Below are positions 1-64,000 of a stretch of 64,000 nucleotides of DNA, piece after piece. The notes beneath the pieces are model-generated. The model made no database searches. It saw only the letters and a list, made by a program, of their open reading frames with translations, and was not told where the DNA came from. The number at the start of each line of letters is the position of its first letter. Position 1 is the stretch's first letter. Both the position numbers and the translations under genes were made by a program. The stretch covers positions 3,439 through 67,438 of the forward strand of contig CAVDWX010000092.1 of the NCBI GenBank assembly GCA_963612735.1, written 5' to 3'. Source of the stretch: Gemmiger formicilis (GTDB taxonomy: Bacteria > Bacillota_I > Bacilli_A > RFN20 > CAG-826).

Positions 1-54
1 CGATTTGATGGATTTAATGTTGTTTCATATAATTCATCTGGTGACATCTCTCCT
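1..54 (-). CDS. DNA topoisomerase II large subunit (GyrB / T4 gp39-60-like), exon 4 (partial, continues beyond window start)
   Basis: Minus-strand translation gives GEMSPDELYETTLNPSN, which aligns to GyrB ...[23 protein letters not shown] and continues the frame of exon 3 after intron removal. Confidence 0.55.
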
Positions 55-336
55 CGATTTTAATTCTGACTATTTATTCACTGATATAATACACTTTATA
101 TCAGGTTTGCTCTTTCCTATTACTTTGCCTTCGTTTCCTAAAAGCAATCTACGTACCAATAGTAGAAGTACTCCCTGCCTGTGGTCGGGGATAGTCGATA
201 CAGGGGATTATAAATTATTAATATTTATAACCTTCCCACGAGACTCGATATTTATATCTTACCCTCGTTAGCAAATCAAATTTTGATTTACCCCGCTGGT
301 TAGCGGAAAAGCAAATTATGGGCCAAAAGAGTGCTC
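55..336 (-). mobile_element. group I intron 3 in the topoisomerase gene (no ORF)
   Basis: It interrupts GyrB-like coding between RYKGL and GEM. The upstream exon ends in U and the intron ends in G. Its 5' part (cataatttgcttttccgctaaccagcggggtaaatcaaaatttgatttgctaacgagggtaag) and core (cctgtatcgactatccccgaccacaggcagg) are near-identical to the other two introns, and it shows R/S-like GACTA/TAGTC pairing elements. Confidence 0.55.
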
Positions 337-691
337 AGCCCCTTATATCTAGTTAACTTCACATTTTTATGATTTCGCATATACTTTTTAAATTCACTAC
401 TATCTTCATACCAATATTTCGCTTCTTTACCATTTATTGTTCTATATAAAGGTGAAACTGCGGCATAAACTTTACCTTGTTTAATTAATTCAGGCAGATG
501 ATGTAAGAATAATGTTAGTAATAATATTTCGATATGACGACCATCCGCGTCTGCATCAGTTAAAATTATGATACGATTATAACGTAAGTTATTAATATTG
601 AAATGGTCTCCGATACCGCAACCTAAACAAGTAAGAATATCTTTAATAATATCACTTTTGATTGCGTCTGATAGTTCAAGACTCGTGCAAT
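337..691 (-). CDS. DNA topoisomerase II large subunit, exon 3 (TOPRIM C-terminal part)
   Basis: Translation NCTSLELSDAIKSDIIKDILTCLGCGIGDHFNINNLRYNRIIILTDADADGRHIEILLLTLFLHHLPELIKQGKVYAAVSPLY...TRYKGL matches GyrB TALGCGIG...IIIMTDADVDGSHI...PLYK...IQRYKGL. Confidence 0.7.
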
Positions 692-2044
692 TTTTGATTT
701 TCTTTATTTTTTAATAAATCGACTATTTATTCACCGATATAAATCGGGTCTACTCTTTCGCATTGCTTAGTCTTCGTTTCCTAAAAACTAACCACGTATC
801 AATAGTGGCGCTACTCCCTGCCTGTGGTCGGGGATAGTCTGTACAGGTTTACATATGATTGTTGTAAAATTGTCTTAAATAACTATAACTTTTATTGTTG
901 GCTATATCACGTATAGATTGCTCACTTAAATTAAATTTTTTAGCAATTAAGAATATTGGAGTTTGTAATGCTAACTCATCGTATATTTGAAATACTTGCG
1001 GAATTGTTAATTTTCCTGTAATAATACGAAAAGTTCGAATTGGATATTGTTCATTTTCTTGTTTTCAATTTTCCCCAATATTAATGCGATAAACTATTTT
1101 ATAAGTATATAATGGATTTAGCGCACAAATATCTTTAATAGTTATTGGTTCCTTAAGTTTTTTAATAATAAATTTTGCATCTTCCAAAGTTATTTTATGA
1201 TTTCCAAAATCTGGACGGCAAGGAATATTACGTACGATATGTTTTCAACTTTTAAATCTATTAATGTCTTTAACTACGTCTATTGTAGTATTATATTTTT
1301 TTGCGATATCTACTATAGAAGTTTGAAGATTAAAAGTTAAATCATTAATAATATCATAAACTTGTTCGGTAGTTATAGTTGCTCGATAACTATTTTCACC
1401 TGATAGTTTTTGAGAAACTATTTTCTTTTGGATATTTTTACTTTGCATTTCTAGACGAATCGGATATTGAATTCCATCTTGAGCATATTCTTCTCCATAA
1501 TTAATATGTTTAATCATAGCAGAAGAAACGCCATAAATTTGACCTATATCTACATAACTTAATTCAGTGTCTTTTAATAAATCATAAATAACGATAATAT
1601 CTGATTCAGTAAAATGAAAATATGGTTGATTTTTTCTGTTTTGTCCTCCAGTTTGCATATTGTATCCATTTGGCATTAATGAATTAAATGTTTTAATATA
1701 AAAAATTTCTCGTAGATTTAATTCTTCAATTTTACATTCTTCTAAAACAGTAAAGGTAAAATTTTCTATTCCATATTTTCTAATAGCCGCATGTAATAAT
1801 GTCGTAGCTCCGTTTTTAGCATCATATAAATGTCTTCGATAGCGACACTCAATATTTTTTGATTGTCCGATATAAATTTTATTACTAATTATGTTTTTAA
1901 ATTGATAAATACCTATCATATGTTTTCCCACGAGACTCAGTATAATTAACTAAGTTATCCTTTCTACGTCTATTATACTTTACCCTCGTTAGCAAATCAA
2001 ATTTTGATTTACCCCGTTGATTAACGGAAAAGTAGATTATGAGG
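692..2044 (-). mobile_element. group I intron 2 in the topoisomerase gene, carrying a GIY-YIG homing endonuclease ORF
   Basis: It lies between mini-exon 2 and exon 3. Its 5' end (cataatctacttttccgttaatcaacggggtaaatcaaaatttgatttgctaacgagggtaaag) and 3' core (cctgtacagactatccccgaccacaggcaggg at 720-860) are paralogous to introns 1 and 3. The ORF at 849..1931 is embedded in a loop. Confidence 0.6.
849..1931 (-). CDS. intron-encoded GIY-YIG homing endonuclease (about 360 aa, TGA=Trp read-through)
   Basis: N-terminus MIGIYQFKNIISNKIYIGQSKNIECRYRRHLYD... is a GIY-YIG motif. The frame runs through TGA at 1245 to ...QFYNNHM, giving a long C-terminal DNA-binding extension like I-TevI family members. 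Confidence 0.8.
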
Positions 2045-2119
2045 CAAAATCTCACCTCTTAAAGGTAAAACTGCTTGACCAGCACCTTTTGTCTCTTTGC
2101 AACCTCCTGCAGCTGAATC
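2045..2119 (-). CDS. DNA topoisomerase II large subunit, mini-exon 2 (25 aa)
   Basis: Translation DSAAGGCKETKGAGQAVLPLRGEIL aligns with the GyrB TOPRIM segment [26 protein letters not shown]. It is flanked by intron-like sequence on both sides. Confidence 0.55.
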
Positions 2120-2385
2120 CGAGTACTGCAGCCTACTCGCTGACTATTTCTTCAGAAGGACTTTCCCTCTGTCTACTGTTTCGGTCTCTCAGACACTTCG
2201 TTTCCTAAAATGTCGACACGTATCAATAGTGTCCCTACTCCCCAACAACGGGGATAGTCGATACAGGTATGATGGCTTAACCACCTTCCCACGAGACTGG
2301 GCATATTTCTATGCTTTACCCTCGTTAGCCACTAATTAAGTGACCCCTTACGATAATAAGGTAAAATAGATAAGGGCAATTCGTT
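2120..2385 (-). mobile_element. group I intron 1 in the topoisomerase gene (no ORF)
   Basis: It separates ...ELFLTEG from DSAAGG. The exon ends in U and the intron ends in G. It contains gctaacgagggtaaagc, gagtctcgtggg and cctgtatcgactatcccc elements shared with introns 2 and 3. The in-frame stop immediately after the splice site is typical. Confidence 0.6.
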
Positions 2386-3673
2386 CACCCTCAGTCAAAA
2401 ATAATTCGGCATCAGAAAAGTCTGTGGCATCCGCAAGTTTAACCGGTAAGTCTTTTAAACTATTCATATTTTTCCCACCACGAGCAATTTTTTCTTGGGC
2501 TTCACGTTTACGTTGCGCGGCTTCTTCGGCTTTTTGTTCAATCATAATTTTATCAAGCACTTGTTTGGCTGCCTTCTTATCTAACACCATCTGACCAACG
2601 GCTTTACTACAAAAAGTTCGAGCAGATGGAGAGTTAAGAGTTAATTTTGTTTGTTCGCCAAATAGCGGACGTTCACTCATATGAATTGATAAAACTAAAA
2701 CTAAACCTTTACGAATAATATCTCCGCTTAGATTTTTATCTTTAATTAATTCCATTTCTTTTGCTAACTTATTTATATTGCTAGTAAAAGCAGTTTTCCA
2801 ACCAGTAACGTGTGTTCCATTATTTGGAGTATAACCTCCATTAACGAAACTATAAATTGTTTCATATGTGCGGTCGCAATAGCAAAATGCATATTCAACT
2901 TCACAAGTTTCACCGGCATCATTCTCTACTGTAGTATTAAAATAAAATGGGTCAGTTAATACTTTTAAATCGGCGGTTTTAATTTTTAACATATCTTTAA
3001 TACCATTAGTATAATAATAAGAAGCAGTTTCAATAACTTTCTTGTCGTCCATTACTGTTAAATTAAAACGGATACCATTATTAAGCAATGCGTGTAATTG
3101 TAATTCCTCCTTGATAGTTGGAATATCCCATTTTAAATTACCAAATACAGATGCATCTGGAATAAATGAGACAGTGCTCCCAGTCACATTAGTTTTAATA
3201 GGTTTAATAATTGGGTTAGTAAATACACCATTATTGACGGTAAAGATACATTGTTCTCCTTCTCGTGTTGATACTATTTCAAAGAATGTTGATAATGCAT
3301 TTGTAACAGTTGCACCTACACCATTTAATCCTAATGAGCTTTTATAATTACCTTGACCGGTAAATTTGCCTCCACTATGAAGATTAGTACACATCTCAAC
3401 AATTGCCCATTTACCTTCTTTATTGCGCTTAAAAGGTATACCACGACCATTATCTATTACAGATGCCATATTAGTAGTAGTGTTAATAGTGATAGTAATT
3501 TCTTTACCATAACCAGCCGCCGCTTCATCCATTGCATTGGCAATAATTTCAGTTAATAAGTGGTGCATGCCCTTAATATCGTTAGTGGCAATATACATTC
3601 CTATAGATTCTTTAACAGCATCTCGGTAATTTAAAGTTCTAATACTGTTTTCATCATATTTGACGTTATTCAT
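2386..3673 (-). CDS. DNA topoisomerase II large subunit, exon 1 (GHKL ATPase + transducer + start of TOPRIM)
   Basis: Carries the HATPase_c signature HHLLTEIIANAMDEA...IDNGRGIP and LHSGGKF, and ends ...KLADATDFSDAELFLTEG (GyrB LADC...ELYLVEG). Confidence 0.8.
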
Positions 3674-4442
3674 ATTTTTTTAATATTTCTCCTTTCATTT
3701 TAATAAAAAATTCTATTTGCTCATTATTTCAAGTATTTGGAAAAGTCCATCTACGTTCTCTTTTATGATAGATTGGCAAATGTTTCCAGTTTTGACCAGA
3801 TATAATGGAGACAATAGTTCTTTCTTTATAAGAAGAAAAATGCTCTATAATTTTTTTTCGTGGTCAAATTGTATATAATATTCTAATTTCAATTACATCT
3901 TGTTCATTAATAATATTTTGAGGATTTTTTTCTCCTAATTGACGAGTTTTTTCCTGTAAATGAACATATTGTTTTTCGTAAACTTCAGGCATAATATCTA
4001 AACGTACTTGTCCATTATAGACTTCAGCAATTAAATGTCTATCTAAATTAGGGAAAAATTGACGTTGAACTTCTGCTCCACTAGAATATTGTTGACTAGC
4101 ATAACATTCTCGAATTTTAATAATATCTTCATCTGTCAATAGTGACAAACTGTCTTTACTAGGACAAGAATAATATGACCCTCCAGGAGTTTGATTATAA
4201 CCATTTAAATAACTATTATAATATTGAATTCAATAAATCTCTCTTTCATTCAATTGTTCGCGAGGACATTCTTCAATAATTTCAAAAACAAAATTATTTA
4301 CACCTTCTTTTTTTATAGCATTATCAATGACACTATCTTGTCATCCTTTTAAATGAGAAGTTAAACGACGTTCTAATTCAATTGATTGCCCGATATATAT
4401 TTTATTATTAATTTTATTAGTAATTTTATAAATTCCAATCAT
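3666..4442 (-). CDS. free-standing GIY-YIG homing endonuclease (TGA read-through)
   Basis: Start MIGIYKITNKINNKIYIGQS is GIY-YIG. The frame runs through TGAs and ends 5 nt into the topoisomerase start codon region. The coding sequence includes the topoisomerase RBS. Confidence 0.7.
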
Positions 4443-4504
4443 ATGTATCTCCTTATACATTATAATATACACGCCATTAGATAAAATATCAAATTTTCCT
4501 TGTC

Positions 4505-4747
4505 TTACTTTCTCCTTTCATTTATACAATCTGCTATATCCTCTAAATCATTTTGATAATCATTATATGTTCCACAACACCATTGTGATATCATATGTGT
4601 AGCCGGATCTTCCCAAACTAAAGTATAACATTGCCCATAATCATCATAGTACAGCTCGAAACAAATGCCCTTACAAACTATTTCTTTCTCATAAGTAAAG
4701 ACACTATTGCATTGGTCTGCTAATAGTGGTAATTTATTTTTATCCAT
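4505..4747 (-). CDS. hypothetical small protein (80 aa, Cys-rich)
   Basis: Intact ORF in the early-region orientation. Confidence 0.4.
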   Translation of the reverse strand: MDKNKLPLLADQCNSVFTYEKEIVCKGICFELYYDDYGQCYTLVWEDPATHMISQWCCGTYNDYQNDLEDIADCINERRK

Positions 4748-4853
4748 ATCTTTATCCTTTCTTTAAAATAAAAGTTTTATATAACATATTGTTTAAAAAA
4801 TTAATGATTAATTGGTTTCAACACCCTTTCTTCATTTTTTCTTCTTACAATAT

Positions 4854-4882
4854 ATTATACAAAACTTTTTTCGATTTGTCAA
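4854..4882 (-). promoter_or_regulatory. sigma70 consensus promoter (TTGACA-17-TATAAT)
   Basis: Minus strand reads tttgacaaatcgaaaaaagttttgtataatat. Confidence 0.7.
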
Positions 4883-4982
4883 ATTTTTTTCTAAAGTTTT
4901 ACTCAGCACTGATAAAATGAAATAAAATTAGTTCAAATTTAATACTATTTTTCTTTCTCATCAAGCGCTTGGTGTTTTTGGT

Positions 4983-5500
4983 TTAAAAATTTAACAGCAT
5001 ATTCTCCACATTGAGTGGCGGCATCTTCGAATCAAGCGCCGTCATATGGTGCTCATTCCTTATTAGGGAACCAAGTGCGCAACCAATAACGAGTAGCACT
5101 AGGAATCGCAACGATAAGCGGGAATAACGGGCCGAATAAACAATTTTGAAAAGTATGGCCAAATTCGTGCCAATCAATTCCTTCAACAGTTGACTCTTGA
5201 TCTCGCAAGAACATTAATCCCATTTCACATCCACCTCACCAATCAGGACCTACGTTAATGCCGTAAATCCAATAGAATGGTTTAAAAGTAATTTTGTCAG
5301 GAATAAAAATTTTAACAATGGCAAGAATGACTGTAATAATGATGCCTAAAATCGTCATAATAATTCCCCACGTACAAGCAGTTAAATAATACAACCATCT
5401 GTGTTTTAAAACGAATTTAGTTCATTTTGCACACAAATTAAACATAAAATTGCCAATTTTTGAATGTTCATATAAAGGTTTAATTTCCATAATTTCTAAC
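4983..5500 (-). CDS. hypothetical membrane protein (TGA read-through, Trp-rich)
   Basis: Frame continues upstream of ORF 4983..5186 through several TGA codons. It encodes hydrophobic segments. The boundaries are approximate. Confidence 0.4.
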
Positions 5501-5506
5501 CTCCGC

Positions 5507-6166
5507 CTAATTTTTTTCATCTAAATAAATGTAACGATGTCCGTGGAATTTGTAGCCACGTCGTATCGCTCTGGAAATGTGAGTAGAAGGAGCATGATAT
5601 TGATCTGCAACACTTTTTACTGATGGGTAAATACGAATAATATCTCCAGTTTCGGATACTTCAGCTACTTGTCTATATTTTTTATTAAGAGGAACAGCAA
5701 TTTTTTCTTCTTTATTGAAACTCCAGAAAAACCCTCCTGTTTGACTAAAAATTCCTTTGCAAGTTTTTAAAATATTTTGATGTAAACAACCTGTTACACG
5801 TTCAGCTTCATTAGCGCTAACAAACTCATTAATGAAATTGCCTTGTAAATCGTATTGATAAACAGGTGTCTCTAAAAAATTTCCGCAGTCTCCTCCTTTA
5901 GTGCTATTATAACCATTGGTATAAGAATCATAATATTGAATGTAATAAATTTCTTTTTCATTTAATTTATCTTGAGGAATATTTTCTTCTATAGGTTCTA
6001 TTGAAAACTTGTCTATTCCATATGCACGCATTGCTCGATACAAATGAACATCTGAAAATTTACTATAACAACAATGCTGATCTCATCTTCTTTTTAATCG
6101 TTGAATGGTTTGCCCTATATACACTTTATCATTTACAGTGTTGGTAATTTTATAAATCATTCCCAT
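5507..6166 (-). CDS. free-standing GIY-YIG homing endonuclease
   Basis: N-terminus MGMIYKITNTVNDKVYIGQTIQRLKRRWDQHCC has W encoded by TGA in the conserved RW-x-x-H position. It overlaps the end of the permease gene by 17 nt. Confidence 0.75.
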
Positions 6167-7508
6167 TCTCATTCTTTTTGTCCTTTAAAATTAAATTCAA
6201 AAAGATACCAATAATCATAGCTAAAGCTACGCCAGTAAAAGTAAAATTACCAATTGGAACAAACAACCCTCCAACTCCCGAAATTAAAATAATAGAAACA
6301 ATTAAAGTATTTTTTGTATTTTCTAAATCAATCTTTCTCAATTCTTTCAATCCGCTAATGGCGATAAAACCATATAAAATTAATGCGCATCCGCCAAACA
6401 CACAATAAGGAATTGTTTGAACCCATCACATTAAAGGAGCAAATAGTCCTAAAATTATAGCTAAAATTGCGGCTCCAATAACCGGATATATACTTCCAAC
6501 CTTAGTAATTCCGATAACTGCGATATTTTCTCCGTAAGTAGTATTGCCCATACCACCAATAAAACCTCCTACAGCGGTGGCAATGCCATCACCCAAAGCT
6601 GTTTTGTCTAAACCGGGTTCTTCTAATAGATCTTTTTGAATAATATTAGATAAATTTAAATGATCTCCTATATGTTCGCAAAAAGCCACACAACTAACTG
6701 GAATTGCTATCAATAATATTTGAGGAATTTGACTTCAAGTAAAGTGATTATATTTAAAACCTTTAAAAGCCTCAATAAAAGAAAATTTAGGCAATCATTT
6801 CAATTTTGCACCAAAAGAAATCAATTGCATTGATTCATTTCCACAACTCTTTCCAATCAAGGTTAAAATTAAAGCCAATATGTATCCTCCTATAATAGCA
6901 ATTAAAAACGGCAATGTTTTGAGCAATCCTTTACCATAATAAGATAATAATGCAACAATTAACATTGTAAAGATAGCTACTAATAAAGATCAACCATTAA
7001 AATCGATTAATCCGTTTTGCATGCTCCAAGAAGTTGCAAATCCAGCGAGGCCTAAACCAATTAAAGTTACTACAGGACCTACAATAACGGGAGGTAAAAT
7101 TTTATGTAATATATTTGCACCAAATTTTTTAACTATTAAACTTAATAGCATATAAACTAAAGCTACAACAGTTAACCCTAAAATTAAAGCAATGTAATTA
7201 CCACCTGGTTCTTCAGAAGCTCCAAATCCCATAAATAAACAAGCCGACATAATGGGCATAAGGGCCGCGCTTGAACCTAAAAAAACAGGGCTTTTGAATT
7301 TAGTAATAAAAGCATAAATAATTGTTCCAATACCTGCGCTAATAATAGCAGCAGGAACCATTTCAAAACTTTGATAAGTTAAAATAGAAATTAAAGATGT
7401 AGCAACGAACATTGCCAAGCAGTGCTGAATACTATACAATATGATTTCTTTTTTAGAAGGTTTATCTTGAATATCATAAAGTAAATTCTTATTTTTATTC
7501 ATTTCCAT
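6150..7508 (-). CDS. uracil/xanthine permease (NCS2 family, UraA/PyrP-like)
   Basis: Three ORF fragments join in frame through two TGA codons. Contains EHIGDHLNL...ALGDGIATAVGGFIGGMGNTTYGENIAVIGITKV, a close match to the UraA core. Confidence 0.75.
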
Positions 7509-8031
7509 AATCCTCCTTTAGTACCTTAACTAATTCATCACTTGAACAAACTAATTTACCATGAGTTTTTATGGCACCTGTTAAAAATATATTAACATAA
7601 CTCATCTGAGCTTCGCCCGGTTCTTTTTGCATGGCCGCCAATTTTTGTTGGCCAACTTCTCCTTGGCAAGTTAAGAAACCTTCTCGGCAATCATCGTAAA
7701 GAGCATATAAATTCTTTTTTGGGTCGGCGTCAATCATTTGAGTATAAATGCCTATTTCACAAGTGGTTCCTATTGGAGGAGTATCGTTACTGATTACTGC
7801 AATTAATAAATCTGTTTCTTTTAATCGATTATAATCCCCTCAATAAATATCATATGAGGTAGCACATTTTGTTTTATCATTTATATTTTTATTACGATGA
7901 GGAACATAAATTTGTGCATTTGGGAAAATAGGTACTAAACGTTCGTATAATCAATCAAGATACATTCGGTCTTTTTCAGTAAAAATTGGACCGGCTAAAT
8001 AAATTCTATTTGCAACCTTCTTACTATTCAT
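7384..8031 (-). CDS. nucleoside 2-deoxyribosyltransferase-like protein (NDT/Rcl family)
   Basis: N-terminus MNSKKVANRIYLAGPIFTEKDRMYLDW... carries the YLAGPxF motif of PF05014. Two internal TGAs are read as Trp. The 3' end is uncertain because TGA at 7495 is read through in code 4. Confidence 0.55.
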
Positions 8032-8368
8032 CGGCCGCCTCCTCTGCCCTACTTAAACGGTCTAATTCAATTAGAAACATTACGGCGTAGCAGGCCAAAT
8101 CTTTTACGGTGTCTTCAACGCTTTCGAAGTCATTATGTCCACCCTTAATTAAATTTGTAATACGATCCAATTTATTATGCAAAGGAACCAAACCGGCGAT
8201 AGGACCTAAATCATCAATTAGGCGGCCAAAACTGTCTCCGTAGTTTGAATTTTTCTTCTCATATAAATCAGCCATACGATTTACAATAAGTCTAAATTTT
8301 TCAACTTTTTCTTTGTTTGTCATTTTCGTCTCCTTTAAGTTAAATTTATTTCTACTTATATTATACAA
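8024..8368 (-). CDS. MazG-like nucleotide pyrophosphohydrolase
   Basis: Small all-alpha protein with EKFRLIVNRMADLYEKKNSNYGDSF...DLACYAVMFLIELDR, similar to house-cleaning NTP-PPases. Confidence 0.5.
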   Translation of the reverse strand: MYNISRNKFNLKETKMTNKEKVEKFRLIVNRMADLYEKKNSNYGDSFGRLIDDLGPIAGLVPLHNKLDRITNLIKGGHNDFESVEDTVKDLACYAVMFLIELDRLSRAEEAADE

Positions 8369-8374
8369 TGTAAC

Positions 8375-8415
8375 TAGACTAAAGTCAAAAAAGGCGCAGG
8401 AAAATTTCCTTCCCG
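8375..8415 (-). terminator. rho-independent terminator candidate
   Basis: Hairpin aggaaattttcct inside a GC clamp, followed on the minus strand by CTTTTTTGAC. Confidence 0.4.
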
Positions 8416-8419
8416 GCGC

Positions 8420-8623
8420 TTAATTTTCTTCTTCTTCTCTGCGGCGACCATTCCAATACTCAAGCACTGGATCGGCAGTTGGCAAGTAGTGAACTATCTT
8501 AGGTTGCCAAGCAGTGATTTTTTCGCCGCTATTGATCTTGTGATTCTTAGAACAACATGAGAAACTGGTTGTTCCAATCAAAAGAATTAGTAAACCTATT
8601 AATGTTCTTTTTAATCTAAACAT
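8420..8623 (-). CDS. small secreted protein / putative lipoprotein
   Basis: Signal-peptide-like N-terminus MFRLKRTLIGLLILLIGTTSFSCCS. Confidence 0.45.
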   Translation of the reverse strand: MFRLKRTLIGLLILLIGTTSFSCCSKNHKINSGEKITAWQPKIVHYLPTADPVLEYWNGRRREEEEN

Positions 8624-8625
8624 AA

Positions 8626-9042
8626 TTATGATAATTGCTCCTCAATTTTTAATTTTGTATCATTCATTTTTGCGACACCTGTTAAATTATCAGCCCGAGT
8701 AATTGTTACAGAGTCATCTTTAAAGATAGGTTGTGTAATACTTGGTTGATATATAGCTGGTTTGCTGGTGCCACCTATACCACTAGCCCAATTATCATTG
8801 ATAGTAATAGTATTGGCACGTCAAGTTTCTATAAATTTATTGCATTTTAACTGTATTTTAAAATTTTCTAAATCAGATAAGGTTGTTTCTTTCTCGTTCA
8901 TATCTTTGATAAAGGCTTGAAATTTTGATTGATATTTACATACTTCATAATGTACGCATAATGTACATTTTACTGGTTCAATAATAGCCGATAATTGTTG
9001 AACATCGCTATTGTTGTTGTTATTATTTTTCTTCGTTGCCAT
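8626..9042 (-). CDS. hypothetical protein (TGA read-through)
   Basis: ORF 8821..9042 continues through TGA to the TAA at 8626. Confidence 0.4.
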
Positions 9043-10126
9043 GATTTGTTATCGCTCCTTCTATCCCATCTTCAGCTAATCTTAATTTTACAAGGTAAGG
9101 ATGACGCAAGCGTCCTCGATCGTTGTAACTCATTGCTTTTACTACAGCAAAAAGGTTTCCTTTTTTAATATCTTCAGTTGCAGAAACTAACCATTCTCTG
9201 TCTTCATCGGTTAGACCACTTGTTACTGAAGTTGTGTTTCCATCTGGCAGCTGAACCACAATGCCATTTGCCCAGCCATAATAATAAGGCTTAGTAACAG
9301 GTTCCCAGTCTGTCCATGGGTCATTTAACTCCACTGCAGATGGAGTTCTGATTACTAATTTTTTTTCTCCGCTATCAAGATAAGAGACTTCCCAATAAGA
9401 CCAATTAGAAGGATTTTGACCTTCGTATTCTCTCTTTGGTACTAAGACTCCAATTACTGGTAGCTCCATTTCTTCTAAACTTTGTTTTAATTTCAAAGTT
9501 TTCCATGCGGTACGAGTTCCTGGTAAGTAGGGGTTATCCTTACGTTGAATTACTACTCCTTCTCCACCTGCCGAAATAATTTGGTCTGCATGTTCAGCAA
9601 AGTCATTGGTAAAAATGGCAGTTGGTTTAAAGTAGTGATTAGATAGTTGTGAAAGAGCTCCTAAACGTTGCTCATATGGTGTGTTAGTTAAATCTTGATT
9701 ATTATACATTAAGACATCAAACATTAAACCATATAGCTTGTTCTCTTTTTGTCTTTCAACTGCCTTTGGTGGTAAACAACGTAAGATGGTTCCAACTGTA
9801 TTAGCATTAGTGCCGTATTCGTTCCAACAAATCTCTGCTAAGACAACAGTATTGTCTGGCCAAGTGTCCATTTCTTCAGTCAGATGAGGAAGTTTAGCAG
9901 TGTAATCTCCATATGCACCTGTGACTTTGCTGATGCTTCTACTGTGGATTAAATTATTGCCTTTAGAAAAATGAGCAAAAAGTCCAAAATCTCCATCATG
10001 CTTTTCTGTGGCTATATAAAGATTATCTTTGTTGTCAATCATAGCTTGACGTTTAAGGTTAGAATCATCTTCATTATTATAATATTTCATAATTGGCATT
10101 TCGTAGGCTATATAATGAATGTCCAT
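9023..10126 (-). CDS. ATP-dependent polynucleotide ligase (DNA or RNA ligase, nucleotidyltransferase superfamily)
   Basis: Motif I ATEKHDG (KxDG), motif IV GGEGVVIQ, motif V AWKTLKLK. Arg is absent after KxDG, so an RNA-ligase-like identity cannot be excluded. Confidence 0.6.
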   Translation of the reverse strand: MDIHYIAYEMPIMKYYNNEDDSNLKRQAMIDNKDNLYIATEKHDGDFGLFAHFSKGNNLIHSRSISKVTGAYGDYTAKLPHLTEEMDTWPDNTVVLAEICWNEYGTNANTVGTILRCLPPKAVERQKENKLYGLMFDVLMYNNQDLTNTPYEQRLGALSQLSNHYFKPTAIFTNDFAEHADQIISAGGEGVVIQRKDNPYLPGTRTAWKTLKLKQSLEEMELPVIGVLVPKREYEGQNPSNWSYWEVSYLDSGEKKLVIRTPSAVELNDPWTDWEPVTKPYYYGWANGIVVQLPDGNTTSVTSGLTDEDREWLVSATEDIKKGNLFAVVKAMSYNDRGRLRHPYLVKLRLAEDGIEGAITNHGNEEK

Positions 10127-10173
10127 AAGTGTCTCCTTTCTAAAAAAGATAAAAGATTAATTATTTATAATAT

Positions 10174-10202
10174 ATTATACTAAAAATTTTTCGATTTGTC
10201 AA
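10174..10202 (-). promoter_or_regulatory. sigma70 consensus promoter
   Basis: cttgacaaatcgaaaaatttttagtataatata on the minus strand, a perfect -35/-10 with 17-nt spacer. Confidence 0.7.
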
Positions 10203-10209
10203 GAGAATT

Positions 10210-12333
10210 TTAAAATTTTGGTTTATATCTTACTAAACGCATATTTAGACTGTCAATATCGAAAATAGTCCTGCTGTATGTAAAAACTCATAATGAGTTA
10301 TCAAAAGTTTTTGATAGTGGTATTCAACTGATAGGATTTGAAAATCCGCTATATTCTGCAATTACTACATCTTTTTGGTCATCATAATCGTCTGGTATAT
10401 CGAACTTAAAGATACATTCGGTAAGTTGATCTCCTTCTTTTTTTTCAATTCTGTCTGTTGTTCATATGTCAATATCTCAATCTTTTTGAAAATTTTTACA
10501 TATAACAGGTTTTAAATATTGTTGATCTGATTCATATTCAAGATTATGTAAGGCCGCATAAAAGAAATTCTGTGAAACATAGGATCATAGACCTATGAAA
10601 GTCTGTCCTTTTTTTTGAAAAAGAGCATTATATGGTTCTCCACCTGAAGAAACATTTGTTTCCATTTGTCCTAAATTTTCATTTCATTTAAACTTACCTG
10701 TTTGGAGTGAATCATAGGTTCAATAATTGCCTACAAAATCATTAATTGTAAAACTCTGTTTCAAACCTTTATTTAAGGTTTGCATTAGTGGACAATAATA
10801 AGGAAAGTAACCAGGTTTTAAAGGACGAATACCTGAATAAAATTTTAAATATGATTGGTATCAACCTTTGTTAGCAGGCAATCATGCATAAGCAAAGCAA
10901 TAGCTCTCTCCGTTTTTACGATATTCATCAGAATTAATATCATCTACTTGTGGTTCAAAATCTTTTTCTTGAATTTGAGTTATTTTAATAATCGGTTCTT
11001 TGACAATCGTACAAAGTAAAGTGAATTTTAAAGAATCAGTACCGTTAGATGGATTTAAAGCACCATTGCCCACTACTACATATTTTGGTGTTGGCTCTTG
11101 AGTATTTTTGTATGTAGCATAACATTTATTATCAAAATTAATAGTTAAGATACGACTTTGAGATTCTAAAATTAGTTTTGATAATAAATAGTCTCGAAGA
11201 CTTTCTTCGCCTTGTATAATATGTTGATTAAGGTTATCTCGACCATGAATAAAATTTTCAAAATTTTCTCTTGGAGAGAGTAATAAAAACTTTCAATTTA
11301 CATCACTAAAGTCTAGTTGAACTTCTAATTTATCCTGAATACCTAAATAATGTCCAAGCTGAATTTGCATAGGAGTACTCCTTTCAGTTGAAATTGTTAC
11401 TCCTGCATTATTAGAAGCACTAAATTTACCTGAGGAATTGAAAGGATCAAATCCTCTAATACATTTTCACGTTCCCGGATCATGAGAACATAACAATAAA
11501 ACATCTTGTTCAACATTAAAATCACTAGAGGTCTGAAAAATATCGGTTGTATAAGAAAATTGATCAGTAGCTTTTAATTTTAACTTATCATCTTCAATAT
11601 TTGCAGTAAAACCTTTTCAATTATCTGCATTTGGGATATCAATAGCTATTCAAACTGGAGAACTTAAATGTCAATCAGTATAATAAAGATTTTGACCTTT
11701 TGAATCTTTATCTCGAATATCACTATAAGTATTTATTTTTTGATCTTCTTTTTCTGTTTTAGTCCAATTAATTAAATTAATTGCTTTTCCTCGTATTTGC
11801 ATAGTACCTCAATTTGATCGTTCGTACAAATTAGGATACAGAATATTAGGTATATTTGTATTTTTATGATATACAGTTCGATTAGCATCGGGAGTAACGT
11901 AATTTCTAGAATATGCATTTTGTAATAAGCTTCTATTCTGCCAACGATAAGTATCTAATCATAAAGTTTTGCTAGCAAATCCTACATCATCAAAGTAATA
12001 AGTGGTACGAATGCTTCCTGATGATGAACCAACAGGCTTTAAAATAAAAACACCATCTTCTTTATACACTATTTGAACAGAACTTCCATTGGCATTTTTA
12101 AATTTTAATAATTCACAAAAGGGATCTTTTGCAGTAATTTCTATTTGGCTTCCTTGACCACTTACAACTGTGATGCTGTTATTTTTTATATCGCTATTAT
12201 CAAAATATCCTTTAAATTCAACTTTTTGAAAAGAGAATGTTTTTTGAATTAAATCAGGCAATTCTTCTTTAGTTTTATTTTCAAACAAATTAGTTGTCTG
12301 TTGATTGTCATAATAAATATACTCATCAGCCAT
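10210..12333 (-). CDS. large hypothetical protein (about 707 aa, many TGA=Trp codons)
   Basis: Single continuous frame from MADEYIYYDNQ... to ...NMRLVRYKPKF when TGA is read through. No recognisable domain. Confidence 0.5.
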
Positions 12334-12345
12334 ATAACTTACCTC

Positions 12346-13692
12346 CTAAATCCCATAAGGATTTATTTGATAGCGACGCAATAAGTCTTCCAACACTGGC
12401 CATGATATCACTAATAACCCATCACGAGCACGAGTCATCGCAACATAAGCCACATTTAAATCTTCGCTATCTTTAATTGCTGTATCAACAACTACTACAT
12501 TATCATATTCCAAACCTTTTGCTTGGTGAATAGTTGTTGTATTAATCCAACCTAATTCTTGTATACCCTTAACTTGTTTATTGGTTCTACATAAAATCAT
12601 TGGATTGGTTTGTTTTAAAAAATCGTATACTGCTTGAATTGGTTGTTGTAACATTACCACTTGGTTACCATTCACTATCTCCCAACCATTTCTAAAAGGG
12701 TCTATTACTATTACTCGACCGCCTTCTCCGCGATAACAATGAACAGATGAGTAATTACAAAAATCATGTTGTGCGATATAACAATCCCCCCATAGATTAT
12801 TATTTAATTCCTCATAAACGGTAGTAGCATAGTTAATAATTTCTTGATAGCTACGATAATTATATTTTAACTTATAAATGTCAAAGCCTTCTCCAAGTTT
12901 ATTAAATACTTCACCATCAGCCCCGCGGAATTCGTAGATAGATTGCCAACTATCTCCAATAAAGAACTTTTTCTTCGCAAGCACTTTTTCAAATATCTTG
13001 AACTGCACAGAGTCAACATCTTGAAATTCGTCAACAAAAAGAGCGTCAATAGTTGTAATATCTTCCTTGTAAGCCTCTAACATATTATATAAATATAAAG
13101 GATAATCAGTAAAATCATATAAACCATTATTTCTTTTATACATAATATAACGTTCTTCTAATGCATTTAATGTGCGGCGAAAATTATCGGTAATATCCAT
13201 TTTCTTACTACCAGTAATATAAGTATACAATATACCAATATTAACTGATTTCACACGAGCAGTACGTAAATAATTTTCTACTATAAATTCTAGTATACTT
13301 TTAATTTGATTTTCTTGAAGCACTTCTACGGCAAAATGATATTTTCTACCTAAAGCTTCAAGTAAGTTCCGACTCCAAACGTGAATAGTAGTAACCTCTA
13401 CATCAAACACGCCCATTTCTTGAAGTCGTTGTTCCATTTCAGCGCGAGCCGCACGTGTAAAAGTAATAGCACAAATGCGGTCTGCCAAGTTTTCATATCT
13501 ATAATTTGCAACGGCGGAAATTAACGACCGTGTTTTCCCCGACCCCGCGGGCGCTTTAATTAATATATTTGCTCCATCACTTTGAACTGCGGCACTTTGA
13601 CTATCATCTAACTTAGCCAAATTTTCTTGCAGATGCTGTTCAAAGTTGATGTCATTATTTCTTTTTAATGTTAGTTCTTTGTTCATCTGCAT
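12346..13692 (-). CDS. UvrD/Rep/PcrA-family DNA helicase
   Basis: Motif I APAGSGKT and motif Ia ITFTRAARAEM. Confidence 0.75.
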   Translation of the reverse strand: MQMNKELTLKRNNDINFEQHLQENLAKLDDSQSAAVQSDGANILIKAPAGSGKTRSLISAVANYRYENLADRICAITFTRAARAEMEQRLQEMGVFDVEVTTIHVWSRNLLEALGRKYHFAVEVLQENQIKSILEFIVENYLRTARVKSVNIGILYTYITGSKKMDITDNFRRTLNALEERYIMYKRNNGLYDFTDYPLYLYNMLEAYKEDITTIDALFVDEFQDVDSVQFKIFEKVLAKKKFFIGDSWQSIYEFRGADGEVFNKLGEGFDIYKLKYNYRSYQEIINYATTVYEELNNNLWGDCYIAQHDFCNYSSVHCYRGEGGRVIVIDPFRNGWEIVNGNQVVMLQQPIQAVYDFLKQTNPMILCRTNKQVKGIQELGWINTTTIHQAKGLEYDNVVVVDTAIKDSEDLNVAYVAMTRARDGLLVISWPVLEDLLRRYQINPYGI

Positions 13693-13704
13693 CCTTCCAT
13701 TTCT

Positions 13705-14247
13705 TTACCTTCTTCTTATTTCTTTAATTTTTTCTTCATACTCTCTTTTTATTTTATCCAACTTTGGATCGGTTTGCAAATACGCCGCCAAAAAATCTGC
13801 CGCCGCAGTACAGTCAATTAAATCCGTTTGGCTGTCTTCTTCGCTATAAAATGGTTTAGTAAAATACTTGTCTAATATTGGGTCACTTACTTCAGTAGCC
13901 ACTTCGTCAATTTTATCAAGCCATAAGTCTTTATAAGGCAAAGCCTCGATGTTATCTTGAAAAGTGAAAACAGCATCAAATTTATATTTCTTCGGCAAAT
14001 TACCAAAAATAATTAAATCTTCATCTGCGCCGCAACTTTCGTAAACTTTTTCTGTTACCATTAAAGTTTCAAAATAAGCTTCAAATGGAGTAAGATTAGT
14101 TTTAATGGCTTTTAAATATGAACTATACATATTCATACCAAACACTTTTTCTTTTACTTCATGCGGCAACTTACTATAAATTGCATAAGTTATATCTTCA
14201 TGTGTGTCATAGACTGGCATTAACACTAATATCTTCATTTTAATCAA
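13705..14247 (-). CDS. hypothetical protein
   Basis: Intact 180-aa ORF packed between helicase and RNase H. Confidence 0.45.
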   Translation of the reverse strand: MIKMKILVLMPVYDTHEDITYAIYSKLPHEVKEKVFGMNMYSSYLKAIKTNLTPFEAYFETLMVTEKVYESCGADEDLIIFGNLPKKYKFDAVFTFQDNIEALPYKDLWLDKIDEVATEVSDPILDKYFTKPFYSEEDSQTDLIDCTAAADFLAAYLQTDPKLDKIKREYEEKIKEIRRR

Positions 14248-14734
14248 GCACCTCTAATCTTTTTCTATTTTTTTGGGCAAGCAAATCTGCATAATTATTC
14301 CATTTTTCATCGTCTGTTAAATTGGTTTTACCATGTGCCTTAACTTTACTAATTTCAAAGCGGAAAAATTTGCCCTTCAACTTAATATAAAGTGCAATAA
14401 TGCGACGCCATAAATCTTGATTCTTGACTTCTTGGCGATCCGCAGTGCGCCAACCGTTTTGCATCCAACGTTGATACCAACCTTCGGCAAAGCAGTTGGA
14501 GATATAAGCACTATCAACATAAATAGTAATATCCACATGATGAGAAACGATGGTGTCGATATTTTCCAAAGCGCTTAAAAATGCCATTAATTCCATTCGA
14601 TTGTTAGTTGAGTATGGCTCATATCCTTGTTGAGTATCAATAATTTCGCCATCTTCGACACAAATCGCGGCCCAACCACCCATCATGGTTTTAGAACTAA
14701 ACGCTCCATCTGTATAAAATTTTAATGTTCGCAT
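14240..14734 (-). CDS. rnhA: ribonuclease HI
   Basis: YTDGAFSS...TNNRMELMA...VDSAYISNC...DLW match RNase H1 catalytic motifs. Confidence 0.8.
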   Translation of the reverse strand: MRTLKFYTDGAFSSKTMMGGWAAICVEDGEIIDTQQGYEPYSTNNRMELMAFLSALENIDTIVSHHVDITIYVDSAYISNCFAEGWYQRWMQNGWRTADRQEVKNQDLWRRIIALYIKLKGKFFRFEISKVKAHGKTNLTDDEKWNNYADLLAQKNRKRLEVLD

Positions 14735-15252
14735 ACTTCAATTCCTTCCACAGAATTGTTAGGGTCTTCATGAACTAAACCAAACTTTAAATAAGTTTCA
14801 TTTTGGAAATAGCCTCGCACTATAATATTAAATTTATTAATCTTAGTTTGATAGTTAATTGCATTTTTAAGCCAATTTAATGGCATATATACCTGTTCTT
14901 TTAATGAAATTGGCACATCTAAACGAGATTCACGGTCACGTTTGTTTTCAGCATCAATTAAATGATTAAAAATGATAGAAATAATTTGTTGCCCAAAACT
15001 AACAAAATCATCTACTAAAATTTCACCATCATCATAAGATATATCTTCACAATTTAATTTAATATTAAAGATAGTCGGTACATCATCTTCTAAATTTGCA
15101 AAAAGAGGTTGTAATCCATCTGTTAATTTCGCACGAAATTGACTTAGCGGCATATCTAAATCGGCATTAGAAATATTGATTACACAGTTAGGCACATGTA
15201 CAAAATCCGCCGTTTGTTCCACTTTTAGTTTATCTAAATCTAAATATTCCAT
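14722..15252 (-). CDS. hypothetical protein
   Basis: Intact 176-aa ORF. Confidence 0.4.
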   Translation of the reverse strand: MEYLDLDKLKVEQTADFVHVPNCVINISNADLDMPLSQFRAKLTDGLQPLFANLEDDVPTIFNIKLNCEDISYDDGEILVDDFVSFGQQIISIIFNHLIDAENKRDRESRLDVPISLKEQVYMPLNWLKNAINYQTKINKFNIIVRGYFQNETYLKFGLVHEDPNNSVEGIEVCEH

Positions 15253-15255
15253 ATA

Positions 15256-15891
15256 TTAATCCTCCTCTCCTTTCTCTTGTTCTTCTAATTTACGAAGCAC
15301 AGTAAAAATACTGACTTCATTCCATACATCGTTGTATGCATTATGAGCATTATGCAAGTAATAACCAAATTGACTCGCCAAGTCATTAGCGCTCACATGG
15401 TCATTGCGGTTCAAAATGCGCTTAGCATTATTAAAAGTGCAATAACCATCAATGGGCTTCCACGCACCATTTTCATCGGCATATTGAGACAAGTTGATCC
15501 CATTACGATTTAAAACCAAGCGGTCATTTCTTAACCCATGACTAATAATCATAATATCTTTCATAGGAATATCGCCTAGTACATCTTCAAAAACTAAAGT
15601 CTTTAACGACGAAAGCGGAATCCCATTTTCATTTAAAAAGGAATTACTAATTCCAGTATATTCGGTAAAAGGATATCCCACTTTAGCGCATACATATTGG
15701 TTAATTGAAGTTTGTAATTGATAACTCCCATCTGTATCAATGCGTTTAAATAGTAAACCTGCAAACTGAATAAGATGATTATTGTCAAATTCAATATCAA
15801 TAAAAAGTAAGTATGGATGATTTTCATTGTAACACTTAATAATCATAATCAAAATCTTCCTTTCTAATTTTATTCTATTATAGTATAACAA
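15256..15891 (-). CDS. DEDD-family 3'-5' exonuclease
   Basis: FIDIEFDN (Exo I-like) and HNAHNAYNDV (Exo III HxAxxD). Confidence 0.55.
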   Translation of the reverse strand: MLYYNRIKLERKILIMIIKCYNENHPYLLFIDIEFDNNHLIQFAGLLFKRIDTDGSYQLQTSINQYVCAKVGYPFTEYTGISNSFLNENGIPLSSLKTLVFEDVLGDIPMKDIMIISHGLRNDRLVLNRNGINLSQYADENGAWKPIDGYCTFNNAKRILNRNDHVSANDLASQFGYYLHNAHNAYNDVWNEVSIFTVLRKLEEQEKGEED

Positions 15892-15910
15892 ATAATTTTC
15901 ATTTTGTCAA
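15882..15910 (-). promoter_or_regulatory. sigma70 promoter (TTGACA-17-TATACT)
   Basis: cttgacaaaatgaaaattatttgttatact on the minus strand. Confidence 0.6.
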
Positions 15911-15980
15911 TAAGAGAAATTGAAATTTTGAAAATTTTAAAGTAAATTATTATATATAGTGAAGTTTAAGCTTGTTAAAA

Positions 15981-16009
15981 TTGACAGCGGAAAAATTATT
16001 TATTATACT
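15981..16009 (+). promoter_or_regulatory. sigma70 promoter for the plus-strand tail-fibre block
   Basis: TTGACAgcggaaaaattatttatTATACT, followed by RBS aggaggaagg and the ATG at 16062. Confidence 0.6.
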
Positions 16010-16061
16010 ATTATGAACAATAGAAGGAAAAAGAAAAATTTTCTTCTTAGGAGGAAGGCAA

Positions 16062-18845
16062 ATGATTACAATGATTAAGCAAACAAGCAATACTAAAAAG
16101 CTTTCCAATTTTCGTATTTCAACTTATGATGCGAAAATCACCACACCTGATAAAAAAACTGTAGAAATCATATATAATTCCTACGGTGTGCCAAATTTAT
16201 CTGCGGTTGACTTAGGTCTTTACGGAGACCGCAACGTTACGATATTAAAACTTAATTTCAAAGATTTATTATGGAATACGGCAGATGCAACAAATTATCA
16301 GATTAGTTTATTTGTGGATGGAAATAAAGTAGACACTTTTTTTGAAATGGATAATACATATCCTATCGTAACTTATCCTATTGATACAACTTCTCTGACT
16401 GTTGGAACTCATGAATTTGCAGTTTCAATTATGGAAAAGAGTAAAACGAGCGGTTCAAATATTGATATTAATCAAGAAGTATACTTATGCCGTTCTTTTA
16501 ATGGTACGGTTAATGCTAGTGATTTTTATGAAGCAGCCAATACTTTTGATTTTGTTGGCATTTCAAATAAAGGTTTACGTAGACATCAAATAGAAGTAAT
16601 GCTTGCAGATGATGGACAATTTGCATTAAAACAAGCAATAACAAGTGATGAGCAATTTAGCACTGATTTGGGTATGCAATATGACCGTTTTGTTAGTTAC
16701 ATCTGTTTTAATGAATCAAGTGATATCACTGGAAAGGTAACAAATTTAGATAAGTATATTGTTTTTCAAAATTTAGCTTTAAGCACCAATTACTATGTTA
16801 AACTTAATACAACTAGCGGCCATCAACATGAAACAGAAGATACTTTAACAGCATGAGTACCCGCAGAAGTTACGGAAGTTGCCGGAGCTTGAACTATTTA
16901 TTTTGTAGGAGTAAATGAAGACGAGTCAATTAGATTTGTAAGCCGCAGCATCTCATTAACAGTGTTGCCAACAACAATTCCATATGCCGAAGTAAATCCA
17001 GAGCGCGGCATCAATATTCCTGTTACGTTTGAATTATCGTTTTATTACGTATCAACTTCAACAAAAGTCGTCGAAGCTTGTGCCATTTTAAAAGATGAGT
17101 CTTTAAGCGCACTAGCAGAGATTACTAACACAGAGAAAGAAGTTTACTTACGACAAGGTGAAACATATATTCTTGAATTATATCCAGAAGGTGAATGAAG
17201 CTATCAAGGAGGTAAAGTAATCCGAGAATCTAGAATTATTTATACTGTGCCTAAAGACGCAACTGCAGATACTTTTACTGGAACATATGAAATAACCGCT
17301 GAACCACCAATTCAAGAACTAATGATTACACCTACTGAAGAAGACCAAGTTTTTAACAAAGAAGGAATTGATGGTTATAAACCAGTAAATGTTTCAGCAA
17401 TTCAAACAGAAACTCCAAGTGTTGATTTATCTCTTGCAAGTGGAAATCAAACAGTGAATGCTACTAGTGGAAAATATATAAAATCTCTTACTATTAACAA
17501 ACCTAGTACTTTAATTGCAGCAAATATTAAGAAAAGCGTGGTTATTGCAGGAATAACGGGTACTTATGAGTTTAAAACACAAAATAAAACTTTTACACCA
17601 ACTCAAACAGGAGGTTCAGTCAGTGCTGATAGTGGTTATGACGGTTTAGGTGTAGTCGCTGTTAACCCCGTACCACTTAGTAATAAAACAGATGTTTCTT
17701 TAAACTTCTATAATCAAAGTGCTGGAACAATTGCAGATAGTCAAAATATCTATTCTGACGCAAATAAATTCATGACTTGGGCAAGTGTTATTCGTCCTGA
17801 AACTTTGATTGCTGAAAATATTAAAAAAGATATTATAATAGCAGGAATTACAGGAACATTAGTAGGAGAAGATTTACCAGTTTATACAGGATTATTAAGA
17901 TTTAGTACAGCACCTACAATTAGTTTAAGTGGATCAACATTAAGTTGGGAAGCGATAGAGGGAGCAACAAGCTATGATATTTACAAAGACAATGCTCTAT
18001 TAAGCAATGTAACTACAACAAGTGTAGATTTAAGTACGCTAATTACAACAGCTGGCACTTATGCAATTACAGTTAAAGCCAAAGCAAGTAACTATGCTGA
18101 TAGTGAAGCAAGTAATAGTGTTAACTATGTGGTTCCATCAGCGTATAACGTAGTATTACCAAAAGCATATACCAATACTAATGTTTATTGTGCCTATTCA
18201 ATAGATGATGGTGTAACTTGGGTTGAAATGAAAACTGCTACTACAATACAAACTACACAAATTAAATTTAAAAATGTAGGGAACTCGAGCTATCACTATT
18301 CTTTATATTCAACATTGTTAGGAATGACATTATATTATGGCAAAACTTCTCAAAATTACATATTAACTCAAGATATTACAGATATTCAAGTTGATTACTA
18401 CGTTACTTGTTTAACAGGAGATACTCTAATTACAATGGCAGATAATTCACAAAAACAAATTAAAAACGTACAAATTGGCGATTGTGTACTTTCTTTAAAT
18501 GAAAACGGGGAAAAGGTAAGTAGTAAAGTTTATTATTCTGATGCAAATGAATATAAGACAGCATCTTATTATGACTTATTTATATTCTCTGATGGTACGG
18601 AAATCAAAGTAGTTAGAAGGCATAGATTTTATAACAATAGAACGCAAAGTTTTATTCACTTAGATGAATTTGAAGTTGGCGATAAAACTTATAAAGAAGA
18701 TGGAACTTGGGTTGCACTAATAGATAAAAAATACAAAGCAGAAGCAGGAGTTATTCGACATTTTACTATCTTCTGTGAACATAATACATACTTTGCAAAT
18801 GGTTTACTTGCAGGCAATAAATATAGTGATAAATTAATTTTATAA
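16062..18845 (+). CDS. tail fibre-like protein (about 927 aa) with C-terminal intein/Hint module
   Basis: Four ORF pieces share one frame across TGAs. Residues about 785-910, CLTGDTLITMADN...IFCEHN, form a mini-intein-like Hint module ending HN followed by T. Confidence 0.6.
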
Positions 18846-18860
18846 AGAGGTTTAAAGAAT

Positions 18861-19232
18861 ATGAAAATTAAAAAAGGTACAAACAGATTAGTTTTTATTT
18901 TCAAGAATTATGTAATAAAAATTGGTTTAACTAAAAGAGGCTATTTAGCAAATTATGTTGAATGGGTAAATTACTTAAACAACAAAGAAATAGTAGCCGA
19001 AACTAAATTCTTTAAATTCTTTGGTATTTTAAAGCAAGAAAAACTAACTAATATAAAATGTTTTTCACACAAAGCAACTATTGAAGAAATTCCCCAAGAA
19101 GTAAAACACTTGTATAAATATTGTCTTCATAGTCGTATGCAAGTAGGTCAAGATAAAAATGGTAAATGGAAGTATTATGATTATGAGGATATTAAATACT
19201 ATTTTAGAAAAGAATATGAAGAAGAAAATTAA
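18861..19232 (+). CDS. hypothetical protein (possible tail fibre assembly/chaperone)
   Basis: Intact ORF with RBS, sitting between two fibre genes. Confidence 0.4.
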   Translation: MKIKKGTNRLVFIFKNYVIKIGLTKRGYLANYVEWVNYLNNKEIVAETKFFKFFGILKQEKLTNIKCFSHKATIEEIPQEVKHLYKYCLHSRMQVGQDKNGKWKYYDYEDIKYYFRKEYEEEN

Positions 19233-19261
19233 GGAAAATAAAAAGAAAGGAGAAGTAATTT

Positions 19262-19735
19262 ATGGCAAATTATAGTTCAAATATAAATTTTGATAGTCAT
19301 ATAACAAAAATGACATATACGCTAGATGGTGAAACTACAAGTGTAACTACTTCACCATTTGAAATATTTAATGCGTTAGATATTCAAACTGCGAATGTAA
19401 TAGTTGAATTAGAAGATGGATATATTTTAAACACTGTCACTAATGGGATAAAGACTAGCAATACCAGTTTTACTGCTAATTTAGCTCTAGACAGCACAAG
19501 TGGTGGAAGGGGGCCGAACACTATCACTGTTACTTCAAAGCAAATAACGGAAAATTTAGAAATAAATATAACTGAAAATGGAACAACTACTCTTGCAACA
19601 AAAGGAACGAAAAACGTTGTAGATATAGACATTAATGTAAATATACCAACATATATTACCGTAGCAAGCGAAGATGACCTCCCAACCACAGCGGCGGAAG
19701 GTATGATTGCAATAGTAATTGAAGAAGGAGTGTAA
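19262..19735 (+). CDS. hypothetical structural protein
   Basis: Intact ORF with RBS aaggagaag. Confidence 0.4.
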   Translation: MANYSSNINFDSHITKMTYTLDGETTSVTTSPFEIFNALDIQTANVIVELEDGYILNTVTNGIKTSNTSFTANLALDSTSGGRGPNTITVTSKQITENLEINITENGTTTLATKGTKNVVDIDINVNIPTYITVASEDDLPTTAAEGMIAIVIEEGV

Positions 19736-19738
19736 TTT

Positions 19739-20944
19739 ATGAGTATTACATCTGTTTATAAATACACGAACGATAGTTGAGTAAAACTAAAAGCCTTTCA
19801 AGCAACTAGTGATGGAAATTGAAATCAAGTTAGTTCTACTACTACTCCTATAACTAGTACCGTTGATGCCTTTTTAGTAGATAGCGCTACAAATTATGCC
19901 TACTTTACCACTATGCTTGGAGGCGGCAATGGCACTTATACTGCAACCACAACTCTTGGTTCCGTAAGCATTGAAGGCAATGTCTTAGAATTATATGTTT
20001 ACTCTGCCGGAAGTGGTACTTGTACAATTACTTCAGGTGAAGCAACATTAGAAATTCCAATATATGTCGGATATATTGAATGCTTAGTAAAAGATACTCT
20101 AATTACTATGTGAGATCGCACGCAAAAGCCAATTCAAGATATTCGAAATGGCGATTATGTGCTTTCATTAAATGAAAAAGGTGAGGAAGTACCTGGATAC
20201 GTCTATTACGCAGATGGCGATCAATGCAAGACAGGTCAACATTATGACCAATTTACCTTCTCGGATGGCACTGTTGTGAAAGTTGTTCATCGTCATAGGT
20301 TTTACAACAATTTTGATAGAACATTTACTCATCTGGATAATTTTTATATCGGAGATAAATGTTATAAACAAGACGGGACTTGGGTTACTTTGGTAGGAAA
20401 AATTGATCGTGCCGAAGAAGGTATTATTCCTCATTATACAATTTTCTGTAATAATAATACATATTTTGCTAATGGGCTACTTTGCGGTAATCGTTTTAGT
20501 AAAAAGGTAAAATTGATTGATCCAACCATTCCGGCTGAACCTACTTATAGTTGACAACCAGTGGCACGAAAATTTCCAGATGACTTTAAAGTATCAAAAA
20601 TTTGAGTAGACAGTAAAGATAAAGATATTTATATTGAAAAGAACGGTCAAGCGATTAATTATATTCAAACTGACAACAATGAAGCCAAAATGTTTTTATA
20701 TCAATATAATGGTGAAAAAGATTATCATAATATTACTTTAGAAGAATTAGATACAAACGCTGAATTGGTATTAGAAATTACTGAATATGACACGCAATAT
20801 GATATAACCAATTTAATTTATAATTATATTTTATATTATGAATACAAAATAGACCGCATTTCTCCAATAGCAACAATAAGTATTGAGAATGCGGGGGGGG
20901 TGTCAACATTGAGATGAGGAGGCAGCAGTCCTTTAGGAAAATAA
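19739..20944 (+). CDS. tail fibre-like protein with internal intein/Hint module (about 401 aa)
   Basis: Single frame through TGAs. Hint module CLVKDTLITMWDRTQ...IFCNNN, then conserved TYFANGLLCGNRFSKK (paralogous to the C-terminus of 16062..18845), then a further 120-aa C-terminal region. Confidence 0.55.
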
Positions 20945-21015
20945 GTTCAAGGACAATAGAAATAATGTCTCACTTTATATATTATGCAAATTAATTAATT
21001 GGAGGTAATTGACAA

Positions 21016-22185
21016 ATGGCAATTATTGTAAGAAAAAACAAAGCGACGGTACAAGCCGTTAAACCAATTGCCTTATCAAGTGTAATGACTTTTAGCAATA
21101 CTTTTGACCCTACAGATTCAATTAAACCAGCAATTGAAATCAAAATTGGGGTCGATGGACATGCTACTAACAAAGATGGCTCTGCTTTAGGTACACTTGA
21201 TTTAGGCGTTCAAGGAGAACATCACGTTAAGTGAATGAAGATTGATTTAACCAGTCTTCGTTGAGGTTCAAACTCAAATCCTAATTACATATATAAATTA
21301 ATCTTTGAAAGCACAACTGAACCTGCAATTCATTTTGAATACCCGTTCGAATGTGACCAAACAGGTGGCACTTTCAAAATTCCTTCAACCATTACTAAAT
21401 ATGCTCATATATATCGTATTGCATTGGTAATTGTAGAAGAAGCAAAAACTACTGGTAACGTATCATCTCATACTGAAATATTTAGTAGTTATTCGTGAGA
21501 AGGAGCGGTTAAAAGTTCATTCTATGACTTAAATGCAATCAAACGTGCCTTATCATTAGACACCGACCAACTTCAAGGTTTAACTAAATCAGTTATCGAA
21601 GTTGCACTTGGAGATAATGAGAAAACAGAAGTCATAAGAGATATTAGCGGCAACAATTTTGCTTACTTGATAGGCGGAGAGTTATCTCTAACTCCACGTT
21701 CAATTGGTGTCCGCAACGACCATTTTATCCGCTACTTCAAATTAAATTCTGCATACCTAAGCAACAAGCTCACCGAGTTCGATTTATACTTATGCTTTGA
21801 AAAAGACGGATATGTTTATGCCACTCAATTCCAAGAAGTGCCACATAGTGATGATGGCAAGGATGACTATGACGCAGAAGCACCTTGAATTGCATGGGTT
21901 CATCCTGCAGTTTATCGTTCTGCCGGGGATTGGAATATGTGCGTAGTTGCAACGACTGAAGATTTAACTACTGAAAATGATTATGCTACCGGAGACTTCT
22001 ACCGCTTCATATCATCAACTTTAGTCGGCATTATTGATAATAGTGGTCTTCGCTATCGTGGACAAGATACAGATTCAGCAACTGATGATACATATTTAAT
22101 GTCTAATGACGAAAAAGCTCTTCAAAGTAATGATGGGTATGTTATAGATGCGGCAAAAATTGGCAGCACGGAGGAAGATTGGTAA
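21016..22185 (+). CDS. hypothetical tail/baseplate protein (about 389 aa)
   Basis: Three ORF pieces in one frame through TGA codons. Confidence 0.45.
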
Positions 22186-23000
22186 TGGCAAAATACGTAA
22201 TTAAAGATTTATCGGCAAAGCAAATTGAGCAAGTGTTAGTAACATCTTATCATGCATTAAGCAAGCCACTTCTTATTTATCCATCTGTTGATGCGCTTAA
22301 AGAGCATGTCGAATTAGAATTGAATACTAGCACTAATATTCACAAACTTAAACAAATTTCATCTGCGGACGGCAACGTCGTAATTCCATATGAAGAATGT
22401 CATGTGGGCGATTCACTTTTCGTTTTAAGTGGTATTCAATTAGACGAATATAAATTAGCAAGAAAAAACCCACCTGTTGACTTACCAATTATAGGCACAG
22501 ATGAAACAGATGGTTTCTTATATCTAATATGTAGCACTTCATTAAGCATCGCCGCAGGAATTGCACTTAATGATAACACATTTGAATTTCCGGAAGAATT
22601 AAAAAAGACTGCGAGTATTCTTAAATATTCAGAAACTTCAGGATTCTTCAAGTTCTTAGGTAAGCTACATGATTTAATTCTAGATGGCACAATGCTTCGT
22701 AATACTACTTATTATGGGGCAATAGATTGAGAAGAAGAATATATGCCGACAATTTATCCATATATTTATAGAGATGTGGAAAACACTGAAGCAGTGCATT
22801 TGGGAAATGCCGAATTAGCTGTCCACGTTCTATATAATTGAGGAATAGTAATGGAAATGACTTCATTCTGCGCACCTACTAAGGCGGCACGTACTTGGAT
22901 GATGACTTTACCATTCGGTTTAATGACTGAAAACCCAGACACTATGGAACCTTATCATTGGACAGGAACTGCCGAAGTTGGCAGATTAGTTTGTAATTAA
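22179..23000 (+). CDS. hypothetical structural protein (about 273 aa)
   Basis: ORF 22179..22730 continues through TGA to the TAA at 23000. Confidence 0.45.
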
Positions 23001-23007
23001 AGAAAAA

Positions 23008-23034
23008 AGAGGCCATTAAGGTCTCTTTTAATTT
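23008..23034 (+). terminator. rho-independent terminator
   Basis: agaggccattaaggtctc hairpin followed by TTTTAATTT, directly after the last plus-strand fibre-block gene. Confidence 0.6.
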
Positions 23035-23127
23035 GGCAGGGGATCCAGGAGTCGAACCCGGTTCGGAGGTTTGGACGCTCCTACGATGATTTTGAAGATC
23101 ACTGGCCAGAACCGTTAGCCCAATCCC
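23034..23127 (-). tRNA. tRNA with anticodon UCA (reads UGA) and long variable arm
   Basis: Minus strand GGGGATTGG-GCTA-ACGGTTC-TGGC-CA-GTGAT-CTTCAAA-ATCAT-[GTAGGAGCGTCCAAACCTCCGAA]-CCGGG-TTCGACT-CCTGG-ATCCCT-G-CCA. The T-loop is TTCGACT, the discriminator is G, CCA is encoded, the anticodon loop is 7 nt with U33 and A37, and the variable arm is about 23 nt. Confidence 0.6.
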
Positions 23128-23162
23128 CTGTAAGGGATGAGTACCTATCGTCGCAAATTAGT

Positions 23163-23459
23163 CTTACGTTTGTAAGGTGCTCAAGTTTGATTGTACCCTT
23201 TTGGCGTCATTGTTTGAAGTTTCTCTATTCAATACTTTTCACGCCGATTAAGGTCTTTGATAGAACACATCTCCAATACATCTCAACGAAAGAAAGTTTT
23301 GTTTCTCTTAAAATCTCTTTGCATCTGTTTGTTTGGATGTGTTCCCTTTTGTAGGGAATGAAGATGTTGGTCTCTGCGACGGGGAAGATCGTCAGTTTGA
23401 CCAACATACTGTTTTCCGCTTTTCATATTGGTGATTACATAGATACCGCTAACGGCCAT
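23163..23459 (-). CDS. minimal GIY-YIG domain protein (98 aa)
   Basis: MAVSGIYVITNMKSGKQYVGQTDDLPRRRDQHL... It has two TGA=Trp codons, its GC content and codon usage differ from neighbours, and it sits directly beside the tRNA. Confidence 0.6.
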
Positions 23460-23482
23460 GTCTTCTCACCTCACCTCGCTTA

Positions 23483-23773
23483 TTAAAAGTTTAATTTAGC
23501 CACAACAATATAAGTATCAGGTTTAGTAACTTCGCCGGCTTTATTAGTTTTGCCTTGTTTAAACTTTTTGTCTACACCAGCAAAATTAGGGTTTTGACGA
23601 ACTTCATCAACTTTACGATCAGCTGCATCTTCGCCATAGAAAGTATAAGTTTCTTTAGTTTTAACTACATCGAAACCACTAATAGTTTCGTTATGTTCAA
23701 GGGCGAATTCAATTTTAGTTAAACCTTCTTTTTCGTGTACTTCTACGTATCTTTCAATATCACTTAAAATCAT
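23483..23773 (-). CDS. hypothetical protein (96 aa)
   Basis: Intact ORF downstream of the promoter at 23809..23837. Confidence 0.45.
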   Translation of the reverse strand: MILSDIERYVEVHEKEGLTKIEFALEHNETISGFDVVKTKETYTFYGEDAADRKVDEVRQNPNFAGVDKKFKQGKTNKAGEVTKPDTYIVVAKLNF

Positions 23774-23808
23774 TTCGCATTACCTTTCCTTTCTTAACTT
23801 TATAATAT

Positions 23809-23837
23809 ATTATACTACAATTTTTCAATTCTGTCAA
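23809..23837 (-). promoter_or_regulatory. sigma70 consensus promoter
   Basis: cttgacagaattgaaaaattgtagtataatat on the minus strand. Confidence 0.65.
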
Positions 23838-23947
23838 GAATTTTTTCCGCATCTGGAGAATTTGATTATAATACCACCTTGTTATATAATATATTAACAG
23901 ATGAGAGAAAGCAATTATTCACTCTCCGCCATCTGTAGGAGGTATTT

Positions 23948-24607
23948 ATGGCATATTTTGGCATTAGCCTAAAAAACAACGAAGAACAACAAGAGTTCGC
24001 GCGATTAATTTCGAGTTCTGAGAAGCAAATTATCTTCTGCACCGGAAAGGCCGGAACCGGTAAAACCTTTGCCGCACTAGCCACGGCGCTTCAACTTAAA
24101 GCGCTTGAAAAGCGTTATGACCATATCGTGTATTCGCGCAACCCGGTCCAGCTAGGTGAATCAATGGGTTATCTGAAAGGAGATATTGATGATAAATTCA
24201 CTCCCTTTATGGGCGGTTTAATCGACAATCTCAAAAGCATTTCACGTGCCAGCACTCTAAAACCTAATGTTAACGACCTTAAAGCCAAAGTAGAAATTGT
24301 ACCAATCGCATTTTTACGAGGACGTTCATTTTCAAATACCATACTAATAATTGACGAGGCGCAAAATTTGGACTTAACAACCCTAAAGGCTGTGCTAACC
24401 CGCTTCGATGATTATTCAAAAATCATTTTAATGGGCAGTATGAACCAAATTGACGACCCTAAACAAGCTCGCAAAGATAGATGCGACTTCCTTAAAGTTA
24501 TCGAAGCCTTGGCAGATGAGCCTTATGTAGGAATAGTCGAATTAGTGCAATCTATGAGATCGGCGCATTGTGTCCGCATCGATGAATTGTTAGGGCAAAT
24601 CAAGTAG
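23948..24607 (+). CDS. phoH: PhoH-like ATPase
   Basis: Walker A GKAGTGKTF, Walker B IIDEAQN, and the PhoH signature MGSMNQID. Confidence 0.8.
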   Translation: MAYFGISLKNNEEQQEFARLISSSEKQIIFCTGKAGTGKTFAALATALQLKALEKRYDHIVYSRNPVQLGESMGYLKGDIDDKFTPFMGGLIDNLKSISRASTLKPNVNDLKAKVEIVPIAFLRGRSFSNTILIIDEAQNLDLTTLKAVLTRFDDYSKIILMGSMNQIDDPKQARKDRCDFLKVIEALADEPYVGIVELVQSMRSAHCVRIDELLGQIK

Positions 24608-24635
24608 CGGATGCCGAGAAACTGCTTGGCCTGTC

Positions 24636-24690
24636 CGTCAACGGCGCATAGAGGGGACCCTTTAGGGTCGCCGCTCTTTTGATTCCTATA
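24636..24690. terminator. bidirectional terminator between convergent phoH and dut
   Basis: GC hairpin gaggggaccctttagggtcgcc followed by CTCTTTTGATT. Confidence 0.45.
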
Positions 24691-24723
24691 CCGCTTTGAT
24701 TCTTATGACGCTTTGATTAAATA

Positions 24724-25215
24724 CTACTTACCACTTGAACCTAATTTGCCTTCACCACGTTCACTACGAGTGAGTGCAGATTGATATTCTTCGTCGGAAG
24801 CAATAGTAGTAATCACATCAATACGATATTCAGGTATTAATTGAGCAATACCTTTACTAATTGGATAATAACCCTTACCTTCTTTAACTGTCCATTTGTC
24901 TACTCCATCAGTAATAATAACATCATAATCATTAGTATTGCATAAGGCAATAAAAATCTCGCCCATATATTGCTCGTCAATAATACCACAATGAATGTGA
25001 AGACCTTTTGAACCAGTACTGCCTCTATCAGCTGCTCTCAACCAGATATGGTCAGGAAGAATAACTTTTAATCCAGTTGAAATCATTACTGTTGTATGAG
25101 CAGGAAGAATAGTAGGCTCAATTGCATAAACATCAAAACCTGAATCACTATCTCTCTTAGTGGGAATAATTGCTTTTTCATTACAAGGATACCATTTAAT
25201 AATTTTTTCTTGCAT
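24724..25215 (-). CDS. dut: dUTP diphosphatase
   Basis: dUTPase motifs SGFDV, RGSTG, GIIDEQYMGEI and C-terminal RGEGKLGSSGK. Confidence 0.8.
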   Translation of the reverse strand: MQEKIIKWYPCNEKAIIPTKRDSDSGFDVYAIEPTILPAHTTVMISTGLKVILPDHIWLRAADRGSTGSKGLHIHCGIIDEQYMGEIFIALCNTNDYDVIITDGVDKWTVKEGKGYYPISKGIAQLIPEYRIDVITTIASDEEYQSALTRSERGEGKLGSSGK

Positions 25216-25245
25216 ATAAATTGTCCTTTCTTAATATTATAATAT

Positions 25246-25274
25246 AGTATACTAAAAAATCCTCGTTTTGTCAA
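25246..25274 (-). promoter_or_regulatory. sigma70 promoter (TTGACA-17-TATACT)
   Basis: cttgacaaaacgaggattttttagtatact on the minus strand. Confidence 0.6.
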
Positions 25275-25289
25275 GAGGATTTTTCATTT

Positions 25290-26891
25290 TTAAAAATATA
25301 TTCAATTTTCCGGAGTAGCGAAGCCTTTAACACCCTTTTGATAGTAATGAACAATTTCATTTCATACCGCAGGTGCAAATCAATAAGCTCTTAATTCGTC
25401 ATCTGACATAGCCAATACAGAGTCTTCTGTAGAACTATATTTGAACAAAGGAACACCGGCTTCCATCATAATAGTAGAAATTAATAAACGTCCTGCAATA
25501 GGTCATTCAGAAGTTACCGGCAATCCTAAAAAATTGTTCCAATTACTTTTAACTTTCTCAAGTAACGTTTTGTCTTTAGGCATTTGAATAACCTGATAAT
25601 GATTATCATCTTTTACAGTTCTGCCATATATACTATCTCCTGTTAAAGTTGAACCTTCAATTGGTTCCATAGAAGTAAATACTACTTCTTTAAAATGTTT
25701 ATAAGCAGTCTTTAGTACCTCTACCTTTATTTCATCTGTAGTTTCATCAACACCAATTCAATTATTACTACTTATATTGGTTATACCCATCTTATATCAT
25801 TTAGGCATTGGTAGTTGTCCTGTTGGAATACGGTATAAACCTTTAGAAGGTCTAATTGTAAAAGTCTTTTCAGCTACTTTTAATGTCTCGCCTGAAAAAT
25901 TAACACGACCAATACCTTCACGATATTGTCTAGCCATGTTTTGTAGTGTCGTAATACCACGTGCAATAATTTTATTAACACGGTCAACTACGTCTGCTAC
26001 AATTGGTTTTAATGTTTCAAAAATAGTTATATCTAGTTCGCTGCTTAAATAAAAGGTGCTATCAATTTTCTGAGCTTCAGTTGCGATTTGATTATATATG
26101 CTTTTAGTTATTTCTTGTATAGAGTGCGCCAAGTCGGATTGCATTGGATCGTTTTTTGTTAATGCACAACCAATCCCCTTCATAATTAAATATTTTAATG
26201 TAGGCAAATCAGTACTAAGAAATTGAGTTAATGTTTGGCAGATGTATCGAGTAACACCATATTGATAAGGATGCAACAACTTAGTGCGAGCATCTTCAAT
26301 GTTTTGCCAATGTACTTCCAACTTAAAATCTTCTTGTGGATTTAAGTCGAAACGACGACCTCACTGAATAGAACGCCCTTTTAGAGACATTTGAGCTTTT
26401 CCCTTTTGAGCAGTTGTACCATTCATAGAAAAAGAAGGTACTTGTATTTTTAAATTTTTAACATTACGTAAGAATTCTTTAAACTTTTTATCTTTATTTA
26501 AATCATAAACTCAAGGAGATTGGCCACGAGAAGCAGTACCACCGATAATAGTATTTAATGATGCATAAGAACTATCATATGCTAATGTATACATCATTTC
26601 AGCAAAGTTTAATTTTGCTCCAGTATCATCGGTTTTAGTCGTCCATCCAGTATCAATAAATTCTTGATAAGCATCATTACCAATCCCAAAGCAACTTCCT
26701 TCATCATCATTAGTGCGTCAAAAATTGCCTGAATAACCCCATTTATTAATTGTATATGCAGCACCATCTGAACTATTTTTAACAAAGGCTTTGTTTACGT
26801 GGTCTAAAATACGATTTAAACTATTCAAATCGCGTGAATCTTTACCAATATAACCAATATTATCGTGCCTAATACAATAAATATATGCCAT
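25290..26891 (-). CDS. large hypothetical protein (about 533 aa, TGA read-through)
   Basis: ORFs 26718..26927, 25797..26321 and flanking segments share one frame across multiple TGAs. Start MAYIYCIRHDNIGYIGKDS is preceded by RBS aggagagg. Confidence 0.5.
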
Positions 26892-26924
26892 ACTTCTTAC
26901 CTCTCCTAATAAAAAAGTGACCCG

Positions 26925-27060
26925 CAACGGCTTGCACGTCTACCATATCTCTCCGCCGTTCTCCGACTTTGCTGGTAGTCTCTAACGTTTCGAAGGTCCC
27001 ATTTACTCCGTCGAGACTTGCGGGCTTCACCACTCATGCTACCACACATCGCGGACTACC
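26925..27060 (-). promoter_or_regulatory. GC-rich structured 5' leader with terminator-like stem plus U-run immediately before the RBS (attenuator/riboswitch-like)
   Basis: Transcript from the promoter at about 27070-27100 (TTGATA-17-TATAAT). Contains ggtagtc...gactacc pairing and a long-range cccgcaa...ttgcggg stem ending in tcacTTTTTT, followed by the RBS. Confidence 0.4.
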
Positions 27061-27094
27061 CTTAAGGTCATTATATTATATGAAAAAATCGTAT

Positions 27095-27135
27095 TCTTAT
27101 CAAAAATAAGAGCAGTCAAATTTGACTGCCCCGCT
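27095..27135 (-). terminator. rho-independent terminator
   Basis: Perfect palindrome gcagtcaaatttgactgc followed by TCTTATTTTTG on the minus strand. Confidence 0.65.
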
Positions 27136-27393
27136 TTATTGATTTTGAACTCTTTTTAACATAGCCGCATAGCATTTTTCGCTTTCTTCCTTGAATGCTT
27201 TTTCAAAAGGTGTTTCGGCAGATGCGAAAATAATGTCATGCAAAGACTTATAATGACCCATTTCTTCAGTAGCGATATGGTGAAAAGTTGCTCTTTTAGC
27301 CTTATCGTCACATTCTTCTTCTAATTCTAGGTAGCTATAAAAGTCCGCCTTTTCTTCATGTAATTTTTCAATAAGTTCGCTAATAATCTTCAT
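27136..27393 (-). CDS. hypothetical protein (possible ferritin-like/HxxxE helical protein)
   Basis: ORF 27136..27477. The internal Met at 27393 avoids a 98-nt out-of-frame overlap with 27380..27583. Confidence 0.35.
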   Translation of the reverse strand: MKIISELIEKLHEEKADFYSYLELEEECDDKAKRATFHHIATEEMGHYKSLHDIIFASAETPFEKAFKEESEKCYAAMLKRVQNQ

Positions 27394-27583
27394 TGAAACG
27401 TTCTCCCAGCCATGCTTGAACGCATGCGTTAAAACCAGACTTAACTTCAAATACGAATACAGTTTCTCTTTCTGCACCTCTTTTTGGTTTTAAATCAACG
27501 ATAATATAACCGTTTTGTAATAACCATTGCGCTAATTGCGGACTAAAAATTAATTTTGTTTTATTCATTTGTAAAATTCCCAT
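27380..27583 (-). CDS. hypothetical small protein
   Basis: Intact 67-aa ORF MGILQMNKTKLIFSPQLAQWLLQNGYIIVD... Confidence 0.35.
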   Translation of the reverse strand: MGILQMNKTKLIFSPQLAQWLLQNGYIIVDLKPKRGAERETVFVFEVKSGFNACVQAWLGERFNEDY

Positions 27584-27902
27584 TCCTTTCTTTATTAAAC
27601 CTTTCTTTAAATAATTTAATTTTATCTTCTACCTCTTGTGCGGCAAAAGCTCCTAATTGTTCAGTATTAAGAGATTGACCTTCTTGCTCCATAAAAGCAC
27701 TAACATAAGGGTCTATTAATTTGATAATATAATTACCAATGACTCCTCCAAACATACCCAGCATCGGCACTCCTGATACTAAGTTTTGAATTTCCCGATT
27801 TAACATACTATATAATATTTCTTTATCTGATGGACCATTACTTGCGGCGGCCGTTGCCATCGTTTGTGTTGGTACTTTGCGTTGAGACGTTTGTCGTTCC
27901 AT
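27561..27902 (-). CDS. hypothetical protein
   Basis: Intact 113-aa ORF. Confidence 0.35.
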   Translation of the reverse strand: MERQTSQRKVPTQTMATAAASNGPSDKEILYSMLNREIQNLVSGVPMLGMFGGVIGNYIIKLIDPYVSAFMEQEGQSLNTEQLGAFAAQEVEDKIKLFKERFNKERNGNFTNE

Positions 27903-28326
27903 TGATTAATTCCTCCAATTCTTTAATTTGTTTTTGTAGTGCAAGATTTTCGGTTTTAATCTTGCTAACATCTTCAATAGTTGATGTTCTAAATTTACCA
28001 CGTGCATTTTTCAATGCTATTAGCACCTTTTCTGCGCTTGCACCATATTTTGAATTAATAAACTGCAAGCCAAATTGGTCTAATAAAAATGAGTTAAATT
28101 GTTGTGCATAATCAATGTTTGCTCTCATATAATCTGCATCTTGTTCAATAAATTGTCTTTCATCTTCAGAACAGGAATTCCATTCATCTGCAATATCATT
28201 AAATACAGTTCTATATTGATTATAAGGTGTAGGTTGTTGGGCGGCTTTTAAACGTAATAATTCTTCATACGTGTTAGACGCCCCGCCTTGAGAAAACTGA
28301 GGTCTCCCTGGCATATAACTATTCAT
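27838..28326 (-). CDS. hypothetical protein with C-terminal coiled coil
   Basis: Intact 162-aa ORF. Confidence 0.35.
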   Translation of the reverse strand: MNSYMPGRPQFSQGGASNTYEELLRLKAAQQPTPYNQYRTVFNDIADEWNSCSEDERQFIEQDADYMRANIDYAQQFNSFLLDQFGLQFINSKYGASAEKVLIALKNARGKFRTSTIEDVSKIKTENLALQKQIKELEELINGTTNVSTQSTNTNDGNGRRK

Positions 28327-28392
28327 GCTTCTTGCATCCTTTCATGAATCGGGTAAGCAGGTGGTGGTAAACCCCACCACCCAAAAAGTAAA

Positions 28393-28842
28393 CTAAGCGG
28401 CCGTTACAGTAGTAATAATTACTCCGATCAAAGTGCCGGCTGCATTATAAATTCTAACTGTTGTTACGCCAGCAGCCACGCCTGTAACAGTGATAATATT
28501 GTTAGCCACGGTCGCAGTTGCAGTAGCAACAGTTTCAGGTGTAGCAGTAGCTGCTCCATCAAGACCAACTGATGCAGTCTTGCCAACTTCAATAGATACT
28601 TGATATGTTGCAGGAAATTTCCCTTTAACAGTAACGGTTTGAAGTGTACGATTAGCTCCAGATGGAGTAACCGTTTGGATGACGTTAGTTGGTGTTACAA
28701 TTGGTGATTCAGGCAGTTTGCCTGCTAACAACCAACGATAAACAGGAGAGCTGTTTAATGTGCATGACTCATGTCCATAAGTGATGGCACTTAGACAGTA
28801 ACCATAAGGATGAACTTGAGAATATTCTAATACATTAAACAT
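28393..28842 (-). CDS. hypothetical protein with T/V/A-rich repeats and hydrophobic C-terminus
   Basis: Intact 149-aa ORF. Confidence 0.35.
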   Translation of the reverse strand: MFNVLEYSQVHPYGYCLSAITYGHESCTLNSSPVYRWLLAGKLPESPIVTPTNVIQTVTPSGANRTLQTVTVKGKFPATYQVSIEVGKTASVGLDGAATATPETVATATATVANNIITVTGVAAGVTTVRIYNAAGTLIGVIITTVTAA

Positions 28843-28853
28843 ACATCCACCTC

Positions 28854-29486
28854 CTAGTTTCCACTTGTAGTAGTACTAGTTAATGGTTGTGGACAAATAG
28901 AAGTGATAGGTAAACGTAATTGACCTGGTAAGAATGTGCTGTTAACATAACTTAAAATACTTGCATCTGCTAATTCAGCTAATTGACGATTATAGTCGAT
29001 AGCCGCATTAACCCTTTCGCCGCAACAATCAATCTTGTTGTTAGTGATAATGCCTTCGTAATAAGCACTTTGTTTGTTAAGAGCAACTTCTTTACTTAAT
29101 TCAACAACATAAGACATAACTTCTTTCATGTTTGCAGAGATTTTTGCATCTGCAGCATTACTTTGTGCGATAATGTTTTTGTAAAGGTCGATACCTACTT
29201 GGTCAGTATAACGCATTGCACGTAATTCTGCAACTTGAGATTCAAGTTCGTCTACAGTGTTGCCGTTTCCACCAAAGATGTTTAGGCCGCCTCGGCCATT
29301 GTTGGCTCCATTAGCCCAAAGTAATCCGGCTAAAGAGGTTCCGATGATACCTAATGCTAAACCAGCATTAGCTTTTCCATTGCTTGCATATTCCATTTTG
29401 TGTTCCTCACAAGGAATCCTTTCAGATACATTTTCTTTGCTTGATTTCCAAATTTTGTCACTCGAGTGTAGAAAAAACGACTCCAA
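28854..29486 (-). CDS. hypothetical membrane protein (one TM segment, coiled coil)
   Basis: TM segment AGLALGIIGTSLAGLLWA. The true start is probably the internal MEYASNGK. Confidence 0.35.
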   Translation of the reverse strand: MESFFLHSSDKIWKSSKENVSERIPCEEHKMEYASNGKANAGLALGIIGTSLAGLLWANGANNGRGGLNIFGGNGNTVDELESQVAELRAMRYTDQVGIDLYKNIIAQSNAADAKISANMKEVMSYVVELSKEVALNKQSAYYEGIITNNKIDCCGERVNAAIDYNRQLAELADASILSYVNSTFLPGQLRLPITSICPQPLTSTTTSGN

Positions 29487-29632
29487 GTTTTCGGCTCAGA
29501 ATCGTTTTCATGTTTAGGAAGGTAATTTACAAAGAGTAAAATAATTCATTTCTTATTTTACATTATAATTATATTGTATTTTCCTTTCTTTTTCAAATTT
29601 AGGGTGAAGATAATTAGTGCTATAAAATGATA

Positions 29633-29977
29633 TTATTGAATAAGATTAATTATGCTGTCTACGAGTTCTGAGAGTGATGTTGGCATATCTGCCTTGGCAT
29701 CTGCATCTTTAGAATTTCGGTGATAAGTCATATGGAATGAACCATAATCTTTTAAGAACGCTTCTTTGAGCGTCATAAAATGTTCGTAAGCATCTGTTAC
29801 TTCTTTTGCACGAGTTGCGCGCATTTCTTTTAACTTAGAAGCCTTTTCTTGTGCGGCTTTAGCTGCATCTTCAGCTTCTTTAACTAATTCAGGTGTATCA
29901 TAAAGTTTCTTGGTGATTTCGCTATAAAATTTCATAAATATCCCTCCTCTGCTTTGGATTTGAAATTCTATCTTCAC
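29633..29977 (-). CDS. hypothetical protein
   Basis: Intact ORF. Start likely at MKFYSEITKK. Confidence 0.35.
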   Translation of the reverse strand: MKIEFQIQSRGGIFMKFYSEITKKLYDTPELVKEAEDAAKAAQEKASKLKEMRATRAKEVTDAYEHFMTLKEAFLKDYGSFHMTYHRNSKDADAKADMPTSLSELVDSIINLIQ

Positions 29978-29984
29978 CCTTGGT

Positions 29985-30058
29985 GTCCCCGATGAGAGTC
30001 GAACTCATACTAAGCAGGTTTTGAATCTGCTGCCTCTGCCAATTGGGCTACGAGGACA
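29985..30058 (-). tRNA. class I tRNA with unusual anticodon loop (anticodon CAA, or UCA if the loop is 9 nt)
   Basis: Minus strand GTCCTCG-TA-GCC-CAATTGGCAGA-GGC-A-GCAGA-TTCAAAA-CCTGC-TTAGT-ATGAG-TTCGACT-CTCAT-CGGGGAC-A-CCA. Acceptor and T-arm are canonical. Anticodon stem has an A31-C39 mismatch. Confidence 0.55.
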
Positions 30059-30067
30059 TTGGAGAGC

Positions 30068-31021
30068 TTACTCTTCCGTAAGCGTTTCTTCTTTGGCTAT
30101 AATTAGTACATCCCCATAAGGAAAATTTAACCAAAAGCCACGTTTTTCATAACGTTCATAATGCGTCTTGATACGAGAGTACAATTGACCAAGAGCGTCT
30201 TCTTTATTCCATAAGTCGTACCAACCATTTTCCGTGAAACCCTCATTTGGAGTGGTAATTAATTGGAAGAAATAACGAGGATATATTCCTCCTCCATAAT
30301 CTTCTACTGTTATATTGTTTGTATACTTTAGAAGTTTTGATGCTACCTTTGCAAATTTACGAAGGTCTTTATGCATGCTTTTCTCTAGTCGTTTTTCTTT
30401 ACGTAACCAACATTGACGTTTTTGATATCTAAACCATGCCTTAACGCCAGATATTCCATCATCAAAGTTTACATGTCCGTTCCAAGCACGATATGGATGG
30501 TCGCGGATAAAATTGATGATAGACACAGTTTCGCCCTCTTCTAGACAAATGCTTCCGTCTGCTGCCATCAAAGTTGCCATATCACAACCATAATGAGAAG
30601 CAGATGGTTTAAACTTATCTATTTCATTTTCATACTGCGCGAAAAACTCTCCAACTATATTAACATCACCTTTATCGTTAACTCTGATACACCACCATAT
30701 ACCATATAGCCATCCCGGTGTTCCCTTCAATCTGAAATGTACCACAGTATTTGGACCATAGTCAAACAAGAAGTAACCATCTCCATATTCTTCAGTCGCG
30801 ATGGTATAGTTTTGACTTTTCAAATGCTCAAACAATTGATTTGTTAGCGCCAAAAGTTTTTCGCTTATGACATCATCTGTACTATAAACAGAAATTTCAG
30901 CATCAGGATAATATTTTAAGTGATTAGTAATTTCTTTGTCTAAATCATCAGATGACCAATAAATACTATCTGAATAACCTTCTTTATGATATTTAATATA
31001 ATAATACATGGTGATTACCAA
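30068..31021 (-). CDS. hypothetical protein (317 aa)
   Basis: Intact ORF. Confidence 0.4.
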   Translation of the reverse strand: MVITMYYYIKYHKEGYSDSIYWSSDDLDKEITNHLKYYPDAEISVYSTDDVISEKLLALTNQLFEHLKSQNYTIATEEYGDGYFLFDYGPNTVVHFRLKGTPGWLYGIWWCIRVNDKGDVNIVGEFFAQYENEIDKFKPSASHYGCDMATLMAADGSICLEEGETVSIINFIRDHPYRAWNGHVNFDDGISGVKAWFRYQKRQCWLRKEKRLEKSMHKDLRKFAKVASKLLKYTNNITVEDYGGGIYPRYFFQLITTPNEGFTENGWYDLWNKEDALGQLYSRIKTHYERYEKRGFWLNFPYGDVLIIAKEETLTEE

Positions 31022-31206
31022 TTCCTTTCTTTAATAATTAAATTTGCCATTTCTTCGTCAATGGCATAAGCCGCAAAATAGCGAGCTTGTTCTCCAGCTT
31101 GCCGACGTACATTATTAACGGCCTCATCTTCACTTTGAGCCAGAGTGGTAATAATTGCATCATTAAAAGCGCAATTGCCTCTTAAATAAATATAATACAA
31201 TACCAT
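31015..31206 (-). CDS. hypothetical small protein
   Basis: Intact 63-aa ORF overlapping the downstream gene start by 7 nt. Confidence 0.3.
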   Translation of the reverse strand: MVLYYIYLRGNCAFNDAIITTLAQSEDEAVNNVRRQAGEQARYFAAYAIDEEMANLIIKERNW

Positions 31207-31218
31207 AATAATTCCTCC

Positions 31219-31581
31219 TTATCTATAATTACCTAGTTCATCGTAAGCATCAATTAAATAGAACGGTAAGTCCCATTTAAACCAACTTTTTAAGTTGCTC
31301 CATTTCTCTTTACTCATATTTATTGTCATAAGCCAAATATCTTGTTCATTTTCAAAGCATATAAAGTATTCAGGATACTTTATTTCTAAAAGATGTTTCC
31401 AATCTTCTTCTGGTAATACAATTAAGTTAATTTCATTTGCCTTTTGTGTATAATTCATTAATCTATACATAAAAGCTCGCACTTCTTTCATTGGTACCAT
31501 AGGATTTAATTCACCATTATCCCATTTATTAATAAGACAACTAATAGCAACATTACTAATACCTATAAATCTATTTACCAT
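31219..31581 (-). CDS. hypothetical protein
   Basis: Intact 120-aa ORF. Confidence 0.35.
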   Translation of the reverse strand: MVNRFIGISNVAISCLINKWDNGELNPMVPMKEVRAFMYRLMNYTQKANEINLIVLPEEDWKHLLEIKYPEYFICFENEQDIWLMTINMSKEKWSNLKSWFKWDLPFYLIDAYDELGNYR

Positions 31582-31612
31582 ATAATTTCCCTTTATTTAT
31601 AATTAATCAGTT

Positions 31613-32218
31613 TTAAATTTTTGAAGTCAATTTACTTTGTTTTTTACGAGATTTTGCCTTCTCGATAGCTTCACGATGAATGTTTCTTGTATTTTTTAAT
31701 AAACCCGATTTAACTATATGACTTAAACAAATAGGAGTTAAATCAAGATGCTCCGCACAACAATTGATATGCAATCCGTCATCGTAACCAAAACAAGAGT
31801 GGTCATGGCCATGAATGTTTACTGCATAAGGAAAATCGATTGGTTCATGACTTAAGATTAATCTTTCAGCAATTATTACTGGACCAGCATAAACTTCATC
31901 AAATACGTTGGCATAGTATGAAGCACCTTGGTCATGATTACCTAAGATAAGAATCTTTTTCTTTGCCTTTAATTTTTTAACATATTCAATATTACCAACA
32001 TCACCTAAAATGACTAAAGTATCATTTTTGCCGCAAGTCTTATTAATACGCATTATTTGCAAAGCATCAAACTCCTCTAAGGTATTAGTATATTGTTTAA
32101 CCATACTTTTTCTAAGCAACCAATTTTCTTTATCGTCGAAATGTGGGTCGCTGTAAAACCATACATTACCAGATGCCGAAAACCAGTGTTTAAAAGCGGG
32201 ATATAATTCATATGCCAC
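31613..32218 (-). CDS. calcineurin-like metallophosphoesterase
   Basis: GDVGN...GNHD...GHDH metallophosphatase motifs. Confidence 0.65.
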   Translation of the reverse strand: MAYELYPAFKHWFSASGNVWFYSDPHFDDKENWLLRKSMVKQYTNTLEEFDALQIMRINKTCGKNDTLVILGDVGNIEYVKKLKAKKKILILGNHDQGASYYANVFDEVYAGPVIIAERLILSHEPIDFPYAVNIHGHDHSCFGYDDGLHINCCAEHLDLTPICLSHIVKSGLLKNTRNIHREAIEKAKSRKKQSKLTSKI

Positions 32219-32269
32219 AGTGTCACCACTCCTTTCTTTTTATCTTTTCTTCTTTTATTTTACAATTAT

Positions 32270-32298
32270 ATTATACTAAATTTTTTGCTTCTTGTCAA
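32270..32298 (-). promoter_or_regulatory. sigma70 consensus promoter
   Basis: cttgacaagaagcaaaaaatttagtataat on the minus strand. Confidence 0.65.
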
Positions 32299-32334
32299 GC
32301 AATTTTTTCATATCTTAAAATAAAATGAAGAGCG

Positions 32335-33255
32335 CTAACTCTCCATATTTAAATAGTTAATTGCTTTACGGGCAGCAATGGCTCCATCCGCGCAAGCGGT
32401 AATAACTTGTTTTATCGGCTTATCAAGGCAATCGCCAGCTCCAAATAAGCCCATTTCTTCCGCCCCGCTATGTTTAATTTGGTCAATAGTAAAAGGAACA
32501 CTGTCGGGCAATATTTTTATCGGCACCTTATTAATTTTTTGTCCAATGGCAACGAAGATACTGTTAACCACCAAACTATCATTAATTTTTACTGCATCTG
32601 CATTTTTCATTTCTTCAACTTGGTTGACAGTAAAATTTGGTATCCAGATGCAACGAGGATTATTAAGCAATTTATCTATAACGATTTGTTCGCCGTAAAA
32701 TTTATCTCCTTTAGTAAGTAAGTAGATATTGCCTTCCTTATTAAGGTTTAATAACTCAGTTGCATAAGCTAAAGCACTATTGCCATCTCCCACAACTGCA
32801 ATGGCAGGGTCAGATGCATGTAAAGCACCATCACAAGAAGTACAATAAGAAACAAAACCTTTTTCCGTTAATTGGTACTCATTAGGTAAATCTAAATGTA
32901 CTGGATCGGCACCGGTTGCAATGATAATTACATCAAATAAGTTGTTCTCTACTTCTTCTACCATCTGCAATTGCCAACATTTTCTGTTGGTATTAAATTT
33001 TATATTTAATACGGTATCAAAAGTTAAATTAAGTTCACCTTGTTCTTCAATTTGGTCTATAATGCTCCAACAGTAATCTAAACCAGAAATTGACTTGACA
33101 CCTGGGATATTTTCAATTAAAGGCGCACGACTAGCTTGACCGCCTACGGCATCTTTTTCAATGAGGGTCGTTTTATACCCTGCACGTGTTAAAAATAAAG
33201 CCGCCGTTAAACCTGCAGGTCCGGCTCCAATAATTGCTATTCGTTTATTATTCAT
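32335..33255 (-). CDS. trxB: thioredoxin reductase-like FAD/NAD(P) oxidoreductase
   Basis: N-terminal IAIIGAGPAGLTAA FAD fold, redox-active CTSCDGA (CxxC of TrxB), C-terminal GAGD. Confidence 0.7.
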   Translation of the reverse strand: MNNKRIAIIGAGPAGLTAALFLTRAGYKTTLIEKDAVGGQASRAPLIENIPGVKSISGLDYCWSIIDQIEEQGELNLTFDTVLNIKFNTNRKCWQLQMVEEVENNLFDVIIIATGADPVHLDLPNEYQLTEKGFVSYCTSCDGALHASDPAIAVVGDGNSALAYATELLNLNKEGNIYLLTKGDKFYGEQIVIDKLLNNPRCIWIPNFTVNQVEEMKNADAVKINDSLVVNSIFVAIGQKINKVPIKILPDSVPFTIDQIKHSGAEEMGLFGAGDCLDKPIKQVITACADGAIAARKAINYLNMES

Positions 33256-33278
33256 AAAATTATCTCCTTACTATAATT

Positions 33279-33353
33279 GTGGCACGGGTTAAAAGACTTG
33301 GACTCTTACTGGCGGTTTTGGAGGCCGACGTGCTACCATTACACTAAACCCGC
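33279..33353 (-). tRNA. degenerate tRNA-like element with anticodon-loop CCA (tRNA-Trp-like)
   Basis: Minus strand GCGGGTT-TA-GTGT-AATGGTA-GCAC-G-TCGGC-CTCCAAA-ACCGC-CAGT-AAGAG-TCCAAGT-CTTTT-AACCCGT-G-CCA. Acceptor has 7 bp with G1-U72, G73 and CCA. Anticodon stem is weak and the T-loop is atypical (TCCAAGT). Confidence 0.4.
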
Positions 33354-33356
33354 ATA

Positions 33357-33466
33357 TGGGGAGATATACCGGATTTGAACCGATGCCGAAAGAGCCACAA
33401 TCTTTTGTGCTGCCCCGGCTCCCGCAGCTTGGAAGGCTGCCATACAAAGCTGTTATACGAATACCC
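33357..33466 (-). ncRNA. tRNA-like structured RNA (T-arm GGTTCAAATCC, ends CCCA); candidate Y-RNA-like or pseudo-tRNA
   Basis: Minus strand ...GGCATCGGTTCAAATCCGGTATATCTCCCCA sits 3 nt upstream of the previous element. The 5' GGGGTAT can pair with 3' ATATCTC, enclosing about 110 nt, too long for a canonical tRNA. It lies in the GC-rich leader between the promoter at 33518..33545 and trxB. Confidence 0.3.
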
Positions 33467-33517
33467 CATTGGGTAACCCAAAGCATTTAAACTTTGAACT
33501 ACCTATACGATTAATAT

Positions 33518-33545
33518 ATTATATTCAATTTTCTCGTTTTGTCAA
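33518..33545 (-). promoter_or_regulatory. sigma70 promoter (TTGACA-16-TATAAT)
   Basis: cttgacaaaacgagaaaattgaatataatat on the minus strand. Confidence 0.6.
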
Positions 33546-33555
33546 GAAAACTTTT

Positions 33556-34026
33556 CTAATCTTCTATATCACTGCCATCAGGTGCAAAACACTCAATACC
33601 GGCATAAATGCAATCTTTATTTTCATAATCGATATCTAAAAGGAAGTTATAAAATCGTATCGCTCCTCGGTATTCATCAAGGTCGTCATTAACTATTCTT
33701 AAATCATGGTTTAAATCTGCTAAAATTTCAAGTTTATCTTGTAGAGAATTATTTGTATTATAGACATCTTCTTTTTGTTGTTGGACTGCACGCATATCTT
33801 CTATACAACTATCGACTTTATCGTTTAACCAAGTTTTGATTAAACTAATAGTATCTTTAGATATTGGTTTTGCTACACGATAATCTTCCTCTTTGTATAC
33901 AAAATGCGCAATATGATTACCAATCATTGCACTAAAGCTATCTCGAATATAACCACCATATGAAAATAGCGGTGTATATGTATTTGTTTTTTTATTTTTA
34001 AGATAAAAGCTTACATATTCACTCAT
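33556..34026 (-). CDS. hypothetical protein (156 aa)
   Basis: Intact ORF. Confidence 0.4.
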   Translation of the reverse strand: MSEYVSFYLKNKKTNTYTPLFSYGGYIRDSFSAMIGNHIAHFVYKEEDYRVAKPISKDTISLIKTWLNDKVDSCIEDMRAVQQQKEDVYNTNNSLQDKLEILADLNHDLRIVNDDLDEYRGAIRFYNFLLDIDYENKDCIYAGIECFAPDGSDIED

Positions 34027-34113
34027 AATAATTTTTCCTTTCTTTAAATTTATTTTATGATTACCTAGTTTCTATCAAAAATGATTTGCTTATGTGTAGG
34101 CTGTCTTAAATTT

Positions 34114-35655
34114 TTAATTTAATCTAATACTGGTGTATCTAGGCTTATTTAATACCTCAACCATATAATCATATGGTGTATGAACTTTACCTTGAAGTAA
34201 ATCGGCGAATACAGTTGAGGCTTTACCGCATACCATTTGAACGTAAGGCATACTTGCAATTGTATGGAAGGTGTCTTGTCTTGCATCTACATTCCAAAAT
34301 ACAATATTTGGCAATTGATAGCCCATTACTTCAAATTTATTTCTCATCATATTATAGAATGTATCGAACGTACCGTTATAGTCGGTAGTTTCATCGAATT
34401 CCATATCTGTGATAAGGATTAAATTTTTTGGCATCTCTTCTTGAGATAGATGATTTGTTACAGCAGTTTGTAAGATTAAATCGAACACTGCTTCCATATT
34501 TGTATTGGCAACTTTGCATGGAATAACATTTAACTTTTCAGCTAAACTTGCATTTTCCGGCAAAGTAACCCATTTAGCTTCGCGGCTAAAAACCATCATT
34601 TTATTATGATATGCTCCTGTGTTTCTCTCAGCAAAGTAAACTGCTAAGCTTAAAGCTACATTTAATGGTTGGGTTTCCATAGAACCAGATGTATCGGCAA
34701 CAACAATTGTATTGCTATTTGCATTTTGTGGAATGTAGTTATTTAAACTTTTCCACATAGCTTCTACTTCAGGTATCGGTTGTAATTGATGGTTATACCA
34801 TGCATACCAATTTTTCATGTACTTTTGCACTATTTTATAAGGGAATAAGTGTCCAACATTCATTTTTGCTGCTACTTCTTTCCCATTAACAGTAATAGTT
34901 TTACCTTCTTGTACAGCTTCGACATACTCTTGGAAACGAGCCTTATCGTGACGATTGAACGCCTTAATATATTTAGCCATTGCATTGCCCGGAACCTCAT
35001 TATAATTCACATCAGACCATCTGTTGTCTGAAATGATAGGTTCTAATACCTTACCATATTTTCGTAAAGTACTAAGCATTTTACGATATGCAGGCACTGT
35101 TAAGCCGAATGCTTTTGCAGTTTTTAAGCCTAATCGTCTAGATTCATCAGATGATGTATTTGTAGATTTTAACCATTTAGCTAATATACTAATTGGTTGA
35201 TGATTTCTAAAATTTTGACAATCGTGTCGAAAAATAAATTTAAGATAGTCAAACATTTCTTCTTCACAAGGAGTGCCTTCTAAAGCGTAATAATCGTCAG
35301 CACGACCAAAAAAGCCAATATTATCAAAATTCTTAATTAATATTTCTGGATGGCACGATGCTAACCAACGAAGACAAGTGCGGAAAGTTTGTCTTTCTCC
35401 TAAGCCTTCTTTAATATCTCGTGCATAAAAAATTGTCTTTAGAGTTAACTCAGGGTTTTCATCCCAAGCCATTGTAAGATGTTTATAAATGTCTGTATCG
35501 TCACGGTCACGAATTGACCCTATAATAGCGAACAAATCTAAACATTTAGACATTGTAGTGTTTAAAGCAGGTTGACCATTTTCGGTTACCTTTTGTGCAG
35601 ACATATTGTCCATTGCATTAACAAAATTGATACTCATAAATTTTTTCCTTTCCAA
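34114..35655 (-). CDS. Ro60/Rsr-like protein: TROVE-related DUF2828 N-domain + C-terminal von Willebrand A domain
   Basis: N-terminal TENGQPALNTTMSKCLDLFAIIGSIR...ENPELTLKTIFYARDIKEGLGERQTFR matches the DUF2828/TROVE-like pattern (TENGA..TTGS.LLD.F...R....DP.L...LFY.RD.R.G.GER..FR). C-terminal IVVADTSGSM is a MIDAS motif of a vWA domain. Confidence 0.6.
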   Translation of the reverse strand: MERKKFMSINFVNAMDNMSAQKVTENGQPALNTTMSKCLDLFAIIGSIRDRDDTDIYKHLTMAWDENPELTLKTIFYARDIKEGLGERQTFRTCLRWLASCHPEILIKNFDNIGFFGRADDYYALEGTPCEEEMFDYLKFIFRHDCQNFRNHQPISILAKWLKSTNTSSDESRRLGLKTAKAFGLTVPAYRKMLSTLRKYGKVLEPIISDNRWSDVNYNEVPGNAMAKYIKAFNRHDKARFQEYVEAVQEGKTITVNGKEVAAKMNVGHLFPYKIVQKYMKNWYAWYNHQLQPIPEVEAMWKSLNNYIPQNANSNTIVVADTSGSMETQPLNVALSLAVYFAERNTGAYHNKMMVFSREAKWVTLPENASLAEKLNVIPCKVANTNMEAVFDLILQTAVTNHLSQEEMPKNLILITDMEFDETTDYNGTFDTFYNMMRNKFEVMGYQLPNIVFWNVDARQDTFHTIASMPYVQMVCGKASTVFADLLQGKVHTPYDYMVEVLNKPRYTSIRLN

Positions 35656-35837
35656 GACGCTAAAAGATTTATTTGATAGAATAAGTAACTAATTGTAATT
35701 CTTTTTATATTGCTGAAAGCGTCTTTATACTAGACCCGTTGACAATCGGTTTAAATGACGATAATATTGTGAAAATATGTTGTTTTACGAATTAGCTGTT
35801 AGGGTCTATTTTCTTTCTTTCTTATCTTTACATAAAT

Positions 35838-35866
35838 ATTATACTAAAAATTTTTTGATTTGTCAA
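35838..35866 (-). promoter_or_regulatory. sigma70 consensus promoter overlapping the 3' end of the upstream gene
   Basis: cttgacaaatcaaaaaatttttagtataatat on the minus strand. The TTGACA lies in the last codons of 35844..36479. Confidence 0.65.
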
Positions 35867-36479
35867 GAGAATTTTTTAACATTTCGTCTAAAATTTCCGC
35901 AGTTCTATAATGAGTAGATAAAGCGTTGAAATTCTCCCAAAAACCTTCACAATCAACAATAATTTGTTCAATACTAACTACTTGATTATGATGACAATCA
36001 AGTCCAACGTTATACATCCACGGCACATATTTAATAGCATCATAATAAAATGGACAAAGACTTTGATGAGTATGCCCATACAAATTAATAAGACACTTAT
36101 GTAAACTTGCTTTATCATCTGATGTAATAGTTGGATAATGACTAAGCCAAAAATGATATTTACCATATTTAAGCGGTTTTGCGTATGTAACTTCTACTAC
36201 ATTTGGAAAAGTGCGGTATAATTCAATGCGGCGCTCCGTGTCGTGATTACCGCAAATGATATGTAATCGACCTTTTAAACTTTTAATTTGATTATGAACG
36301 GCAGGAGAATCCGTAAGCATTAAATCTCCCAAAATATAAACATCGTCTTCATCTTTGACAGTAGTGTTCCATTTGAAGATAACATCTTTAGTCATCTCAT
36401 CAAGGCTATTATAGCCTCGTGGTTTATATAGAAACTCTTTATTATGTCCAAAATGTAAATCAGATGTAAAATATATCAT
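35844..36479 (-). CDS. calcineurin-like metallophosphoesterase
   Basis: DLHFGH...GDL...GNHD...GHTH motifs. Confidence 0.65.
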   Translation of the reverse strand: MIYFTSDLHFGHNKEFLYKPRGYNSLDEMTKDVIFKWNTTVKDEDDVYILGDLMLTDSPAVHNQIKSLKGRLHIICGNHDTERRIELYRTFPNVVEVTYAKPLKYGKYHFWLSHYPTITSDDKASLHKCLINLYGHTHQSLCPFYYDAIKYVPWMYNVGLDCHHNQVVSIEQIIVDCEGFWENFNALSTHYRTAEILDEMLKNSLDKSKNF

Positions 36480-36493
36480 AATCTTCTCCTTTC

Positions 36494-36589
36494 GTTTAAA
36501 GGAATATACTAATTCGGAGTCTTTATTTGCCTATACGACAGAATTAGTATATTCCTTTAAACGGCGAGTTTTCATTAGAGACTCGCCGG
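36494..36589 (-). promoter_or_regulatory. two large hairpins immediately upstream of the phosphoesterase RBS
   Basis: 18-bp perfect inverted repeat aaaggaatatactaattc/gaattagtatattccttt and hairpin cggcgagt...actcgccg, sitting between the tRNA-Ala-like element and the RBS aaaggagaag. Confidence 0.4.
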
Positions 36590-36608
36590 CTCCCCGTTAA
36601 TCAAATAT

Positions 36609-36690
36609 GGTGGATTTTATGGGATTTGAACCCATCTGAAAATTTCCTGCTTGCAAGGCAAGCGACCACCCCTAGCAGTCCCAAAACCCA
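36609..36690 (-). tRNA. tRNA-Ala(UGC)-like with 10-nt variable loop
   Basis: Minus strand GGGTTTT-GG-GACT-GCTAGGGGT-GGTC-G-CTTGC-CTTGCAA-GCAGG-AAATTTTCAG-ATGGG-TTCAAAT-CCCAT-AAAATCC-A-CCA. Has G3-U70 and A73 (Ala identity elements) and anticodon UGC. The anticodon arm is nearly identical to E. coli tRNA-Ala. Confidence 0.5.
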
Positions 36691-36699
36691 TTTCTAGGA

Positions 36700-37660
36700 T
36701 GATTTAGGCTCATCACTCCCACACCGATTTATTTTTAAGAGTAAAATAGTGTGCTTATTTTGTCTCTCTAAACGGGCGTCCCCGGTCTTGCCGGCCCCAG
36801 CCCCAACCATAATACGGAAGAGTTCGCGATGGGTCGTCGCGCTCTTGCTTCGGGTGTTCGTTATGGACAGGTGGTAATCATTCGGATTCATATTTGATTA
36901 CTCTCATTCTGCGTCCACCTTGTATCGTCCGCCAACGTATTACTGTAATGCAACTTATTGAGATATCTTTCGATTAGGTAGTTGCTAAACCTACCAACTA
37001 ATGTATGGGCACAGCCAGTTGTTTTTTATACGAGTTTCTAGGTGAGGCGTACCATTCTACTGTCTCTCGGGCTATTTTGGTTTAACTTTGATAGATACCA
37101 ACCTACCAATGGGTCTTGCAGTTATCGAGCGTCAGTCCCAACTGGACACGGCGCACTTAGTTAATGATGAGACCCCTGTCTCATTGTTATCATTAACAAA
37201 TGCAGCAATCAATTATAAGCCTATAATGTTCTGTAGTTTAAATATCATTGCGATAAGGCACTACATAGCCCCCAACTTGTAATTTTTACGTGTTTGAGGT
37301 ATTGGATACCCTACTGACTTCACGGTGATTATCGGCACCACAAGCGCTTTTTCGCATTACAACTTTTTTCGACTTCGACGGGAAAATAAGTAACGATACA
37401 AGTCTATCCGTATAAGCCACGGAGGCTATATTTGCACAAAACCTTCAATTATTTAAAGTCGTTTTATGTCCAAGACCGAAGTTGTGCGCTGGCGTTTCGA
37501 CTTTTATGCAGAGTTCCGTTTTGACGGACTTTCTTGTTCCTTAGCATTAGAACGGAGACCACGATTAGAATTGCACTAATCACTATCCATTAGGGCGGCC
37601 ATCGGTAGGCGGGATGATGAACATCCCTTTAAAGGTTTTTTATTTTTCTTTTCTTATCAA
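36700..37660 (-). ncRNA. roughly 1-kb GC-elevated structured noncoding RNA upstream of, and co-transcribed with, the tRNA-Ala-like element
   Basis: No ORF longer than 65 codons on either strand. GC content far above the flanks. Many long-range complementary segments. Transcribed from the promoter at 37671..37699. Confidence 0.45.
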
Positions 37661-37670
37661 TTACATAAAT

Positions 37671-37699
37671 ATTATACTAAATTTTTTACTACTTGTCAA
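37671..37699 (-). promoter_or_regulatory. sigma70 consensus promoter
   Basis: cttgacaagtagtaaaaaatttagtataatat on the minus strand. Confidence 0.65.
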
Positions 37700-37732
37700 G
37701 AAATTTATTCAACTTTTTGAAAAATTTTATTG

Positions 37733-38095
37733 CTAAGGAAGTGGAACCCAATGGCTAGTATCATTATTCCAATATAAGTCCACACCGGTTACATCGTAAG
37801 GATTACCCCAACAATCATAAATTAACCCTTGTTTAATTTGACAAAGCATTCCTAGTCGTTCAGATGAACGCTTTACAGAAAGTAAATCTGTATCAAGAGA
37901 ACGAGCTAGTTGAACTATTTTTTGATACACACCGATACCTTTTGCACGATAAAGATGCGGAGAAACGGCACGATTAACTTCAACTAAACTACGACGTTCC
38001 ATCGCATTGAGTGTTGCCGCCGATAAATTTAGTACCTTAGCAGTATACCAACCATCAGATGGAAAATTTGATAACTCATTAACATAATCTGCCAT
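37733..38095 (-). CDS. hypothetical protein (120 aa)
   Basis: Intact ORF downstream of the promoter at 38148..38176. Confidence 0.45.
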   Translation of the reverse strand: MADYVNELSNFPSDGWYTAKVLNLSAATLNAMERRSLVEVNRAVSPHLYRAKGIGVYQKIVQLARSLDTDLLSVKRSSERLGMLCQIKQGLIYDCWGNPYDVTGVDLYWNNDTSHWVPLP

Positions 38096-38147
38096 AACGA
38101 TTTTCTCCTTTATTTTTAATTTTATCTTTTATTTTATTTACATTATT

Positions 38148-38176
38148 ATTATACTAGATTTTTAACATCTTGTCAA
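38148..38176 (-). promoter_or_regulatory. sigma70 consensus promoter
   Basis: cttgacaagatgttaaaaatctagtataat on the minus strand. Confidence 0.6.
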
Positions 38177-38187
38177 GCAATTTGATT

Positions 38188-38225
38188 ATTTTTTCGTTAA
38201 AAAAGAGCAAGGGACTTAACTCCAC
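38188..38225 (-). terminator. rho-independent terminator
   Basis: gagcaagtggagttaagtcccttgctc hairpin followed by TTTTTT on the minus strand. Confidence 0.6.
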
Positions 38226-38261
38226 TTGCTCGTAAAACGGGAATGATGACCGTGCGACTTA

Positions 38262-38372
38262 ATTAACTAAGTCTTCGGTGCTATACGAGCAAGGTATGAC
38301 TAAAGAGCAACAAGGTTCGCTTACTGTAAAATCATTATTTTGTAATGGTGTAACAAATGTAATGTTTGTCAT
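38262..38372 (-). CDS. Cys-rich micropeptide (37 aa) with dedicated promoter and terminator
   Basis: MTNITFVTPLQNNDFTVSEPCCSLVIPCSYSTEDLVN. RBS aaaggagac. Promoter at 38423..38451 upstream and terminator at 38188..38225 downstream. Confidence 0.4.
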
Positions 38373-38422
38373 AATCTTTAGTCTCCTTTATAAAATTTCT
38401 TTTTATTTTTATTTACAATTAT

Positions 38423-38451
38423 ATTATAGCAAATTTTTCACGTTTTGTCAA
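38423..38451 (-). promoter_or_regulatory. sigma70 consensus promoter
   Basis: cttgacaaaacgtgaaaaatttgctataatat on the minus strand. Confidence 0.6.
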
Positions 38452-38484
38452 GAAAATTTTGCGTTCTTTTGAAAAATTTTTCCG

Positions 38485-38694
38485 CTACTCATCAAATGAG
38501 TTAAGTTTACGATGTTTAGGATGCCGAGAAAATTTCGTCTTATCACGAAAGGTAATCGCCCTAAACTTTTGTTGTGCTGCTAAATGGCCCTTTGCAGGCA
38601 CTTCTTTTTCAAGCACCTGCACTTTACCATTAAAGGTTTTAATTTTAATTTTTATTGCCATGGCTCTTCCTCTTCTTCCATTCCAAACTCCCAA
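38485..38694 (-). CDS. small basic protein (likely starting MAIKIKIK at 38661)
   Basis: Lys/Arg-rich 57-69 aa ORF. It overlaps the 3' end of 38652..39098 in another frame. Confidence 0.3.
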   Translation of the reverse strand: MGVWNGRRGRAMAIKIKIKTFNGKVQVLEKEVPAKGHLAAQQKFRAITFRDKTKFSRHPKHRKLNSFDE

Positions 38695-39098
38695 TCTAGT
38701 ACTTCGCCATCTATTTCTTCCCTAAAAGCACACCAAACATCTTCTTCTAAAAAATCACGAATTGCAGGGATTAAGTTAAAAGTAGGTCTTGTCGCTGTAA
38801 AGCGAATATCTTCTACTTGTACATCTACTAATGGTGCTATACCTCGATTTACTCTGATTTCATTAATATCATTAAGACGACCATTATTTTCCCAAATATT
38901 TACTAAATCTTCTTCAGTAAAGAAAGGAATCGATGCACCTTCTTCTACTGGGCGAAAAGTTTTTTGTAAAAATTCATTAAATTTTTCAATATACTCAGCA
39001 TTAAGCTCCATAACATTAATATACTCTACACGTTCAACAGAACGAATTACTAATTGTCTACTCACAATTAATTTCCTCCTTATTTCTTCCAAGGCCAT
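38652..39098 (-). CDS. hypothetical acidic protein immediately downstream of the sigma factor gene
   Basis: 148-aa ORF ending EEEEEPWQ. Its start overlaps the sigma gene stop. Confidence 0.45.
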   Translation of the reverse strand: MALEEIRRKLIVSRQLVIRSVERVEYINVMELNAEYIEKFNEFLQKTFRPVEEGASIPFFTEEDLVNIWENNGRLNDINEIRVNRGIAPLVDVQVEDIRFTATRPTFNLIPAIRDFLEEDVWCAFREEIDGEVLDWEFGMEEEEEPWQ

Positions 39099-39919
39099 GC
39101 TGCCTTTAATTTTTGTAAACTTGCTTTTTCGATTTGTCTAACTCTTTCACGAGTTAAGTTTAATTCAGCTCCAACTTCATCTAAAGTATGAGTTTTTGTC
39201 CAATTAATTGGGTCACCATTTTCAACCTTACCTAAACCCATACGCATTTTAATTACTATTTGTTCACGTGGTTTTAAAACGGTCTTAATTAAATCTTGAA
39301 TTACTTCTTCTTTTTCCTTACGAACTGCAAAATGTTCAGGTGTTTCGCTTCTTGTGTCTGCTTGTAAGTCACTTAAAGTGTCACCATCATCTCCTAATGG
39401 TGTTTCAAGACTTACAGTGTCATAGCGCCAACCTTCCAAGTCAGCAACCTTTTCTACATCGATGCCCATAACTTCTGCGATACGAGCAGGTGTGGCTTTT
39501 CCACCCTTACTTTCTAATTCAGCAATAGTTGCTCTATACTTGTTCAACATTTGATAAATATGAGCGGGAATACGGATAGTTTTTCCGCAATCAGTGATTG
39601 CTTTAGTAATGGCTTGACGAATCCAAGGAGTCGCACAAGTTGAGAAACGATAACCTAAGTCTGGATTGTATTTTTCAACCGCAGTGATTAAACCTAAATT
39701 TCCTTCAGCGATTAAGTCTAACTTTTCCATATGACTGTTTTGATAATTATTTGCAATTGATACAACCAATCTTAAGTTACTATTGATTAATTGTTCTTTC
39801 GCAGCGTGAGCAACTTCAGGGTCTTCGCTTCTCATTTTGTATGCTAATTCTCTTTCTTCATCTGCACTTAATAATTGATATTCACCAATTTCTTTCATAT
39901 ATTTATTTAATGCTGTCAT
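39080..39919 (-). CDS. phage-encoded sigma-70 family RNA polymerase sigma factor
   Basis: Region 2 (LRLVVSIANNYQN...DLIAEGNLGLITAVEKY), region 3 and region 4 (TLDEVGAELNLTRERVRQIEKASLQKLK). Confidence 0.8.
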   Translation of the reverse strand: MTALNKYMKEIGEYQLLSADEERELAYKMRSEDPEVAHAAKEQLINSNLRLVVSIANNYQNSHMEKLDLIAEGNLGLITAVEKYNPDLGYRFSTCATPWIRQAITKAITDCGKTIRIPAHIYQMLNKYRATIAELESKGGKATPARIAEVMGIDVEKVADLEGWRYDTVSLETPLGDDGDTLSDLQADTRSETPEHFAVRKEKEEVIQDLIKTVLKPREQIVIKMRMGLGKVENGDPINWTKTHTLDEVGAELNLTRERVRQIEKASLQKLKAAWPWKK

Positions 39920-39973
39920 ATACTTAAAACCTACCTTTTCTTTTTATTTTTCTTTTATTTTATTTATATTATA

Positions 39974-40002
39974 ATTATACGCCTTTTTGAATGATATGTC
40001 AA
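39974..40002 (-). promoter_or_regulatory. sigma70 consensus promoter for the sigma factor gene
   Basis: cttgacatatcattcaaaaaggcgtataat on the minus strand. Confidence 0.65.
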
Positions 40003-40018
40003 GAAAAATGCTCTATTT

Positions 40019-40324
40019 TTATTCATTTTCTTGGAAATCTTCTACAAACTCTATTATCGTATATAAAGCCTCACTAACTTGTTTAATATTTTTCAATCCC
40101 GGACGTAAGGTATATTTTGCTTTATGAGAATCCTTAGCATCCCCAATACCCCATTGTATTGAAATGGTAATTAAACAATCTTCAAGAGAACATTTTTCGC
40201 CAATTCGACAGATGCTAATATCTGAAATCGCAAACCATGATTCACCATGATAGTATTTTTTCATCTTTTTTTCAACAATATTTTCTATTTTTTGATAATC
40301 TTGCATTCCTAACATATTATTCAT
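40019..40324 (-). CDS. hypothetical protein
   Basis: Intact 101-aa ORF. Confidence 0.4.
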   Translation of the reverse strand: MNNMLGMQDYQKIENIVEKKMKKYYHGESWFAISDISICRIGEKCSLEDCLITISIQWGIGDAKDSHKAKYTLRPGLKNIKQVSEALYTIIEFVEDFQENE

Positions 40325-40565
40325 TTCCTTTCATTCTATTTTTTAATACTTCCACCCCCTCTAAAGCGCTTGCAATAACATAAAACACTCTAGGTCCGGC
40401 ATCGATATATAAGCGATTATCCATATACCAACAACGAGATATACCACAATTACGAACAGATGCCACTTCCCAAGCAGGTTTCATTACTTCATTTAAATTC
40501 TCTCCTTCACTAATAACTTCACCTGTAAAACTTTCTATTAAATAAAATCTATTTACATTTTCCAT
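40317..40565 (-). CDS. hypothetical protein
   Basis: Intact 82-aa ORF overlapping the next gene by 8 nt. Confidence 0.4.
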   Translation of the reverse strand: MENVNRFYLIESFTGEVISEGENLNEVMKPAWEVASVRNCGISRCWYMDNRLYIDAGPRVFYVIASALEGVEVLKNRMKGNE

Positions 40566-40623
40566 AATTCATACCTTACCTTTCTTAAGAAATAATATTT
40601 TACTTTTTATTTCTTATACTAAT

Positions 40624-40652
40624 ATTATACTCCTTTTTGAACGATATGTCAA
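40624..40652 (-). promoter_or_regulatory. sigma70 consensus promoter
   Basis: cttgacatatcgttcaaaaaggagtataat on the minus strand. Confidence 0.65.
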
Positions 40653-40680
40653 GAAAAATGCATATAAAAAAGGAAGATTT

Positions 40681-41589
40681 TTACTCTTCCTCTGTTCCTT
40701 CATTCTCTTCAAACGACTCCTCCGCCGTTTGGTCGGCTCCGTCGTCTTCTTTCATATCTTCAATTTTATCTAAAATTTCTTCGATTTGAATTTGGTCAAA
40801 GTTGAATTTTTGAAGCCAATTTACTCCATATTTCGCAGCAAAACGTATCATTAGAATACCAAAACGTTCCCAAAATGATTCAATATTCATACATTTAGAG
40901 TCTTTCGCCAAATTAATTATATCATCAGTTACTATCTCAAACCATTCTTCATCATCTTCCGGTATCTCAATTCCTTCGACAGGTGGACAATCTAAGAAGT
41001 GATTAATCAACCATTCAAAGTAATCTCTGTTATCATTCTCGGTCATAAGTTTCTCGAATAATAAATCACTAAAAAATGACATATAGGCATCCTCAAAGTC
41101 TTTTAAGAATGTATCAATTTTAACATAAGGTACATCAAAACTATGCCATTTAAAACTTTTTTTAGTTAATAATTTTACTTTCATGCGGTCTTCGTTAACT
41201 GTATCAACTGAATAGCCTGTTAAAAGTACTTTATGTTGATTCCAATATACGGTAATACAGAATTGCACATCATTGCCCATAACTCTTACTAAAGAGATAC
41301 CATCTTTCGGCTTAAAGCAAGAAATTGTCGGTTTTTCAGACATATATTTGCAACCAAAAATAAGATAATTCATAAATATAGTTAACCAATCCGCACGATA
41401 CTTTATATCTTCGGGAATCGGTACGGTCTTTGGTTCGCTATCTTCGCCATCTTCATCTTCTTCAACGTATTCTACAGTTGCACCATTTCGTAAAATGGAA
41501 TACACAAAGAACGTAAGTATTAAAAACACAAATATTAATATAATTGGAAACGCATATTCGTTCATAAATGTTAAATAGTAATAATTCAT
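40681..41589 (-). CDS. membrane-anchored protein with acidic C-terminal tail
   Basis: N-terminal TM segment FPIILIFVFLILTFFVYSIL. Ends DDGADQTAEESFEENEGTEEE. Confidence 0.45.
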   Translation of the reverse strand: MNYYYLTFMNEYAFPIILIFVFLILTFFVYSILRNGATVEYVEEDEDGEDSEPKTVPIPEDIKYRADWLTIFMNYLIFGCKYMSEKPTISCFKPKDGISLVRVMGNDVQFCITVYWNQHKVLLTGYSVDTVNEDRMKVKLLTKKSFKWHSFDVPYVKIDTFLKDFEDAYMSFFSDLLFEKLMTENDNRDYFEWLINHFLDCPPVEGIEIPEDDEEWFEIVTDDIINLAKDSKCMNIESFWERFGILMIRFAAKYGVNWLQKFNFDQIQIEEILDKIEDMKEDDGADQTAEESFEENEGTEEE

Positions 41590-41616
41590 TCCTTTTCCTC
41601 CTTCATTACATACTAT

Positions 41617-41645
41617 ATTATACTAAACTTTTTACTCTTTGTCAA
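41617..41645 (-). promoter_or_regulatory. sigma70 consensus promoter
   Basis: cttgacaaagagtaaaaagtttagtataatat on the minus strand. Confidence 0.65.
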
Positions 41646-42264
41646 GTAAATTGTTCACTTTTTCCGGCATCAAGTACTGCGGAGAAATTTTCCATTGGTA
41701 GCAAAATGCATCTGCGCCGGCTGTGAAGTGATACTTGCCATTGCGGGCTAAAAGCCCGTGTTCAAGCATCCAATTACTCATTCGGCTTACATCGCCTTGT
41801 TCACTACCAATAATAGTATGTAGACGTTCAATTCCACCTGCCCATCCGCTATTAAAAATAGTGTCATAGTAAAAGTAGGCGGCAAAAAGTTTAAAATATG
41901 AACCAGCCGTTTGTCTATTGAAGTGAGTTAGCAATAAATCCACCACGCGGTCAAAAGTTTCCATCGGCATTAGAACGATTGATGTATCCACTTGCCAAAT
42001 TATCGGCTCTTTTAAACGTGCGCGCCAACGGCTTAATGATGAGTTAGTTAATTGCATATTAGCGTAACACAGTCTCTTACTGTCGGGCACTATGCGGAAA
42101 CGGCAATCCTTCGGTGCGAAACTACTTTCATATTCAATTGCGGATGCTCGCAAGGCCATCATAAATGTTAAATAATCACGTTTGTATAAAGTCCAGTCGG
42201 TGTCTACGATAGGAAGGTATGGAAGATTGGTTTTGTATTTATAAAAAGTGTTATTAGTGTTCAT
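41632..42264 (-). CDS. hypothetical protein (210 aa)
   Basis: Intact ORF with no strong own promoter. Likely co-transcribed with the upstream structured RNA. Confidence 0.4.
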   Translation of the reverse strand: MNTNNTFYKYKTNLPYLPIVDTDWTLYKRDYLTFMMALRASAIEYESSFAPKDCRFRIVPDSKRLCYANMQLTNSSLSRWRARLKEPIIWQVDTSIVLMPMETFDRVVDLLLTHFNRQTAGSYFKLFAAYFYYDTIFNSGWAGGIERLHTIIGSEQGDVSRMSNWMLEHGLLARNGKYHFTAGADAFCYQWKISPQYLMPEKVNNLLDKE

Positions 42265-42469
42265 AGAAAATCTCCTGTGTTATATTATGTAAACCACAAA
42301 TTGTATTATATAAGATAACAAGGTCATGGACTGCTAGACACATTTTGAAGTTTATTTAATTGTGTTTTCGTGTTATCTTATCTTATTCTTAGTGATATAC
42401 ATTTTCATTTTAATCCGTTTTTGATAAAAAGTCCATTTTGAGTTAAGTAGTTGTTCTGCGTAGCGCGGA

Positions 42470-42720
42470 ACCCCTAGGTGGAGCGCGAGCTACGCATGTA
42501 AGTGATGTTAGCACGGTGCGAGCGCAGCTCAGCAACGACCGCAACGCGGGCGTAGTTCCTTCCTGCGGAGCAAGGAAGGTCGGATGGATACGAAGAGTGC
42601 GGCGGCAGGCGCACTCGTAGTAAAGTGAAGCGAGCCAAGTGTATCGTTCTAATCGTTCGCTCCAATGCTTAGAAGAACGTCAAGGAAGGAAAGACCATAA
42701 ATGGCCTTCCCCCTTAACTA
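42470..42720 (-). ncRNA. GC-rich structured noncoding RNA candidate with two upstream 16-bp direct repeats
   Basis: Multiple strong hairpins: gcgtagc...gctacgc, ccttcctgcggagcaaggaagg, gagtgcggcggcaggcgcactc, ggaaggaaagaccataaatggccttcc. Upstream on the minus strand: tagaatttcacagcgc x2 and a TTGACA -35-like element. The only ORF, 42474..42665, is an artefact. Confidence 0.4.
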
Positions 42721-42785
42721 TCTAAGCAATTCTATCATGTCAAGCGCTGTGAAATTCTAACCATCACATCGGGCGCTGTGAAATT

Positions 42786-43235
42786 CTAGCCATTGGCGCC
42801 GCTGGCTTCCTTCGTCTTCAAACGGCTTATCACCTTTGCGCGCTTTTCTGCCATCAATGCGGCCTTAGCAGCCGCCTCAGCCTCACGAGCCTTTGCCTTT
42901 GCAGCCTTACTTGCTACTTCATCATCGTAAGCATTTGCCGCCTCAAATGGGTCGTAATCAAGTGCCTTGATAGTATTTTTTAGTTCTCAGCTAATTGTAT
43001 AACCGGTAGCTTCATTTTCAATAACGAAAACAATACCTTCCTTCGTCACTAAAATATCTACTTCATCACCATACATCTGCTTGAGGTCATCTACCAAGGC
43101 AGCGACTCCTTCGGCGCGTCATTGATTACGGGCTGTTTGTTGAATGGTTTCGGTGCCATTAGCAGTGATATTGGTTGGTAGGGCACCTAACGAAGCTATT
43201 TGGCGGCAAAAAGACGTAAACTTTAATTCATTCAT
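42786..43235 (-). CDS. hypothetical protein (149 aa, Ala/Lys-rich C-terminus)
   Basis: Hand-translated single frame MNELKFTSFCRQIASLGALPTNITANGTETIQQTARNQWRAEGVAALVDDLKQMYGDEVDILVTKEGIVFVIENEATGYTISWELKNTIKALDYDPFEAANAYDDEVASKAAKAKAREAEAAAKAALMAEKRAKVISRLKTKEASGANG with two TGA=Trp codons. RBS aggagaa. Confidence 0.5.
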
Positions 43236-43315
43236 TAACTTGGTTCTCCTTTCTTATCTTAAAAAAGGAAGGCAGGAATTAAATCCTCCTCCCAATTAGT
43301 GTTTTAGGTTCAATT

Positions 43316-43585
43316 CTATAGATAAAATTTCTTACCGCTATGTTTAGCTCCGCAAGTAGGACAAACATCTTCGTATTCCTCAACATTTACGTTAATTACT
43401 TCGATGTCACCTGCTTCAAGAATACCATCTGCTACCTTTTTAGCTTTAGTACGGATGCTAGTCATTGTACCAGCTGCGATACCAAGTTCCTTTAAAGTTA
43501 AATGTTCTCCTCTGTTAGCTTTTAAAGCTTCGATTGCTGCAAGTTCTTTTTCAGTGTAACTTAAAACTGTTTGTTTGTTTGCCAT
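43316..43585 (-). CDS. small winged-helix-like DNA-binding protein with C-terminal zinc ribbon (paralog family member)
   Basis: LTLKELGIAAGTMTSIRTKAKKVADGILEAGDI resembles the recognition region of the other three paralogs. Ends CPTCGAKHSGK. Confidence 0.45.
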   Translation of the reverse strand: MANKQTVLSYTEKELAAIEALKANRGEHLTLKELGIAAGTMTSIRTKAKKVADGILEAGDIEVINVNVEEYEDVCPTCGAKHSGKKFYL

Positions 43586-43587
43586 AG

Positions 43588-43899
43588 TTATTTGTCTTCC
43601 TTTCTATTAATCATTTGATAATCCGTATTTGGCGTCACGGATGGGCTTATCTGAATTAGCCATTCCCCTGACTCATTCAAACTCGCTGTTATAGAAGGAG
43701 CAGTAAGGCCATCAGGAGAAACCACCACTACGGATGCCGATGGTTTGAATCGTTTAAGAATTTGAATAAGTTGTTTGTTTGTCATAGTACTAACTAACAT
43801 ACTATCATATTGTCTCCCTCCTATAACGTTTTGAGGATATTTAGTTCGCTCCTCATAGCTAAGTCGAGGATAAGGTAGGGACCTCGGCTTACTTATCAA
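43588..43899 (-). CDS. hypothetical protein (start ambiguous; the shorter form MLVSTMTNK from about 43800 has RBS GGAGGGAG)
   Basis: ORF in GC-rich leader context. Confidence 0.35.
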   Translation of the reverse strand: MISKPRSLPYPRLSYEERTKYPQNVIGGRQYDSMLVSTMTNKQLIQILKRFKPSASVVVVSPDGLTAPSITASLNESGEWLIQISPSVTPNTDYQMINRKEDK

Positions 43900-44225
43900 G
43901 AGGCAAGGATTTACGTGGACTAATCACGACCTTGCTAGTGTAGACTTGCTATCTCGAAGTGCTTCACTACTACTCCGGTGGTAACCCCACAATTGCTCCA
44001 CTGGTTTGTCGACGTGGGGTAAGGCGGTATGGTCGTAAGTGACCTAACTCGTCAATTGAAATCAATGCAATAACTCCGAAGATGTTTATCGCTCGAAATT
44101 AACTTCCAATTGCTCGCTTCTAGTAAGAGCTAACTGCGCGTTCTCGCCGCTGACTCACGAATGGTATCTTATCGGTCATACCATTAGACCGTGACGATAA
44201 GACTTGAAGATTATCTTAACTTATC
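43810..44225 (-). promoter_or_regulatory. roughly 400-nt GC-elevated structured 5' leader / candidate ncRNA
   Basis: Lies between the promoter at 44243..44271 and the gene at 43588.. Inverted repeat aatggtatgaccgataagataccatt and long-range ccccac...gtgggg pairing. Confidence 0.35.
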
Positions 44226-44242
44226 TTATCATTTACATAAAT

Positions 44243-44271
44243 AGTATACTAAAAGTTTGGCGTTTTGTCAA
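44243..44271 (-). promoter_or_regulatory. sigma70 promoter (TTGACA-17-TATACT)
   Basis: cttgacaaaacgccaaacttttagtatact on the minus strand. Confidence 0.6.
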
Positions 44272-44293
44272 GAAATTTTTTCTAATTCTCGCC

Positions 44294-44785
44294 TTATTCA
44301 GCATCACGTGCGGCTAAGGCATAAGTACCAACCTTTTTCTTAACTGTACAAGGCACTTCAACTTCACCAGCCACGGTTACATTTCCTTTTGTAACTAAGC
44401 CATTGACGTTTCCGCTGATAAGTGGCTTGCCAACTAATTCACTAAGTTGAGCTAGTGTAAGCGGCTCTGCGGCGTCCTTTAATGCAACTAGAATGCTTTT
44501 TTCGGCATCTGTGTAATTGCATACTTTGCCAGTTGCAGGATTAGTTTGAACGGCATCAGTGACTAGTTGATACACTTTATTTGAACGCTTAGAAGCGACT
44601 TCCGCTGCCACTTGTCCGGCGTTGTAAATAAGTCCACGCTTAATTAAACCAGAGATGTGACCGGGAGTGATAGCTACGCCGGCACGTTCGTTTAATTCAG
44701 CAATAGTAAGCGGTCTATCAGATGCGGCCAAAACTTCTAATACGGCCTTTGCAGATTCAGTTAATGGTGTTAAATTTTTACTCAT
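44294..44785 (-). CDS. tandem double winged-helix DNA-binding protein (paralog family member)
   Basis: Two repeats: PLTIAELNERAGVAITPGHISGLIKRGLIYN and PLTLAQLSELVGKPLISGNVNGLVTKGNVTV. Confidence 0.5.
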   Translation of the reverse strand: MSKNLTPLTESAKAVLEVLAASDRPLTIAELNERAGVAITPGHISGLIKRGLIYNAGQVAAEVASKRSNKVYQLVTDAVQTNPATGKVCNYTDAEKSILVALKDAAEPLTLAQLSELVGKPLISGNVNGLVTKGNVTVAGEVEVPCTVKKKVGTYALAARDAE

Positions 44786-44862
44786 AATAATTTTTCTCCT
44801 TCTGGCGACTCTTGGCTCGCCTGACCAAATTTAATTTTTTTCTTATCTTTAATTACAATAAT

Positions 44863-44891
44863 ATTATACTAAATGATTAGCAATTTGTCAA
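44863..44891 (-). promoter_or_regulatory. sigma70 consensus promoter
   Basis: cttgacaaattgctaatcatttagtataatat on the minus strand. Confidence 0.65.
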
Positions 44892-44924
44892 GAAAATCGC
44901 TCCATTAATTGTTAAATTTTTCGG

Positions 44925-45020
44925 ACGGCAAGTAGAATATGAATTAAGGAGGTAACATATGAAGCGCCGTCCGCAGTAAGAAGATTTTCTTTTAAGGTTC
45001 TTTTATCATCTTTCTTACAA
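44925..45020 (-). ncRNA. short promoter-proximal RNA candidate with two stem-loops (contains a 6-codon plus-strand mini-ORF with strong RBS)
   Basis: Downstream of the promoter at 45025..45053 and upstream of the next promoter. Stems gtaagaaag/cttcttac and gcggacggc/gccgtccg. The plus strand has aaggaggtaacatATGAAGCGCCGTCCGCAGTAA. Confidence 0.25.
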
Positions 45021-45024
45021 TAAT

Positions 45025-45053
45025 ATTATACTAAATGATTGACGTTTTGTCAA
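45025..45053 (-). promoter_or_regulatory. sigma70 consensus promoter
   Basis: cttgacaaaacgtcaatcatttagtataatat on the minus strand. Confidence 0.65.
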
Positions 45054-45212
45054 GAAATTTGTTCGGCAAATGAAAAATTTTTGCGCGACGAACTAAAACC
45101 AAAGACGTCATAGGCTCACTTCAATAGCCGCGCAGATAAAATTGCTGCCGGGAAATGCGCAGATTACTGCCAAACGCTCCAAGAAGGTGCCGGCAAACCG
45201 CGCCCAATCATG

Positions 45213-45290
45213 TGAATCCTATGACAACATAAATTTTAAATCAACATAAATTTTAAATCAACATAAATTTTAAATCAACATAAATTTTAA
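45213..45290. repeat. 17-bp tandem direct repeat x4.5 (aacataaattttaaatc)
   Basis: catgtgaatcctatgacAACATAAATTTTAAATCAACATAAATTTTAAATCAACATAAATTTTAAATCAACATAAATTTTAAATCCacg. Confidence 0.85.
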
Positions 45291-45685
45291 ATCCACGTAG
45301 GCCTATAACTTTGTTGCTGCTGCTCAACTTTATGAAAACGTTTTCATTGCCCTATGCTGAATGTAGATAGCATAAGTACTATTAACTAGCCCGAGTACCA
45401 TTGCCAAGCAACCTTTGGAATGTTACTTCTACATCTGCAAAAAGTGAGCAAATGGCTTGACAAGATGTGGAAAATGTGCTATAATATTATTATAGCTGCT
45501 GCTGCTAATAAGTATCACACTGACCTAGGCACCACAAGTTTGCGGCGCCCCGCCCTCTCCGGCGTCCGGGCATATTTTGTAAACGCTTTCATTTTAATGT
45601 AAACGCTTTCATCGTATGCTTTAATTATGAAAACGTTTTCATAACCATCCTTCCGTCTGCCTCTTACATATGTGCAAAAAGAGAC

Positions 45686-45976
45686 TTATTCAGTCTCTTT
45701 CACTAATGTATATGCCTTAACAGTATTAGTCTTTTCGCCGATTTTGACACCTTTAAAATATACATCGCATACTATTTTGGTGTCTTCAGATATTACTAAA
45801 CCACGCTTTACTAAGGCAGTTACCACGCCACTAGCATATCTAATGCCAGTATCTACTTCAATTTCCATTAAAGTAACAGGATAATTATATCCCTCTAAGA
45901 CAGTTAAGAACGCTTTTTGATTGTCATTTGGTTTCCATACTTTTTCATTTTTGTTTACATTTATTGTTTTCATCAT
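45686..45976 (-). CDS. small winged-helix DNA-binding protein (paralog family member; candidate regulator flanked by palindromic sites)
   Basis: NQKAFLTVLEGYNYPVTLMEIEVDTGIRYASGVVTALVKRGLVI closely parallels 48292..48594. Confidence 0.55.
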   Translation of the reverse strand: MMKTINVNKNEKVWKPNDNQKAFLTVLEGYNYPVTLMEIEVDTGIRYASGVVTALVKRGLVISEDTKIVCDVYFKGVKIGEKTNTVKAYTLVKETE

Positions 45977-46016
45977 TTTAAATTACCTTTTACCTTTCTT
46001 TTTTATTTACACTAAT

Positions 46017-46045
46017 ATTATATCATAGTTTGGTGGCAAAGTCAA
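46017..46045 (-). promoter_or_regulatory. sigma70 promoter (TTGACT-17-TATAAT), class B (-10 context tgaTATAATatta)
   Basis: cttgactttgccaccaaactatgatataatatt on the minus strand. Confidence 0.6.
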
Positions 46046-46552
46046 GAAAAATGTTCTAAAATTTTTATTTTCTTTTTTTCATAAAATTCCTTTTCCTATC
46101 ACCTAACTACAATAATATTATACCACAAAAAGCTCAACTTGTCAACCCATAAACTTATGAAAACGTTTTCCTATCTTTAAGACTTGCTATTCTTGCTGCT
46201 GTAAAAAAATGAAAGCGCTTTCATCTTGCTGCTGCTGCTTTTTCATAAAATGAAAACGTTTTCACGCCGTCGCCACGCGGGCGCGGCATATATATCAAAA
46301 ATTTATGGCTTTATGGTTATATGTATATACATATTTATGTATTGGACATCCGATTTTTGCGTCGAAAAAGGCAGACGGAAGTGAAAAAATCTCCTAAAAC
46401 ATATTAAATTTTAGGAGAAAACGTGAAAAAAGTAAGCGAAAACGTGCAGTTTTAAGTAAAAATGTTGCTGCTGCTGCTTCAAAAATGTTAAAAAGGTGGG
46501 AGAAAGGGGAGGGATAGGAGGGGAAAGGCAGACGGAAGTGGCGAGCAAATTG

Positions 46553-46581
46553 GTTGACAAAGGGAAAGAAAGGGTGTATAA
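46553..46581 (+). promoter_or_regulatory. plus-strand sigma70 consensus promoter inside the control region (antisense to early genes)
   Basis: TTGACAaagggaaagaaagggtgTATAAT with GGCAGACGGAAGTGG 13 nt upstream. A second TTGACA follows at 46601. Confidence 0.5.
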
Positions 46582-46639
46582 TGGCAGACGGAAATGGCAC
46601 TTGACAAAACGGAAATTTCCGTCTACGCAGACGGAAAGG

Positions 46640-46668
46640 GTAAAATAAAAAAGGTCCACTAGGGACCT
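46640..46668 (-). terminator. rho-independent terminator
   Basis: Minus strand ggtccctagtggacc followed by TTTTTTATTTTACC. Confidence 0.6.
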
Positions 46669-46858
46669 GAACCTGTCACGTAGGTATCTTACGACCCGTT
46701 CTTAAGGCAAATGTAGTTTTAGCCAATTATCTTTATTAAGGCAAACAATTAAACCCGATTTATTTTGGTGAAATCTTCCCCTATTTTTGAACGATGAATA
46801 GTAACGTTTGTCCTTTTGTTGAGGATTGGACGTAGCCCCAACCTTTAATTATATTAAT

Positions 46859-46887
46859 ATTATATCATATTTATTTAACTTTGTCAA
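46859..46887 (-). promoter_or_regulatory. class B sigma70 promoter with upstream CAGACGGAAG element; no ORF before the terminator at 46640 (about 200-nt noncoding transcript)
   Basis: cttgacaaagttaaataaatatgatataatatt on the minus strand, with aatcagacggaagtaaac 16 nt upstream of the -35. Confidence 0.55.
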
Positions 46888-46914
46888 GAGAAAGATTGTT
46901 TACTTCCGTCTGAT

Positions 46915-47382
46915 TTATTTTTCTATCATACCAAAATATTTTTCTTGAGTCCAACCATTCCAACCGAATGTCAACAAATATTTTCGATAATGTCTATAAT
47001 TACTATATTCATAACTTTCAGTTTGATAAGAAGAGCCATTACGTATTAAACCATTACATTTCCAACCTAATTCTTTTAGAGTATTTTCAATTTGATTTGG
47101 GGAATATTTGTTATCAAGCTCTATGAAGCCATCAAGTTTTTCTTTGGCTTGATTAATTTTTGTTTGAATATATTCTTTTAAATCTTCTTCCATTATTTCT
47201 TTTTCACATTCAGCAAGTAAAATTAAAGCTCTGTTTTTGGCAATTTCCATTCCTATTAATTCATTAAACTTATCTTGTGGACTACATACAGCAATACCCT
47301 TTAATTCGCATTTGCCTACTTTAATAGTAGCAACAACCTTTCTTTCTTCTTTTAAAATTTGATAACTAATTTGTTTTTCCAT
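46915..47382 (-). CDS. hypothetical protein (155 aa)
   Basis: Intact ORF. Confidence 0.45.
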   Translation of the reverse strand: MEKQISYQILKEERKVVATIKVGKCELKGIAVCSPQDKFNELIGMEIAKNRALILLAECEKEIMEEDLKEYIQTKINQAKEKLDGFIELDNKYSPNQIENTLKELGWKCNGLIRNGSSYQTESYEYSNYRHYRKYLLTFGWNGWTQEKYFGMIEK

Positions 47383-47419
47383 TTTTCTAACCTACCTTTT
47401 CTTTTTTATTTACATTAAT

Positions 47420-47448
47420 ATTATATCATATTTTAATATTCTTGTCAA
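47420..47448 (-). promoter_or_regulatory. class B sigma70 promoter with upstream CAGACGGACAAGG element
   Basis: cttgacaagaatattaaaatatgatataatattaa on the minus strand. Confidence 0.6.
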
Positions 47449-47480
47449 GTATTTTAACTACCTTGTCCGTCTGAGACCGC

Positions 47481-48251
47481 TTACCCTTTATAGGTAATAC
47501 GGTCACCACGAACGAATGATTTCTTATAATCAAACTCTACAACATTTCCGTCTGGCAATACTATCACTTGGTGGAACACTTTTTCAGATGCAACTCTTTT
47601 TGCCTTCGGTAATGCTCTAGTTATGTCGGCGTTTCTTCTAATGCATTCTAATAATATTTCCGTCTCCCATTGCACATCACTTAATGCGGTGTGGTCTTCT
47701 TCAAACTCTTTATTATTAAATAAGTATCTTACTACGCTCTCAACTGTGCTACTAATATAAAAGCCCGTTGCGGTGAACTCTTCCGTCTGAGTCGCCCACT
47801 CTTTATATTCCTTTGTATTAATAATAAATTCATATGCATACGCCCAAATATCAAATATTGGTAGTCCTTCTAAAGGGTTTGCAATCCCTAATCCGTCTGC
47901 TGTGCGTTTGAATTTGTCAACATCAAAGTCACAGTTATATGCATAGCCAAATAATACATTATATTTTTTAATATCGTTTGTCATAGTAGTAAATACTTGC
48001 TTGATATTTCTTAATGTTATCATTCCGTCTGCCACCAACTTATCATACTTGGTTAGTTTGTTTGCACCTACAAAATCATCATTAAGCATATAAATACGAT
48101 TATTATATAAATCTCTTACCAAATAATCTCTAGCCACTAGTACTTTTCCGTCTGCATGTTGAATATTTATATCAACGATTTTATAACCCACATTTAATAA
48201 GTCTTGACTAACTTTTCCAACTGTTTCAGTATCAAATATTATTACGTTCAT
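47481..48251 (-). CDS. DnaQ-like DEDDh 3'-5' exonuclease
   Basis: Exo I VIIFDTETVGK and Exo III HTALSDVQ. Contains seven co-oriented GCAGACGG-type motif copies at about 100-130 bp spacing, mostly as Ala-Asp-Gly codons. Confidence 0.7.
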   Translation of the reverse strand: MNVIIFDTETVGKVSQDLLNVGYKIVDINIQHADGKVLVARDYLVRDLYNNRIYMLNDDFVGANKLTKYDKLVADGMITLRNIKQVFTTMTNDIKKYNVLFGYAYNCDFDVDKFKRTADGLGIANPLEGLPIFDIWAYAYEFIINTKEYKEWATQTEEFTATGFYISSTVESVVRYLFNNKEFEEDHTALSDVQWETEILLECIRRNADITRALPKAKRVASEKVFHQVIVLPDGNVVEFDYKKSFVRGDRITYKG

Positions 48252-48291
48252 AGTCTTCTCTCCGTCTGCCCGCTTGGGGTTGGGTGCCGAT

Positions 48292-48594
48292 TTACTCGGC
48301 TACCCTTTCAAGATTTGCTAAACTATATTTTTTTACGTGGTCGGTTTTGTGTCCGATAATTGTATCACGATAAACGATATTACTAATTCGGTCAACTTCC
48401 GTTGCTACAATAAGACCACGACCCATTAAAGCGGTCATTACACCAGTTGCAACTTTTACGCCAGTATCAATTTCGATATCTATTAGCATTGCTCCGTCTG
48501 GGTAATTCTTTAGAATTTCTAAAACTTTTGCTTGATTTTCGTTTGGGGCCCATTCCTTTTTAGTTGTTGTTGTTTTTTTGATTTCTTTTGCCAT
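48292..48594 (-). CDS. small winged-helix DNA-binding protein (paralog family member)
   Basis: NQAKVLEILKNYPDGAMLIDIEIDTGVKVATGVMTALMGRGLIV. Confidence 0.55.
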   Translation of the reverse strand: MAKEIKKTTTTKKEWAPNENQAKVLEILKNYPDGAMLIDIEIDTGVKVATGVMTALMGRGLIVATEVDRISNIVYRDTIIGHKTDHVKKYSLANLERVAE

Positions 48595-48599
48595 AATTT

Positions 48600-49215
48600 T
48601 TTACCTACCTTTACTTAAATTTTTTAATGGCTTGGCTACCATTTACATAAATATTATATCATATTTACGTTTATATGTCAAGGGCTTTTGCTTATCTTTT
48701 CCGTCTGCCAATTTTCTTACTTGGCATACCATTGATTAAGTTTATTACCACTTTACACCTAATATTATACATCTTTTAAAGCCATTTGTCAAGGCTTTTA
48801 CTTCCCTTTTCCGTCTGCCGGTCAAGGTTGGTATAGGTGGTTTTTGTTTCGGGATGACCACCAACCCCATATTTATTTTACACTAATATTATATCACATT
48901 TATTTATTTTTGTCAAGCGTTTTATTTTTGCTTTCCGTCTGCCGCCTTTGTGGCTGCTAAACCTTTCTTTTATATAAATATTATATCATAAATAAATTAA
49001 TATGTCAAGCACTTAACTTATCGGCGTCCGTCTGCCTTTGGGTTTAGGCCATTGTGATGTCTATTTAACTCTTGCACTAATATTATACACCTTTTGCATT
49101 TGAAAGTCAAGCAATAAAACTTGCCATTTCCGTCTGCTTCTCTTCTCTTCCGTCTGCGGTAGACGGATAACAAGGCCAACATTTTTTCTTTCCGTCTACC
49201 CTTTTCGGGCGAAGG
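48600..49215 (-). repeat. tandem array of five roughly 105-bp promoter units, each [GCAGACGGAA element]-N13-16-[TTGACA]-N17-[tgaTATAATatta]
   Basis: -10/-35 pairs at 48652..48680, 48764..48792, 48888..48916, 48980..49008 and 49082..49110, each preceded by ggcagacgga(a/c). No ORF separates the units. Three more motif copies in both orientations at 49128-49200. Confidence 0.7.
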
Positions 49216-49218
49216 GGT

Positions 49219-49491
49219 TTATTCCCCTTCTTCATCGTCTTCTAAGCATTCGTCCCAAAAGTCATCTTCGTCATCGTCGTCATCTTCATACCAAGCGTGG
49301 CTTCCGTCTGCTTCGATGTCTTCTGCTTCGGCAATACTTAGAAAACCTTCATAATCGTCTTCAAAACTTGATAATGCTCTCGTTTCAATTTCTTCAACAC
49401 TCATACTTTCTAGTCTTTCGCCGTCTTCTAATTCAATGACAACACTTCCGTCTAATGTAATTTTTAATGGAACTCTTACTAATTTACTCAT
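49219..49491 (-). CDS. hyper-acidic small protein (candidate DNA mimic)
   Basis: 90 aa, ends YEDDDDDEDDFWDECLEDDEEGE. About 40 percent D/E overall. Confidence 0.45.
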   Translation of the reverse strand: MSKLVRVPLKITLDGSVVIELEDGERLESMSVEEIETRALSSFEDDYEGFLSIAEAEDIEADGSHAWYEDDDDDEDDFWDECLEDDEEGE

Positions 49492-49530
49492 AATTTTTTA
49501 CCTACCTTTTCTTTTTTTATTTACACTAAT

Positions 49531-49560
49531 ATTATATCATACTTACATATCACTTGTCAA
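49531..49560 (-). promoter_or_regulatory. class B sigma70 promoter with upstream GGCAGACGGGAAA element
   Basis: cttgacaagtgatatgtaagtatgatataatatta on the minus strand. Confidence 0.6.
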
Positions 49561-49588
49561 GCCTTACGCTTTGTTTTTTCCCGTCTGC

Positions 49589-49804
49589 CTAGTTTTGCCA
49601 TTCACCTTCTAAATCAAAGTATAAACTGCCCAACCATTCACCATTAAGACTATATATTCTTAATTCTTGACCTATTGAAAATCTTTTTACATCATATTCA
49701 ACATCAAGTCTTTTTAATTGTTCTTGAATTTTTTCTAAATCAGTCATTCTCTTTTTCTCCTTTCCGTCTGCTAAGCAAACCATAATATAAACACGTTTAA
49801 GCAT
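49589..49804 (-). CDS. hypothetical small protein
   Basis: Intact 71-aa ORF. Confidence 0.35.
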   Translation of the reverse strand: MLKRVYIMVCLADGKEKKRMTDLEKIQEQLKRLDVEYDVKRFSIGQELRIYSLNGEWLGSLYFDLEGEWQN

Positions 49805-50025
49805 ATTCCCGCTAAATGCATAGCAATTCCATTTATATGCCTATCAGTTGCAAAGTCTTTAATTAACCCTAAACTTGCAATAACTAAACCAAACACCGCA
49901 CCAACATTAAACCCCACAAACACAATCAAACCTACATTAATTAGTTGTAAAATGGCTCTAATATCGTTCATTTCAAACTTGTATCTTTGTTCTATCTTAA
50001 AAAATCTTTTTACCAACTCTTTCAT
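49771..50025 (-). CDS. small two-TM membrane protein
   Basis: LIVFVGFNVGAVFGLVIASLGLI and LAGICLNVFILWFA hydrophobic segments. Confidence 0.4.
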   Translation of the reverse strand: MKELVKRFFKIEQRYKFEMNDIRAILQLINVGLIVFVGFNVGAVFGLVIASLGLIKDFATDRHINGIAMHLAGICLNVFILWFA

Positions 50026-50069
50026 AATTTAGTCCTTTCCGTCTGCCGGTGGTAGTGATAGGTCAGTGC

Positions 50070-50585
50070 CTACCACTCAAACCATCCGTCTGGGTATATT
50101 TCCCCTATATGTTCTATAAGTGGCTTTACTATTTTTATGCTTTTACCTTTGCCACTTGCTATCCATTCCCTACAATTTTTGCCGTAATCATCTAATAATA
50201 TGCCTCCTTTAGTTTTTGCATAATCGGCTTTATTTTTACCAACTCTCATTATTATGATATGGCTTTTTTTAATTTGTGGATAGTGATATTTTAGCCATTC
50301 CCTTTTATCCCTATCCGCTTGTTTATTGGGGCTTGCGGATAGAATATATAAATTTATATATGGGCTTTTTAATAGACTTTCAAAGCCTTCTTGATTAATT
50401 GGTTTAAGTTTTTTAAAGAAGCCTTTTTCAGTTTTAAAGCGTTCAAGTGCATTAATTTGTCCACCAAAGTCAGCAATAACGCCATCCATATCGCAATATA
50501 CATTTATTTTTAAACCCTTATAAAGGCTTTTTAAGTTTCTTTCTTTAACTAGTTTCTTATATTGTTTAGTCAATTTTTTATTCAT
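50070..50585 (-). CDS. 5'(3')-deoxyribonucleotidase (NT5C-like HAD phosphatase)
   Basis: HAD motif I CDMDGVIADF identical in pattern to the NT5C family DMDGVLADF. Confidence 0.65.
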   Translation of the reverse strand: MNKKLTKQYKKLVKERNLKSLYKGLKINVYCDMDGVIADFGGQINALERFKTEKGFFKKLKPINQEGFESLLKSPYINLYILSASPNKQADRDKREWLKYHYPQIKKSHIIIMRVGKNKADYAKTKGGILLDDYGKNCREWIASGKGKSIKIVKPLIEHIGEIYPDGWFEW

Positions 50586-50662
50586 TTTATCTTTTACCTA
50601 CCTTATTATTTTATTTTATTGTGGGCTTGTTTTAGGTGTAAGCCCTAACCACCTTTAAACTC

Positions 50663-51217
50663 TTAGAAACCTAACAACTCATTTAATTCTTGTATTGGTG
50701 TTCCGTTATTTGTTGGTTTAATGTGTCCGTAATTATCATAAACCAATGTTTTAGGTGTATTTAAGAATATGCCCTTATTGGTTATTAAGATAATTTTTTG
50801 AGTATTTTTTCTTAATTCGCTACCATATGCAAAACCCGTAGTAAACTTTATTTCGTAATTGGTTGTATTTATTAACCCTAAATCACTTAATAAATCACTA
50901 TCTAATTTATAAGTGTTTAAATCATTAAAACCATTTTTTGCCCTAGTGCTTACGCCCTTGATAGTGTCGCCCTTAACATAAGATTTTATTATTATTTTAA
51001 ATAGTATTTCAGCAAGTGAGCCACGATTTACCATAACTAAGCCTTTTGATTTAGTGCATTCTACTTGCACCATTTCAAAGTCGCAATACTCACAATTTAA
51101 TAATTTAAGTAATGTATCATTACTAGTTTTTGCTTTTGCTTGTGCTAGAGTGTTTAATTCTAACATCGCTTTTAATTCTTTTTTGTTTAATGTTAAGATT
51201 TGTTTGTTTGTTGTCAT
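50663..51217 (-). CDS. hypothetical protein (184 aa)
   Basis: Intact ORF. Confidence 0.4.
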   Translation of the reverse strand: MTTNKQILTLNKKELKAMLELNTLAQAKAKTSNDTLLKLLNCEYCDFEMVQVECTKSKGLVMVNRGSLAEILFKIIIKSYVKGDTIKGVSTRAKNGFNDLNTYKLDSDLLSDLGLINTTNYEIKFTTGFAYGSELRKNTQKIILITNKGIFLNTPKTLVYDNYGHIKPTNNGTPIQELNELLGF

Positions 51218-51245
51218 AATTTTATACCTACCTTTATTTATATTT

Positions 51246-51412
51246 TTGTAAGTGTGTTAAGTCCGTCTATCTCAACCACCTTACATACAATATTATACCA
51301 TATCTTAAAACTTTATGCAAATAATATGCATTATTAAATTAAAATATTTTTTAAATATTATATGTAAGTGTTTTTTGTTTCCGTCTATCTCAACCACCTT
51401 ACACATAATATT
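51246..51412. repeat. two 40-bp direct repeats containing CCGTCTA and a TATAAT-like element
   Basis: gtccgtctatctcaaccaccttacatacaatattatacca at 51248 and tttccgtctatctcaaccaccttacacataatattatacca at 51373. Confidence 0.7.
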
Positions 51413-51479
51413 ATACCACAAATAAAATAATAAGTCAATAGAAAAACAAAAAATCTTTTATGAAAACGTTTTCATTTTA

Positions 51480-51650
51480 CATTTTACACATCAAAAACAA
51501 AAATAAAATCAAAATATATAAATAAAGATATGATTTTTAAATTAAATCATATCAAAAATAAAAATATAAAATATATAAAATAAATAATTAAAATAATTTT
51601 AAAATATAAACAAGATAAAAACTAAATCAATTAATTTTAATATATTCTTA
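51480..51650. other. extreme AT-rich tract (over 85 percent A+T) flanked by repeats and a G-rich/C-rich tract; candidate DNA unwinding element
   Basis: A-tracts and AAAAT repeats with no ORF, followed by gggcggtggtgtgttagtggtgttggtgtgtagtgtaaaggtgggcgggggtag and ccccacaccccctctgg. Confidence 0.4.
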
Positions 51651-51834
51651 TCATGGGCGGTGGTGTGTTAGTGGTGTTGGTGTGTAGTGTAAAGGTGGGC
51701 GGGGGTAGAATAAATTTTTTTGAAATTTTTTCTTTTTCCCCACACCCCCTCTGGCCAATCCGGCATACGACAATTTTTAGATATGACAAATTTTTGACTT
51801 CGATGATTTTTTGATTTCTACTTTTTATTCCACC

Positions 51835-52885
51835 CAATCTCTCTCGCTCCCATCGTTTCAATCCATCATTCTTCTCTTTCATTTAACCATTTACTGCGAT
51901 CTCCACCCTTACCATCTCAAACTTCTACTACCTCTCAAGTCACCTCATCCGGCCTACTGACCATCGCATACAATCTCTCGTTACCTTTCGCTTCTACTCC
52001 AATCATTTTCTTAATATGAGTATATCAACGTTCACTTATCTTGACAGCCTGTCCAATATAACAAACCTTTTCATCGTTCACTCAACTTAGTCTATAAATG
52101 CCACTAACAGCACCATCAACACTTAATGCCTTAACCATACGTTGAATTTCAGGCAACCACACCTTCTTCCAAGCAACGGTCATAAGTGCTTCCCTTAACT
52201 CAGGATATAACTCCACGACCTCATCCAACAATCCTAACATCCTCTCTTGACTTCTCGTCAGATGAAAAGTTTCAATGTGACGAACGCCTTCTTCTCCTTC
52301 GCCACCTATCAAACCAAGGGCCTGACGAAAACTTTCTTGCAGATGCGAAAGCTCATTTTCTACGTCCTTCATTTTTTGTCCTAGTTCCTCTAACCTGTGA
52401 TGACTTTGACTCTCTTCATTTTTCATTGCGGTTAAAAGTTCCTTCTTGGCAGCCTCATCAGCTTCAAGTTCCCGCATTCTTTCTTGTAACAACTGGCAAC
52501 GCCCTGATAAACCTTCGTACTGTAATGCCTCTTTTTGCGCTTCTTCCAGTTCTACTTTTACAGTCCTGTAATGTTTAAAAGTATCGGCCAACCTTACTTT
52601 CACTTCATCTATAGTGCGGCATAACTCTTCCTTCTCGGCACTCCGCGAAGCTAGTTGAATCTGCGCCTCTTTCAATTTAGGTTCAAGTTCATCGTGAAGA
52701 CTAGTTTGCAGTATTTCTTGTTTATCTTTTAATTCTTGCAGATGTCTATTATGAATATCAAACAGCTCATCTAATTCTTTAATTTGTTTTAATTTATTGC
52801 GAATTTGACTATTTAAAGCTACTATGAACCCTAATTCTACAAATAGACCTAAAACTATTAGTATTATTCCTATTATCTTTATCAT
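51835..52885 (-). CDS. membrane-anchored coiled-coil protein with Trp-rich C-terminal extension (TGA read-through)
   Basis: N-terminal TM IIGIILIVLGLFVELGFIVAL, then a long heptad-rich region. In code 4 the frame continues past TGA at 52082 for about 80 more codons. Higher GC than its surroundings. Confidence 0.45.
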
Positions 52886-52920
52886 TAATTATCTTCTTCC
52901 TTTCTTCGTTCCTCTCTATT

Positions 52921-52949
52921 ATATTATACTAATTTTTTGACCACTTGTC
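52921..52949 (-). promoter_or_regulatory. sigma70 consensus promoter (first early promoter adjacent to the divergent late region)
   Basis: cttgacaagtggtcaaaaaattagtataatataat on the minus strand. Confidence 0.65.
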
Positions 52950-53040
52950 AAGAAAAATTTTCGAACTCTTGAGACTTATTGACATTTTTCTTATCAAGCG
53001 CCTAAAAATTTTTCGATTTTTCAAAATTACCCCAATTAAA

Positions 53041-53070
53041 TTGGCGCGAATCTCAAAAATATTATATAAT
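53041..53070 (+). promoter_or_regulatory. plus-strand promoter for the late/packaging block
   Basis: TTGGCG-N18-TATAAT (extended tatataat) followed by RBS aaggaggtg and the ATG at 53100. Confidence 0.45.
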
Positions 53071-53099
53071 ATACTGTAATAAGGAGGTGTATATCACCT

Positions 53100-54194
53100 A
53101 TGCAAGACAACAATCATAATCACTTTCAATTTCCTATAGGTAAATGTCCTCATTGCGGAAAAACCAACCAAGTGCTTATGTTTTCAAACAACCCCTTATC
53201 AGGAGAAACCATCTGTTTTGATTGTATTAATAAGGCATTAAATTATCAAAATCTTTCTCATGCCGACTTCTTCTGCAGAACCTACAACCTTCCATTTCAA
53301 CCTGAAGTTTGGATGAAGTTAGCGGATGAAGAAGGTCAAGACACCTTTAAGGCTTACACCTGTCTTATCTTAACAGATGAAACCTTCCAACCCAATCTAT
53401 ACTACCAAAGCAGCACGGCAGATGTATGATCAAAGGTTAATGCCGAATGGGAGAAAACTAGAACTTTAACCTCCGTTATCAATAAAATTACGCCTATTAA
53501 AGAAGGTTACTTAATGCGCGGACGCTTAAAATGGGGCGATCAATATACTTTTGAAGAACTGATTCAATTAGACCAACTATATACTCGAACCATTAAAGCA
53601 AATAACATTATCAGTCCGATGCAAAAAGTGGCTGTTAAAACGTTATGTCAATTGCAAATGAAAGTTAATCAAGCCATTCGACTTGAAGATTCAAAGGCTT
53701 TGAAGGAATATTCATCTGCGTGGTCAACGTTTGCAAAACAAGCTAATCTAGAAGAAATGATTAATGAAGCAAAAACTGAAGATATTACTACTGTTGCTGA
53801 ACTATACAAATACATGGAAGATCAAGGCTTTATTTTTAAATACTTCCAAGGAGATTGTAAAGATGAAATTGATTTCGCTATTAAAGATATTCAAGATACT
53901 AATCGTCGTTTAATTTTGGAAAGTACTGGCTTACAAGCCCAACTTGAAGAAATGATTAGACAACGAACAATTAGTGCAGAAGAAGAATATGCCGCAAAAG
54001 TTATGAATGATGGTGTCACCGCCGAAGGTGGAACAACTGGTCTACAAGAATTATTAGATTTTAAAGCTGAGGATGCTCCAATAGAAACTGAGTCAGATGA
54101 TGAAGTCTTAGGAATTGATTTTAGCTCAGATAAAGAAAATGCAGACACCACAACGACCATAGTCCGCAATTCTACCGCTGCGGCAAAAAATTAG
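53100..54194 (+). CDS. zinc-ribbon protein (about 364 aa); possible terminase small subunit / DNA-binding packaging protein
   Basis: ORFs 53100..53429 and 53514..54194 are in one frame joined through TGA. N-terminal CPHCGK...CFDC zinc ribbon. Position immediately upstream of the terminase large subunit. Confidence 0.4.
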
Positions 54195-54213
54195 TGTCGG
54201 GAGGCTTGCAAAT

Positions 54214-56022
54214 ATGCTAGACGATTTAAACTTTTATGATGAAGATTATATGGAACCTGAAATAGCCGACCTAATAGAATTCTTTGATAATGAAGAGAGA
54301 CAAACTACTAATACCTTAACTAAAAAGCGCATTGATGAACATTTTCAAGAGGTGGGCAGATACTTAAATGAGTTTATGATATATCCTGATTTATTTGTTG
54401 ATTTACTTGTGCCGAAGCGTAGTCACTTCACATTATATCCATTTCAACGTATAATGATGAGATGCATGGCTCGTGGAACTGCAACTTATGAAACTTTATC
54501 ACGTGGTACCTCTAAATCATTTATTGCCGATTTGGAGCGCTACCTCCACTGTATGTTCGTTCCACGTCACAATACAACAATTACCGCCGGAACAATCAAA
54601 CAGGCAGCAGAAATTGCCAAGCAAAAATTCGTTAATGACTTATGGGTAAAATTCCCTCTTCTTGGTAACGAGATGCAACGTCGTGTAGTAGCCGGTAAAA
54701 AGATGGACCCGTTTTCAGTGCAAAAAGATTATGTATCATTTACTTTTAAAAACGGTTCGTCAATTTCATTAGGTAATGTCCGTGGTCTACGTCGTCAATC
54801 ATTAATCTTTGAAGAAGTTATTGAACAAGACGAAACCCTTGTAAATGAAGTTTATATTCCTATGTTAAATGAACCTCGTAAAATGAGTAATGGTTTAATA
54901 AATCCATACGAACCACAATCTCAAGAAATTTATATTACTACTGCGGGATACCAGCAGACGTTTGCATATCAAAAGCTTATTGAAATATTATGTCGTTCAG
55001 TTATGGATCCAAATAACTATTATGTTATCTGTGGAACTTATCGTATTCCATTATACCACGGTTTAACTGCGAAGAAAAAAATTGAGGACGTTATTAATTC
55101 TCCTTCATTTAGTAAATCTTCATTTGAACGTGAATATGAAAGTAGATGGAGTGACGCACCAGCTGGCGCGGCATTTAATGTTAATATGATCAGCGCATTG
55201 CGTCAAGTAAAGTTGACTGAATTAAAGAATAAATTAACTACCACTCAATTAAGTGACGGTTGCTTTTATGTCATCTGCGCCGATATGGCGAAAGATGGTG
55301 CGGCCGAAACGGCAGTCGGGGTAGCAAAAGTAATTCCAAAGGAACACTTTTTTACTTACAAATTTGTTAACCTATTTAGTATTACTTCAACTGACTACAT
55401 GGTTATTGCAAATGAATTTAAGAAAACCGTTCTACTCTATAACGCCAAACTTCTTATATACGATGCCAATGGTATCGGTGCAGCAATGCGAGATTGGTTG
55501 AATAAAGAAACTCGTGATGATAAAGGTATGATTTATGAGGGATTAGGAATTATTAATCCACCAACAGATGCCGAAAAAGATTTAATTGCATATCCTAAAG
55601 AGAAAACCATCTGTTATGAAATTAAGTCAGGTGGAACAATTGGAGAACAAATTCATTACTTCTTCTTCTCACGTATGAGTACCGGGGCTATTACTTACCC
55701 ACTTAAACTTACAGATGCAATTGCATTATATGGACGTAATAAAGGTTTCATGGATATGAGCATGCGCAAACAAAAAGAAGTTTTAGCACCATTCCAAGTA
55801 ATGGATAAAATGGAACAACAACTTAAAAACTTAGATATTCTAAACACATCTGACACAATGACCAACCGTTTAAAAATTGTTCGTCGTAATGCAAAAATTC
55901 AAAAGGACTATTTTTCTATGGCAGAGTATTTAGTATGAGCGGTTAATAAACAATTTGAATTAGAATATTACAAACGTAAACGACAAAAAGGCAAAGGTCG
56001 TAAAATTGCCTTCTTCGACTAA
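54214..56022 (+). CDS. terminase large subunit
   Basis: About 602 aa after TGA read-through. Has an ATPase-like N-domain (YPFQRIMMRCMARGTATYETLSRGTSKSF) and a nuclease-like C-terminal half. Located before the portal. Confidence 0.65.
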
Positions 56023-56040
56023 CGAAGGGAGAAAACAACT

Positions 56041-57597
56041 ATGGCAGATCCAAAATTACAATTTCGAAAAAATCGTATAGAAAAATTAAAAAACATGTAT
56101 GCAGATGACCAATCTTCTCGTCGTCGACAAGATAATAAACCATCTTATTTGTCATCTGATTATGCAAATGCATCAGCAGTTCGTCAAGCATTGTGGGGTT
56201 CCATTAATGATCCGAATACTTTAGCGGAAACATCTCGTAAACTTTATGCAACAAATCCTATTTACGCATCTGTTATTAATTATTTGGCAGATATGTATAC
56301 TTGGAATTACAAAGTTATTCCACACAAGGTTTATGCTAAGACAAAAGCAAAAGCCAAAAAAACTTTAAAACCAGATGACTTTCAATTAATGTATAATTTA
56401 ATGCTAGAAGTTGCAGATGGTCTTTCTATTGAAACTAAATTTCCGTCTTTATTAACATTATTATTTGTTACAGGTTCTGTTTACTTTACCACTTTTTGTG
56501 ACGAAGAAAATTATGCTATTGATACAATTTTATTGCCTAATAAATATTGCCGAAAAATCGGTGAAACTCAATTCGGAACAGCAATTATTCAATTAGATAT
56601 GAGCTATATTGATGATTTGGGTGGAAGTACAGATGAACTTAAAAAAGCTTTTTTAGAAGGTTTTCCTGTTGAATTTAAAAAATATTATAATGCCTATAAG
56701 CGTGATAGTCAAAAGCGTTGGGCAACATTAGATCCAAGATTTTCAAGTGCCATTTTACTAAATGACGCTGCAATCCCAACTTTTTTCTATCTTTATGGCG
56801 GAATTCTTGACTATGAAAAATATCAAGACAATGAATTGCAACGTAATGAAAATTTATTAAAGTACATTGTGGTTCAAACAATGCCTCATTATGAAGATAA
56901 ACTTATTTTTGAGGTAGATGAAGTTGAAGCATTGCACAAAAGTTTGCGTCGTATTGTAGAAACGAATGATAAGGCACGTTTAATCACTACTTATGGTGAT
57001 ATTAAAGTAGCTAAAATTGCCGAAAATGATACATCTGAAAATGAAGTATTAAGTAAAGCCTTCAAAGCAATCTTTAATAACGCCGGTTTCAATAGTGCAA
57101 TTTTTACGGCAGAAAGTGTTAATGCATTACAAATGTCTTTAGTACGTGATAAAGGTTTTGTATGGAGACATGTGCAAAAATTAGTTAACTTCTATAATAT
57201 TGCTATTAACAATTGATTTGATTTCAAGACCTACCAAGCGGATATTGAAATTTTACCAATTTCGCCGTATACTATCAATGACGATATAGGAAGATATAAA
57301 GCTAACGCTACACTTGGTGTTGGCAAGTTAGATTATTTTATAGCGTCAGGTATTAAGCAAAAGAATATTCAAGATCAATTAGACCTTGAGGACTTCTTAA
57401 AATTAGATGAGATTAAGCCAATGCAAACATCTTATACTCAAACTGCGGAAGATAGACAAGATGAACAGCAACAAGATGGCGACAGTGATTCATCTAATAA
57501 AAATGCTAAACAAGACAATAGCGCTCAAGAAGATAATACAAAAGATGGGGATACAAAATCAACTCCTGAAAATGAGCCATCAGGTCAAGATAAATAG
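56041..57597 (+). CDS. portal protein
   Basis: About 518 aa through TGA at 57214. Follows the terminase and has an acidic/polar C-terminal tail typical of portals. Confidence 0.55.
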
Positions 57598-57647
57598 AGC
57601 ATCTAACTATTAATTATTAAGCGCAGTCTTAAGAAAGAGGATTAAAG

Positions 57648-59231
57648 ATGAAAAAACCAACTATCAATTTCAGTTGGCCTGTTGTATTATCAGATTTCTC
57701 GAACAATGAAGATAAAAATTATGAAATCTTCTCTCGTTGTAAATTGAAAGTCTTTTACAAAGGAGAAACAGCAGATCATCGTTATTTCAGCGATGAATTC
57801 GCAGATCAATTAATTCGTTCTCTTCCTTACACACCTGTTGTAAGTAGATATGATGACGAAAGTGAAGATTTCGAAGGTCATGCTAGTCGTCAAGAAATCT
57901 TTGGTATCGTTGATCCTTGCGGAGAAATTACTTTTGAAGACGATGAAGAAGATGGAAAGATATGGTGTGTTGCAGATGTAATTTTATACACTGAACGTCC
58001 AGACCAATTGGGCGAACTTGCCAAAAAGATTCCAGGTCATCCTCATTCATTAGAATTAGATCCTAAATCAACTAAATACAAAATTAACTATGATGACAAG
58101 AAACACTTCAAAAACATTGAATTTACCGCAGGAGATTTTGTTGGCGTAAGTGTGCTTGGCATGAATCAAAAACCGGCTTTTACAGGTTCAACCTTCTTTG
58201 AAGAAAATAGTGAATTTACAAAGAAAATGCAATTGTTAAAGAATTATTGTGAAAGACGATTAGAAGAAAACCAACATGGAGGCGAAAAAATGAATTTAAG
58301 TGAATTCATCAAGTTAACATGGGGTGACATTTCTGTTAGAGTGGTAAACGCTATTCAAGAAGAATATCACGAAGAACTATATATTTGTCCAATAGATTTC
58401 TATGATGACAGTGTAGTTTGTCACGTATATTCTTTTATCGATGGAAGTACAACCTATTTTAGATTCTATTATACTATTGACGAAAATGCAGTAGTAACTT
58501 TAGGAGACGTAAAAGAAGTACATGTAGTTTGGGAAGATGTGCCTGAACCTACACCAGAACCTTCTCCTAATGCAAGCTTAGAAGACAATGCCACTGCAGC
58601 AGGAACAGACATGGGACAAGCAGAACCAGAACCTAGTGCAGATCCAGCAGAACCAGAAGTTGGTGAACAAACTGATTTTAATGATCAAACACCTGAAAAC
58701 GCTCCTGAACCTGAAGCTACACCAGATCCGGAACCTGTGAGTGCTGCCTCTACTATTGAGAATGAAGACGGTCACAACAGCGATGACCAACAATCAAATT
58801 TCACCGGTGCAGCAGCATCAGTAACAAATGTCGAAGACGCTCCACTAGTTAACGAAGGACAACAACAACAAGTTAATGAAAGTGAGTGTGGACATGAAAA
58901 CAAACAAAATGAGACTTCAAGTTCTACCTCATTTACTGACAGTGAAAGAGAAGAATATGAAAATCTTAAGAAAGCAAAAAAAGTCCAATTAGTCGATTCT
59001 TATAGGAATGTATTAACTGAAGAAGAGTACAACAACTATATTACTTCAATTGATACTTTTAGTGCTGAAGATCTTGAATTAGATTTATTAAAAATCTATA
59101 AACGTGTCAATGATGAAGCAAATGTTACATCTGTACGCGGTATTGGAAGAGCATTTACTGTGTATGCTCCAGAAACTAAAAACACAGAAAATCCACTAGA
59201 CGCATTTGTTCGTAAGAACCTAAAGCGCTAG
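57648..59231 (+). CDS. prohead protease / scaffold-like protein
   Basis: 527 aa with a central highly acidic Pro/Glu-rich low-complexity region (EPTPEPSPNA...PEPEATPDPEP) and a coiled-coil C-terminus. Sits between portal and capsid genes. Confidence 0.4.
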   Translation: MKKPTINFSWPVVLSDFSNNEDKNYEIFSRCKLKVFYKGETADHRYFSDEFADQLIRSLPYTPVVSRYDDESEDFEGHASRQEIFGIVDPCGEITFEDDEEDGKIWCVADVILYTERPDQLGELAKKIPGHPHSLELDPKSTKYKINYDDKKHFKNIEFTAGDFVGVSVLGMNQKPAFTGSTFFEENSEFTKKMQLLKNYCERRLEENQHGGEKMNLSEFIKLTWGDISVRVVNAIQEEYHEELYICPIDFYDDSVVCHVYSFIDGSTTYFRFYYTIDENAVVTLGDVKEVHVVWEDVPEPTPEPSPNASLEDNATAAGTDMGQAEPEPSADPAEPEVGEQTDFNDQTPENAPEPEATPDPEPVSAASTIENEDGHNSDDQQSNFTGAAASVTNVEDAPLVNEGQQQQVNESECGHENKQNETSSSTSFTDSEREEYENLKKAKKVQLVDSYRNVLTEEEYNNYITSIDTFSAEDLELDLLKIYKRVNDEANVTSVRGIGRAFTVYAPETKNTENPLDAFVRKNLKR

Positions 59232-59249
59232 AAAGAAGAGGTTATAAAA

Positions 59250-59768
59250 ATGATTGTAGATCTATTACCAAAATTTGAACAAATTGAAGTTAATAACCTT
59301 AAAGGCTTACAACCTGGTTTCGTTGTAGCACAAATGCCAGTCAAAGCACAATGTGAATACGTTAGAAAAGAAAATGGCGTTGAATATTTTGAAAATGGTC
59401 ATATTTGCGCTATCAGCGTAGACGGAATCAAAGTTCCTGAAGCAAGTGATAAGGTTTTATTTATTTCTTATAATGATCCTATCAACACTATTTTTAAAGG
59501 GGCTAATCTTTATGCAACTAATCTTGAAGAAGAATATGTTCGTTTAGTTCAATTAATTCCTGGTGATGAATGGATGAGTACAATTGATTACTTTGAAAAA
59601 GAAGGTGAACCTGAAGCACAAACATATAAATATGCTGGTGCCAGCGCCATCGAAGGAAGAGTAGTTAAAATAGAAGGCACAAGTGGTTTAGGCAAATCAG
59701 ATGATTGGTTTGAAGTTGATACAATGCCTGATGGAACAAAGGCTTACCACTATATTTATTTAGGATAG
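59250..59768 (+). CDS. hypothetical head protein (172 aa)
   Basis: Intact ORF with RBS, immediately upstream of the major capsid protein. Confidence 0.4.
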   Translation: MIVDLLPKFEQIEVNNLKGLQPGFVVAQMPVKAQCEYVRKENGVEYFENGHICAISVDGIKVPEASDKVLFISYNDPINTIFKGANLYATNLEEEYVRLVQLIPGDEWMSTIDYFEKEGEPEAQTYKYAGASAIEGRVVKIEGTSGLGKSDDWFEVDTMPDGTKAYHYIYLG

Positions 59769-59775
59769 GAGCGAG

Positions 59776-60834
59776 GTGAACATAATGAATAATGAATTAA
59801 AAACTGGCATTATCGCCGCATTAGAAAATAAACCTTCTGCTAATTTTAGTGCAGAAGATGTCAATAACGCTGCTATCTCTGCAATTTGTAAAGAATTAGG
59901 TTTAGGTGAAAATCCATCTGCTCGTGAAATTCGTGCCGTAGCTCCTCAAGCTTTTGCATTAATTGAAGAAGCAGTAGACGAAATTTTACCTAAAAAATTA
60001 GAACAAGTATTAGGCGAATTCGCAGAAGTTAAATCTTTTGCTCGTGACGCCGAACCTTTGTTTAATATTGATAAAATCGGTAAAAACCGTGCTAAATTAA
60101 CTATTGCTAAAGGCGCTCGTGGTGGTATCTATAGAGCAGCTAGATTAGATAGCAAATATTTTAGCTTAAAAACTCATGTTGAGAGTGTGGCAGTATATGT
60201 AACTTTAGAAGACATTTTACTTGGCACTGCAAGTTTAAGTGAATTATTTAATAACGTTCTTGAAGGAATGGAAGAAATTGTTTATAAACAAGTATTTGAA
60301 GCATTAGCATCAGGTACATCTACTTTAACAGGCAATGCAGTAAAAGATTCAAATGGTCTTTATAATGCTATTAAATATAATGGCGGAACTGCTATTGCAG
60401 CAACTTCAGCAGCATTAGCTCCTGCATTAGACGAAGTATTACCAAAAGTTAAACAATATGGTGTTCCTATGATCTTTGGATCTTATGAAGTTTTAAGTAA
60501 ACTTAATAATGAAGGAATTGAATTCCATCCTGAATTAAAAGATTCTGAAGATAAGAGAAATTATGGCTTTATTCAAATTTATAAAGGTGTTAAAGTTGTA
60601 GAAATTCCTAACTATTTAATTGATAACCGCAATGATAAATGGTTCTATGACAACTCAACAGTATTTGTAATTCCATCTGGTGTTAAACCTGTTAAAGTTG
60701 CTTTACGTGGAGACTTAGAAATTCAACGTAATGAATCAGCAGTTGGTTCAGAAAAATGGGAAGCTCATAAATTAATCGGTGTTGGTGTTGCTATGGCTAA
60801 CAACTATGCTGTTATTAAGGTTACTCTTAACTAA
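59776..60834 (+). CDS. major capsid protein
   Basis: 352 aa, strong RBS aggagcgaggtg, typical position and size for an HK97-fold MCP. Followed by the strong RBS of the next gene. Confidence 0.6.
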   Translation: MNIMNNELKTGIIAALENKPSANFSAEDVNNAAISAICKELGLGENPSAREIRAVAPQAFALIEEAVDEILPKKLEQVLGEFAEVKSFARDAEPLFNIDKIGKNRAKLTIAKGARGGIYRAARLDSKYFSLKTHVESVAVYVTLEDILLGTASLSELFNNVLEGMEEIVYKQVFEALASGTSTLTGNAVKDSNGLYNAIKYNGGTAIAATSAALAPALDEVLPKVKQYGVPMIFGSYEVLSKLNNEGIEFHPELKDSEDKRNYGFIQIYKGVKVVEIPNYLIDNRNDKWFYDNSTVFVIPSGVKPVKVALRGDLEIQRNESAVGSEKWEAHKLIGVGVAMANNYAVIKVTLN

Positions 60835-60897
60835 TAACAATATTTAAGGAGGAGGACTTTCCTCTTCCTTCTTTAAATAAAGAAAGGAGACATTCTA

Positions 60898-61377
60898 ATG
60901 TCTGAAAACAGATTTTTTAAAATTATTAAAACAACACCTGATCAAGTTATGTTTGTATTACACTCTGTTAACAATCCAAGTTTAAATAAACTTGTGAGAT
61001 TAACTGATCGTATTCCAGAACAAACAGTTCCAGTAGATTGGGCTTTAGATTTGTTCTTAAATGAAGAAAATTATCAACTATTTAAAAATGGTTGTATTAC
61101 AGTAAATGATGTTCAAGGACTTACCGAAGCAGCGATTAAAGCTGGAGTTTACTTTGGTGCAGAACTAGATTTTGTGCCTGCAAAAGTTGAAGATTCTAAA
61201 CAAATTTTAGCAATTGTTAAAAGTGGCACTCGTAGTAAAATTTTAGATGCAATCAAAACATATGGAGAAGAAAGGGTTAAAACAGTAGTAGTTAGTAACG
61301 TAAGTGAATTAACATCTGGTGTTATTCAAATGCTTGAAGGTATTTTTAAAATCCAATTAACAATGGATATTGAGTAA
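60898..61377 (+). CDS. hypothetical head-tail protein
   Basis: Intact ORF with RBS aaggaggagg. Confidence 0.4.
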   Translation: MSENRFFKIIKTTPDQVMFVLHSVNNPSLNKLVRLTDRIPEQTVPVDWALDLFLNEENYQLFKNGCITVNDVQGLTEAAIKAGVYFGAELDFVPAKVEDSKQILAIVKSGTRSKILDAIKTYGEERVKTVVVSNVSELTSGVIQMLEGIFKIQLTMDIE

Positions 61378-61416
61378 AATAGTAAAACGATAAATATTAA
61401 CACGGAGGTAGAAAAC

Positions 61417-61950
61417 ATGGCAGACTTACAATATTGAGATAGTATCTTATATCCATCTTTTAGGGCTACAATTCGTGGAGAATATTACGGTATTATTTCA
61501 CAAGATGACTTGGATGAAGAATGTTATAACATTGCATGCCGAGCAATTGCCGCATTTAAATTTCCGAAAATTTCTACCGCATATGAAACTTTTTATGCTA
61601 TTCGCAATGAAGAGACAAATGCTATCGAAGAAGTAAGTGAAGATGATGAAAATTTTGAAGATGCTATTCCGCACGGTCGTTTCTTAAATCCTATGGGTTA
61701 TGAAGAAATCGAAGTAATCTTAGCATGGATGAAAGTTTTCTGGTGCGAACATCTTTTATCAAATAGTGATAACTTTGATGGTATTTATACTGACTCTAAT
61801 ATTAAAACATTCTCACCTGCTAATTTAGTAGATAAAAACACTAACCTACTTAAGGTATATAGAGAAAATGCTAAAGACATTGAGAATCGTTATAGTAGAG
61901 TAAATTCTTTACGTCGTCCTTCTTTAGGAGATGTAAATAGCGATGAGTAA
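61417..61950 (+). CDS. hypothetical head-tail connector protein (TGA read-through)
   Basis: ATG at 61417 with RBS ggaggtag. In frame with ORF 61510..61950 through TGA. Confidence 0.4.
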
Positions 61951-62746
61951 TTCATTCGAACGTTTTCGTCGCACCAATCAACAACGTGTTCAAGCTAATA
62001 AAAAACTAAATAGTCAATTTATTATTAAAGGTTATCCATCTATTGAAATTACAAATGCTAATGCCGAGAAACAATTAGCATGCGTAGTCAATAAACAAGA
62101 AAAAGATTTGGCTTATATTTATACTTTTATCAATGAACCTTTAACTGTCGGCAGCATTTGGAGTGCGAAAGGTCTTAGTTGGCTTATTGCCGAAGAAATT
62201 GTTGTTATTAAAGATGTTGATTGGCATAAATATCAAGCATATCTTTGTAATGTGCAAATTGATGATAGTTGAGGATATTTTGTTGGACCGGAAAAATCTT
62301 ACATTAATGTTTCGTTAAAGCAAGACGTAGTATTGCAATCTCAACAAAAACCTCTATTAGTTTTGCCATCTGTAAAAGCATTGGCAATTAATGATATTGT
62401 TGTTATAAAAGGACGTCCTTGGTTAATTCAAGAGATAGATAATATTAGTACAGATGGCTTAGTATATTATTCATTACGTCCAACAACTGTAGATAAAGAT
62501 ATTTCGGCGGAAGAAAATTATATTTATCGACCAGAGTTAGAAAAGCCGCAATTTGAAAATAGTGAGGGACATGATCAATTGATTACTCAAACTACAGAGC
62601 AAGGCTATTTCTGACGTTCAACTGAAGCCATCGAAATTATTCAATTAAGCCGCAACTCAGTTACTTTTAAAGTGCCTTTTGGTTTAAAGAGCGCTACTTT
62701 TAAAGTTAAACAAGGCGGTCAAATTATTACAAAGCAGGTGCAATAA
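61943..62746 (+). CDS. hypothetical structural protein (about 267 aa, two TGA=Trp)
   Basis: ORFs 61943..62272 and 62333..62614 share a frame and continue to the TAA at 62744. Confidence 0.4.
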
Positions 62747-62747
62747 T

Positions 62748-63260
62748 ATGAAGAGTTTAGAAACAATTAAAAGAACTTTATTTGAAATTGCACAGACTTT
62801 AAGTCAAAATACTTATTTACAACAATTATTAATTGAAGATAATAATGATATTCAAAAAGGCAATCCAACTTTTACTATTCATAGTATTAATGATTTAATG
62901 GATGGACAATATATTTGCTTAGATGCTCACTTGGAGAATGGTATTGTAAATCATGGCCGAAACTCTTTTATCATAATCCATTTAGATAGTATGAGTTTTA
63001 AACAAAGCGGAAATAATATTCCTGTTTATGGTTCTATTTATATAGCAACTGATAAAAATCATGTTATGCTTACTGAAAATCGTCAAAGATTATGAGAAAT
63101 GATAGATGAAATTTATAAAACTATTGATGGAAAGAAATTCTCTGCCGCAGGAGTTCTTGAGATTAAAAATGTTTCATCTGTTGTGTATTCTGAATATAGT
63201 TTTGGATATCGTATAAGTTTTGAATTTAAAGAACAGGAACAAAGAAAGGCGGTGTTATAG
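62748..63260 (+). CDS. hypothetical structural protein (about 170 aa)
   Basis: ORF 62748..63095 continues through TGA to the TAG at 63258. Confidence 0.4.
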
Positions 63261-63995
63261 TTGAATTCTTCTTTTAAAGATGACTTTTCATTAACACGAC
63301 TTTTTATGACAAAGGACATTAACGTACGCACAAGTGATGGTGGAAAATTTGTTTTCCACTGTCCTAGTGTTCGTGATTTATTTTTAAATGAAGATATGAG
63401 CTTAACTATCTTTTGTATTACTACATCTGATGAGAAAGTTCAAAATGTTATGAGTTTAAAGGCAGATAATCGTTTAGACTTCTTTGAAAAATTGTTTTTT
63501 GAATTTGGGGGGTATAAACAAATTAGTCCTCTAGTGCAAAAACTTTCTACAAGTTTAAAGCAATTATTACCAGGTTTTGAATTAAATTTTCAGACTAAGA
63601 CTTTTGAAGTAAATGATCTTACTATTACAAAGGAAATTTGAGATTATATCACATATTTAGTAAAATTATCTTGTGGAGAAAAGGTATCCCAACCTCTAAT
63701 CTTTGATTCACTAGAGGCCGAAGCTTTTTGAAAAAAGCAACAAGAAATGGATGCTAAAATTAAAAAGTTAAAGGCAGATAAAGAAGGAGATCCAGAAGGT
63801 TTAATTAAAAATCTGATGGCAATTACATATAGTTTTCCTTCTTTTACAATTGATTATTTATATAATCAAACCATGGCTCAAATTCACTGACTCCGAGAAC
63901 TAGCCGCGGGAGAAGTGTCTTATCGTTTGCAATCGCAAGCCGCAGCGGCGGGAAATATAAAAAAGGGAAATAAATTAAACTTTTTTATTAAATAA
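63261..63995 (+). CDS. hypothetical structural protein (TGA read-through; start codon uncertain)
   Basis: ORF 63261..63641 continues through several TGA codons to the TAA near 63993. Confidence 0.3.
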
Positions 63996-64000
63996 GAGGT

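What the first reader, a model, noticed from the sequence alone, without database searches (positions are those of the whole stretch)
6150..8368. Phage-encoded pyrimidine salvage module: uracil permease + nucleoside 2-deoxyribosyltransferase-like protein + MazG-like NTP pyrophosphohydrolase
A full-length NCS2 uracil permease written with TGA=Trp (so native to this genome) sits next to an NDT/Rcl-family protein (YLAGPIF motif) and a MazG-like enzyme. dUTPase, an NT5C-type deoxyribonucleotidase and a thioredoxin reductase are elsewhere in the window. A membrane nucleobase importer is unusual cargo for a lytic phage. Together these point to heavy manipulation of the host nucleotide pool and possibly non-canonical base metabolism.
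Basis: partly seen in the sequence, partly recalled or inferred. Interest (0 to 1): 0.55.

Follow-up and report, generated by a model that had tools for sequence, protein, structure and literature searches.

The report
Phage nucleobase importer coupled to deoxyribosyltransferase
A group of large gut phages that read TGA as an amino acid carries a conserved three-gene unit that pairs a full-length uracil-type nucleobase importer with a base-swapping enzyme, probably letting the phage make DNA building blocks from bases taken up from outside the cell.

Summary
On the minus strand, read with TGA as Trp, three overlapping genes form one unit:
- a DUF1599 protein (8024..8323)
- a nucleoside 2'-deoxyribosyltransferase (NDT) homologue (7495..8031, catalytic Glu92 present)
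- an intact 452-aa NCS2 permease (6150..7508, full-length PF00860, best match UraA)

A near-consensus promoter and an upstream terminator-like hairpin frame the unit. The NDT-then-permease pair is adjacent in every related locus examined (about 13 distinct gut-metagenome contigs, many 100-137 kb). It is not paired in Clostridia chromosomes that carry the nearest permease homologues.

NDT homologues in cultured relatives are followed directly by other partners:
- a PnuC-family transporter in Lactococcus phages AM1 and WRP3
- a PQ-loop transporter in Geobacillus phage GR1
- thymidine kinase in Geobacillus virus E3
- ribonucleotide reductase in Bacillus phages

My best reading is that an imported base is grafted by NDT onto host-derived deoxyribose.

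"Pyrimidine" is plausible but unproven. The permease keeps the side chains that contact uracil in UraA, yet the closest characterised NDT is purine-specific. "MazG-like" is only loosely supported. I found no evidence for non-canonical DNA bases.

This is a new variant of known phage nucleotide salvage and is of moderate interest.

The parts
8397..8415 (-). Terminator-like hairpin followed by a T run. It closes the upstream gene and insulates the unit.
   Evidence: 8-pair stem, then CGCCTTTTTT. The number of such sites in the region is not above the shuffled controls, so this rests on position only.
8360..8388 (-). Sigma-70/SigA-type promoter-like site, TTGACT-17 nt-TATAAT, 37 nt upstream of the DUF1599 start codon.
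   Evidence: 11 of 12 matches, the best site in 5400..9200. The sequence is visible. Not tested functionally.
8024..8323 (-). DUF1599-family protein, 99 aa, no in-frame TGA. It is a four-helix protein with possible all-alpha NTP-pyrophosphatase (MazG-like superfamily) ancestry. Its activity is unknown.
7495..8031 (-). Nucleoside 2'-deoxyribosyltransferase homologue, 178 aa, 2 in-frame TGA. Its start overlaps the DUF1599 stop by 8 nt.
   Evidence: PF05014 scores 40.9 bits against a cut-off of 28.8. PHROG 1817. EfPDT 7M5H at E 2e-19 by sequence and E 1.6e-11, TM 0.70/0.77 by fold. Y11, D66, E92, N147 and F149 are invariant, while EfPDT Asp80 aligns with Pro86.
6150..7508 (-). NCS2/NAT nucleobase:cation symporter, 452 aa, 4 in-frame TGA. 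The alternative start at 7502 gives 450 aa. It overlaps the NDT stop by 14 nt (8 nt with the alternative start).
   Evidence: PF00860 scores 230 bits over the full length. NCBIfam uracil permease scores 270 bits, below the cut-off of 477. It aligns with UraA residues 8-407. The binding-site residues are mapped.
23034..23130 (-). tRNA with anticodon UCA. It is the presumed reader of the in-frame TGA codons and is therefore needed to translate the NDT and the permease.
   Evidence: ARAGORN. Rfam tRNA-Sec scores 43.8 bits, E 1e-7, just below its gathering score.
50070..50585 (-). NT5C-type 5'(3')-deoxyribonucleotidase. It is a candidate supplier of deoxynucleoside donors for the NDT (inferred link).
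   Evidence: PF06941 scores 43.8 bits against a cut-off of 24.8.
24724..25215 (-). dUTPase. It is part of the phage's dTTP-directed nucleotide gene set (context only).
   Evidence: PF00692 scores 57.9 bits. A dUTPase also lies next to the NDT-permease pair in L029 and within 5 kb of it in L003.

Best explanation
The unit is a phage salvage operon with the gene order promoter, DUF1599, NDT, NCS2 permease.

Proposed mechanism:
1. The permease is inserted into the host membrane and imports a free nucleobase from the gut lumen by proton symport. The base is most likely uracil or a close pyrimidine such as thymine.
2. The NDT, translated from the same message, uses its Glu92 nucleophile to take the 2-deoxyribosyl group from a deoxynucleoside and transfers it to the imported base. 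The donor deoxynucleosides could come from host DNA breakdown and the phage NT5C deoxyribonucleotidase.
3. A thymidine or deoxynucleoside kinase then feeds the product into dNTP synthesis for an AT-rich genome (about 33% G+C).
4. DUF1599 may prepare or sanitise a nucleotide, perhaps as a dNTP pyrophosphatase.

Because NDT and permease contain TGA codons, they can only be made once the phage tRNA(UCA) is active.

Shown here: the gene identities, the intact catalytic and binding residues, the operon layout, the invariant pairing, the purifying selection, and the parallel NDT-transporter pairs in cultured phages.

Inferred: the direction of transport, the identity of the base, transferase rather than hydrolase activity, the links to the nucleotidase and a kinase, and the role of DUF1599.
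For: Gene identities.

Operon layout. The genes overlap by 8 and 14 nt. The best promoter-like site in the region, with a terminator-like hairpin, lies just upstream.

Invariant pairing. NDT lies immediately upstream of the permease in every clade locus:
- window and L015, L001/2, L003/7, L006, L008, L009
- L017 and L019
- L026-28, L029/30, L031/32
- L033 and L034
The surrounding genes differ between loci: ligase and gyrB, or NrdD-NrdG, or aminotransferase, dUTPase and FolD. The nearest bacterial permeases are not paired with an NDT.

Parallel architecture in cultured phages with related terminases:
- NDT then PnuC-family transporter in Lactococcus phages AM1 and WRP3
- NDT then PQ-loop transporter in Geobacillus phage GR1
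- NDT then thymidine kinase in Geobacillus virus E3
- NDT then NrdE in Bacillus phages PBC2 and vB_BcoS-136
. A PnuC-like subgroup, PnuN, has been predicted to carry deoxynucleosides (PMC7749635).

Permease binding site. It keeps the UraA residues Ser72, Glu241, Gly289, Glu290, Tyr342 and Ile345, which PMC5539350 places at or around the bound uracil. Here they are S80, E278, G326, E327, Y379 and I382.

Selection. Synonymous sites are saturated and dN/dS is 0.07-0.38.

Metabolic context. NT5C, dUTPase and a TrxR-like protein are in the window. Glutaredoxin and NrdD lie just beyond its right end.
Against: - No biochemical data exist for any of the three proteins.
- The closest characterised NDT, EfPDT, accepts only purine deoxynucleosides. 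That does not fit a uracil-type importer unless specificity has shifted.
- The Asp that aligns with EfPDT Asp80 is Pro86 in all permease-linked NDTs. It is retained in the NDTs of most cultured phages examined. By my recollection of the L. leichmannii NDT structure this Asp binds the sugar 5'-OH. The sugar substrate, or the chemistry, may therefore differ from a classical NDT.
- The permease scores 270 bits against the 477-bit equivalog cut-off for uracil permease. It has F73A and H245D, and both changes are shared with its Clostridia relatives.
- No kinase or thymidylate synthase family was hit among the window ORFs I scanned. ORFs under 95 aa and about a dozen structural-module ORFs were not scanned.
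- DUF1599 is absent within 10 kb in several clade members.
Confidence: 0.55

Rival explanations
1. Purine version of the same mechanism. The permease imports a purine such as xanthine, hypoxanthine, guanine or adenine. The NDT is a type I purine deoxyribosyltransferase that converts, for example, dG into dA, to match an AT-rich genome.
For: The closest characterised homologue, EfPDT, is strictly purine-specific. It shares the insertion between beta4 and alpha4 that the EfPDT paper assigns to its group 2 enzymes, which include the purine transferases TbPDT and LmPDT. The motif NIF resembles EfPDT's NLY rather than the NLM of other NDTs. In the permease, helix 8 reads E-x-x-G-D. By my recollection that is the xanthine and urate transporter pattern (XanQ E272/D276, UapA E356/D360). 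It differs from UraA's E-x-x-G-H.
Against: The helix 10 motif begins with Glu-Asn as in UraA. By my recollection xanthine and urate carriers have Gln-Asn there. NCBIfam scores run uracil permease 270, RutG 186, xanthine permease 157 bits. In Geobacillus virus E3 the homologous NDT sits next to thymidine kinase, a pyrimidine deoxynucleoside kinase.
Confidence: 0.2
2. Degradative or pool-depleting role. The NDT-like enzyme acts mainly as an N-glycosidase on a deoxynucleoside or deoxynucleotide, in the manner of DNPH1 or MilB. This would remove an unwanted nucleotide, and the permease would handle the released base. Alternatively, it would deplete one deoxynucleoside, as proposed for NDTs of diaminopurine phages.
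For: The residue that aligns with EfPDT Asp80 is Pro in this group, so the 5' substituent that is recognised may differ. A preprint reports a phage NDT that prefers dA and proposes a depletion role (10.1101/2025.10.22.683976). DUF1599 and NT5C could feed such a pathway.
Against: DNPH1 and MilB are far weaker structural matches (E about 2e-4 to 1e-3) than true NDTs (E 1.6e-11 for EfPDT). By my recollection DNPH1 has a phosphate-binding GSIRGG loop and a Ser six residues before the catalytic Glu. Here the sequence is AGPIFTE and Pro86. Characterised NCS2 carriers such as UraA are proton-coupled importers. Pairing with importers of other families in cultured phages fits supply better than disposal.
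Confidence: 0.12
3. Route to a non-canonical base. An unusual base is imported and attached to deoxyribose, and it ends up in virion DNA as protection against restriction.
For: DUF1599 carries the Pfam description "Nucleotide modification associated domain 1". Both the NDT active-site loop and the permease pocket differ from characterised enzymes. By my recollection NDTs are known to be promiscuous towards base analogues. One relative has FolD and a class V aminotransferase beside the pair.
Against: No base-modifying enzyme, thymidylate synthase homologue, PurZ or DpdA family was hit among the window ORFs scanned or listed in the 10-kb flanks of relatives. A dUTPase is present, which argues against uracil DNA. 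The permease changes are shared with ordinary Clostridia chromosomal genes.
Confidence: 0.08
4. Unrelated passenger genes. The permease is a recently captured host gene with no functional tie to the NDT.
For: The nearest non-phage homologues are Clostridia chromosomal genes at about 45% identity. The unit is flanked by mobile GIY-YIG endonuclease genes.
Against: The pair is conserved and adjacent, and in most loci the two genes overlap or abut. This holds across contigs whose permeases are only 41-72% identical and whose neighbouring genes differ. Recoding to TGA varies from gene to gene (0-7 TGA), which indicates long residence in phage genomes. dN/dS is well below 1.
Confidence: 0.05

Closest known systems
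E. coli UraA (uracil:proton symporter, NCS2/NAT family; PDB 3QE7, 5XLS)
   Same: The alignment is full length, UraA residues 8-407. Ser72, Glu241, Gly289, Glu290, Tyr342 and Ile345 are conserved, and the helix 10 motif starts Glu-Asn.
   Different: NCBIfam scores it 270 bits against the 477-bit equivalog cut-off. Phe73 is Ala and His245 is Asp, giving EHIGDH, which is invariant in 120 relatives. The gene is encoded by a phage, contains TGA codons and is fused into an operon with an NDT.
EfPDT, the type I (purine) nucleoside 2'-deoxyribosyltransferase of Enterococcus faecalis (PDB 7M5H; PMC12372993)
   Same: It is the best match by sequence and by fold, at 32% identity over the structural alignment. 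The catalytic Tyr, Asp60, Glu86 nucleophile and Asn130 equivalents are kept. It shares the insertion between beta4 and alpha4 and the aromatic residue in the N-x-aromatic motif.
   Different: Asp80 is replaced by Pro86, within an invariant D-x-P-P-I-G-T-T-C-E loop. There is an extra insertion of about 6 residues after the catalytic helix. Substrate specificity is untested.
NDT then PnuC-family transporter then NrdD in Lactococcus 949-group phages (AM1, WRP3), and NDT then PQ-loop protein in Geobacillus phage GR1
   Same: The NDT subfamily is the same (31-36% identical). The NDT is followed directly by a small-molecule membrane carrier, within 2 nt or overlapping. The pair sits in the replication and nucleotide-metabolism region of a large Bacillota siphophage.
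   Different: The carriers belong to unrelated families. By my recollection PnuC and PQ-loop proteins share the SWEET-like fold, and a PnuC-like subgroup has been predicted to carry deoxynucleosides. The NCS2 permease here is a 14-helix carrier of free bases. The NDTs of those phages keep the Asp that aligns with EfPDT Asp80.
Deoxynucleoside salvage in lactobacilli (NDT plus predicted PnuN deoxynucleoside uptake)
   Same: The logic is the same: take up a preformed DNA precursor and redistribute deoxyribose among bases with an NDT. The NDT part is from my own knowledge. PnuN is cited in PMC7749635.
   Different: That is a cellular pathway that imports nucleosides. Here a virus carries the genes and the imported species is a free base.
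All-alpha NTP pyrophosphatases (MazG, DCTPP1, YpjD, HisE, AF_0060)
   Different: No MazG Pfam family was hit, and there was no PDB sequence match even at E of 10. The Foldseek E-values are about 1. No activity is known for DUF1599. That AF_0060 belongs to this superfamily is my recollection of SCOP.

Membership tests
NCS2/NAT nucleobase:cation symporters (Pfam PF00860) | Full-length match to the family profile above the curated cut-off | tested here: met
   230.2 bits against a cut-off of 27, covering profile positions 2-387 of 389. TIGR00801 scores 252.9 bits, below its own cut-off of 291.8.
NCS2/NAT nucleobase:cation symporters (Pfam PF00860) | NAT signature motif in helix 10, [Q/E/P]-N-x-G-x-x-x-x-T-[R/K/G] (motif quoted from memory) | tested here: inconclusive
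   The window reads E327-N-I-A-V-I-G-I-T-K. All positions fit except Ala where the motif has Gly at position 4. E327 is invariant in 120 relatives and N328 nearly so.
Uracil permease UraA (NCBIfam NF007995 equivalog) | Score at or above the curated equivalog cut-off | tested here: not met
   270.1 bits against a cut-off of 477.
Uracil permease UraA (NCBIfam NF007995 equivalog) | Residues that bind uracil or couple protons: Ser72, Phe73, Glu241, His245, Gly289, Glu290, Tyr342, Ile345 (PMC5539350) | tested here: inconclusive
   S80, E278, G326, E327, Y379 and I382 are kept. F73 becomes A81; in UraA the contact there is through the backbone. H245 becomes D282; His245 is a proton-coupling candidate.
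Uracil permease UraA (NCBIfam NF007995 equivalog) | Uracil uptake activity | not testable with these tools
   This needs uptake assays.
Nucleoside 2'-deoxyribosyltransferases (Pfam PF05014) | Profile match above the curated cut-off, and the NDT fold | tested here: met
   40.9 bits against a cut-off of 28.8. Foldseek gives EfPDT at E 1.6e-11, TM 0.70/0.77, followed by DpNDT and CtNDT.
Nucleoside 2'-deoxyribosyltransferases (Pfam PF05014) | Catalytic Glu nucleophile with its partner Tyr, Asp and trans-subunit Asn (EfPDT Tyr5, Asp60, Glu86, Asn130) | tested here: met
   Y11, D66, E92 and N147 align with these residues and are invariant in 57 relatives.
Nucleoside 2'-deoxyribosyltransferases (Pfam PF05014) | Second active-site Asp, six residues before the Glu (EfPDT Asp80) | tested here: not met
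   It aligns with Pro86. An invariant Asp83 lies three residues earlier in the D-x-P-P-I-G-T-T-C-E loop. The NDTs of most cultured phages examined keep the Asp. Whether Asp83 takes over the role cannot be judged here, because the loop has low model confidence.
Nucleoside 2'-deoxyribosyltransferases (Pfam PF05014) | Transglycosylation activity and base class (type I purine or type II any base) | not testable with these tools
   The closest characterised enzyme is purine-specific. At about 32-36% identity specificity cannot be transferred.
DNPH1/Rcl-type 2'-deoxynucleoside 5'-phosphate N-hydrolases | Phosphate-binding loop after strand 1 (G-S-I-R-G-G) and Ser six residues before the catalytic Glu (features from memory) | tested here: not met
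   The sequence is Y-L-A-G-P-I-F-T-E and Pro86. DNPH1 is only a distant structural match, E about 2e-4.
MazG-like all-alpha NTP pyrophosphatases | Sequence membership in a MazG-clan family | tested here: inconclusive
   No MazG family was hit. DUF1599 (PF07659) scores 20.5 bits, below its cut-off of 25, but many close relatives carry the precomputed PF07659 hit. I could not check whether Pfam places DUF1599 in the MazG clan.
MazG-like all-alpha NTP pyrophosphatases | Four-helix NTP-pyrophosphatase fold | tested here: inconclusive
MazG-like all-alpha NTP pyrophosphatases | NTP pyrophosphohydrolase activity | not testable with these tools
   This needs an enzyme assay.
TGA-recoded (code 4) gut phages | In-frame TGA at Trp positions, uneven across genes, with a phage tRNA(UCA) | tested here: met
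   Phage structural genes (large terminase, YonB-like capsid protein) are. The phenomenon is described in 10.1101/2021.08.26.457843.

The most novel reading that the evidence does not exclude
NDT-plus-transporter cassettes may be a general device of large Bacillota phages, not yet recognised, for building deoxynucleosides from material imported during infection. In this clade both proteins carry clade-specific changes to their active or binding sites: Asp to Pro in D-x-P-P-I-G-T-T-C-E in the NDT, and F73A and H245D in the permease. These could mean that the imported base is not a canonical one and is installed in phage DNA by a salvage route rather than by modification after replication.
Probability: 0.08. 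Interest if true: 0.85.

Novelty: new variant of a known kind. Interest (0 to 1): 0.58.

Why it matters
Phage nucleotide genes are usually soluble enzymes that rework the host's internal pool. A conserved, translationally coupled pair of a membrane nucleobase importer and a deoxyribosyltransferase would mean these gut phages also draw on bases outside the cell, so their replication depends on what is available in the lumen.

The same NDT sits beside PnuC-type or PQ-loop carriers in cultured Lactococcus and Geobacillus phages. That makes the idea directly testable in the laboratory. It also suggests that the "PnuC-like NMN transporter" annotations in those phages may really describe nucleoside uptake.

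The enzymes have practical interest too, because NDTs are used to make nucleoside analogues.

Finally, the unit shows that TGA recoding extends to nucleotide-metabolism genes, and is not confined to structural and lysis genes.

Tried and rejected
- Riboswitch or leader search to infer the substrate. Rfam at gathering thresholds, run on the window and on two Clostridia loci that carry the nearest permease homologues, found only tRNAs.
- PDB sequence search with DUF1599 gave no match even at E of 10.
- Literature searches found nothing relevant on phage uracil or NCS2 permeases, PF00860 in phages, NDT with PnuC in phages, or DUF1599 function.
- GenBank phage hits to the permease are at most 37% identical. 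Most lie in unannotated records, many of them only a few kb long. The hit in VT2-Sakai lies under genes annotated wrbA and pyrP. I therefore did not count these as true phage cargo.
- Two IMG/VR hits, L010 and L011. L010 carries an integrase next to ordinary cellular genes (HAD hydrolase, DJ-1/PfpI), and the one L011 neighbour scanned is an aldo-keto reductase. I read both as host DNA flanking a prophage and set them aside.
- L012 and L013 are a different phage lineage. Their permease sits beside an unknown 178-184 aa protein that does not match the NDT profile.
- The genome-contig scan with the broad NDT alignment failed because no stretch was conserved enough. It succeeded with the narrow alignment.
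I used the 94%-identical P0121 instead.
- dN/dS values are rough because synonymous sites are saturated.
- I could not read the rest of the genome. Only about 10 kb beyond the right end was recovered, and it holds glutaredoxin and NrdD. The absence of thymidylate synthase or kinase genes from the whole genome is therefore not established.
Full report
**1. What is in the sequence**

In the standard bacterial code the region 6150..7508 on the minus strand breaks into four ORFs. The breaks are in-frame TGA codons.

Reading TGA as a sense codon raises the summed length of ORFs of at least 100 aa in the window from 16.1k to 22.6k residues. It gives three overlapping genes (sequences):
- 8024..8323: 99 aa, no TGA
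- 7495..8031: 178 aa, 2 TGA
- 6150..7508: 452 aa, 4 TGA

Each gene has an AGGAG-type ribosome-binding site. The stop of the first gene overlaps the start of the second by 8 nt. The stop of the second overlaps the start of the third by 14 nt, or by 8 nt if the second ATG at 7502 is used.

Just upstream lie two signals:
- a terminator-like hairpin with a T run (8415..8397)
- the best promoter-like site in 5400..9200, TTGACT-17-TATAAT (8388..8360, 11 of 12 matches)

The total number of such sites is not above the shuffled controls. This evidence therefore rests on position only.

**2. The window is a TGA-recoded phage**

The window encodes:
- a large terminase about 33% identical to that of Geobacillus virus E3, and related to those of large Bacillus, Brevibacillus and Lactococcus siphophages and of the gut phage Phass-1
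- a capsid protein of the YonB family, and beyond the window's right end a tail-tube protein with a faint YomU_Tube hit
- PhoH and dUTPase
- a sigma-70 factor, a TrxR-like flavoprotein and an NT5C deoxyribonucleotidase
- RNase H and a UvrD-type helicase
- an ATP-dependent ligase, the N-terminal half of GyrB and several GIY-YIG endonucleases

In-frame TGA is very unevenly spread. No gene of the 27136..36479 and 38652..42264 blocks has one, and only three short ORFs between 27136 and 51217 do. One ORF at 10210..12333 has 16. A tRNA with anticodon UCA lies at 23034..23130. This matches the published picture of code-4 gut phages that infect standard-code hosts (10.1101/2021.08.26.457843).

Codon-level alignment of the permease genes of eight phage loci and two Clostridia loci shows the following:
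- The window's TGA codons at W173, W238 and W258 are TGG in relatives.
- The column holding the window's W258 TGA is also TGG in one standard-code bacterial gene.
- TGA codons of other clade members align with TGG in the bacterial genes at three further columns.

W238 and W258 also align with Trp in E. coli UraA.

**3. The permease**

- PF00860 scores 230 bits over the whole profile.
- The best NCBIfam model is uracil permease at 270 bits. That is ahead of RutG (186) and xanthine permease (157), but below the equivalog cut-off of 477.
- The best solved structure is UraA, E 2e-54, aligned over UraA residues 8-407.

According to PMC5539350, UraA holds uracil as follows:
- through the side chains of Glu241 and Glu290
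- through the backbone amides of Phe73 and Gly289
- through a water bridged by Ser72
- with Tyr342 or Ile345 from the gate domain

In that paper His245 and Glu241 are the proton-coupling candidates.

The phage protein keeps Ser, Glu, Gly, Glu, Tyr and Ile at these places (S80, E278, G326, E327, Y379, I382). It has Ala for Phe73 and Asp for His245. The resulting EHIGDH motif is invariant in all 120 best relatives, phage and bacterial alike.

This is therefore a distinct NCS2 subfamily. Its pocket looks uracil-like, but its substrate is unproven.

**4. The NDT-like protein**

- PF05014 scores above its cut-off, and the protein matches PHROG 1817.
- The only strong PDB sequence match is 7M5H, E 2e-19.
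- A model built on the 94%-identical P0121 finds 7M5H first by fold (E 1.6e-11). Other true NDTs follow. DNPH1 and MilB appear only at about 2e-4 to 1e-3.

7M5H is EfPDT, a tetrameric type I NDT that acts only on purine 2'-deoxynucleosides. Its active site is Tyr5, Asp60, Asp80, Glu86, Asn130' and Tyr132' (PMC12372993).

Mapped onto the phage protein these become Y11, D66, P86, E92, N147 and F149. All but P86 match in kind, and all are invariant or nearly so in 57 relatives.

The residue that aligns with Asp80 is not conserved. From my memory of the L. leichmannii enzyme, this Asp binds the sugar 5'-OH. Permease-linked NDTs share the loop (S/D)-G-D-x-P-P-I-G-T-T-C-E-I-G. EfPDT and the NDTs of five of the six cultured phages aligned have D-G-x-x-I-D-x-G-V-x-x-E-I-G. 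That loop is modelled with low confidence.

**5. The third protein**

It is a DUF1599 member:
- PF07659 scores 20.5 bits, below the cut-off of 25.
- PHROG 1485, E 4.9e-26.
- It has 295 relatives. The 120 listed are at least 64% identical, and many carry a precomputed PF07659 hit.
- Invariant residues include K24, N25, N27, Y28, G29, E67, E70, D71 and D75.

A confident four-helix model (pLDDT 89.8) gave these results:
- The top Foldseek hits are YpjD, DCTPP1 and HisE, at non-significant E-values.

"MazG-like" is thus a reasonable guess at the fold, not a demonstrated membership. No activity is known for this family.

**6. Conservation of the unit**

The permease has a dense set of relatives at 46-92% identity, several of them on contigs of 84-130 kb. 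Below about 47% identity the listed hits that carry a source name, or whose contigs I examined, are Clostridia or lie on chromosome-sized contigs.

In every phage-clade locus the NDT gene lies immediately upstream of the permease:

| Locus | Notes |
|---|---|
| window and L015 | |
| L001/L002 | |
| L003/L007 | |
| L006 | |
| L008, L009 | |
| L017 | Hadza gut sample; pair follows NrdD-NrdG |
| L019 | |
| L026-L028 | |
| L029/L030 | 136.6 kb; flanked by a class V aminotransferase, dUTPase and FolD |
| L031/L032 | |
| L034, L033 | two contigs binned into MAGs; L033 has 49% G+C |

DUF1599 is directly upstream in about half of these loci, nearby in two, and absent within 10 kb in several.

In two Clostridia chromosomal loci the homologous permease sits next to ssb with no NDT.

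The number of TGA codons in the permease ranges from 0 to 7 among clade members. Synonymous sites are saturated, while dN/dS stays at 0.07-0.38.

A pattern scan of IMG/VR returned only three clade contigs and four unrelated hits. GenBank phage records hold no homologue above 37% identity.

**7. A wider pattern**

Homologues of this NDT, 29-36% identical, occur in cultured phages whose terminases are also related. The gene immediately downstream differs:

| Phage | Gene after the NDT |
|---|---|
| Lactococcus phages AM1 and WRP3 | PnuC-family transporter (PF04973), then NrdD |
| Geobacillus phage GR1 | 93-aa PQ-loop membrane protein (PF04193) |
| Geobacillus virus E3 | thymidine kinase |
| Bacillus phages PBC2 and vB_BcoS-136 | class I ribonucleotide reductase |

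In this phage lineage the NDT is therefore repeatedly joined to a small-molecule carrier, and the carriers come from three families. A PnuC-like subgroup, PnuN, has been predicted to carry deoxynucleosides (PMC7749635).

This recurrence is the strongest argument that the carrier feeds the NDT.

**8. Mechanism and alternatives**

The best-supported reading is uptake of a free base that the NDT grafts onto deoxyribose taken from host-derived deoxynucleosides. Phosphorylation would follow.

The pyrimidine version is favoured by the permease residues, the order of the NCBIfam scores, the thymidine kinase neighbour in E3, and dUTPase and FolD beside the pair in L029. The purine version is favoured by the specificity of EfPDT and the shared insertion. 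I rate the two at roughly 2-3 to 1.

A hydrolytic or depleting role, a route to a non-canonical base, and simple hitch-hiking are weaker, for the reasons listed under the rival explanations.

**9. Novelty**

Phage NDTs, dUTPases, nucleotidases and TGA recoding are all known. I found no description of two things in the literature available to me: a conserved phage operon that couples an NCS2 nucleobase permease to an NDT, and the broader NDT-carrier pattern. The search was limited.

I class this as a new variant of a known kind.

Noticed in passing
window 23034..23130 (-): The tRNA with anticodon UCA has the architecture of a bacterial tRNA-Sec: an 8-bp acceptor stem, a long variable arm and a 5-bp T stem. 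Rfam RF01852 scores 43.8 bits, E 1e-7, just under its gathering score. It does not look like a tRNA-Trp, yet the TGA codons align with Trp codons in relatives. A normal tRNA-Trp(CCA) lies at 33280..33353. The tRNA's shape does not settle which amino acid is inserted at UGA.
   Followed up: partly
window, whole: In-frame TGA is very unevenly distributed. No gene of the 27136..36479 and 38652..42264 blocks has one; only three short ORFs between 27136 and 51217 do. The 707-aa ORF at 10210..12333, which has no Pfam hit, has 16 TGA and 2 TGG. The NDT and permease are recoded, while their neighbours DUF1599, ligase and UvrD helicase are not.
   Followed up: partly
window 849..1919, 2348..3673, 3666..4460, 5507..6172, 23145..23459 (-): Three ORFs with Pfam GIY-YIG hits (3666..4460, 5507..6172, 23145..23459) and a fourth with a GIY-YIG-like N-terminus that I did not scan (849..1919). 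The GyrB ORF at 2348..3673 stops inside the Toprim region (…FLTEGERIAL…). That suggests a gene split by an intron or endonuclease insertion, as in relatives L003 and L019 and in Lactococcus phage AM1. Rfam found no group I intron at gathering threshold.
   Followed up: partly
window 16062..18845 and 19739..20944 (+): Two tail-fibre-region proteins share a Hint/intein-like segment (C-L-x-x-D-T-L-I-T-M … N-G-L-L-x-G-N). PF01079 (Hint) gives a weak, sub-threshold hit on the second protein (22.6 bits).
   Followed up: no
L012 9770..11608 and L013 9418..11254: A second viral lineage, unrelated to the first, carries an NCS2 permease 33-35% identical to the window's. It sits next to a conserved 178-184 aa protein of unknown function (MA(I/K)LKLSAPW…) that does not match the NDT profile. 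L012 also has a DUF2828/DUF7788 vWA protein like window 34114..35637.
   Followed up: partly
L029 3785..9004: In a 136.6-kb relative the NDT-permease pair is preceded by a class V aminotransferase that overlaps the NDT start. It is followed by dUTPase and FolD (methylene-THF dehydrogenase/cyclohydrolase). This links the pair to one-carbon and thymidylate metabolism.
   Followed up: no
L033 3974..6824: A contig with 49% G+C, binned into a bacterial MAG, carries the NDT plus a permease that matches in two separate pieces (4299..5453 and 6177..6824). The cause could be an insertion, an intron or a frameshift. The module therefore also occurs in a much more GC-rich genome.
   Followed up: no
L017 1029..3413 and 9012..11723: In the Hadza-gut relative the UvrD-type helicase carries intein-type domains (weak Hom_end_hint and LAGLIDADG_3 hits). 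NrdD is split into several ORFs.
   Followed up: no
window 8420..8623 (-): A 67-aa ORF just upstream of the unit's terminator-like hairpin begins with a lipoprotein-like signal (MFRLKRTLIGLLILLIGTTSFSCC…). It has no Pfam hit.
   Followed up: no
L014 6516..8625 (beyond the right end of the window): A near-identical contig from another sample continues past the window's right end. After the tail-tube gene it carries a glutaredoxin-like gene and the anaerobic ribonucleotide reductase NrdD. This fits an anaerobic host.
   Followed up: partly

What the first reader, a model, noticed from the sequence alone, without database searches (positions are those of the whole stretch)
23034..23127. tRNA with anticodon UCA and a roughly 23-nt variable arm (Ser/Sec-type body) in a genome that reads UGA as Trp
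The element has canonical T-loop, G73 and encoded CCA. The anticodon loop is cUUCAaa and the variable arm is long and stem-looped. The 7-bp acceptor, 5-bp T-stem and 4-bp D-stem look more like tRNA-Ser than bacterial tRNA-Sec (8+5, 6-bp D-stem). A Ser-type body with UCA anticodon would be charged by SerRS, which ignores the anticodon, and would insert Ser (or Sec) at UGA. In a code-4 setting it would compete with tRNA-Trp(UCA). In a TGA-recoded setting it would be the suppressor. Either reading is unusual, and it may be part of a host-translation takeover or anti-defence strategy.
Basis: seen in the sequence. Interest (0 to 1): 0.7.

Follow-up and report, generated by a model that had tools for sequence, protein, structure and literature searches.

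The report
Phage stop-codon tRNA with spare anticodon
This phage tRNA reads the stop codon UGA as tryptophan, and its extra arm, rather than being serine- or selenocysteine-like, displays the normal tryptophan anticodon, which may be how the host enzyme is led to load it with tryptophan.

Summary
The tRNA is real. It lies on the minus strand at 23129..23034 (96 nt) with anticodon UCA, G73, an encoded CCA end and a 24-nt variable region. The window is a phage with 81 in-frame TGA codons concentrated in late genes, and TGA falls on conserved Trp positions. The Ser/Sec reading fails. The acceptor stem carries the bacterial tRNA-Trp identity set (A1:U72, G2-G5:C68-C71, G73), and the body is closest to tRNA-Trp. 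No selA, selB or selD is present, and the Rfam tRNA-Sec score is below threshold. The unexpected part is the variable arm, a hairpin whose loop reads U-CCA-A, the Trp anticodon. A scan that did not constrain this arm found 37 distinct long-arm tRNA(UCA) genes in viral contigs. Thirty-six have UCCA in that loop, on covarying stems. About 150 genuine bacterial tRNA-Sec and about 220 Ser/Leu/Tyr tRNAs essentially lack it. Long-arm amber tRNA(CUA) genes carry CUG or UUG (Gln) in the same place. My best explanation is that the arm is a surrogate anticodon read by the host synthetase while UCA decodes UGA. That mechanism is inferred, not shown. I found no published description of it.

The parts
23034..23129 (-). 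tRNA gene, 96 nt: opal (UGA) suppressor with a tRNA-Trp-type body and CCA encoded
   Evidence: ARAGORN; Rfam tRNA-Sec 43.8 bits in a local scan; own covariance model 77.7 bits, though the window sequence was in the training alignment; cloverleaf fold
23093..23095 (-). Anticodon UCA, within loop CUUCAAA (23097..23091)
   Evidence: sequence; ARAGORN
23065..23081 (-). Variable-arm hairpin GGAG-CGUCCAAAC-CUCC, flanked by linkers CGUA (23085..23082) and GAA (23064..23062)
   Evidence: sequence; fold; all 5 pairs of this helix show compensatory changes across the family
23072..23074 (-). CCA triplet (the Trp anticodon sequence) inside U-CCA-A in the variable-arm loop
   Evidence: T55 C56 C57 A58 are nearly invariant although the search pattern did not constrain them; 39 of 41 family members have UCCAA here
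23037..23044 (-). 3' acceptor strand AUCCCCU plus discriminator G73. With 23123..23129 it forms A1:U72, G2-G5:C68-C71, A6:U67, U7:A66
   Evidence: sequence; bacterial Trp identity set in PMC9976931
23146..23459 (-). Small GIY-YIG endonuclease ORF (104 aa) with three in-frame TGA codons, ending 16 nt upstream of the tRNA
   Evidence: translation; full-length Pfam GIY-YIG match running across the first two of its three TGA codons
23483..23773 (-). 96-aa ORF of unknown function, first gene of the same transcription unit
   Evidence: ORF list; no Pfam match
23809..23837 (-). Promoter-like site matching the sigma-70 consensus at 12 of 12 positions (TTGACA-17-TATAAT), upstream of the ORF96 / GIY-YIG / tRNA unit
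   Evidence: consensus scan. The total number of promoter-like sites in the region is not above shuffles, so this is a consensus match only
23003..23030 (.). GC-rich hairpin GAGGCC-AUUAA-GGUCUC flanked by an A-run and a T-run, directly 3' of the tRNA and of the convergent + strand gene. Probable bidirectional terminator
   Evidence: sequence. The scan did not list it, so this is my reading of the sequence
33280..33353 (-). Canonical class-I tRNA-Trp(CCA) of the same phage. Its D-arm UUAGUGUAAUGGUAGCAC matches that of most family members
   Evidence: ARAGORN; Rfam tRNA 50.8 bits; sequences compared

Best explanation
This is the phage's own UGA suppressor. It is a tRNA with bacterial tRNA-Trp identity elements and anticodon UCA. 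It inserts tryptophan at the in-frame TGA codons that interrupt many genes of this phage, mostly late or structural genes and homing endonucleases. Its long variable arm is not a Ser/Sec arm. It is a second, anticodon-arm-like hairpin whose loop displays U-CCA-A, the cognate Trp anticodon. The proposed mechanism is inferred. The host tryptophanyl-tRNA synthetase reads the anticodon as an identity element, so the CCA hairpin would serve as a surrogate anticodon (an identity handle) that secures or speeds charging with Trp, while the UCA arm is the one read on the ribosome. The hairpin usually has about 5 bp and a 7-nt loop. It is tethered by unusually long single-stranded linkers (4-6 nt on the 5' side, 3-5 nt on the 3' side). 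The likeliest geometry is therefore an arm swap, in which either hairpin can stack under the D-stem: the CCA arm for the synthetase and the UCA arm for decoding. Shown: the gene, its family, the invariant loop on covarying stems, TGA = Trp, the Trp-type body, and the absence of Sec machinery. Inferred: which enzyme reads the loop, and the arm swap.
For: Real tRNA with a Trp-type body. Phage context: terminase, portal and helicase; TerL distantly related to large phages of Bacillota. TGA recoding: 81 in-frame TGA against 168 TGG, with an essentially TGA-free block at 27.5-51.2 kb. TGA = Trp: it aligns with W of I-TevI (PDB 1LN0/1MK0); a full GIY-YIG domain spans TGAs; one permease TGA column is W in 60 of 120 homologues, including distant ones; Trp is the best likelihood. 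Family: the pattern CTTCAAAA-N28-42-GGTTCGA-N13-TGCCA leaves the arm free and gave 54 viral loci with 37 distinct cloverleaf tRNAs. Thirty-six have UCCA in a variable-arm hairpin loop, 26 as an exact 7-nt loop N-U-CCA-A-N, on 31 distinct stems. All five pairs of the arm helix covary. Negative controls: about 57 genuine selC from genomes and 100 from metagenomes have essentially no UCCA in the variable region; the one selC with the letters TCCA (L103) has them in the stem, not the loop. Ordinary Ser/Leu/Tyr tRNAs have it in 2 of about 220. Independent replicate: 23 of 29 long-arm tRNA(CUA) carry CUGA or UUGA (Gln anticodon plus A37) in the same hairpin, 2 more carry UCUGC, and the 4 exceptions have no CUG/UUG there, some of them (L335, L349) with ordinary class II arms. 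There is no cross-association: TCCA occurs in 0 of 26 CUA arms and CTGA in 1 of 96 UCA arms. When the scan is anchored on the D-arm and the arm loop, hairpin A is always UCA. A TrpRS gene was found only next to short-arm tRNA(UCA) (L183, L184), never in the window or in a family locus. The anticodon is a Trp identity element (PMC9976931; EcTrpRS contacts C34, C35 and A36, PMC12135181). In the human TrpRS complex the variable region is solvent-exposed and untouched (PMC1538984). How phage suppressor tRNAs are charged is stated as an open question (bioRxiv 2021.08.26.457843).
Against: There are no experimental data of any kind. The EcTrpRS structure paper states that the enzyme need not discriminate C34 from U34. 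A plain UCA variant of B. subtilis tRNA-Trp paired with B. subtilis TrpRS gave opal suppression in mammalian cells, as cited in PMC2965240. A handle is therefore not strictly required and could at most raise efficiency. In the window tRNA the mimic is imperfect: a 4-bp stem with a 9-nt loop, or a C-C closing mismatch, and the minimum-free-energy fold pairs part of the loop. A variable arm in its normal position cannot reach the anticodon pocket, so the model needs an untested arm swap. The TrpRS co-occurrence rests on two near-identical loci and short flanks. Only 64 kb of the genome was seen, so a phage TrpRS could lie outside the window. The bodies of the amber family are not clearly Gln-like. 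The host is unknown.
Confidence: 0.55

Rival explanations
1. Two decoding heads. The CCA hairpin is a second functional anticodon arm, so one tRNA decodes UGG through the CCA arm and UGA through the UCA arm. The conservation would reflect codon reading, not synthetase recognition.
For: Many members have a perfect 5-bp stem with loop CUCCAAA, identical to a real tRNA-Trp anticodon arm. The 3' linker (A/G)GGU is like a class-I variable loop. Deleting hairpin A leaves a canonical tRNA-Trp(CCA). The amber family shows CUG or UUG in the same place.
Against: U34 already reads both A and G, as in code-4 organisms (established knowledge). These phages, including this one, carry a separate canonical tRNA-Trp(CCA), often adjacent. 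Many arm loops have G at the position-32 equivalent, 8-9-nt loops or 3-4-bp stems, the window's among them, which is unusual for a decoding arm.
Confidence: 0.12
2. Evolutionary relic. The arm is left over from a tandem duplication of the anticodon arm that created the suppressor. It is now kept only as a structural long arm, for example for stability or to keep other synthetases off.
For: Hairpins A and B resemble each other in some members (GCGGU-CUUCAAA-ACCGU against CGGGU-CUCCAAA-ACCCG in L040). The body is tRNA-Trp-like.
Against: The stems have diverged into 31 distinct versions with compensatory changes while U-CCA-A stays fixed. The same rule appears independently with the Gln anticodon in tRNA(CUA). 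A purely structural arm would not hold the loop sequence.
Confidence: 0.1
3. A class II Ser/Sec-type tRNA is charged by SerRS and inserts Ser (or Sec after conversion) at UGA.
For: G73, G2:C71 and a long stem-looped variable arm are features SerRS uses (PMC9976931; PMC5389517). ARAGORN labels it SeC, and the best Rfam model is tRNA-Sec.
Against: It has A1:U72, G3:C70 and G11:C24 instead of the Ser-type pairs (the Ser-type pairs are from my own knowledge). The acceptor plus T helix is 12 bp. The score is below the Rfam cut-off. No SelA, SelB or SelD is present, although they flank the control selC genes. The 81 TGA codons lie at Trp-like positions. The arm has long unpaired linkers and a CCA loop that no control Ser or Sec tRNA shows.
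Confidence: 0.05
4. Regulatory decoy. The CCA hairpin lets the uncharged tRNA engage a host sensor of tRNA-Trp, such as a T-box leader of trpS or the trp operon in Bacillota, or titrates a tRNA-targeting defence nuclease.
For: The likely host phylum is Bacillota, where T-box control of trpS is established knowledge. The loop presents exactly the bases a UGG specifier would pair with.
Against: It does not explain the Gln version. T-box reading needs canonical anticodon-to-elbow geometry, so it also needs the arm swap. No direct evidence.
Confidence: 0.05
5. Non-functional pseudo-tRNA or chance cloverleaf.
For: Below Rfam thresholds. The fold energy is not better than shuffles.
Against: Forty homologues with strong covariation in every helix. 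The phage needs a UGA decoder for 81 codons. A consensus promoter-like site, a terminator-like hairpin and an encoded CCA flank it.
Confidence: 0.02

Closest known systems
Phage-encoded opal suppressor tRNA (tRNA-Sup-UCA) of TGA-to-Trp recoded phages (Borges et al., bioRxiv 2021.08.26.457843; Zeta crAss-like phage Lera, PMC12386605)
   Same: A phage genome with in-frame TGA concentrated in late, structural and lysis-type genes. Its own tRNA has anticodon UCA, TGA corresponds to Trp, and early genes are compatible with the standard code.
   Different: The papers I could read do not describe the architecture: a long variable arm displaying the Trp anticodon. The published code-change module pairs the tRNA with a phage TrpRS and RF1. 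Here no TrpRS or RF1 homologue was found in 64 kb.
Bacterial tRNA-Trp (class I)
   Same: A1:U72, G2-G5:C68-C71 and G73, with C35 and A36 retained. The body is closest to tRNA-Trp. In most family members the D-arm matches the phage's own tRNA-Trp(CCA).
   Different: U34 instead of C34. The variable region is 24 nt instead of 4-5 nt and contains a hairpin with a second copy of the CCA anticodon loop. The window tRNA's D-arm is atypical (GGCU-AACGGUUCU-GGCC).
Bacterial tRNA-Sec (selC; Rfam RF01852)
   Same: Anticodon loop CUUCAAA, G73, a long variable arm, overall length, and an extended D-stem is possible.
   Different: 7/5 (12 bp) rather than 8/5 (13 bp). The arm loop is UCCAA, whereas the control selC genes have their own different arm-loop sequences (GGAUAAxACC in the genome set) and no UCCA. 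There is no selA, selB or selD. There are dozens of TGA codons at Trp positions. The score is below the gathering threshold.
Class II tRNA-Ser and allo-tRNAs (8/4 or 9/3 Sec-like tRNAs charged by SerRS; Mukai et al., PMC5389517)
   Same: A non-canonical long-arm tRNA found in phages and metagenomes, with G73, and an 8/4 alternative pairing is possible in the window tRNA (U8-G65).
   Different: The family consensus is 7/5. The acceptor is Trp-type, the coding evidence points to Trp, and the arm loop sequence is conserved, whereas SerRS reads arm length and orientation, not sequence (PMC9976931).
Anticodon-arm mimics read by synthetases outside tRNA (E. coli thrS operator, yeast AspRS mRNA; reviewed in PMC9976931)
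   Same: A hairpin that copies the cognate anticodon loop and is proposed to be bound by the cognate synthetase through its anticodon-binding site.
   Different: Those mimics sit in mRNAs or viral RNAs and regulate translation. Here the mimic is built into a tRNA that is itself the substrate and carries a different decoding anticodon.

Membership tests
Bacterial tRNA-Sec (selC) | 13-bp acceptor plus T helix (8/5) | tested here: not met
   7 + 5 = 12 bp (or 8/4) read from the sequence. The control selC genes from genomes are consistent with the 8-bp form.
Bacterial tRNA-Sec (selC) | 6-bp D-stem closing a 4-nt loop | tested here: inconclusive
   The Rfam alignment gives GGCUAA-CGGU-U(C)UGGCC, 6 bp only with a bulged C. 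The fold gives a 5-bp stem with a 7-nt loop.
Bacterial tRNA-Sec (selC) | Reaches the Rfam RF01852 gathering score | tested here: not met
   43.8 bits against 47. Not listed at gathering thresholds.
Bacterial tRNA-Sec (selC) | Sec machinery (selA, selB, selD) in the genome; few UGA sites, at Sec/Cys positions | tested here: not met
   tblastn with E. coli SelA, SelB and SelD found nothing in the window or in family loci, but found hits beside dozens of control selC genes. There are 81 in-frame TGA codons aligned with Trp. Only 64 kb of the phage was seen; the host genome was not.
tRNA-Ser (class II, SerRS substrate) | Long variable arm plus G73 | tested here: met
   24-nt variable region with a hairpin, and G73.
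tRNA-Ser (class II, SerRS substrate) | Ser-type acceptor and D-arm pairs (G1:C72, G2:C71, A/U3:70, C11:G24 in E. coli; from my own knowledge, with G2:C71 and arm size in PMC9976931) | tested here: not met
   A1:U72, G3:C70 and G11:C24; only G2:C71 fits.
tRNA-Ser (class II, SerRS substrate) | Decoded codon corresponds to Ser in homologues | tested here: not met
   Ser aligns with 1 of 73 window TGA positions. The Ser log-likelihood is 17 units worse than Trp.
tRNA-Ser (class II, SerRS substrate) | Is aminoacylated by SerRS | not testable with these tools
   Needs an aminoacylation assay.
Bacterial tRNA-Trp | G73, A1:U72 and G2:C71, G3:C70, G4:C69, G5:C68 (B. subtilis/E. coli identity set, PMC9976931) | tested here: met
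   AGGGGAU...AUCCCCU-G-CCA (identity set).
Bacterial tRNA-Trp | Anticodon C34 C35 A36 | tested here: not met
   The anticodon is U34 C35 A36. A full U-CCA-A is present in the variable-arm loop instead.
Bacterial tRNA-Trp | Class I architecture (4-5-nt variable loop) | tested here: not met
   24-nt variable region.
Bacterial tRNA-Trp | Overall body most similar to tRNA-Trp | tested here: met
   After removing the arm and masking the anticodon, 12 Trp and 3 UCA tRNAs are among the top 30 neighbours of about 1,600 distinct tRNAs, of which about 4% are Trp.
Phage suppressor tRNA of a TGA-recoded (code 4) phage | Phage genome, in-frame TGA enriched in a subset of (late) genes, TGA = Trp, tRNA with anticodon UCA | tested here: met
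allo-tRNA (8/4 or 9/3, SerRS identity; PMC5389517) | 8/4 or 9/3 acceptor/T configuration | tested here: inconclusive
   In the window tRNA U8-G65 could extend the acceptor to 8/4 (alignment). The family alignment supports 7/5, with the 5-bp T-stem paired in 100% of cells.
Family defined here: long-arm tRNA(UCA) with a Trp-anticodon loop in the variable arm | Hairpin between the anticodon stem and T-stem whose loop contains U-CCA-A, in a tRNA with anticodon UCA | tested here: met
   The window loop is CGUCCAAAC. 39 of 41 aligned members have UCCAA. Own model score 77.7 bits, with the window sequence in the training set.

The most novel reading that the evidence does not exclude
Recoded phages use 'two-headed' suppressor tRNAs as a general device. 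One hairpin carries the stop-codon anticodon (UCA or CUA) for the ribosome. A second hairpin, in the variable-arm position, carries the cognate sense anticodon (CCA for Trp, CUG or UUG for Gln) for the host's charging machinery, and the two arms probably exchange places under the D-stem. This would separate tRNA identity from decoding in a natural tRNA. It would also explain how phages get host synthetases to charge their suppressors without bringing their own enzyme.
Probability: 0.45. Interest if true: 0.9.

Novelty: new variant of a known kind. Interest (0 to 1): 0.8.

Why it matters
[quoted passage not shown] A built-in copy of the cognate anticodon in the variable arm turns it into a simple experiment: mutate three loop bases and measure charging and suppression. 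If confirmed, it would be a way of writing tRNA identity that I found nowhere in the literature, and a ready-made design for engineered suppressor tRNAs in genetic code expansion. It also bears on annotation. These tRNAs fall below Rfam thresholds here or are labelled tRNA-SeC or tRNA-Pyl by ARAGORN, so they may be missed or misnamed. That could contribute to the recoded phages for which no suppressor tRNA has been reported.

Tried and rejected
1. blastn of 22000-25000 against INPHARED phages found no match, and an exact 23-mer across the anticodon and arm found none in IMG/VR. The window phage has no close sequenced relative in these collections; the nearest is L001, with 63% PhoH identity.
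It was useful only as a negative control.
3. I tested the TGA and TAG recoding of family loci by ORF coverage. The gains go the expected way on average (UCA family +0.16 for code 4 against +0.08 for code 15; CUA family +0.17 for code 15 against +0.11 for code 4), but they are noisy because the flanks are short and rich in tRNAs. I do not rely on them.
4. The nearest-neighbour test on the amber family bodies gave a mix of Gln and Trp, so their Gln identity rests on the loop and on published TAG = Gln recoding.
5. The first, looser amber scan was swamped by ordinary tRNAs and needed structural filtering. I repeated it with a tighter pattern.
6. I considered that UCCAA might pair with the D-loop (UUGGA occurs in some long-D-stem members). 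I rejected this because most members have AAUGGUA there.
7. I considered that the loop mimics the 3' NCCA end. I rejected this because the amber family has CUG or UUG instead.
8. Eight literature searches found no description of this arm. The library lacks most subscription papers, so prior description cannot be ruled out.
9. The group L033/L038/L042/L048 matches the pattern but has no acceptor pairing, so I excluded it as not tRNA-like.
Full report
THE OBSERVATION. The element is a real tRNA gene, but it lies on the minus strand. ARAGORN reports a 96-nt 'tRNA-SeC', anticodon tca, at 23034..23129. Read 5' to 3' on the minus strand, the RNA is: AGGGGAU (acceptor), UG, GGCU-AACGGUUCU-GGCC (D-arm), A, GUGAU-CUUCAAA-AUCAU (anticodon arm, UCA at 23095..23093), CGUA-GGAG-CGUCCAAAC-CUCC-GAA (24-nt variable region), CCGGG-UUCGACU-CCUGG (T-arm), AUCCCCU, G73, CCA. 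Two caveats apply. Rfam lists nothing here at gathering thresholds, and a local scan gives tRNA-Sec 43.8 bits against a cut-off of 47. The cloverleaf is the minimum-free-energy fold but is no more stable than shuffled sequence (z = -0.18). The case that this is a functional gene rests on comparative data, described below.

CONTEXT. The window is a phage with about 33% G+C. It encodes a terminase large subunit, portal, helicase, ligase and ribonucleotide reductase, and a sigma factor. Its TerL is distantly related (33% identity or less) to large phages of Bacillota. If only TAA and TAG are treated as stops, long ORFs appear that contain many in-frame TGA codons, for example 16 in the 712-codon ORF at 10210-12345 and 9 in 25290-26939. 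In a non-overlapping gene set there are 81 in-frame TGA codons against 168 TGG. The minus-strand block at 27.5-51.2 kb is almost free of TGA. This is the mosaic published for recoded phages.

The tRNA is the last gene of a short minus-strand unit. A promoter-like site matching the sigma-70 consensus at 12 of 12 positions lies at 23837..23809. It is followed by a 96-aa ORF and then a 104-aa GIY-YIG ORF (23459..23146) that itself contains three TGA codons. The tRNA starts 16 nt after that ORF. A hairpin with flanking A and T runs follows at 23003..23030.

WHAT TGA ENCODES. Four lines of evidence point to tryptophan.
- In the GIY-YIG ORF at 3666-4562, a TGA aligns exactly with the conserved Trp of I-TevI (ERENFWIKELNS against EREIYxIQYYNS; PDB 1LN0/1MK0).
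- With TGA read as Trp, the small ORF upstream of the tRNA gives a full-length Pfam GIY-YIG match that runs across two of its TGAs.
- In a xanthine/uracil permease (6150-7517), one TGA column is Trp in 60 of 120 homologues, including distant ones. The other three columns are hydrophobic or variable.
- Across window ORFs aligned to related loci with TGA masked, the partners of TGA are TGA, Leu, Trp, Phe and the like. Ser appears once in 73. A BLOSUM-based likelihood ranks Trp first and Ser 17 log units lower. That sample is small (16 sites) and includes some spurious frames.

WHY IT IS NOT A Ser OR Sec tRNA. The acceptor stem is A1:U72, G2:C71, G3:C70, G4:C69, G5:C68 with G73. This is the identity set reported for B. 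subtilis and E. coli tRNA-Trp (PMC9976931). After removing the variable hairpin and masking the anticodon, I compared the tRNA with about 1,600 distinct tRNAs taken by ARAGORN from all fetched loci. Its nearest neighbours are class-I tRNA(UCA) and tRNA-Trp(CCA): 15 of the top 30, although Trp makes up about 4% of the set. The acceptor plus T helix has 12 bp, not the 13 bp of bacterial tRNA-Sec. A tblastn with E. coli SelA, SelB, SelD, RF1 and TrpRS finds nothing in the window. The same search finds SelA, SelB or SelD next to dozens of the genuine selC genes retrieved as controls. Mischarging by SerRS cannot be excluded from sequence, because G73, G2:C71 and a long arm are present. Neither the coding evidence nor the body supports it.

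THE UNEXPECTED FEATURE. The variable-arm loop contains U-CCA-A, the sequence of a tRNA-Trp anticodon loop. A syntenic homologue in L001 (PhoH 63% identical) has GGAGG-GUCCAAA-CUUCC in the same place.

To test this without bias I scanned IMG/VR with CTTCAAAA-N{28,42}-GGTTCGA-N13-TGCCA, which says nothing about the arm. Of 54 loci, 37 distinct sequences (including the window) form a full cloverleaf. Thirty-six of the 37 have UCCA in a hairpin loop of the variable region. In 26 the loop is exactly 7 nt, N-U-CCA-A-N: CUCCAAA 14 times, GUCCAAA 9 times, UUCCAAC 3 times. There are 31 distinct stems. MAFFT marks T55, C56, C57 and A58 of the window tRNA as nearly invariant, even though the pattern did not fix them.

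A covariance model built from these sequences realigned 41 members, including 6 from gut metagenome-assembled genome (MAG) contigs. In that alignment 96.3% of cells are paired, 21 of 26 pairs show changes on both sides, and 0 of 500 shuffles reach the observed values. All five pairs of the variable-arm helix covary. The alignment is fitted to the model, so these counts lean towards the structure. UCCAA is present in 39 of 41. When the scan is instead anchored on the D-arm and the arm loop, leaving hairpin A free, every proper member again has CUUCAAA in hairpin A. With the same anchors but a short variable loop, only 8 loci are found.

CONTROLS. The same pattern in bacterial genomes returns about 57 genuine selC genes, with a 6-bp D-stem, a UGGU D-loop and arm loop GGAUAAxACC, flanked by selA and selB. 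None has UCCA in the arm loop. A metagenome scan returned 100 distinct selC genes, again with none. Among about 220 ordinary Ser, Leu and Tyr tRNAs from the same loci, TCCA occurs in the variable region twice.

AN INDEPENDENT REPLICATE. If the arm displays the anticodon of the amino acid to be inserted, amber suppressors of TAG-to-Gln phages should display a Gln anticodon. The scan CTCTAAA-N{28,42}-GGTTCGANTCC-N10-GCCA gave 29 distinct cloverleaf long-arm tRNA(CUA) genes. Twenty-one have CUGA and two have UUGA in the arm hairpin, some as perfect mimics (L330: CACGG-CUCUGAC-CCGUG). Two more have UCUGC. The four exceptions have no CUG or UUG in the arm, and at least two of them (L335, L349) look like ordinary class II tRNAs. 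There is no cross-association: TCCA occurs in 0 of 26 CUA arms, CTGA in 1 of 96 UCA arms, and CTGA or TTGA in about 5% of ordinary class II arms. This two-way match is the strongest argument that the loop is selected for being the cognate anticodon.

MECHANISM. The readers of a Trp or Gln anticodon in a cell are the cognate charging enzyme, the codon on the mRNA, and in some bacteria a T-box leader. Bacterial TrpRS uses the anticodon as an identity element and contacts C34, C35 and A36. I therefore favour the view that the arm is a surrogate anticodon for the host synthetase while UCA decodes UGA.

A variable arm in its usual orientation cannot reach the anticodon pocket. The hairpin typically has the dimensions of an anticodon arm (5 bp, 7-nt loop). 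It is tethered by 4-6 nt and 3-5 nt linkers, longer than in ordinary class II tRNAs (the class II comparison is from my own knowledge), and the 3' linker (A/G)GGU resembles a class-I variable loop. Deleting either hairpin leaves a canonical cloverleaf. This suggests that either hairpin can stack under the D-stem without breaking any base pair.

Supporting but weak evidence:
- A TrpRS gene was found only beside short-arm tRNA(UCA) genes (L183, L184) and never in the window or near a family member.
- In the human TrpRS complex the variable region makes no contact with the enzyme.

Evidence against:
- The E. coli TrpRS structure paper says the enzyme need not discriminate C34 from U34.
- A plain UCA variant of B. 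subtilis tRNA-Trp, used with B. subtilis TrpRS, supported opal suppression in mammalian cells. The handle can therefore only be an enhancer, or may do something else.
- The window's own mimic is imperfect, with a 4-bp stem and a 9-nt loop.
- Nothing here has been tested experimentally.

RIVALS. A second decoding head for UGG is possible. It is made less likely by the separate canonical tRNA-Trp(CCA) carried by these phages (window 33353..33280; adjacent in L040, L046, L044, L049, L064 and L079), and by loops with G at the position-32 equivalent or with 8-9 nt. A relic of an anticodon-arm duplication may explain the origin but not the fixed loop on diverged stems. A T-box decoy does not extend to Gln.

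COMPARISON WITH WHAT IS KNOWN, AND NOVELTY. Suppressor tRNAs in recoded phages are well known, and this tRNA belongs to that kind. Eight full-text searches and the papers I read gave no description of a variable arm carrying the cognate anticodon. The library lacks most subscription journals, so prior description cannot be excluded. The nearest concepts are anticodon-arm mimics in mRNA operators bound by their synthetases and the structurally irregular allo-tRNAs. I rate it a new variant of a known kind, of high interest, with the mechanism unproven.

Noticed in passing
window 33357-33467 (-): A 111-nt tRNA-like sequence lies directly upstream of tRNA-Trp(CCA). It was found only by my covariance model (34.3 bits) and was missed by ARAGORN and by Rfam at gathering thresholds. 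It folds as a cloverleaf with anticodon loop CUUCCAA (UCC, Gly), a weak acceptor stem and a roughly 35-39-nt variable arm (Rfam tRNA partial match of 19 bits). It may be a second long-arm tRNA or a decayed tRNA.
   Followed up: partly
loci L224, L275, L281, L289, L298, L302, L327-L366 (IMG/VR contigs): Long-arm amber suppressor tRNA(CUA) genes whose variable-arm hairpin loop carries the Gln anticodon CUG or UUG followed by A: 23 of 29, plus 2 with UCUGC. This is the same design as the UCA/CCA family. Position 1:72 is often mismatched (A-C or U-U), with G73.
   Followed up: partly
L183 7108-7182 with 9732-10715; L184 3606-3680 with 6230-7213: A short-arm (class I) tRNA(UCA) with a phage-encoded TrpRS (42% identical to E. 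coli TrpRS) about 2.5 kb downstream. These were the only TrpRS genes found in any fetched locus.
   Followed up: partly
window 849-1949 (-), 3666-4562 (-), 23146-23459 (-), 51818-52888 (-, C-terminal part): Four ORFs carry GIY-YIG motifs; the domain was confirmed for 23146-23459 by Pfam and for 3666-4562 by its match to I-TevI, and is read by eye in the other two. All four contain in-frame TGA. Two of them flank a gyrB-like gene (2351-3673; Pfam DNA_gyraseB and HATPase_c) that appears to break off after the GyrB domain, which suggests a split or invaded gene.
   Followed up: partly
window 15960-18845 (+) and 19736-20944 (+): Two large TGA-containing ORFs contain similar Hint-like segments (CL(T/V)GDTLITM...NGLL(A/C)GN). 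It is at the C-terminus of the first, where Pfam gives Hint and PT-HINT. In the second it lies mid-ORF (about residues 115-250 of 403) and rests on sequence similarity alone. These look like self-cleaving or intein-like modules in probable tail proteins.
   Followed up: partly
window 6150-7517 (-): A xanthine/uracil permease (PF00860) with four in-frame TGA codons is encoded by the phage. Full-length homologues at 60-91% identity sit on 107-130-kb contigs that are probably related phages.
   Followed up: partly
window 39080-39943 (-): A complete sigma-70 family sigma factor (regions 1.2, 2, 3 and 4) lies in the TGA-free block.
   Followed up: no
window 27500-51200: A block of about 35 minus-strand genes has essentially no in-frame TGA, while the flanking modules have up to 16 per gene. 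This is the standard-code early region against recoded modules. The tRNA unit sits between two TGA-rich modules (15.9-23.0 kb and 25.3-26.9 kb), about 4 kb before the TGA-free block.
   Followed up: partly
L033, L036, L038, L042, L048, L070, L072, L073, L077, L081 (IMG/VR 3300045988 and others): A repeated sequence, AAACGTTGCAAAATCGGCACGGATTTTTGCACGCTTCAAAAATCC...GGTTCGAATCCCTCATCCCCTGCCA, matches the scan pattern. It has a tRNA-like T-arm and a Trp-like 3' end but no acceptor pairing or cloverleaf. It may be a tRNA 3' half fused to something else.
   Followed up: no
L131 1554-1647 (-); L057 2905-3002 (+): Two family members depart from the rule. L131 (Lachnospiraceae MAG contig) has arm loop GCCCACA, with CCCA instead of UCCA. 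L057 has a 28-nt variable region with no CCA hairpin at all.
   Followed up: no
window 36608-36689 (-): tRNA-Ala(UGC) of 82 nt with a G3:U70 pair and an unusual extra insertion of about 7 nt in the variable region (Rfam alignment).
   Followed up: no

Follow-up and report, generated by a model that had tools for sequence, protein, structure and literature searches.

Ro60-like proteins are common in phages: homologs of the protein analysed here occur in 710 cultured-phage records, annotated as 'Ro-like RNA binding protein', 'RNA-binding protein' or 'DUF2828', and one homolog has an anti-defence phenotype. Their RNA partners have been established in few cases, all of the TROVE/YrlA type. Phage examples include the Ro60 of Thermus phage phiLo (PMC12135203) and mycobacteriophage TROVE proteins with YrlA (PMC4201824). 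The locus studied here lies in a 64-kb stretch of DNA (the window) and raises the question of whether its DUF2828 protein is a Ro60 homolog and, if so, which RNA accompanies it. A preliminary description had proposed an RNA-repair or decoy system in which two tRNA-like RNAs downstream of the gene serve as Y-RNA-like partners.

A divergent Ro60 homolog within a phage tRNA region

All genes at the DUF2828 locus are on the minus strand. The gene and the features discussed with it are:

34114..35637, minus: Ro60-like protein gene, DUF2828 helical domain and DUF7788/vWA domain with complete MIDAS
33556..34026, minus: 156-aa ORF between the Ro-like gene and the RNA cluster, conserved in the related contigs L003, L087 and L001 (152 aa)
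32335-33255, minus: Pyr_redox_2 (thioredoxin-reductase-like) gene
31613-32218, minus: second metallophosphoesterase gene
35844..36479, minus: metallophosphoesterase gene (Metallophos_2, PHROG 547), directly upstream of the DUF2828 gene
36608..36689, minus: tRNA-Ala(UGC), 82 nt, with G3-U70 and A73 (ARAGORN; Rfam 36.1 bits)
9023-10126: ATP-dependent DNA ligase gene beside gyrase B-like and UvrD-like genes

The open reading frame 34114-35655, which exists on the minus strand as described, opens mechanically at a TTG (35655); ATG 35637, behind the RBS AAAGGA, is probably the start of the gene and gives a protein of 507 aa, matching the relatives P0001 and P0002. Pfam identified DUF2828 (PF11443, E = 1e-41), DUF7788 (PF25043, E = 2.4e-33) and, weakly, VWA_2 in this ORF, and residues 10-508 matched phrog_850 ('RNA-binding protein', E = 5e-112). 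The vWA domain with a MIDAS motif was confirmed, its five MIDAS residues D321, S323, S325, T385 and D417 (DxSxS...T...D) being invariant in 42 homologs; the Ro-like ring is conserved as a whole and not the vWA domain alone. Of the two profile families expected from the preliminary description, DUF2828 was thus recovered but TROVE (PF05731) was absent from the Pfam scan at E ≤ 0.01, and phmmer and profile searches of the PDB gave vWA-level matches only and not Ro60. Foldseek returned three matches at E ≤ 0.001, all of them Ro60 and all with full-length alignments, at 10-14% identity to the solved structures. Two independent structure comparisons agree on a helical-repeat ring followed by a vWA/MIDAS domain, i.e., the Ro60 fold, so that the Ro60/Rsr architecture claimed earlier holds and a TROVE-like fold is present. 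The locus encodes a divergent phage Ro60 homolog of the DUF2828/PHROG 850 family. Literature searches on DUF2828 yielded incidental mentions alone, and blastn of 33000-37800 against cultured-phage DNA gave no match.

Among the neighboring genes that had been enlisted for RNA repair, the two metallophosphoesterases and the thioredoxin-reductase-like gene are present (Pfam, PHROG), whereas the supposed polynucleotide ligase is the ATP-dependent DNA ligase, 24 kb from the DUF2828 gene; neither this ligase nor the thioredoxin-reductase-like gene does much to strengthen the idea of RNA repair. The 156-aa ORF had no Pfam or PHROG match. Further upstream, the tRNA-Ala lies at the 3' end of a promoter-driven non-coding stretch of ~970 nt. 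A reading of 36690-37665 as a gene with a recoded stop was rejected, as no frame opens even under TGA/TAG read-through; a PHROG search with a 711-codon TGA-containing ORF gave no match, and nhmmer found no relationship between the long non-coding RNA of L001 and L003, the 970-nt stretch of the window and the ROOL RNA of a Listeria phage.

Genes of the DUF2828 family lie within phage tRNA arrays and share the strand of the tRNAs. A tRNA occurs within 1.5 kb of the gene in 71 of 80 phage loci, always on the same strand; after clustering at 90% identity the association persists for 21 of 28 clusters, and at 70% for 11 of 16. Each of the 495 tRNAs runs in the same direction as the gene, and their density is 1.1-1.3 per kb beside it vs. 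at most 0.28 per kb beyond 5 kb. When the Felixounavirus gene was used as query, a homolog was present in all 251 records found. The window protein is homologous to gp130 of phage Bas63 (29% identity, E = 7e-69, both Pfam domains shared), which has been reported as Ro60-like, located upstream of tRNAs and able to counter Ppl, a defence proposed to degrade DNA and not tRNA (PMC11482910). The homolog of mycobacteriophage LeBron is toxic to the host when overexpressed. In Listeria phage LMSP-25, the homolog adjoins genes annotated in the record as tRNA splicing ligase and RNA ligase, and its tRNA array also holds ROOL and drum.

The small RNAs downstream of the gene

33518..33545, minus: perfect consensus sigma-70-type promoter of the downstream small-RNA transcript, TTGACA-16-TATAAT
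33280..33353, minus: ordinary tRNA-Trp(CCA) (ARAGORN)
33357..33467, minus: 111-nt RNA, a chimera of two tRNA-like genes (blastn and alignments to L001 and L003; folds)

The preliminary description correctly placed a perfect promoter ahead of two RNA elements on the same strand, and regarded these as a degenerate tRNA-like RNA and a YrlA-type Y RNA. The first does carry G1-U72, G73 and an encoded CCA, and its T-loop (UCCAAGU) is slightly unusual, but it is a bona fide tRNA-Trp with the standard anticodon CCA, an Rfam tRNA score of 50.8 bits against a gathering threshold of 29, and an ortholog in L001 at 6531-6604. Since the description had itself named folding as an ordinary tRNA as evidence against its proposal, the first element argues against it. 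The T-arm and CCCA end ascribed to the second element are also there, but the element is a chimera of two different RNA genes and not a Y RNA. Positions 33467-33407 are the 5' two-thirds of a tRNA-Gly(UCC)-like RNA that folds as a non-canonical cloverleaf; they supply the 5' strand of the acceptor stem, a D hairpin whose loop is AACAGCUUU, the anticodon arm with UCC and one half of the T stem. Positions 33406-33357 are the 3' half of tRNA-His(GUG) and supply an anticodon arm, a T arm, the 3' strand of the acceptor stem and the CCCA end. The junction falls within CAGCAC (33412-33407), which both source genes have in common. In L001 and L003 the Gly-like RNA and tRNA-His are intact, separate genes ~1.7 kb apart. 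The 111-nt element is identical in one other contig, L087, out of three on record with the flanking genes, and is missing as a unit from relatives of 78-87% identity; exact-pattern scans of IMG/VR for the junction and for the Gly-like element found no match. The element is a lineage-specific fusion that arose by a ~1.7-kb microhomology deletion relative to L001. A tmRNA fragment was also considered, because a tmRNA precedes tRNA-Trp in L004, and was rejected, as the intact Gly-like cloverleaf and tRNA-His were found in relatives.

That these two RNAs (33280-33467) nonetheless serve the Ro-like protein as decoys or Y-RNA-like partners could be argued from their strand, their distance of ~0.65-0.7 kb from the gene and their own promoter, and from the predicted fold of the 111-nt RNA (MFE -37.9 kcal/mol, z = -2.0), a cloverleaf in which the extra arm is long, the ends sit in an acceptor-like stem with CCA and the AACAGC-containing hairpin of the Gly-like RNA is retained. 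However, one of them scores as a normal tRNA, the other occurs in identical copies only and has halves that are separately conserved as genes, and its ends in an acceptor stem are unlike those of YrlA. Moreover, the Rfam YrlA and Y_RNA models, proposed earlier as a check, gave no match at E ≤ 10 in 33000-37800 nor at E ≤ 0.5 in the whole window, and Rfam searches of the locus, the whole window and relatives at gathering and permissive thresholds left Y_RNA, YrlA, ROOL and GOLLD all without match in the window; as a positive control, the YrlA search gave a weak match (39.8 bits, E = 1.4e-5) beside the homolog of mycobacteriophage Halena. The YrlA motif GNCGAAN0-1G is at chance level, with two occurrences on the strand in 4.6 kb vs. 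1.3 expected, neither in the two elements. Hence this proposal is largely refuted and we consider it extremely improbable; the tRNA-Trp and the fusion are bystanders that belong to a tRNA cluster in decay in this phage, and the annotation of the window is corrected to an ordinary tRNA and a deletion scar.

Two structured RNA units in the DUF2828 leader

The conserved RNA repeat that does accompany the gene lies in its 5' leader (35652-35810) and had been missed.

35838..35866, minus: consensus sigma-70-type promoter of the DUF2828 leader and gene, TTGACA-17-TATAAT, 12/12 matches
35729..35810, minus: leader RNA unit 1 (model R1, 28.2 bits, E = 2.9e-4)
35652..35727, minus: leader RNA unit 2 (model R1, 38.4 bits, E = 1e-6)

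R1 is a covariance model defined in the present analysis and built without the window. Exactly two significant R1 matches were found in the 64 kb, both of them these leader units; unit 2 is the best match on either strand, and the next match outside the leader has E = 0.71. Unit 1 consists of a closing stem AGACCC/GGGUCU, followed by UA, ACAGCUA and an A/U-rich interior of ~55 nt, while in unit 2 the closing stem AGACGC(UU)/(UA)GCGUCU is followed by UCAGCAA and the RBS lies one base beyond its 3' strand. The closing stem of unit 1 was seen in both the MFE and centroid folds and that of unit 2 folded likewise; at the position of unit 1, L001 has the compensatory AGACAC/GUGUCU. The leader in its entirety folds no better than shuffled sequences (z = +0.52), its stable parts being the two closing stems only. 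The 5' leader of the DUF2828 gene therefore holds two such structured units in tandem.

The ACAGCAA unit across phages

The unit, in general, is a covarying closing stem of 7-10 bp directly followed by a near-invariant ACAGC(A/U)A. Besides the window, L001-L006 and Listeria phage LMSP-25 have units flanking the DUF2828 gene. ACAGCAA reaches a density of 3.28 per kb over the kilobase upstream of the gene, compared to 0.02-0.48 per kb elsewhere; the first kilobase downstream is just as dense in tRNAs and has the motif at 0.12 per kb, which speaks for a link specific to the gene. By strand, the motif counts were 572 (coding) and 103 (opposite). A closing stem of at least 7 bp was present at 123 of 183 ACAGCAA sites vs. 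17 of 183 after shuffling, and six of the seven stem pairs covary; in 41 matches outside the training set, with all cells paired, double changes affected 66 cells compared to 14.9 ± 3.4 in shuffled controls (0/500). The stem guided the choice or alignment of the sequences behind these covariation counts, for which shuffled and slid controls were run.

Units occur as arrays of 3-8 copies, between tRNAs and immediately 3' of the DUF2828 gene. The last unit of many loci either overlaps the start codon (e.g., ...GUCAUG) or stops within 0-35 nt of it, and in several lineages its 3' strand abuts or includes this codon. The unit exists as a free hairpin and, in some lineages, inserted into a tRNA-like cloverleaf at the anticodon region: tRNA-like carriers were found at 55 loci, and ARAGORN in intron mode identified 44 unique tRNA-like genes with motif-bearing insertions of 24-57 nt, 39 of them at most 1.5 kb upstream of the gene. 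About one quarter of the units have Lys(UUU), Asn(GUU) or Ser(GCU) anticodon-like loops. The units (56-85 nt) have no Rfam match, and the hairpin repeat in the DUF2828 leader is an uncatalogued RNA that consistently accompanies this protein family. It is clear in the window and marginal only (E 0.01-0.1) beside the Felixounavirus and mycobacteriophage homologs (Bas63, warpig, Halena), and is therefore not universal for the DUF2828 family.

Possible roles of the protein and its RNA units

Being linked to the protein by guilt by association, the leader units are, we infer, the best candidates for its RNA partner or operator. We are about half persuaded that the Ro60 homolog recognises these units and that the resulting RNP acts on tRNA-type RNAs, with the two downstream RNAs as bystanders. 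In cis, recognition would feed back on the protein's own mRNA; after processing, the units could be small RNAs in the role that Y RNAs have for Ro60. The RNP would act on tRNA-type RNAs through quality control, protection or decoying, so that phage tRNA transcripts would be shielded from host RNA-targeting defences, and such a role is consistent with the reported anti-Ppl phenotype of Bas63 gp130. From the earlier RNA-repair and decoy proposal, the Ro60 architecture and the tie of the family to tRNAs survive, and the two RNAs named in it do not. More tentatively, and with well under even confidence, the ACAGCAA units and their tRNA-like carriers may be a new class of Y-RNA analogs, the DUF2828 RNP guarding or mimicking tRNAs and thereby blunting RNA-targeting or other host defences.

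The position of the last unit, abutting or including the start codon, fits a purely cis-regulatory role equally well. The units could be translational operators, attenuators or stability and processing sites of tRNA-array transcripts, recognised by host factors or another phage protein, as their location between promoter and RBS and their presence between tRNAs and right after the gene would suggest; arrays of up to eight copies and units within cloverleafs, however, exceed the needs of a single operator, and the units are specific to DUF2828 flanks and not to tRNA arrays generally, for which reasons we consider an exclusively cis-acting role rather unlikely. The interrupted tRNA-like genes and the annotated tRNA splicing ligase gene near the LMSP-25 homolog could also be explained if the ACAGCAA segments were short intervening or selfish insertions in tRNA genes and intergenic DNA, removed or tolerated with the help of the Ro-like protein and phage ligases. 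This is very unlikely, since the insertions vary in position and produce inconsistent, often implausible 'anticodons' (atg, tta, aaa), an endonuclease partner was not identified, free units possess covarying closing stems of their own and ARAGORN in intron mode found no interrupted motif-bearing tRNA in the window. Finally, the vWA/MIDAS domain might do most of the work, making the protein an anti-defence factor that binds other proteins, e.g., a direct Ppl inhibitor, with its place in the tRNA array reflecting only shared early expression. The fully conserved MIDAS, the action of Bas63 gp130 against a presumed DNA degrader and the toxicity of the LeBron homolog speak for such a factor, whereas conservation of the entire ring, the YrlA-like RNA and the RNA ligase genes beside the mycobacteriophage and Listeria phage homologs, respectively, and a dedicated RNA motif flanking the gene make it improbable, if less so than selfish insertions.

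Compared to Ro60/Rsr with Y RNAs, the present system shares the ring with C-terminal vWA/MIDAS, small structured RNAs flanking the gene on the same strand and a tie to tRNA-like RNAs and, in some genomes, RNA ligases. It differs in the low identity to solved Ro60, the missing Pfam TROVE match and an accompanying RNA that consists of a stem with ACAGCAA and not of a YrlA or Y RNA; the tRNA-like carriers, with their ends in the acceptor stem and the extra module in the anticodon region, have the reverse topology of YrlA. With Bas63 gp130 and the SEA-PHAGES 'Ro-like RNA binding protein' the window protein shares DUF2828 and DUF7788 at 29-31% identity over the full length, and for gp130, directly upstream of a tRNA array, the Ro60-like structure was already noted (PMC11482910; preprint, PhageMaP). 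In contrast to gp130, the protein of the window belongs to a low-GC phage that is uncultured and has lost most of its tRNA cluster.

The unit marks the DUF2828 gene across many lineages and, being conserved and easily recognised, is a concrete candidate ligand; it ties together three poorly understood features of large phages, namely tRNA arrays, odd tRNA-like genes and Ro-like proteins. Like ROOL, GOLLD and drum, the units are structured RNAs that lie together with phage tRNA genes and in the same orientation, but unlike ROOL, GOLLD and drum they are short, simple tandem hairpins without an Rfam match and are placed specifically at the DUF2828 gene instead of anywhere in the array.

Fold and known relatives of the DUF2828 protein

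All genes of the region around the DUF2828 gene lie on the minus strand, and the gene itself corresponds to the following mechanical ORF.

34114-35655, minus strand: DUF2828 gene; Pfam DUF2828 (E 1e-41), DUF7788 (E 2.4e-33) and, weakly, VWA_2

This ORF starts at TTG 35655, but since the DUF2828 protein of the nearest relatives is 507 aa long and ATG 35637 of the window is preceded by the RBS AAAGGA, the true start is probably at 35637. The ORF also matched PHROG 850, "RNA-binding protein" (E 5e-112). The preliminary description had noted a DUF2828-type N-terminal signature and a MIDAS motif, and the Pfam DUF2828 match as well as an alignment of 42 homologues agreed with this; in the alignment, the MIDAS residues D321, S323, S325, T385 and D417 and the N-terminal motifs, including TEN and Y-R...GLGER, were invariant. 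The proposed analogy to Ro60 was supported by structure but not by sequence methods: TROVE was absent from the Pfam matches, and searches of PDB sequences with the protein as query, profile search included, did not find Ro60. In contrast, a confident AlphaFold2 model (mean pLDDT 90.9, pTM 0.90) gave three Foldseek matches at E <= 0.001, all of them Ro60 aligned full-length, with 1yvr as the best (E 1.5e-8, TM 0.58). Since these matches are Ro60, the modelled protein appears to have a TROVE-like fold.

Full-length homologues were found by tblastn in 710 cultured-phage records, where they are labelled "Ro-like RNA binding protein" (mycobacteriophages), "RNA-binding protein", "vWFA protein" or "DUF2828". 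One of them, gp130 of phage Bas63, was described in a preprint as structurally similar to Ro60, encoded directly upstream of tRNA genes and counteracting the Ppl defence system (PMC11482910). We found bas63_0130 to be homologous to the DUF2828 protein of the window (29% identity, E 7e-69), with both Pfam domains in common. The Ro60 resemblance of the family is already known, and the family is partly characterised.

Two RNAs proposed as partners

Two RNAs of the window, an element at 33280-33353(-) and a 111-nt element at 33357-33467(-), had been proposed as Y-RNA-like partners of the protein. The features concerned are, in the window and in two close relatives, L003 (87% protein identity) and L001 (78%):

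33545-33518, minus strand: perfect promoter, by sequence, upstream of both RNAs
33280-33353, minus strand: tRNA-Trp(CCA), by ARAGORN; Rfam tRNA model 50.8 bits
L003 4086-4162, L001 4416-4491: non-canonical tRNA-Gly(UCC)-like gene; remnant at window 33407-33467
L001 4491-5436, L003 4162-4928+: conserved non-coding RNA of ~0.9 kb, between the tRNA-Gly(UCC)-like gene and tRNA-Gly(GCC)

The first element is an ordinary tRNA, with an orthologue in L001 and the T-loop UCCAAGU in place of UUCGAAU. The second is, on comparison with L001 and L003, regarded as a deletion scar. Both relatives match the window collinearly as far as ...GCCGGGGCAGCAC, where their segment runs on GGGGCAU-UC-GUAU-AACAGCUUU-GUAU-G-GCAGC-CUUCCAA-GCUGC-GGGA-GCCGG-GGCAGCA-CCGGC-AUGCCUC-U-CCA. 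The minimum-free-energy structure of the intact segment is a cloverleaf whose anticodon loop contains UCC and whose 3' end carries U73 and CCA; its D- and T-loops are non-canonical (AACAGCUU(U) and GGCAGCA, respectively). Neither ARAGORN nor Rfam calls this tRNA-Gly(UCC)-like gene; direct comparison of L001 and L003 showed compensatory changes in the stems of its acceptor, anticodon and T arms. The gene also has an AACAGC loop similar to the ACAGC(A/U)A motif of the hairpin units treated below, but R1, the covariance model of those units, gives it no score.

Past ...CAGCAC, the window sequence is the 3' 50 nt of tRNA-His(GUG), a gene found at 6135-6209 in L001, ~1.7 kb beyond the tRNA-Gly(UCC)-like segment. 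The L001 tRNA-His reads CAGCGC where the window junction (33412-33407) has CAGCAC, and the junction therefore looks like a microhomology deletion. Lost with it were the ~0.9-kb RNA, which has no Rfam match, tRNA-Gly(GCC), a 163-aa ORF, tRNA-Leu(UAG) and the 5' half of tRNA-His. Another deletion in the window took out the tRNA cluster Arg-Cys-Ser-Met-Met-Ser, located immediately after the DUF2828 gene in L003, and with it most of one downstream hairpin unit. For the 111-nt fusion RNA, a cloverleaf fold is possible in which the extra arm is long and the acceptor stem includes two G-U pairs. Outside the window, this RNA was found in a single retrievable contig, where the copy is identical. It received no YrlA or Y_RNA score in Rfam, and its ends sit in the acceptor stem, whereas those of YrlA do not. 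Hence, the partners originally proposed were wrong, being an ordinary tRNA-Trp and a deletion chimera whose halves are separate genes in L001 and L003.

Setting in tRNA arrays

Among 80 IMG/VR loci with DUF2828 homologues (39-50% identity), tRNAs were present within +/-10 kb of the gene in 74 and at <=1.5 kb in 71, and all 495 tRNAs were co-oriented with it. Their density was 1.1-1.3 per kb at <1 kb from the gene compared to <= 0.28 per kb at >5 kb, and after de-replication the association was kept: at 90% identity it was seen in 21 of 28 clusters, at 70% in 11 of 16. The homologue of Felixounavirus likewise lies in a tRNA array, and the more distant relatives L004-L006 (51% identical) carry a tmRNA and three tRNAs upstream of the gene.

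The two metallophosphoesterase genes (PHROG 547) and the thioredoxin-reductase-like gene reported near the DUF2828 gene were confirmed (Pfam, PHROG). The polynucleotide ligase, previously taken as a sign of RNA repair, is an ATP-dependent DNA ligase encoded at a distance of 24 kb, with gyrase B-like and UvrD-like genes around it; support for a possible RNA role of the protein rests on its relatives and not on this ligase. In Listeria phage LMSP-25 (L090), the homologue comes after a tRNA array holding two non-coding RNAs:

L090 3488-4039 and 1001-1099: ROOL RNA (88.5 bits, E 1e-16, just under gathering) and drum RNA, tRNA array of the DUF2828 gene

The homologue is followed by genes that the record annotates as metal-dependent phosphohydrolase, tRNA splicing ligase and RNA ligase. 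In mycobacteriophage Halena, the homologue is followed after 125 nt by a YrlA match below threshold (39.8 bits, E 1.4e-5).

Further observations concern the surroundings of the window gene. Within 6 kb around the locus, the minus strand carries five perfect TTGACA-N16/17-TATAAT promoters; the phage also encodes a full sigma-70-family factor (regions 1.2, 2, 3 and 4), at 39080-39919(-). A perfect consensus promoter, 37699-37671(-), drives a candidate large non-coding RNA at 36690-37665(-) (~970 nt, GC 0.42) that extends up to tRNA-Ala(UGC); all six frames are closed even with stop-codon read-through allowed, and neither an Rfam match nor similarity to ROOL or the L001/L003 large RNA was found. 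The stretch 42264-43588 (GC 0.42) behaves similarly. A near-perfect hairpin of ~25 bp at 36490-36566, between tRNA-Ala and a metallophosphoesterase gene, drew spurious microRNA-family matches on both strands in Rfam and may be a processing site or terminator. A 532-aa ORF at 17247-18845(+) has a C-terminal Hint/pretoxin-HINT domain.

A covarying hairpin unit at the gene

The motif ACAGCAA was first seen in loci without an ARAGORN tRNA. We counted 572 copies on the coding strand and 103 on the opposite one, with ~89 expected per strand. The copies are concentrated in the kilobase preceding the DUF2828 gene, at 3.28 per kb; other regions have 0.02-0.48 per kb. A stem of 7-10 bp goes with the motif: its 5' strand ends 0-2 nt before the motif, and the pairing strand follows 40-60 nt downstream; a stem of >= 7 bp was present at 123 of 183 unique sites compared to 17 when shuffled. 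Aligning 49 diverse units showed double compensatory changes in 6 of 7 stem pairs. Model R1 was built from these units, window excluded, and scanned against the whole 64 kb on both strands with filters off, giving only two significant matches (next match E 0.71):

35652-35727, minus strand: leader unit, model R1 38.4 bits, E 1e-6
35729-35810, minus strand: leader unit, model R1 28.2 bits, E 2.9e-4

Both stand in tandem in the DUF2828 leader, between a consensus promoter (35866-35838) and the RBS. In L001-L006, the model placed 2-3 units before the gene and 1-2 immediately after it; the LMSP-25 homologue has three units upstream, and Bas63, warpig and Halena gave only marginal matches. In 41 further loci, there were 101 matches at E < 1e-3, all on the gene strand and nearly all <=~700 nt upstream. 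In 41 matches from sources mostly outside the training set, whose alignments are fitted to the model, every stem cell was a standard pair and 66 cells held double changes compared to 14.9 +/- 3.4 when shuffled (0/500), while slid controls collapsed. No Rfam family matches the unit positions, and no description of the unit was found in the searchable literature. At one locus (L013 1420-1580), four tandem ~37-nt repeats (aaagaggaaaccccttgcctttaaagtagggattgtt) lie between ACAGCAA units upstream of the gene.

Of 102 simple units, 28 enclose a further hairpin whose 7-nt loop is anticodon-like, compared to 2 of 102 shuffled, the loops including CUUUUAA (nine), CUGUUAA (eight) and CUGCUAA (four). ARAGORN in intron mode moreover revealed, in 55 loci, cloverleafs of tRNA type that keep their acceptor, D and T arms intact and in which a 24-57-nt insertion bearing the motif occupies the anticodon region. 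These tRNA-like carriers (44 unique) are all co-oriented, 39 of them <=1.5 kb upstream of the DUF2828 gene, and their 'anticodons' are heterogeneous and often implausible; the window has free-hairpin units only. Like YrlA, the carriers combine a tRNA-like domain with a further module, protein-binding in YrlA, beside a Ro gene on the same strand, but their module is different and the topology opposite.

Possible role of the units

Four points stand: the Ro-like fold, the co-oriented tRNA-array setting, the covarying unit at the gene and the units in the window leader. While the protein is a new member of a known family, the ACAGCAA unit and the tRNA-like carriers are the newly found part and, judged from sequence, candidate partners of the Ro-like protein, so that the locus as a whole would be a variation on the Ro-Y RNA theme. 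We propose that the units are ligands of the protein, whether in cis, for feedback, in trans, in the role of Y-RNA analogues, or in both ways, and that the complex would act on tRNA-type RNAs during infection, possibly as counter-defence. Alternatively, the units, including the tandem pair between promoter and RBS, may be cis-only regulatory or processing elements, or the ACAGCAA segments, which in the carriers sit in the anticodon region, may be intron-like selfish insertions. In a further alternative, the vWA domain, with its invariant MIDAS residues, could have a protein-binding anti-defence role without RNA.

TGA codons elsewhere in the window

In some genes of the window, TGA seems to serve as a sense codon. 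A 711-codon frame at 10213-12345(-), whose product had no match in the PHROG search, contains TGA in frame 16 times and nearly lacks TAA and TAG, and a 402-codon frame at 19736-20941(+) has six in-frame TGA; no such codon is present in the DUF2828 gene. The suppressor could be a 96-nt tRNA at 23034-23129(-) whose anticodon is UCA, called 'SeC' by ARAGORN and scoring 43.8 bits with Rfam tRNA-Sec, under the 47-bit threshold.
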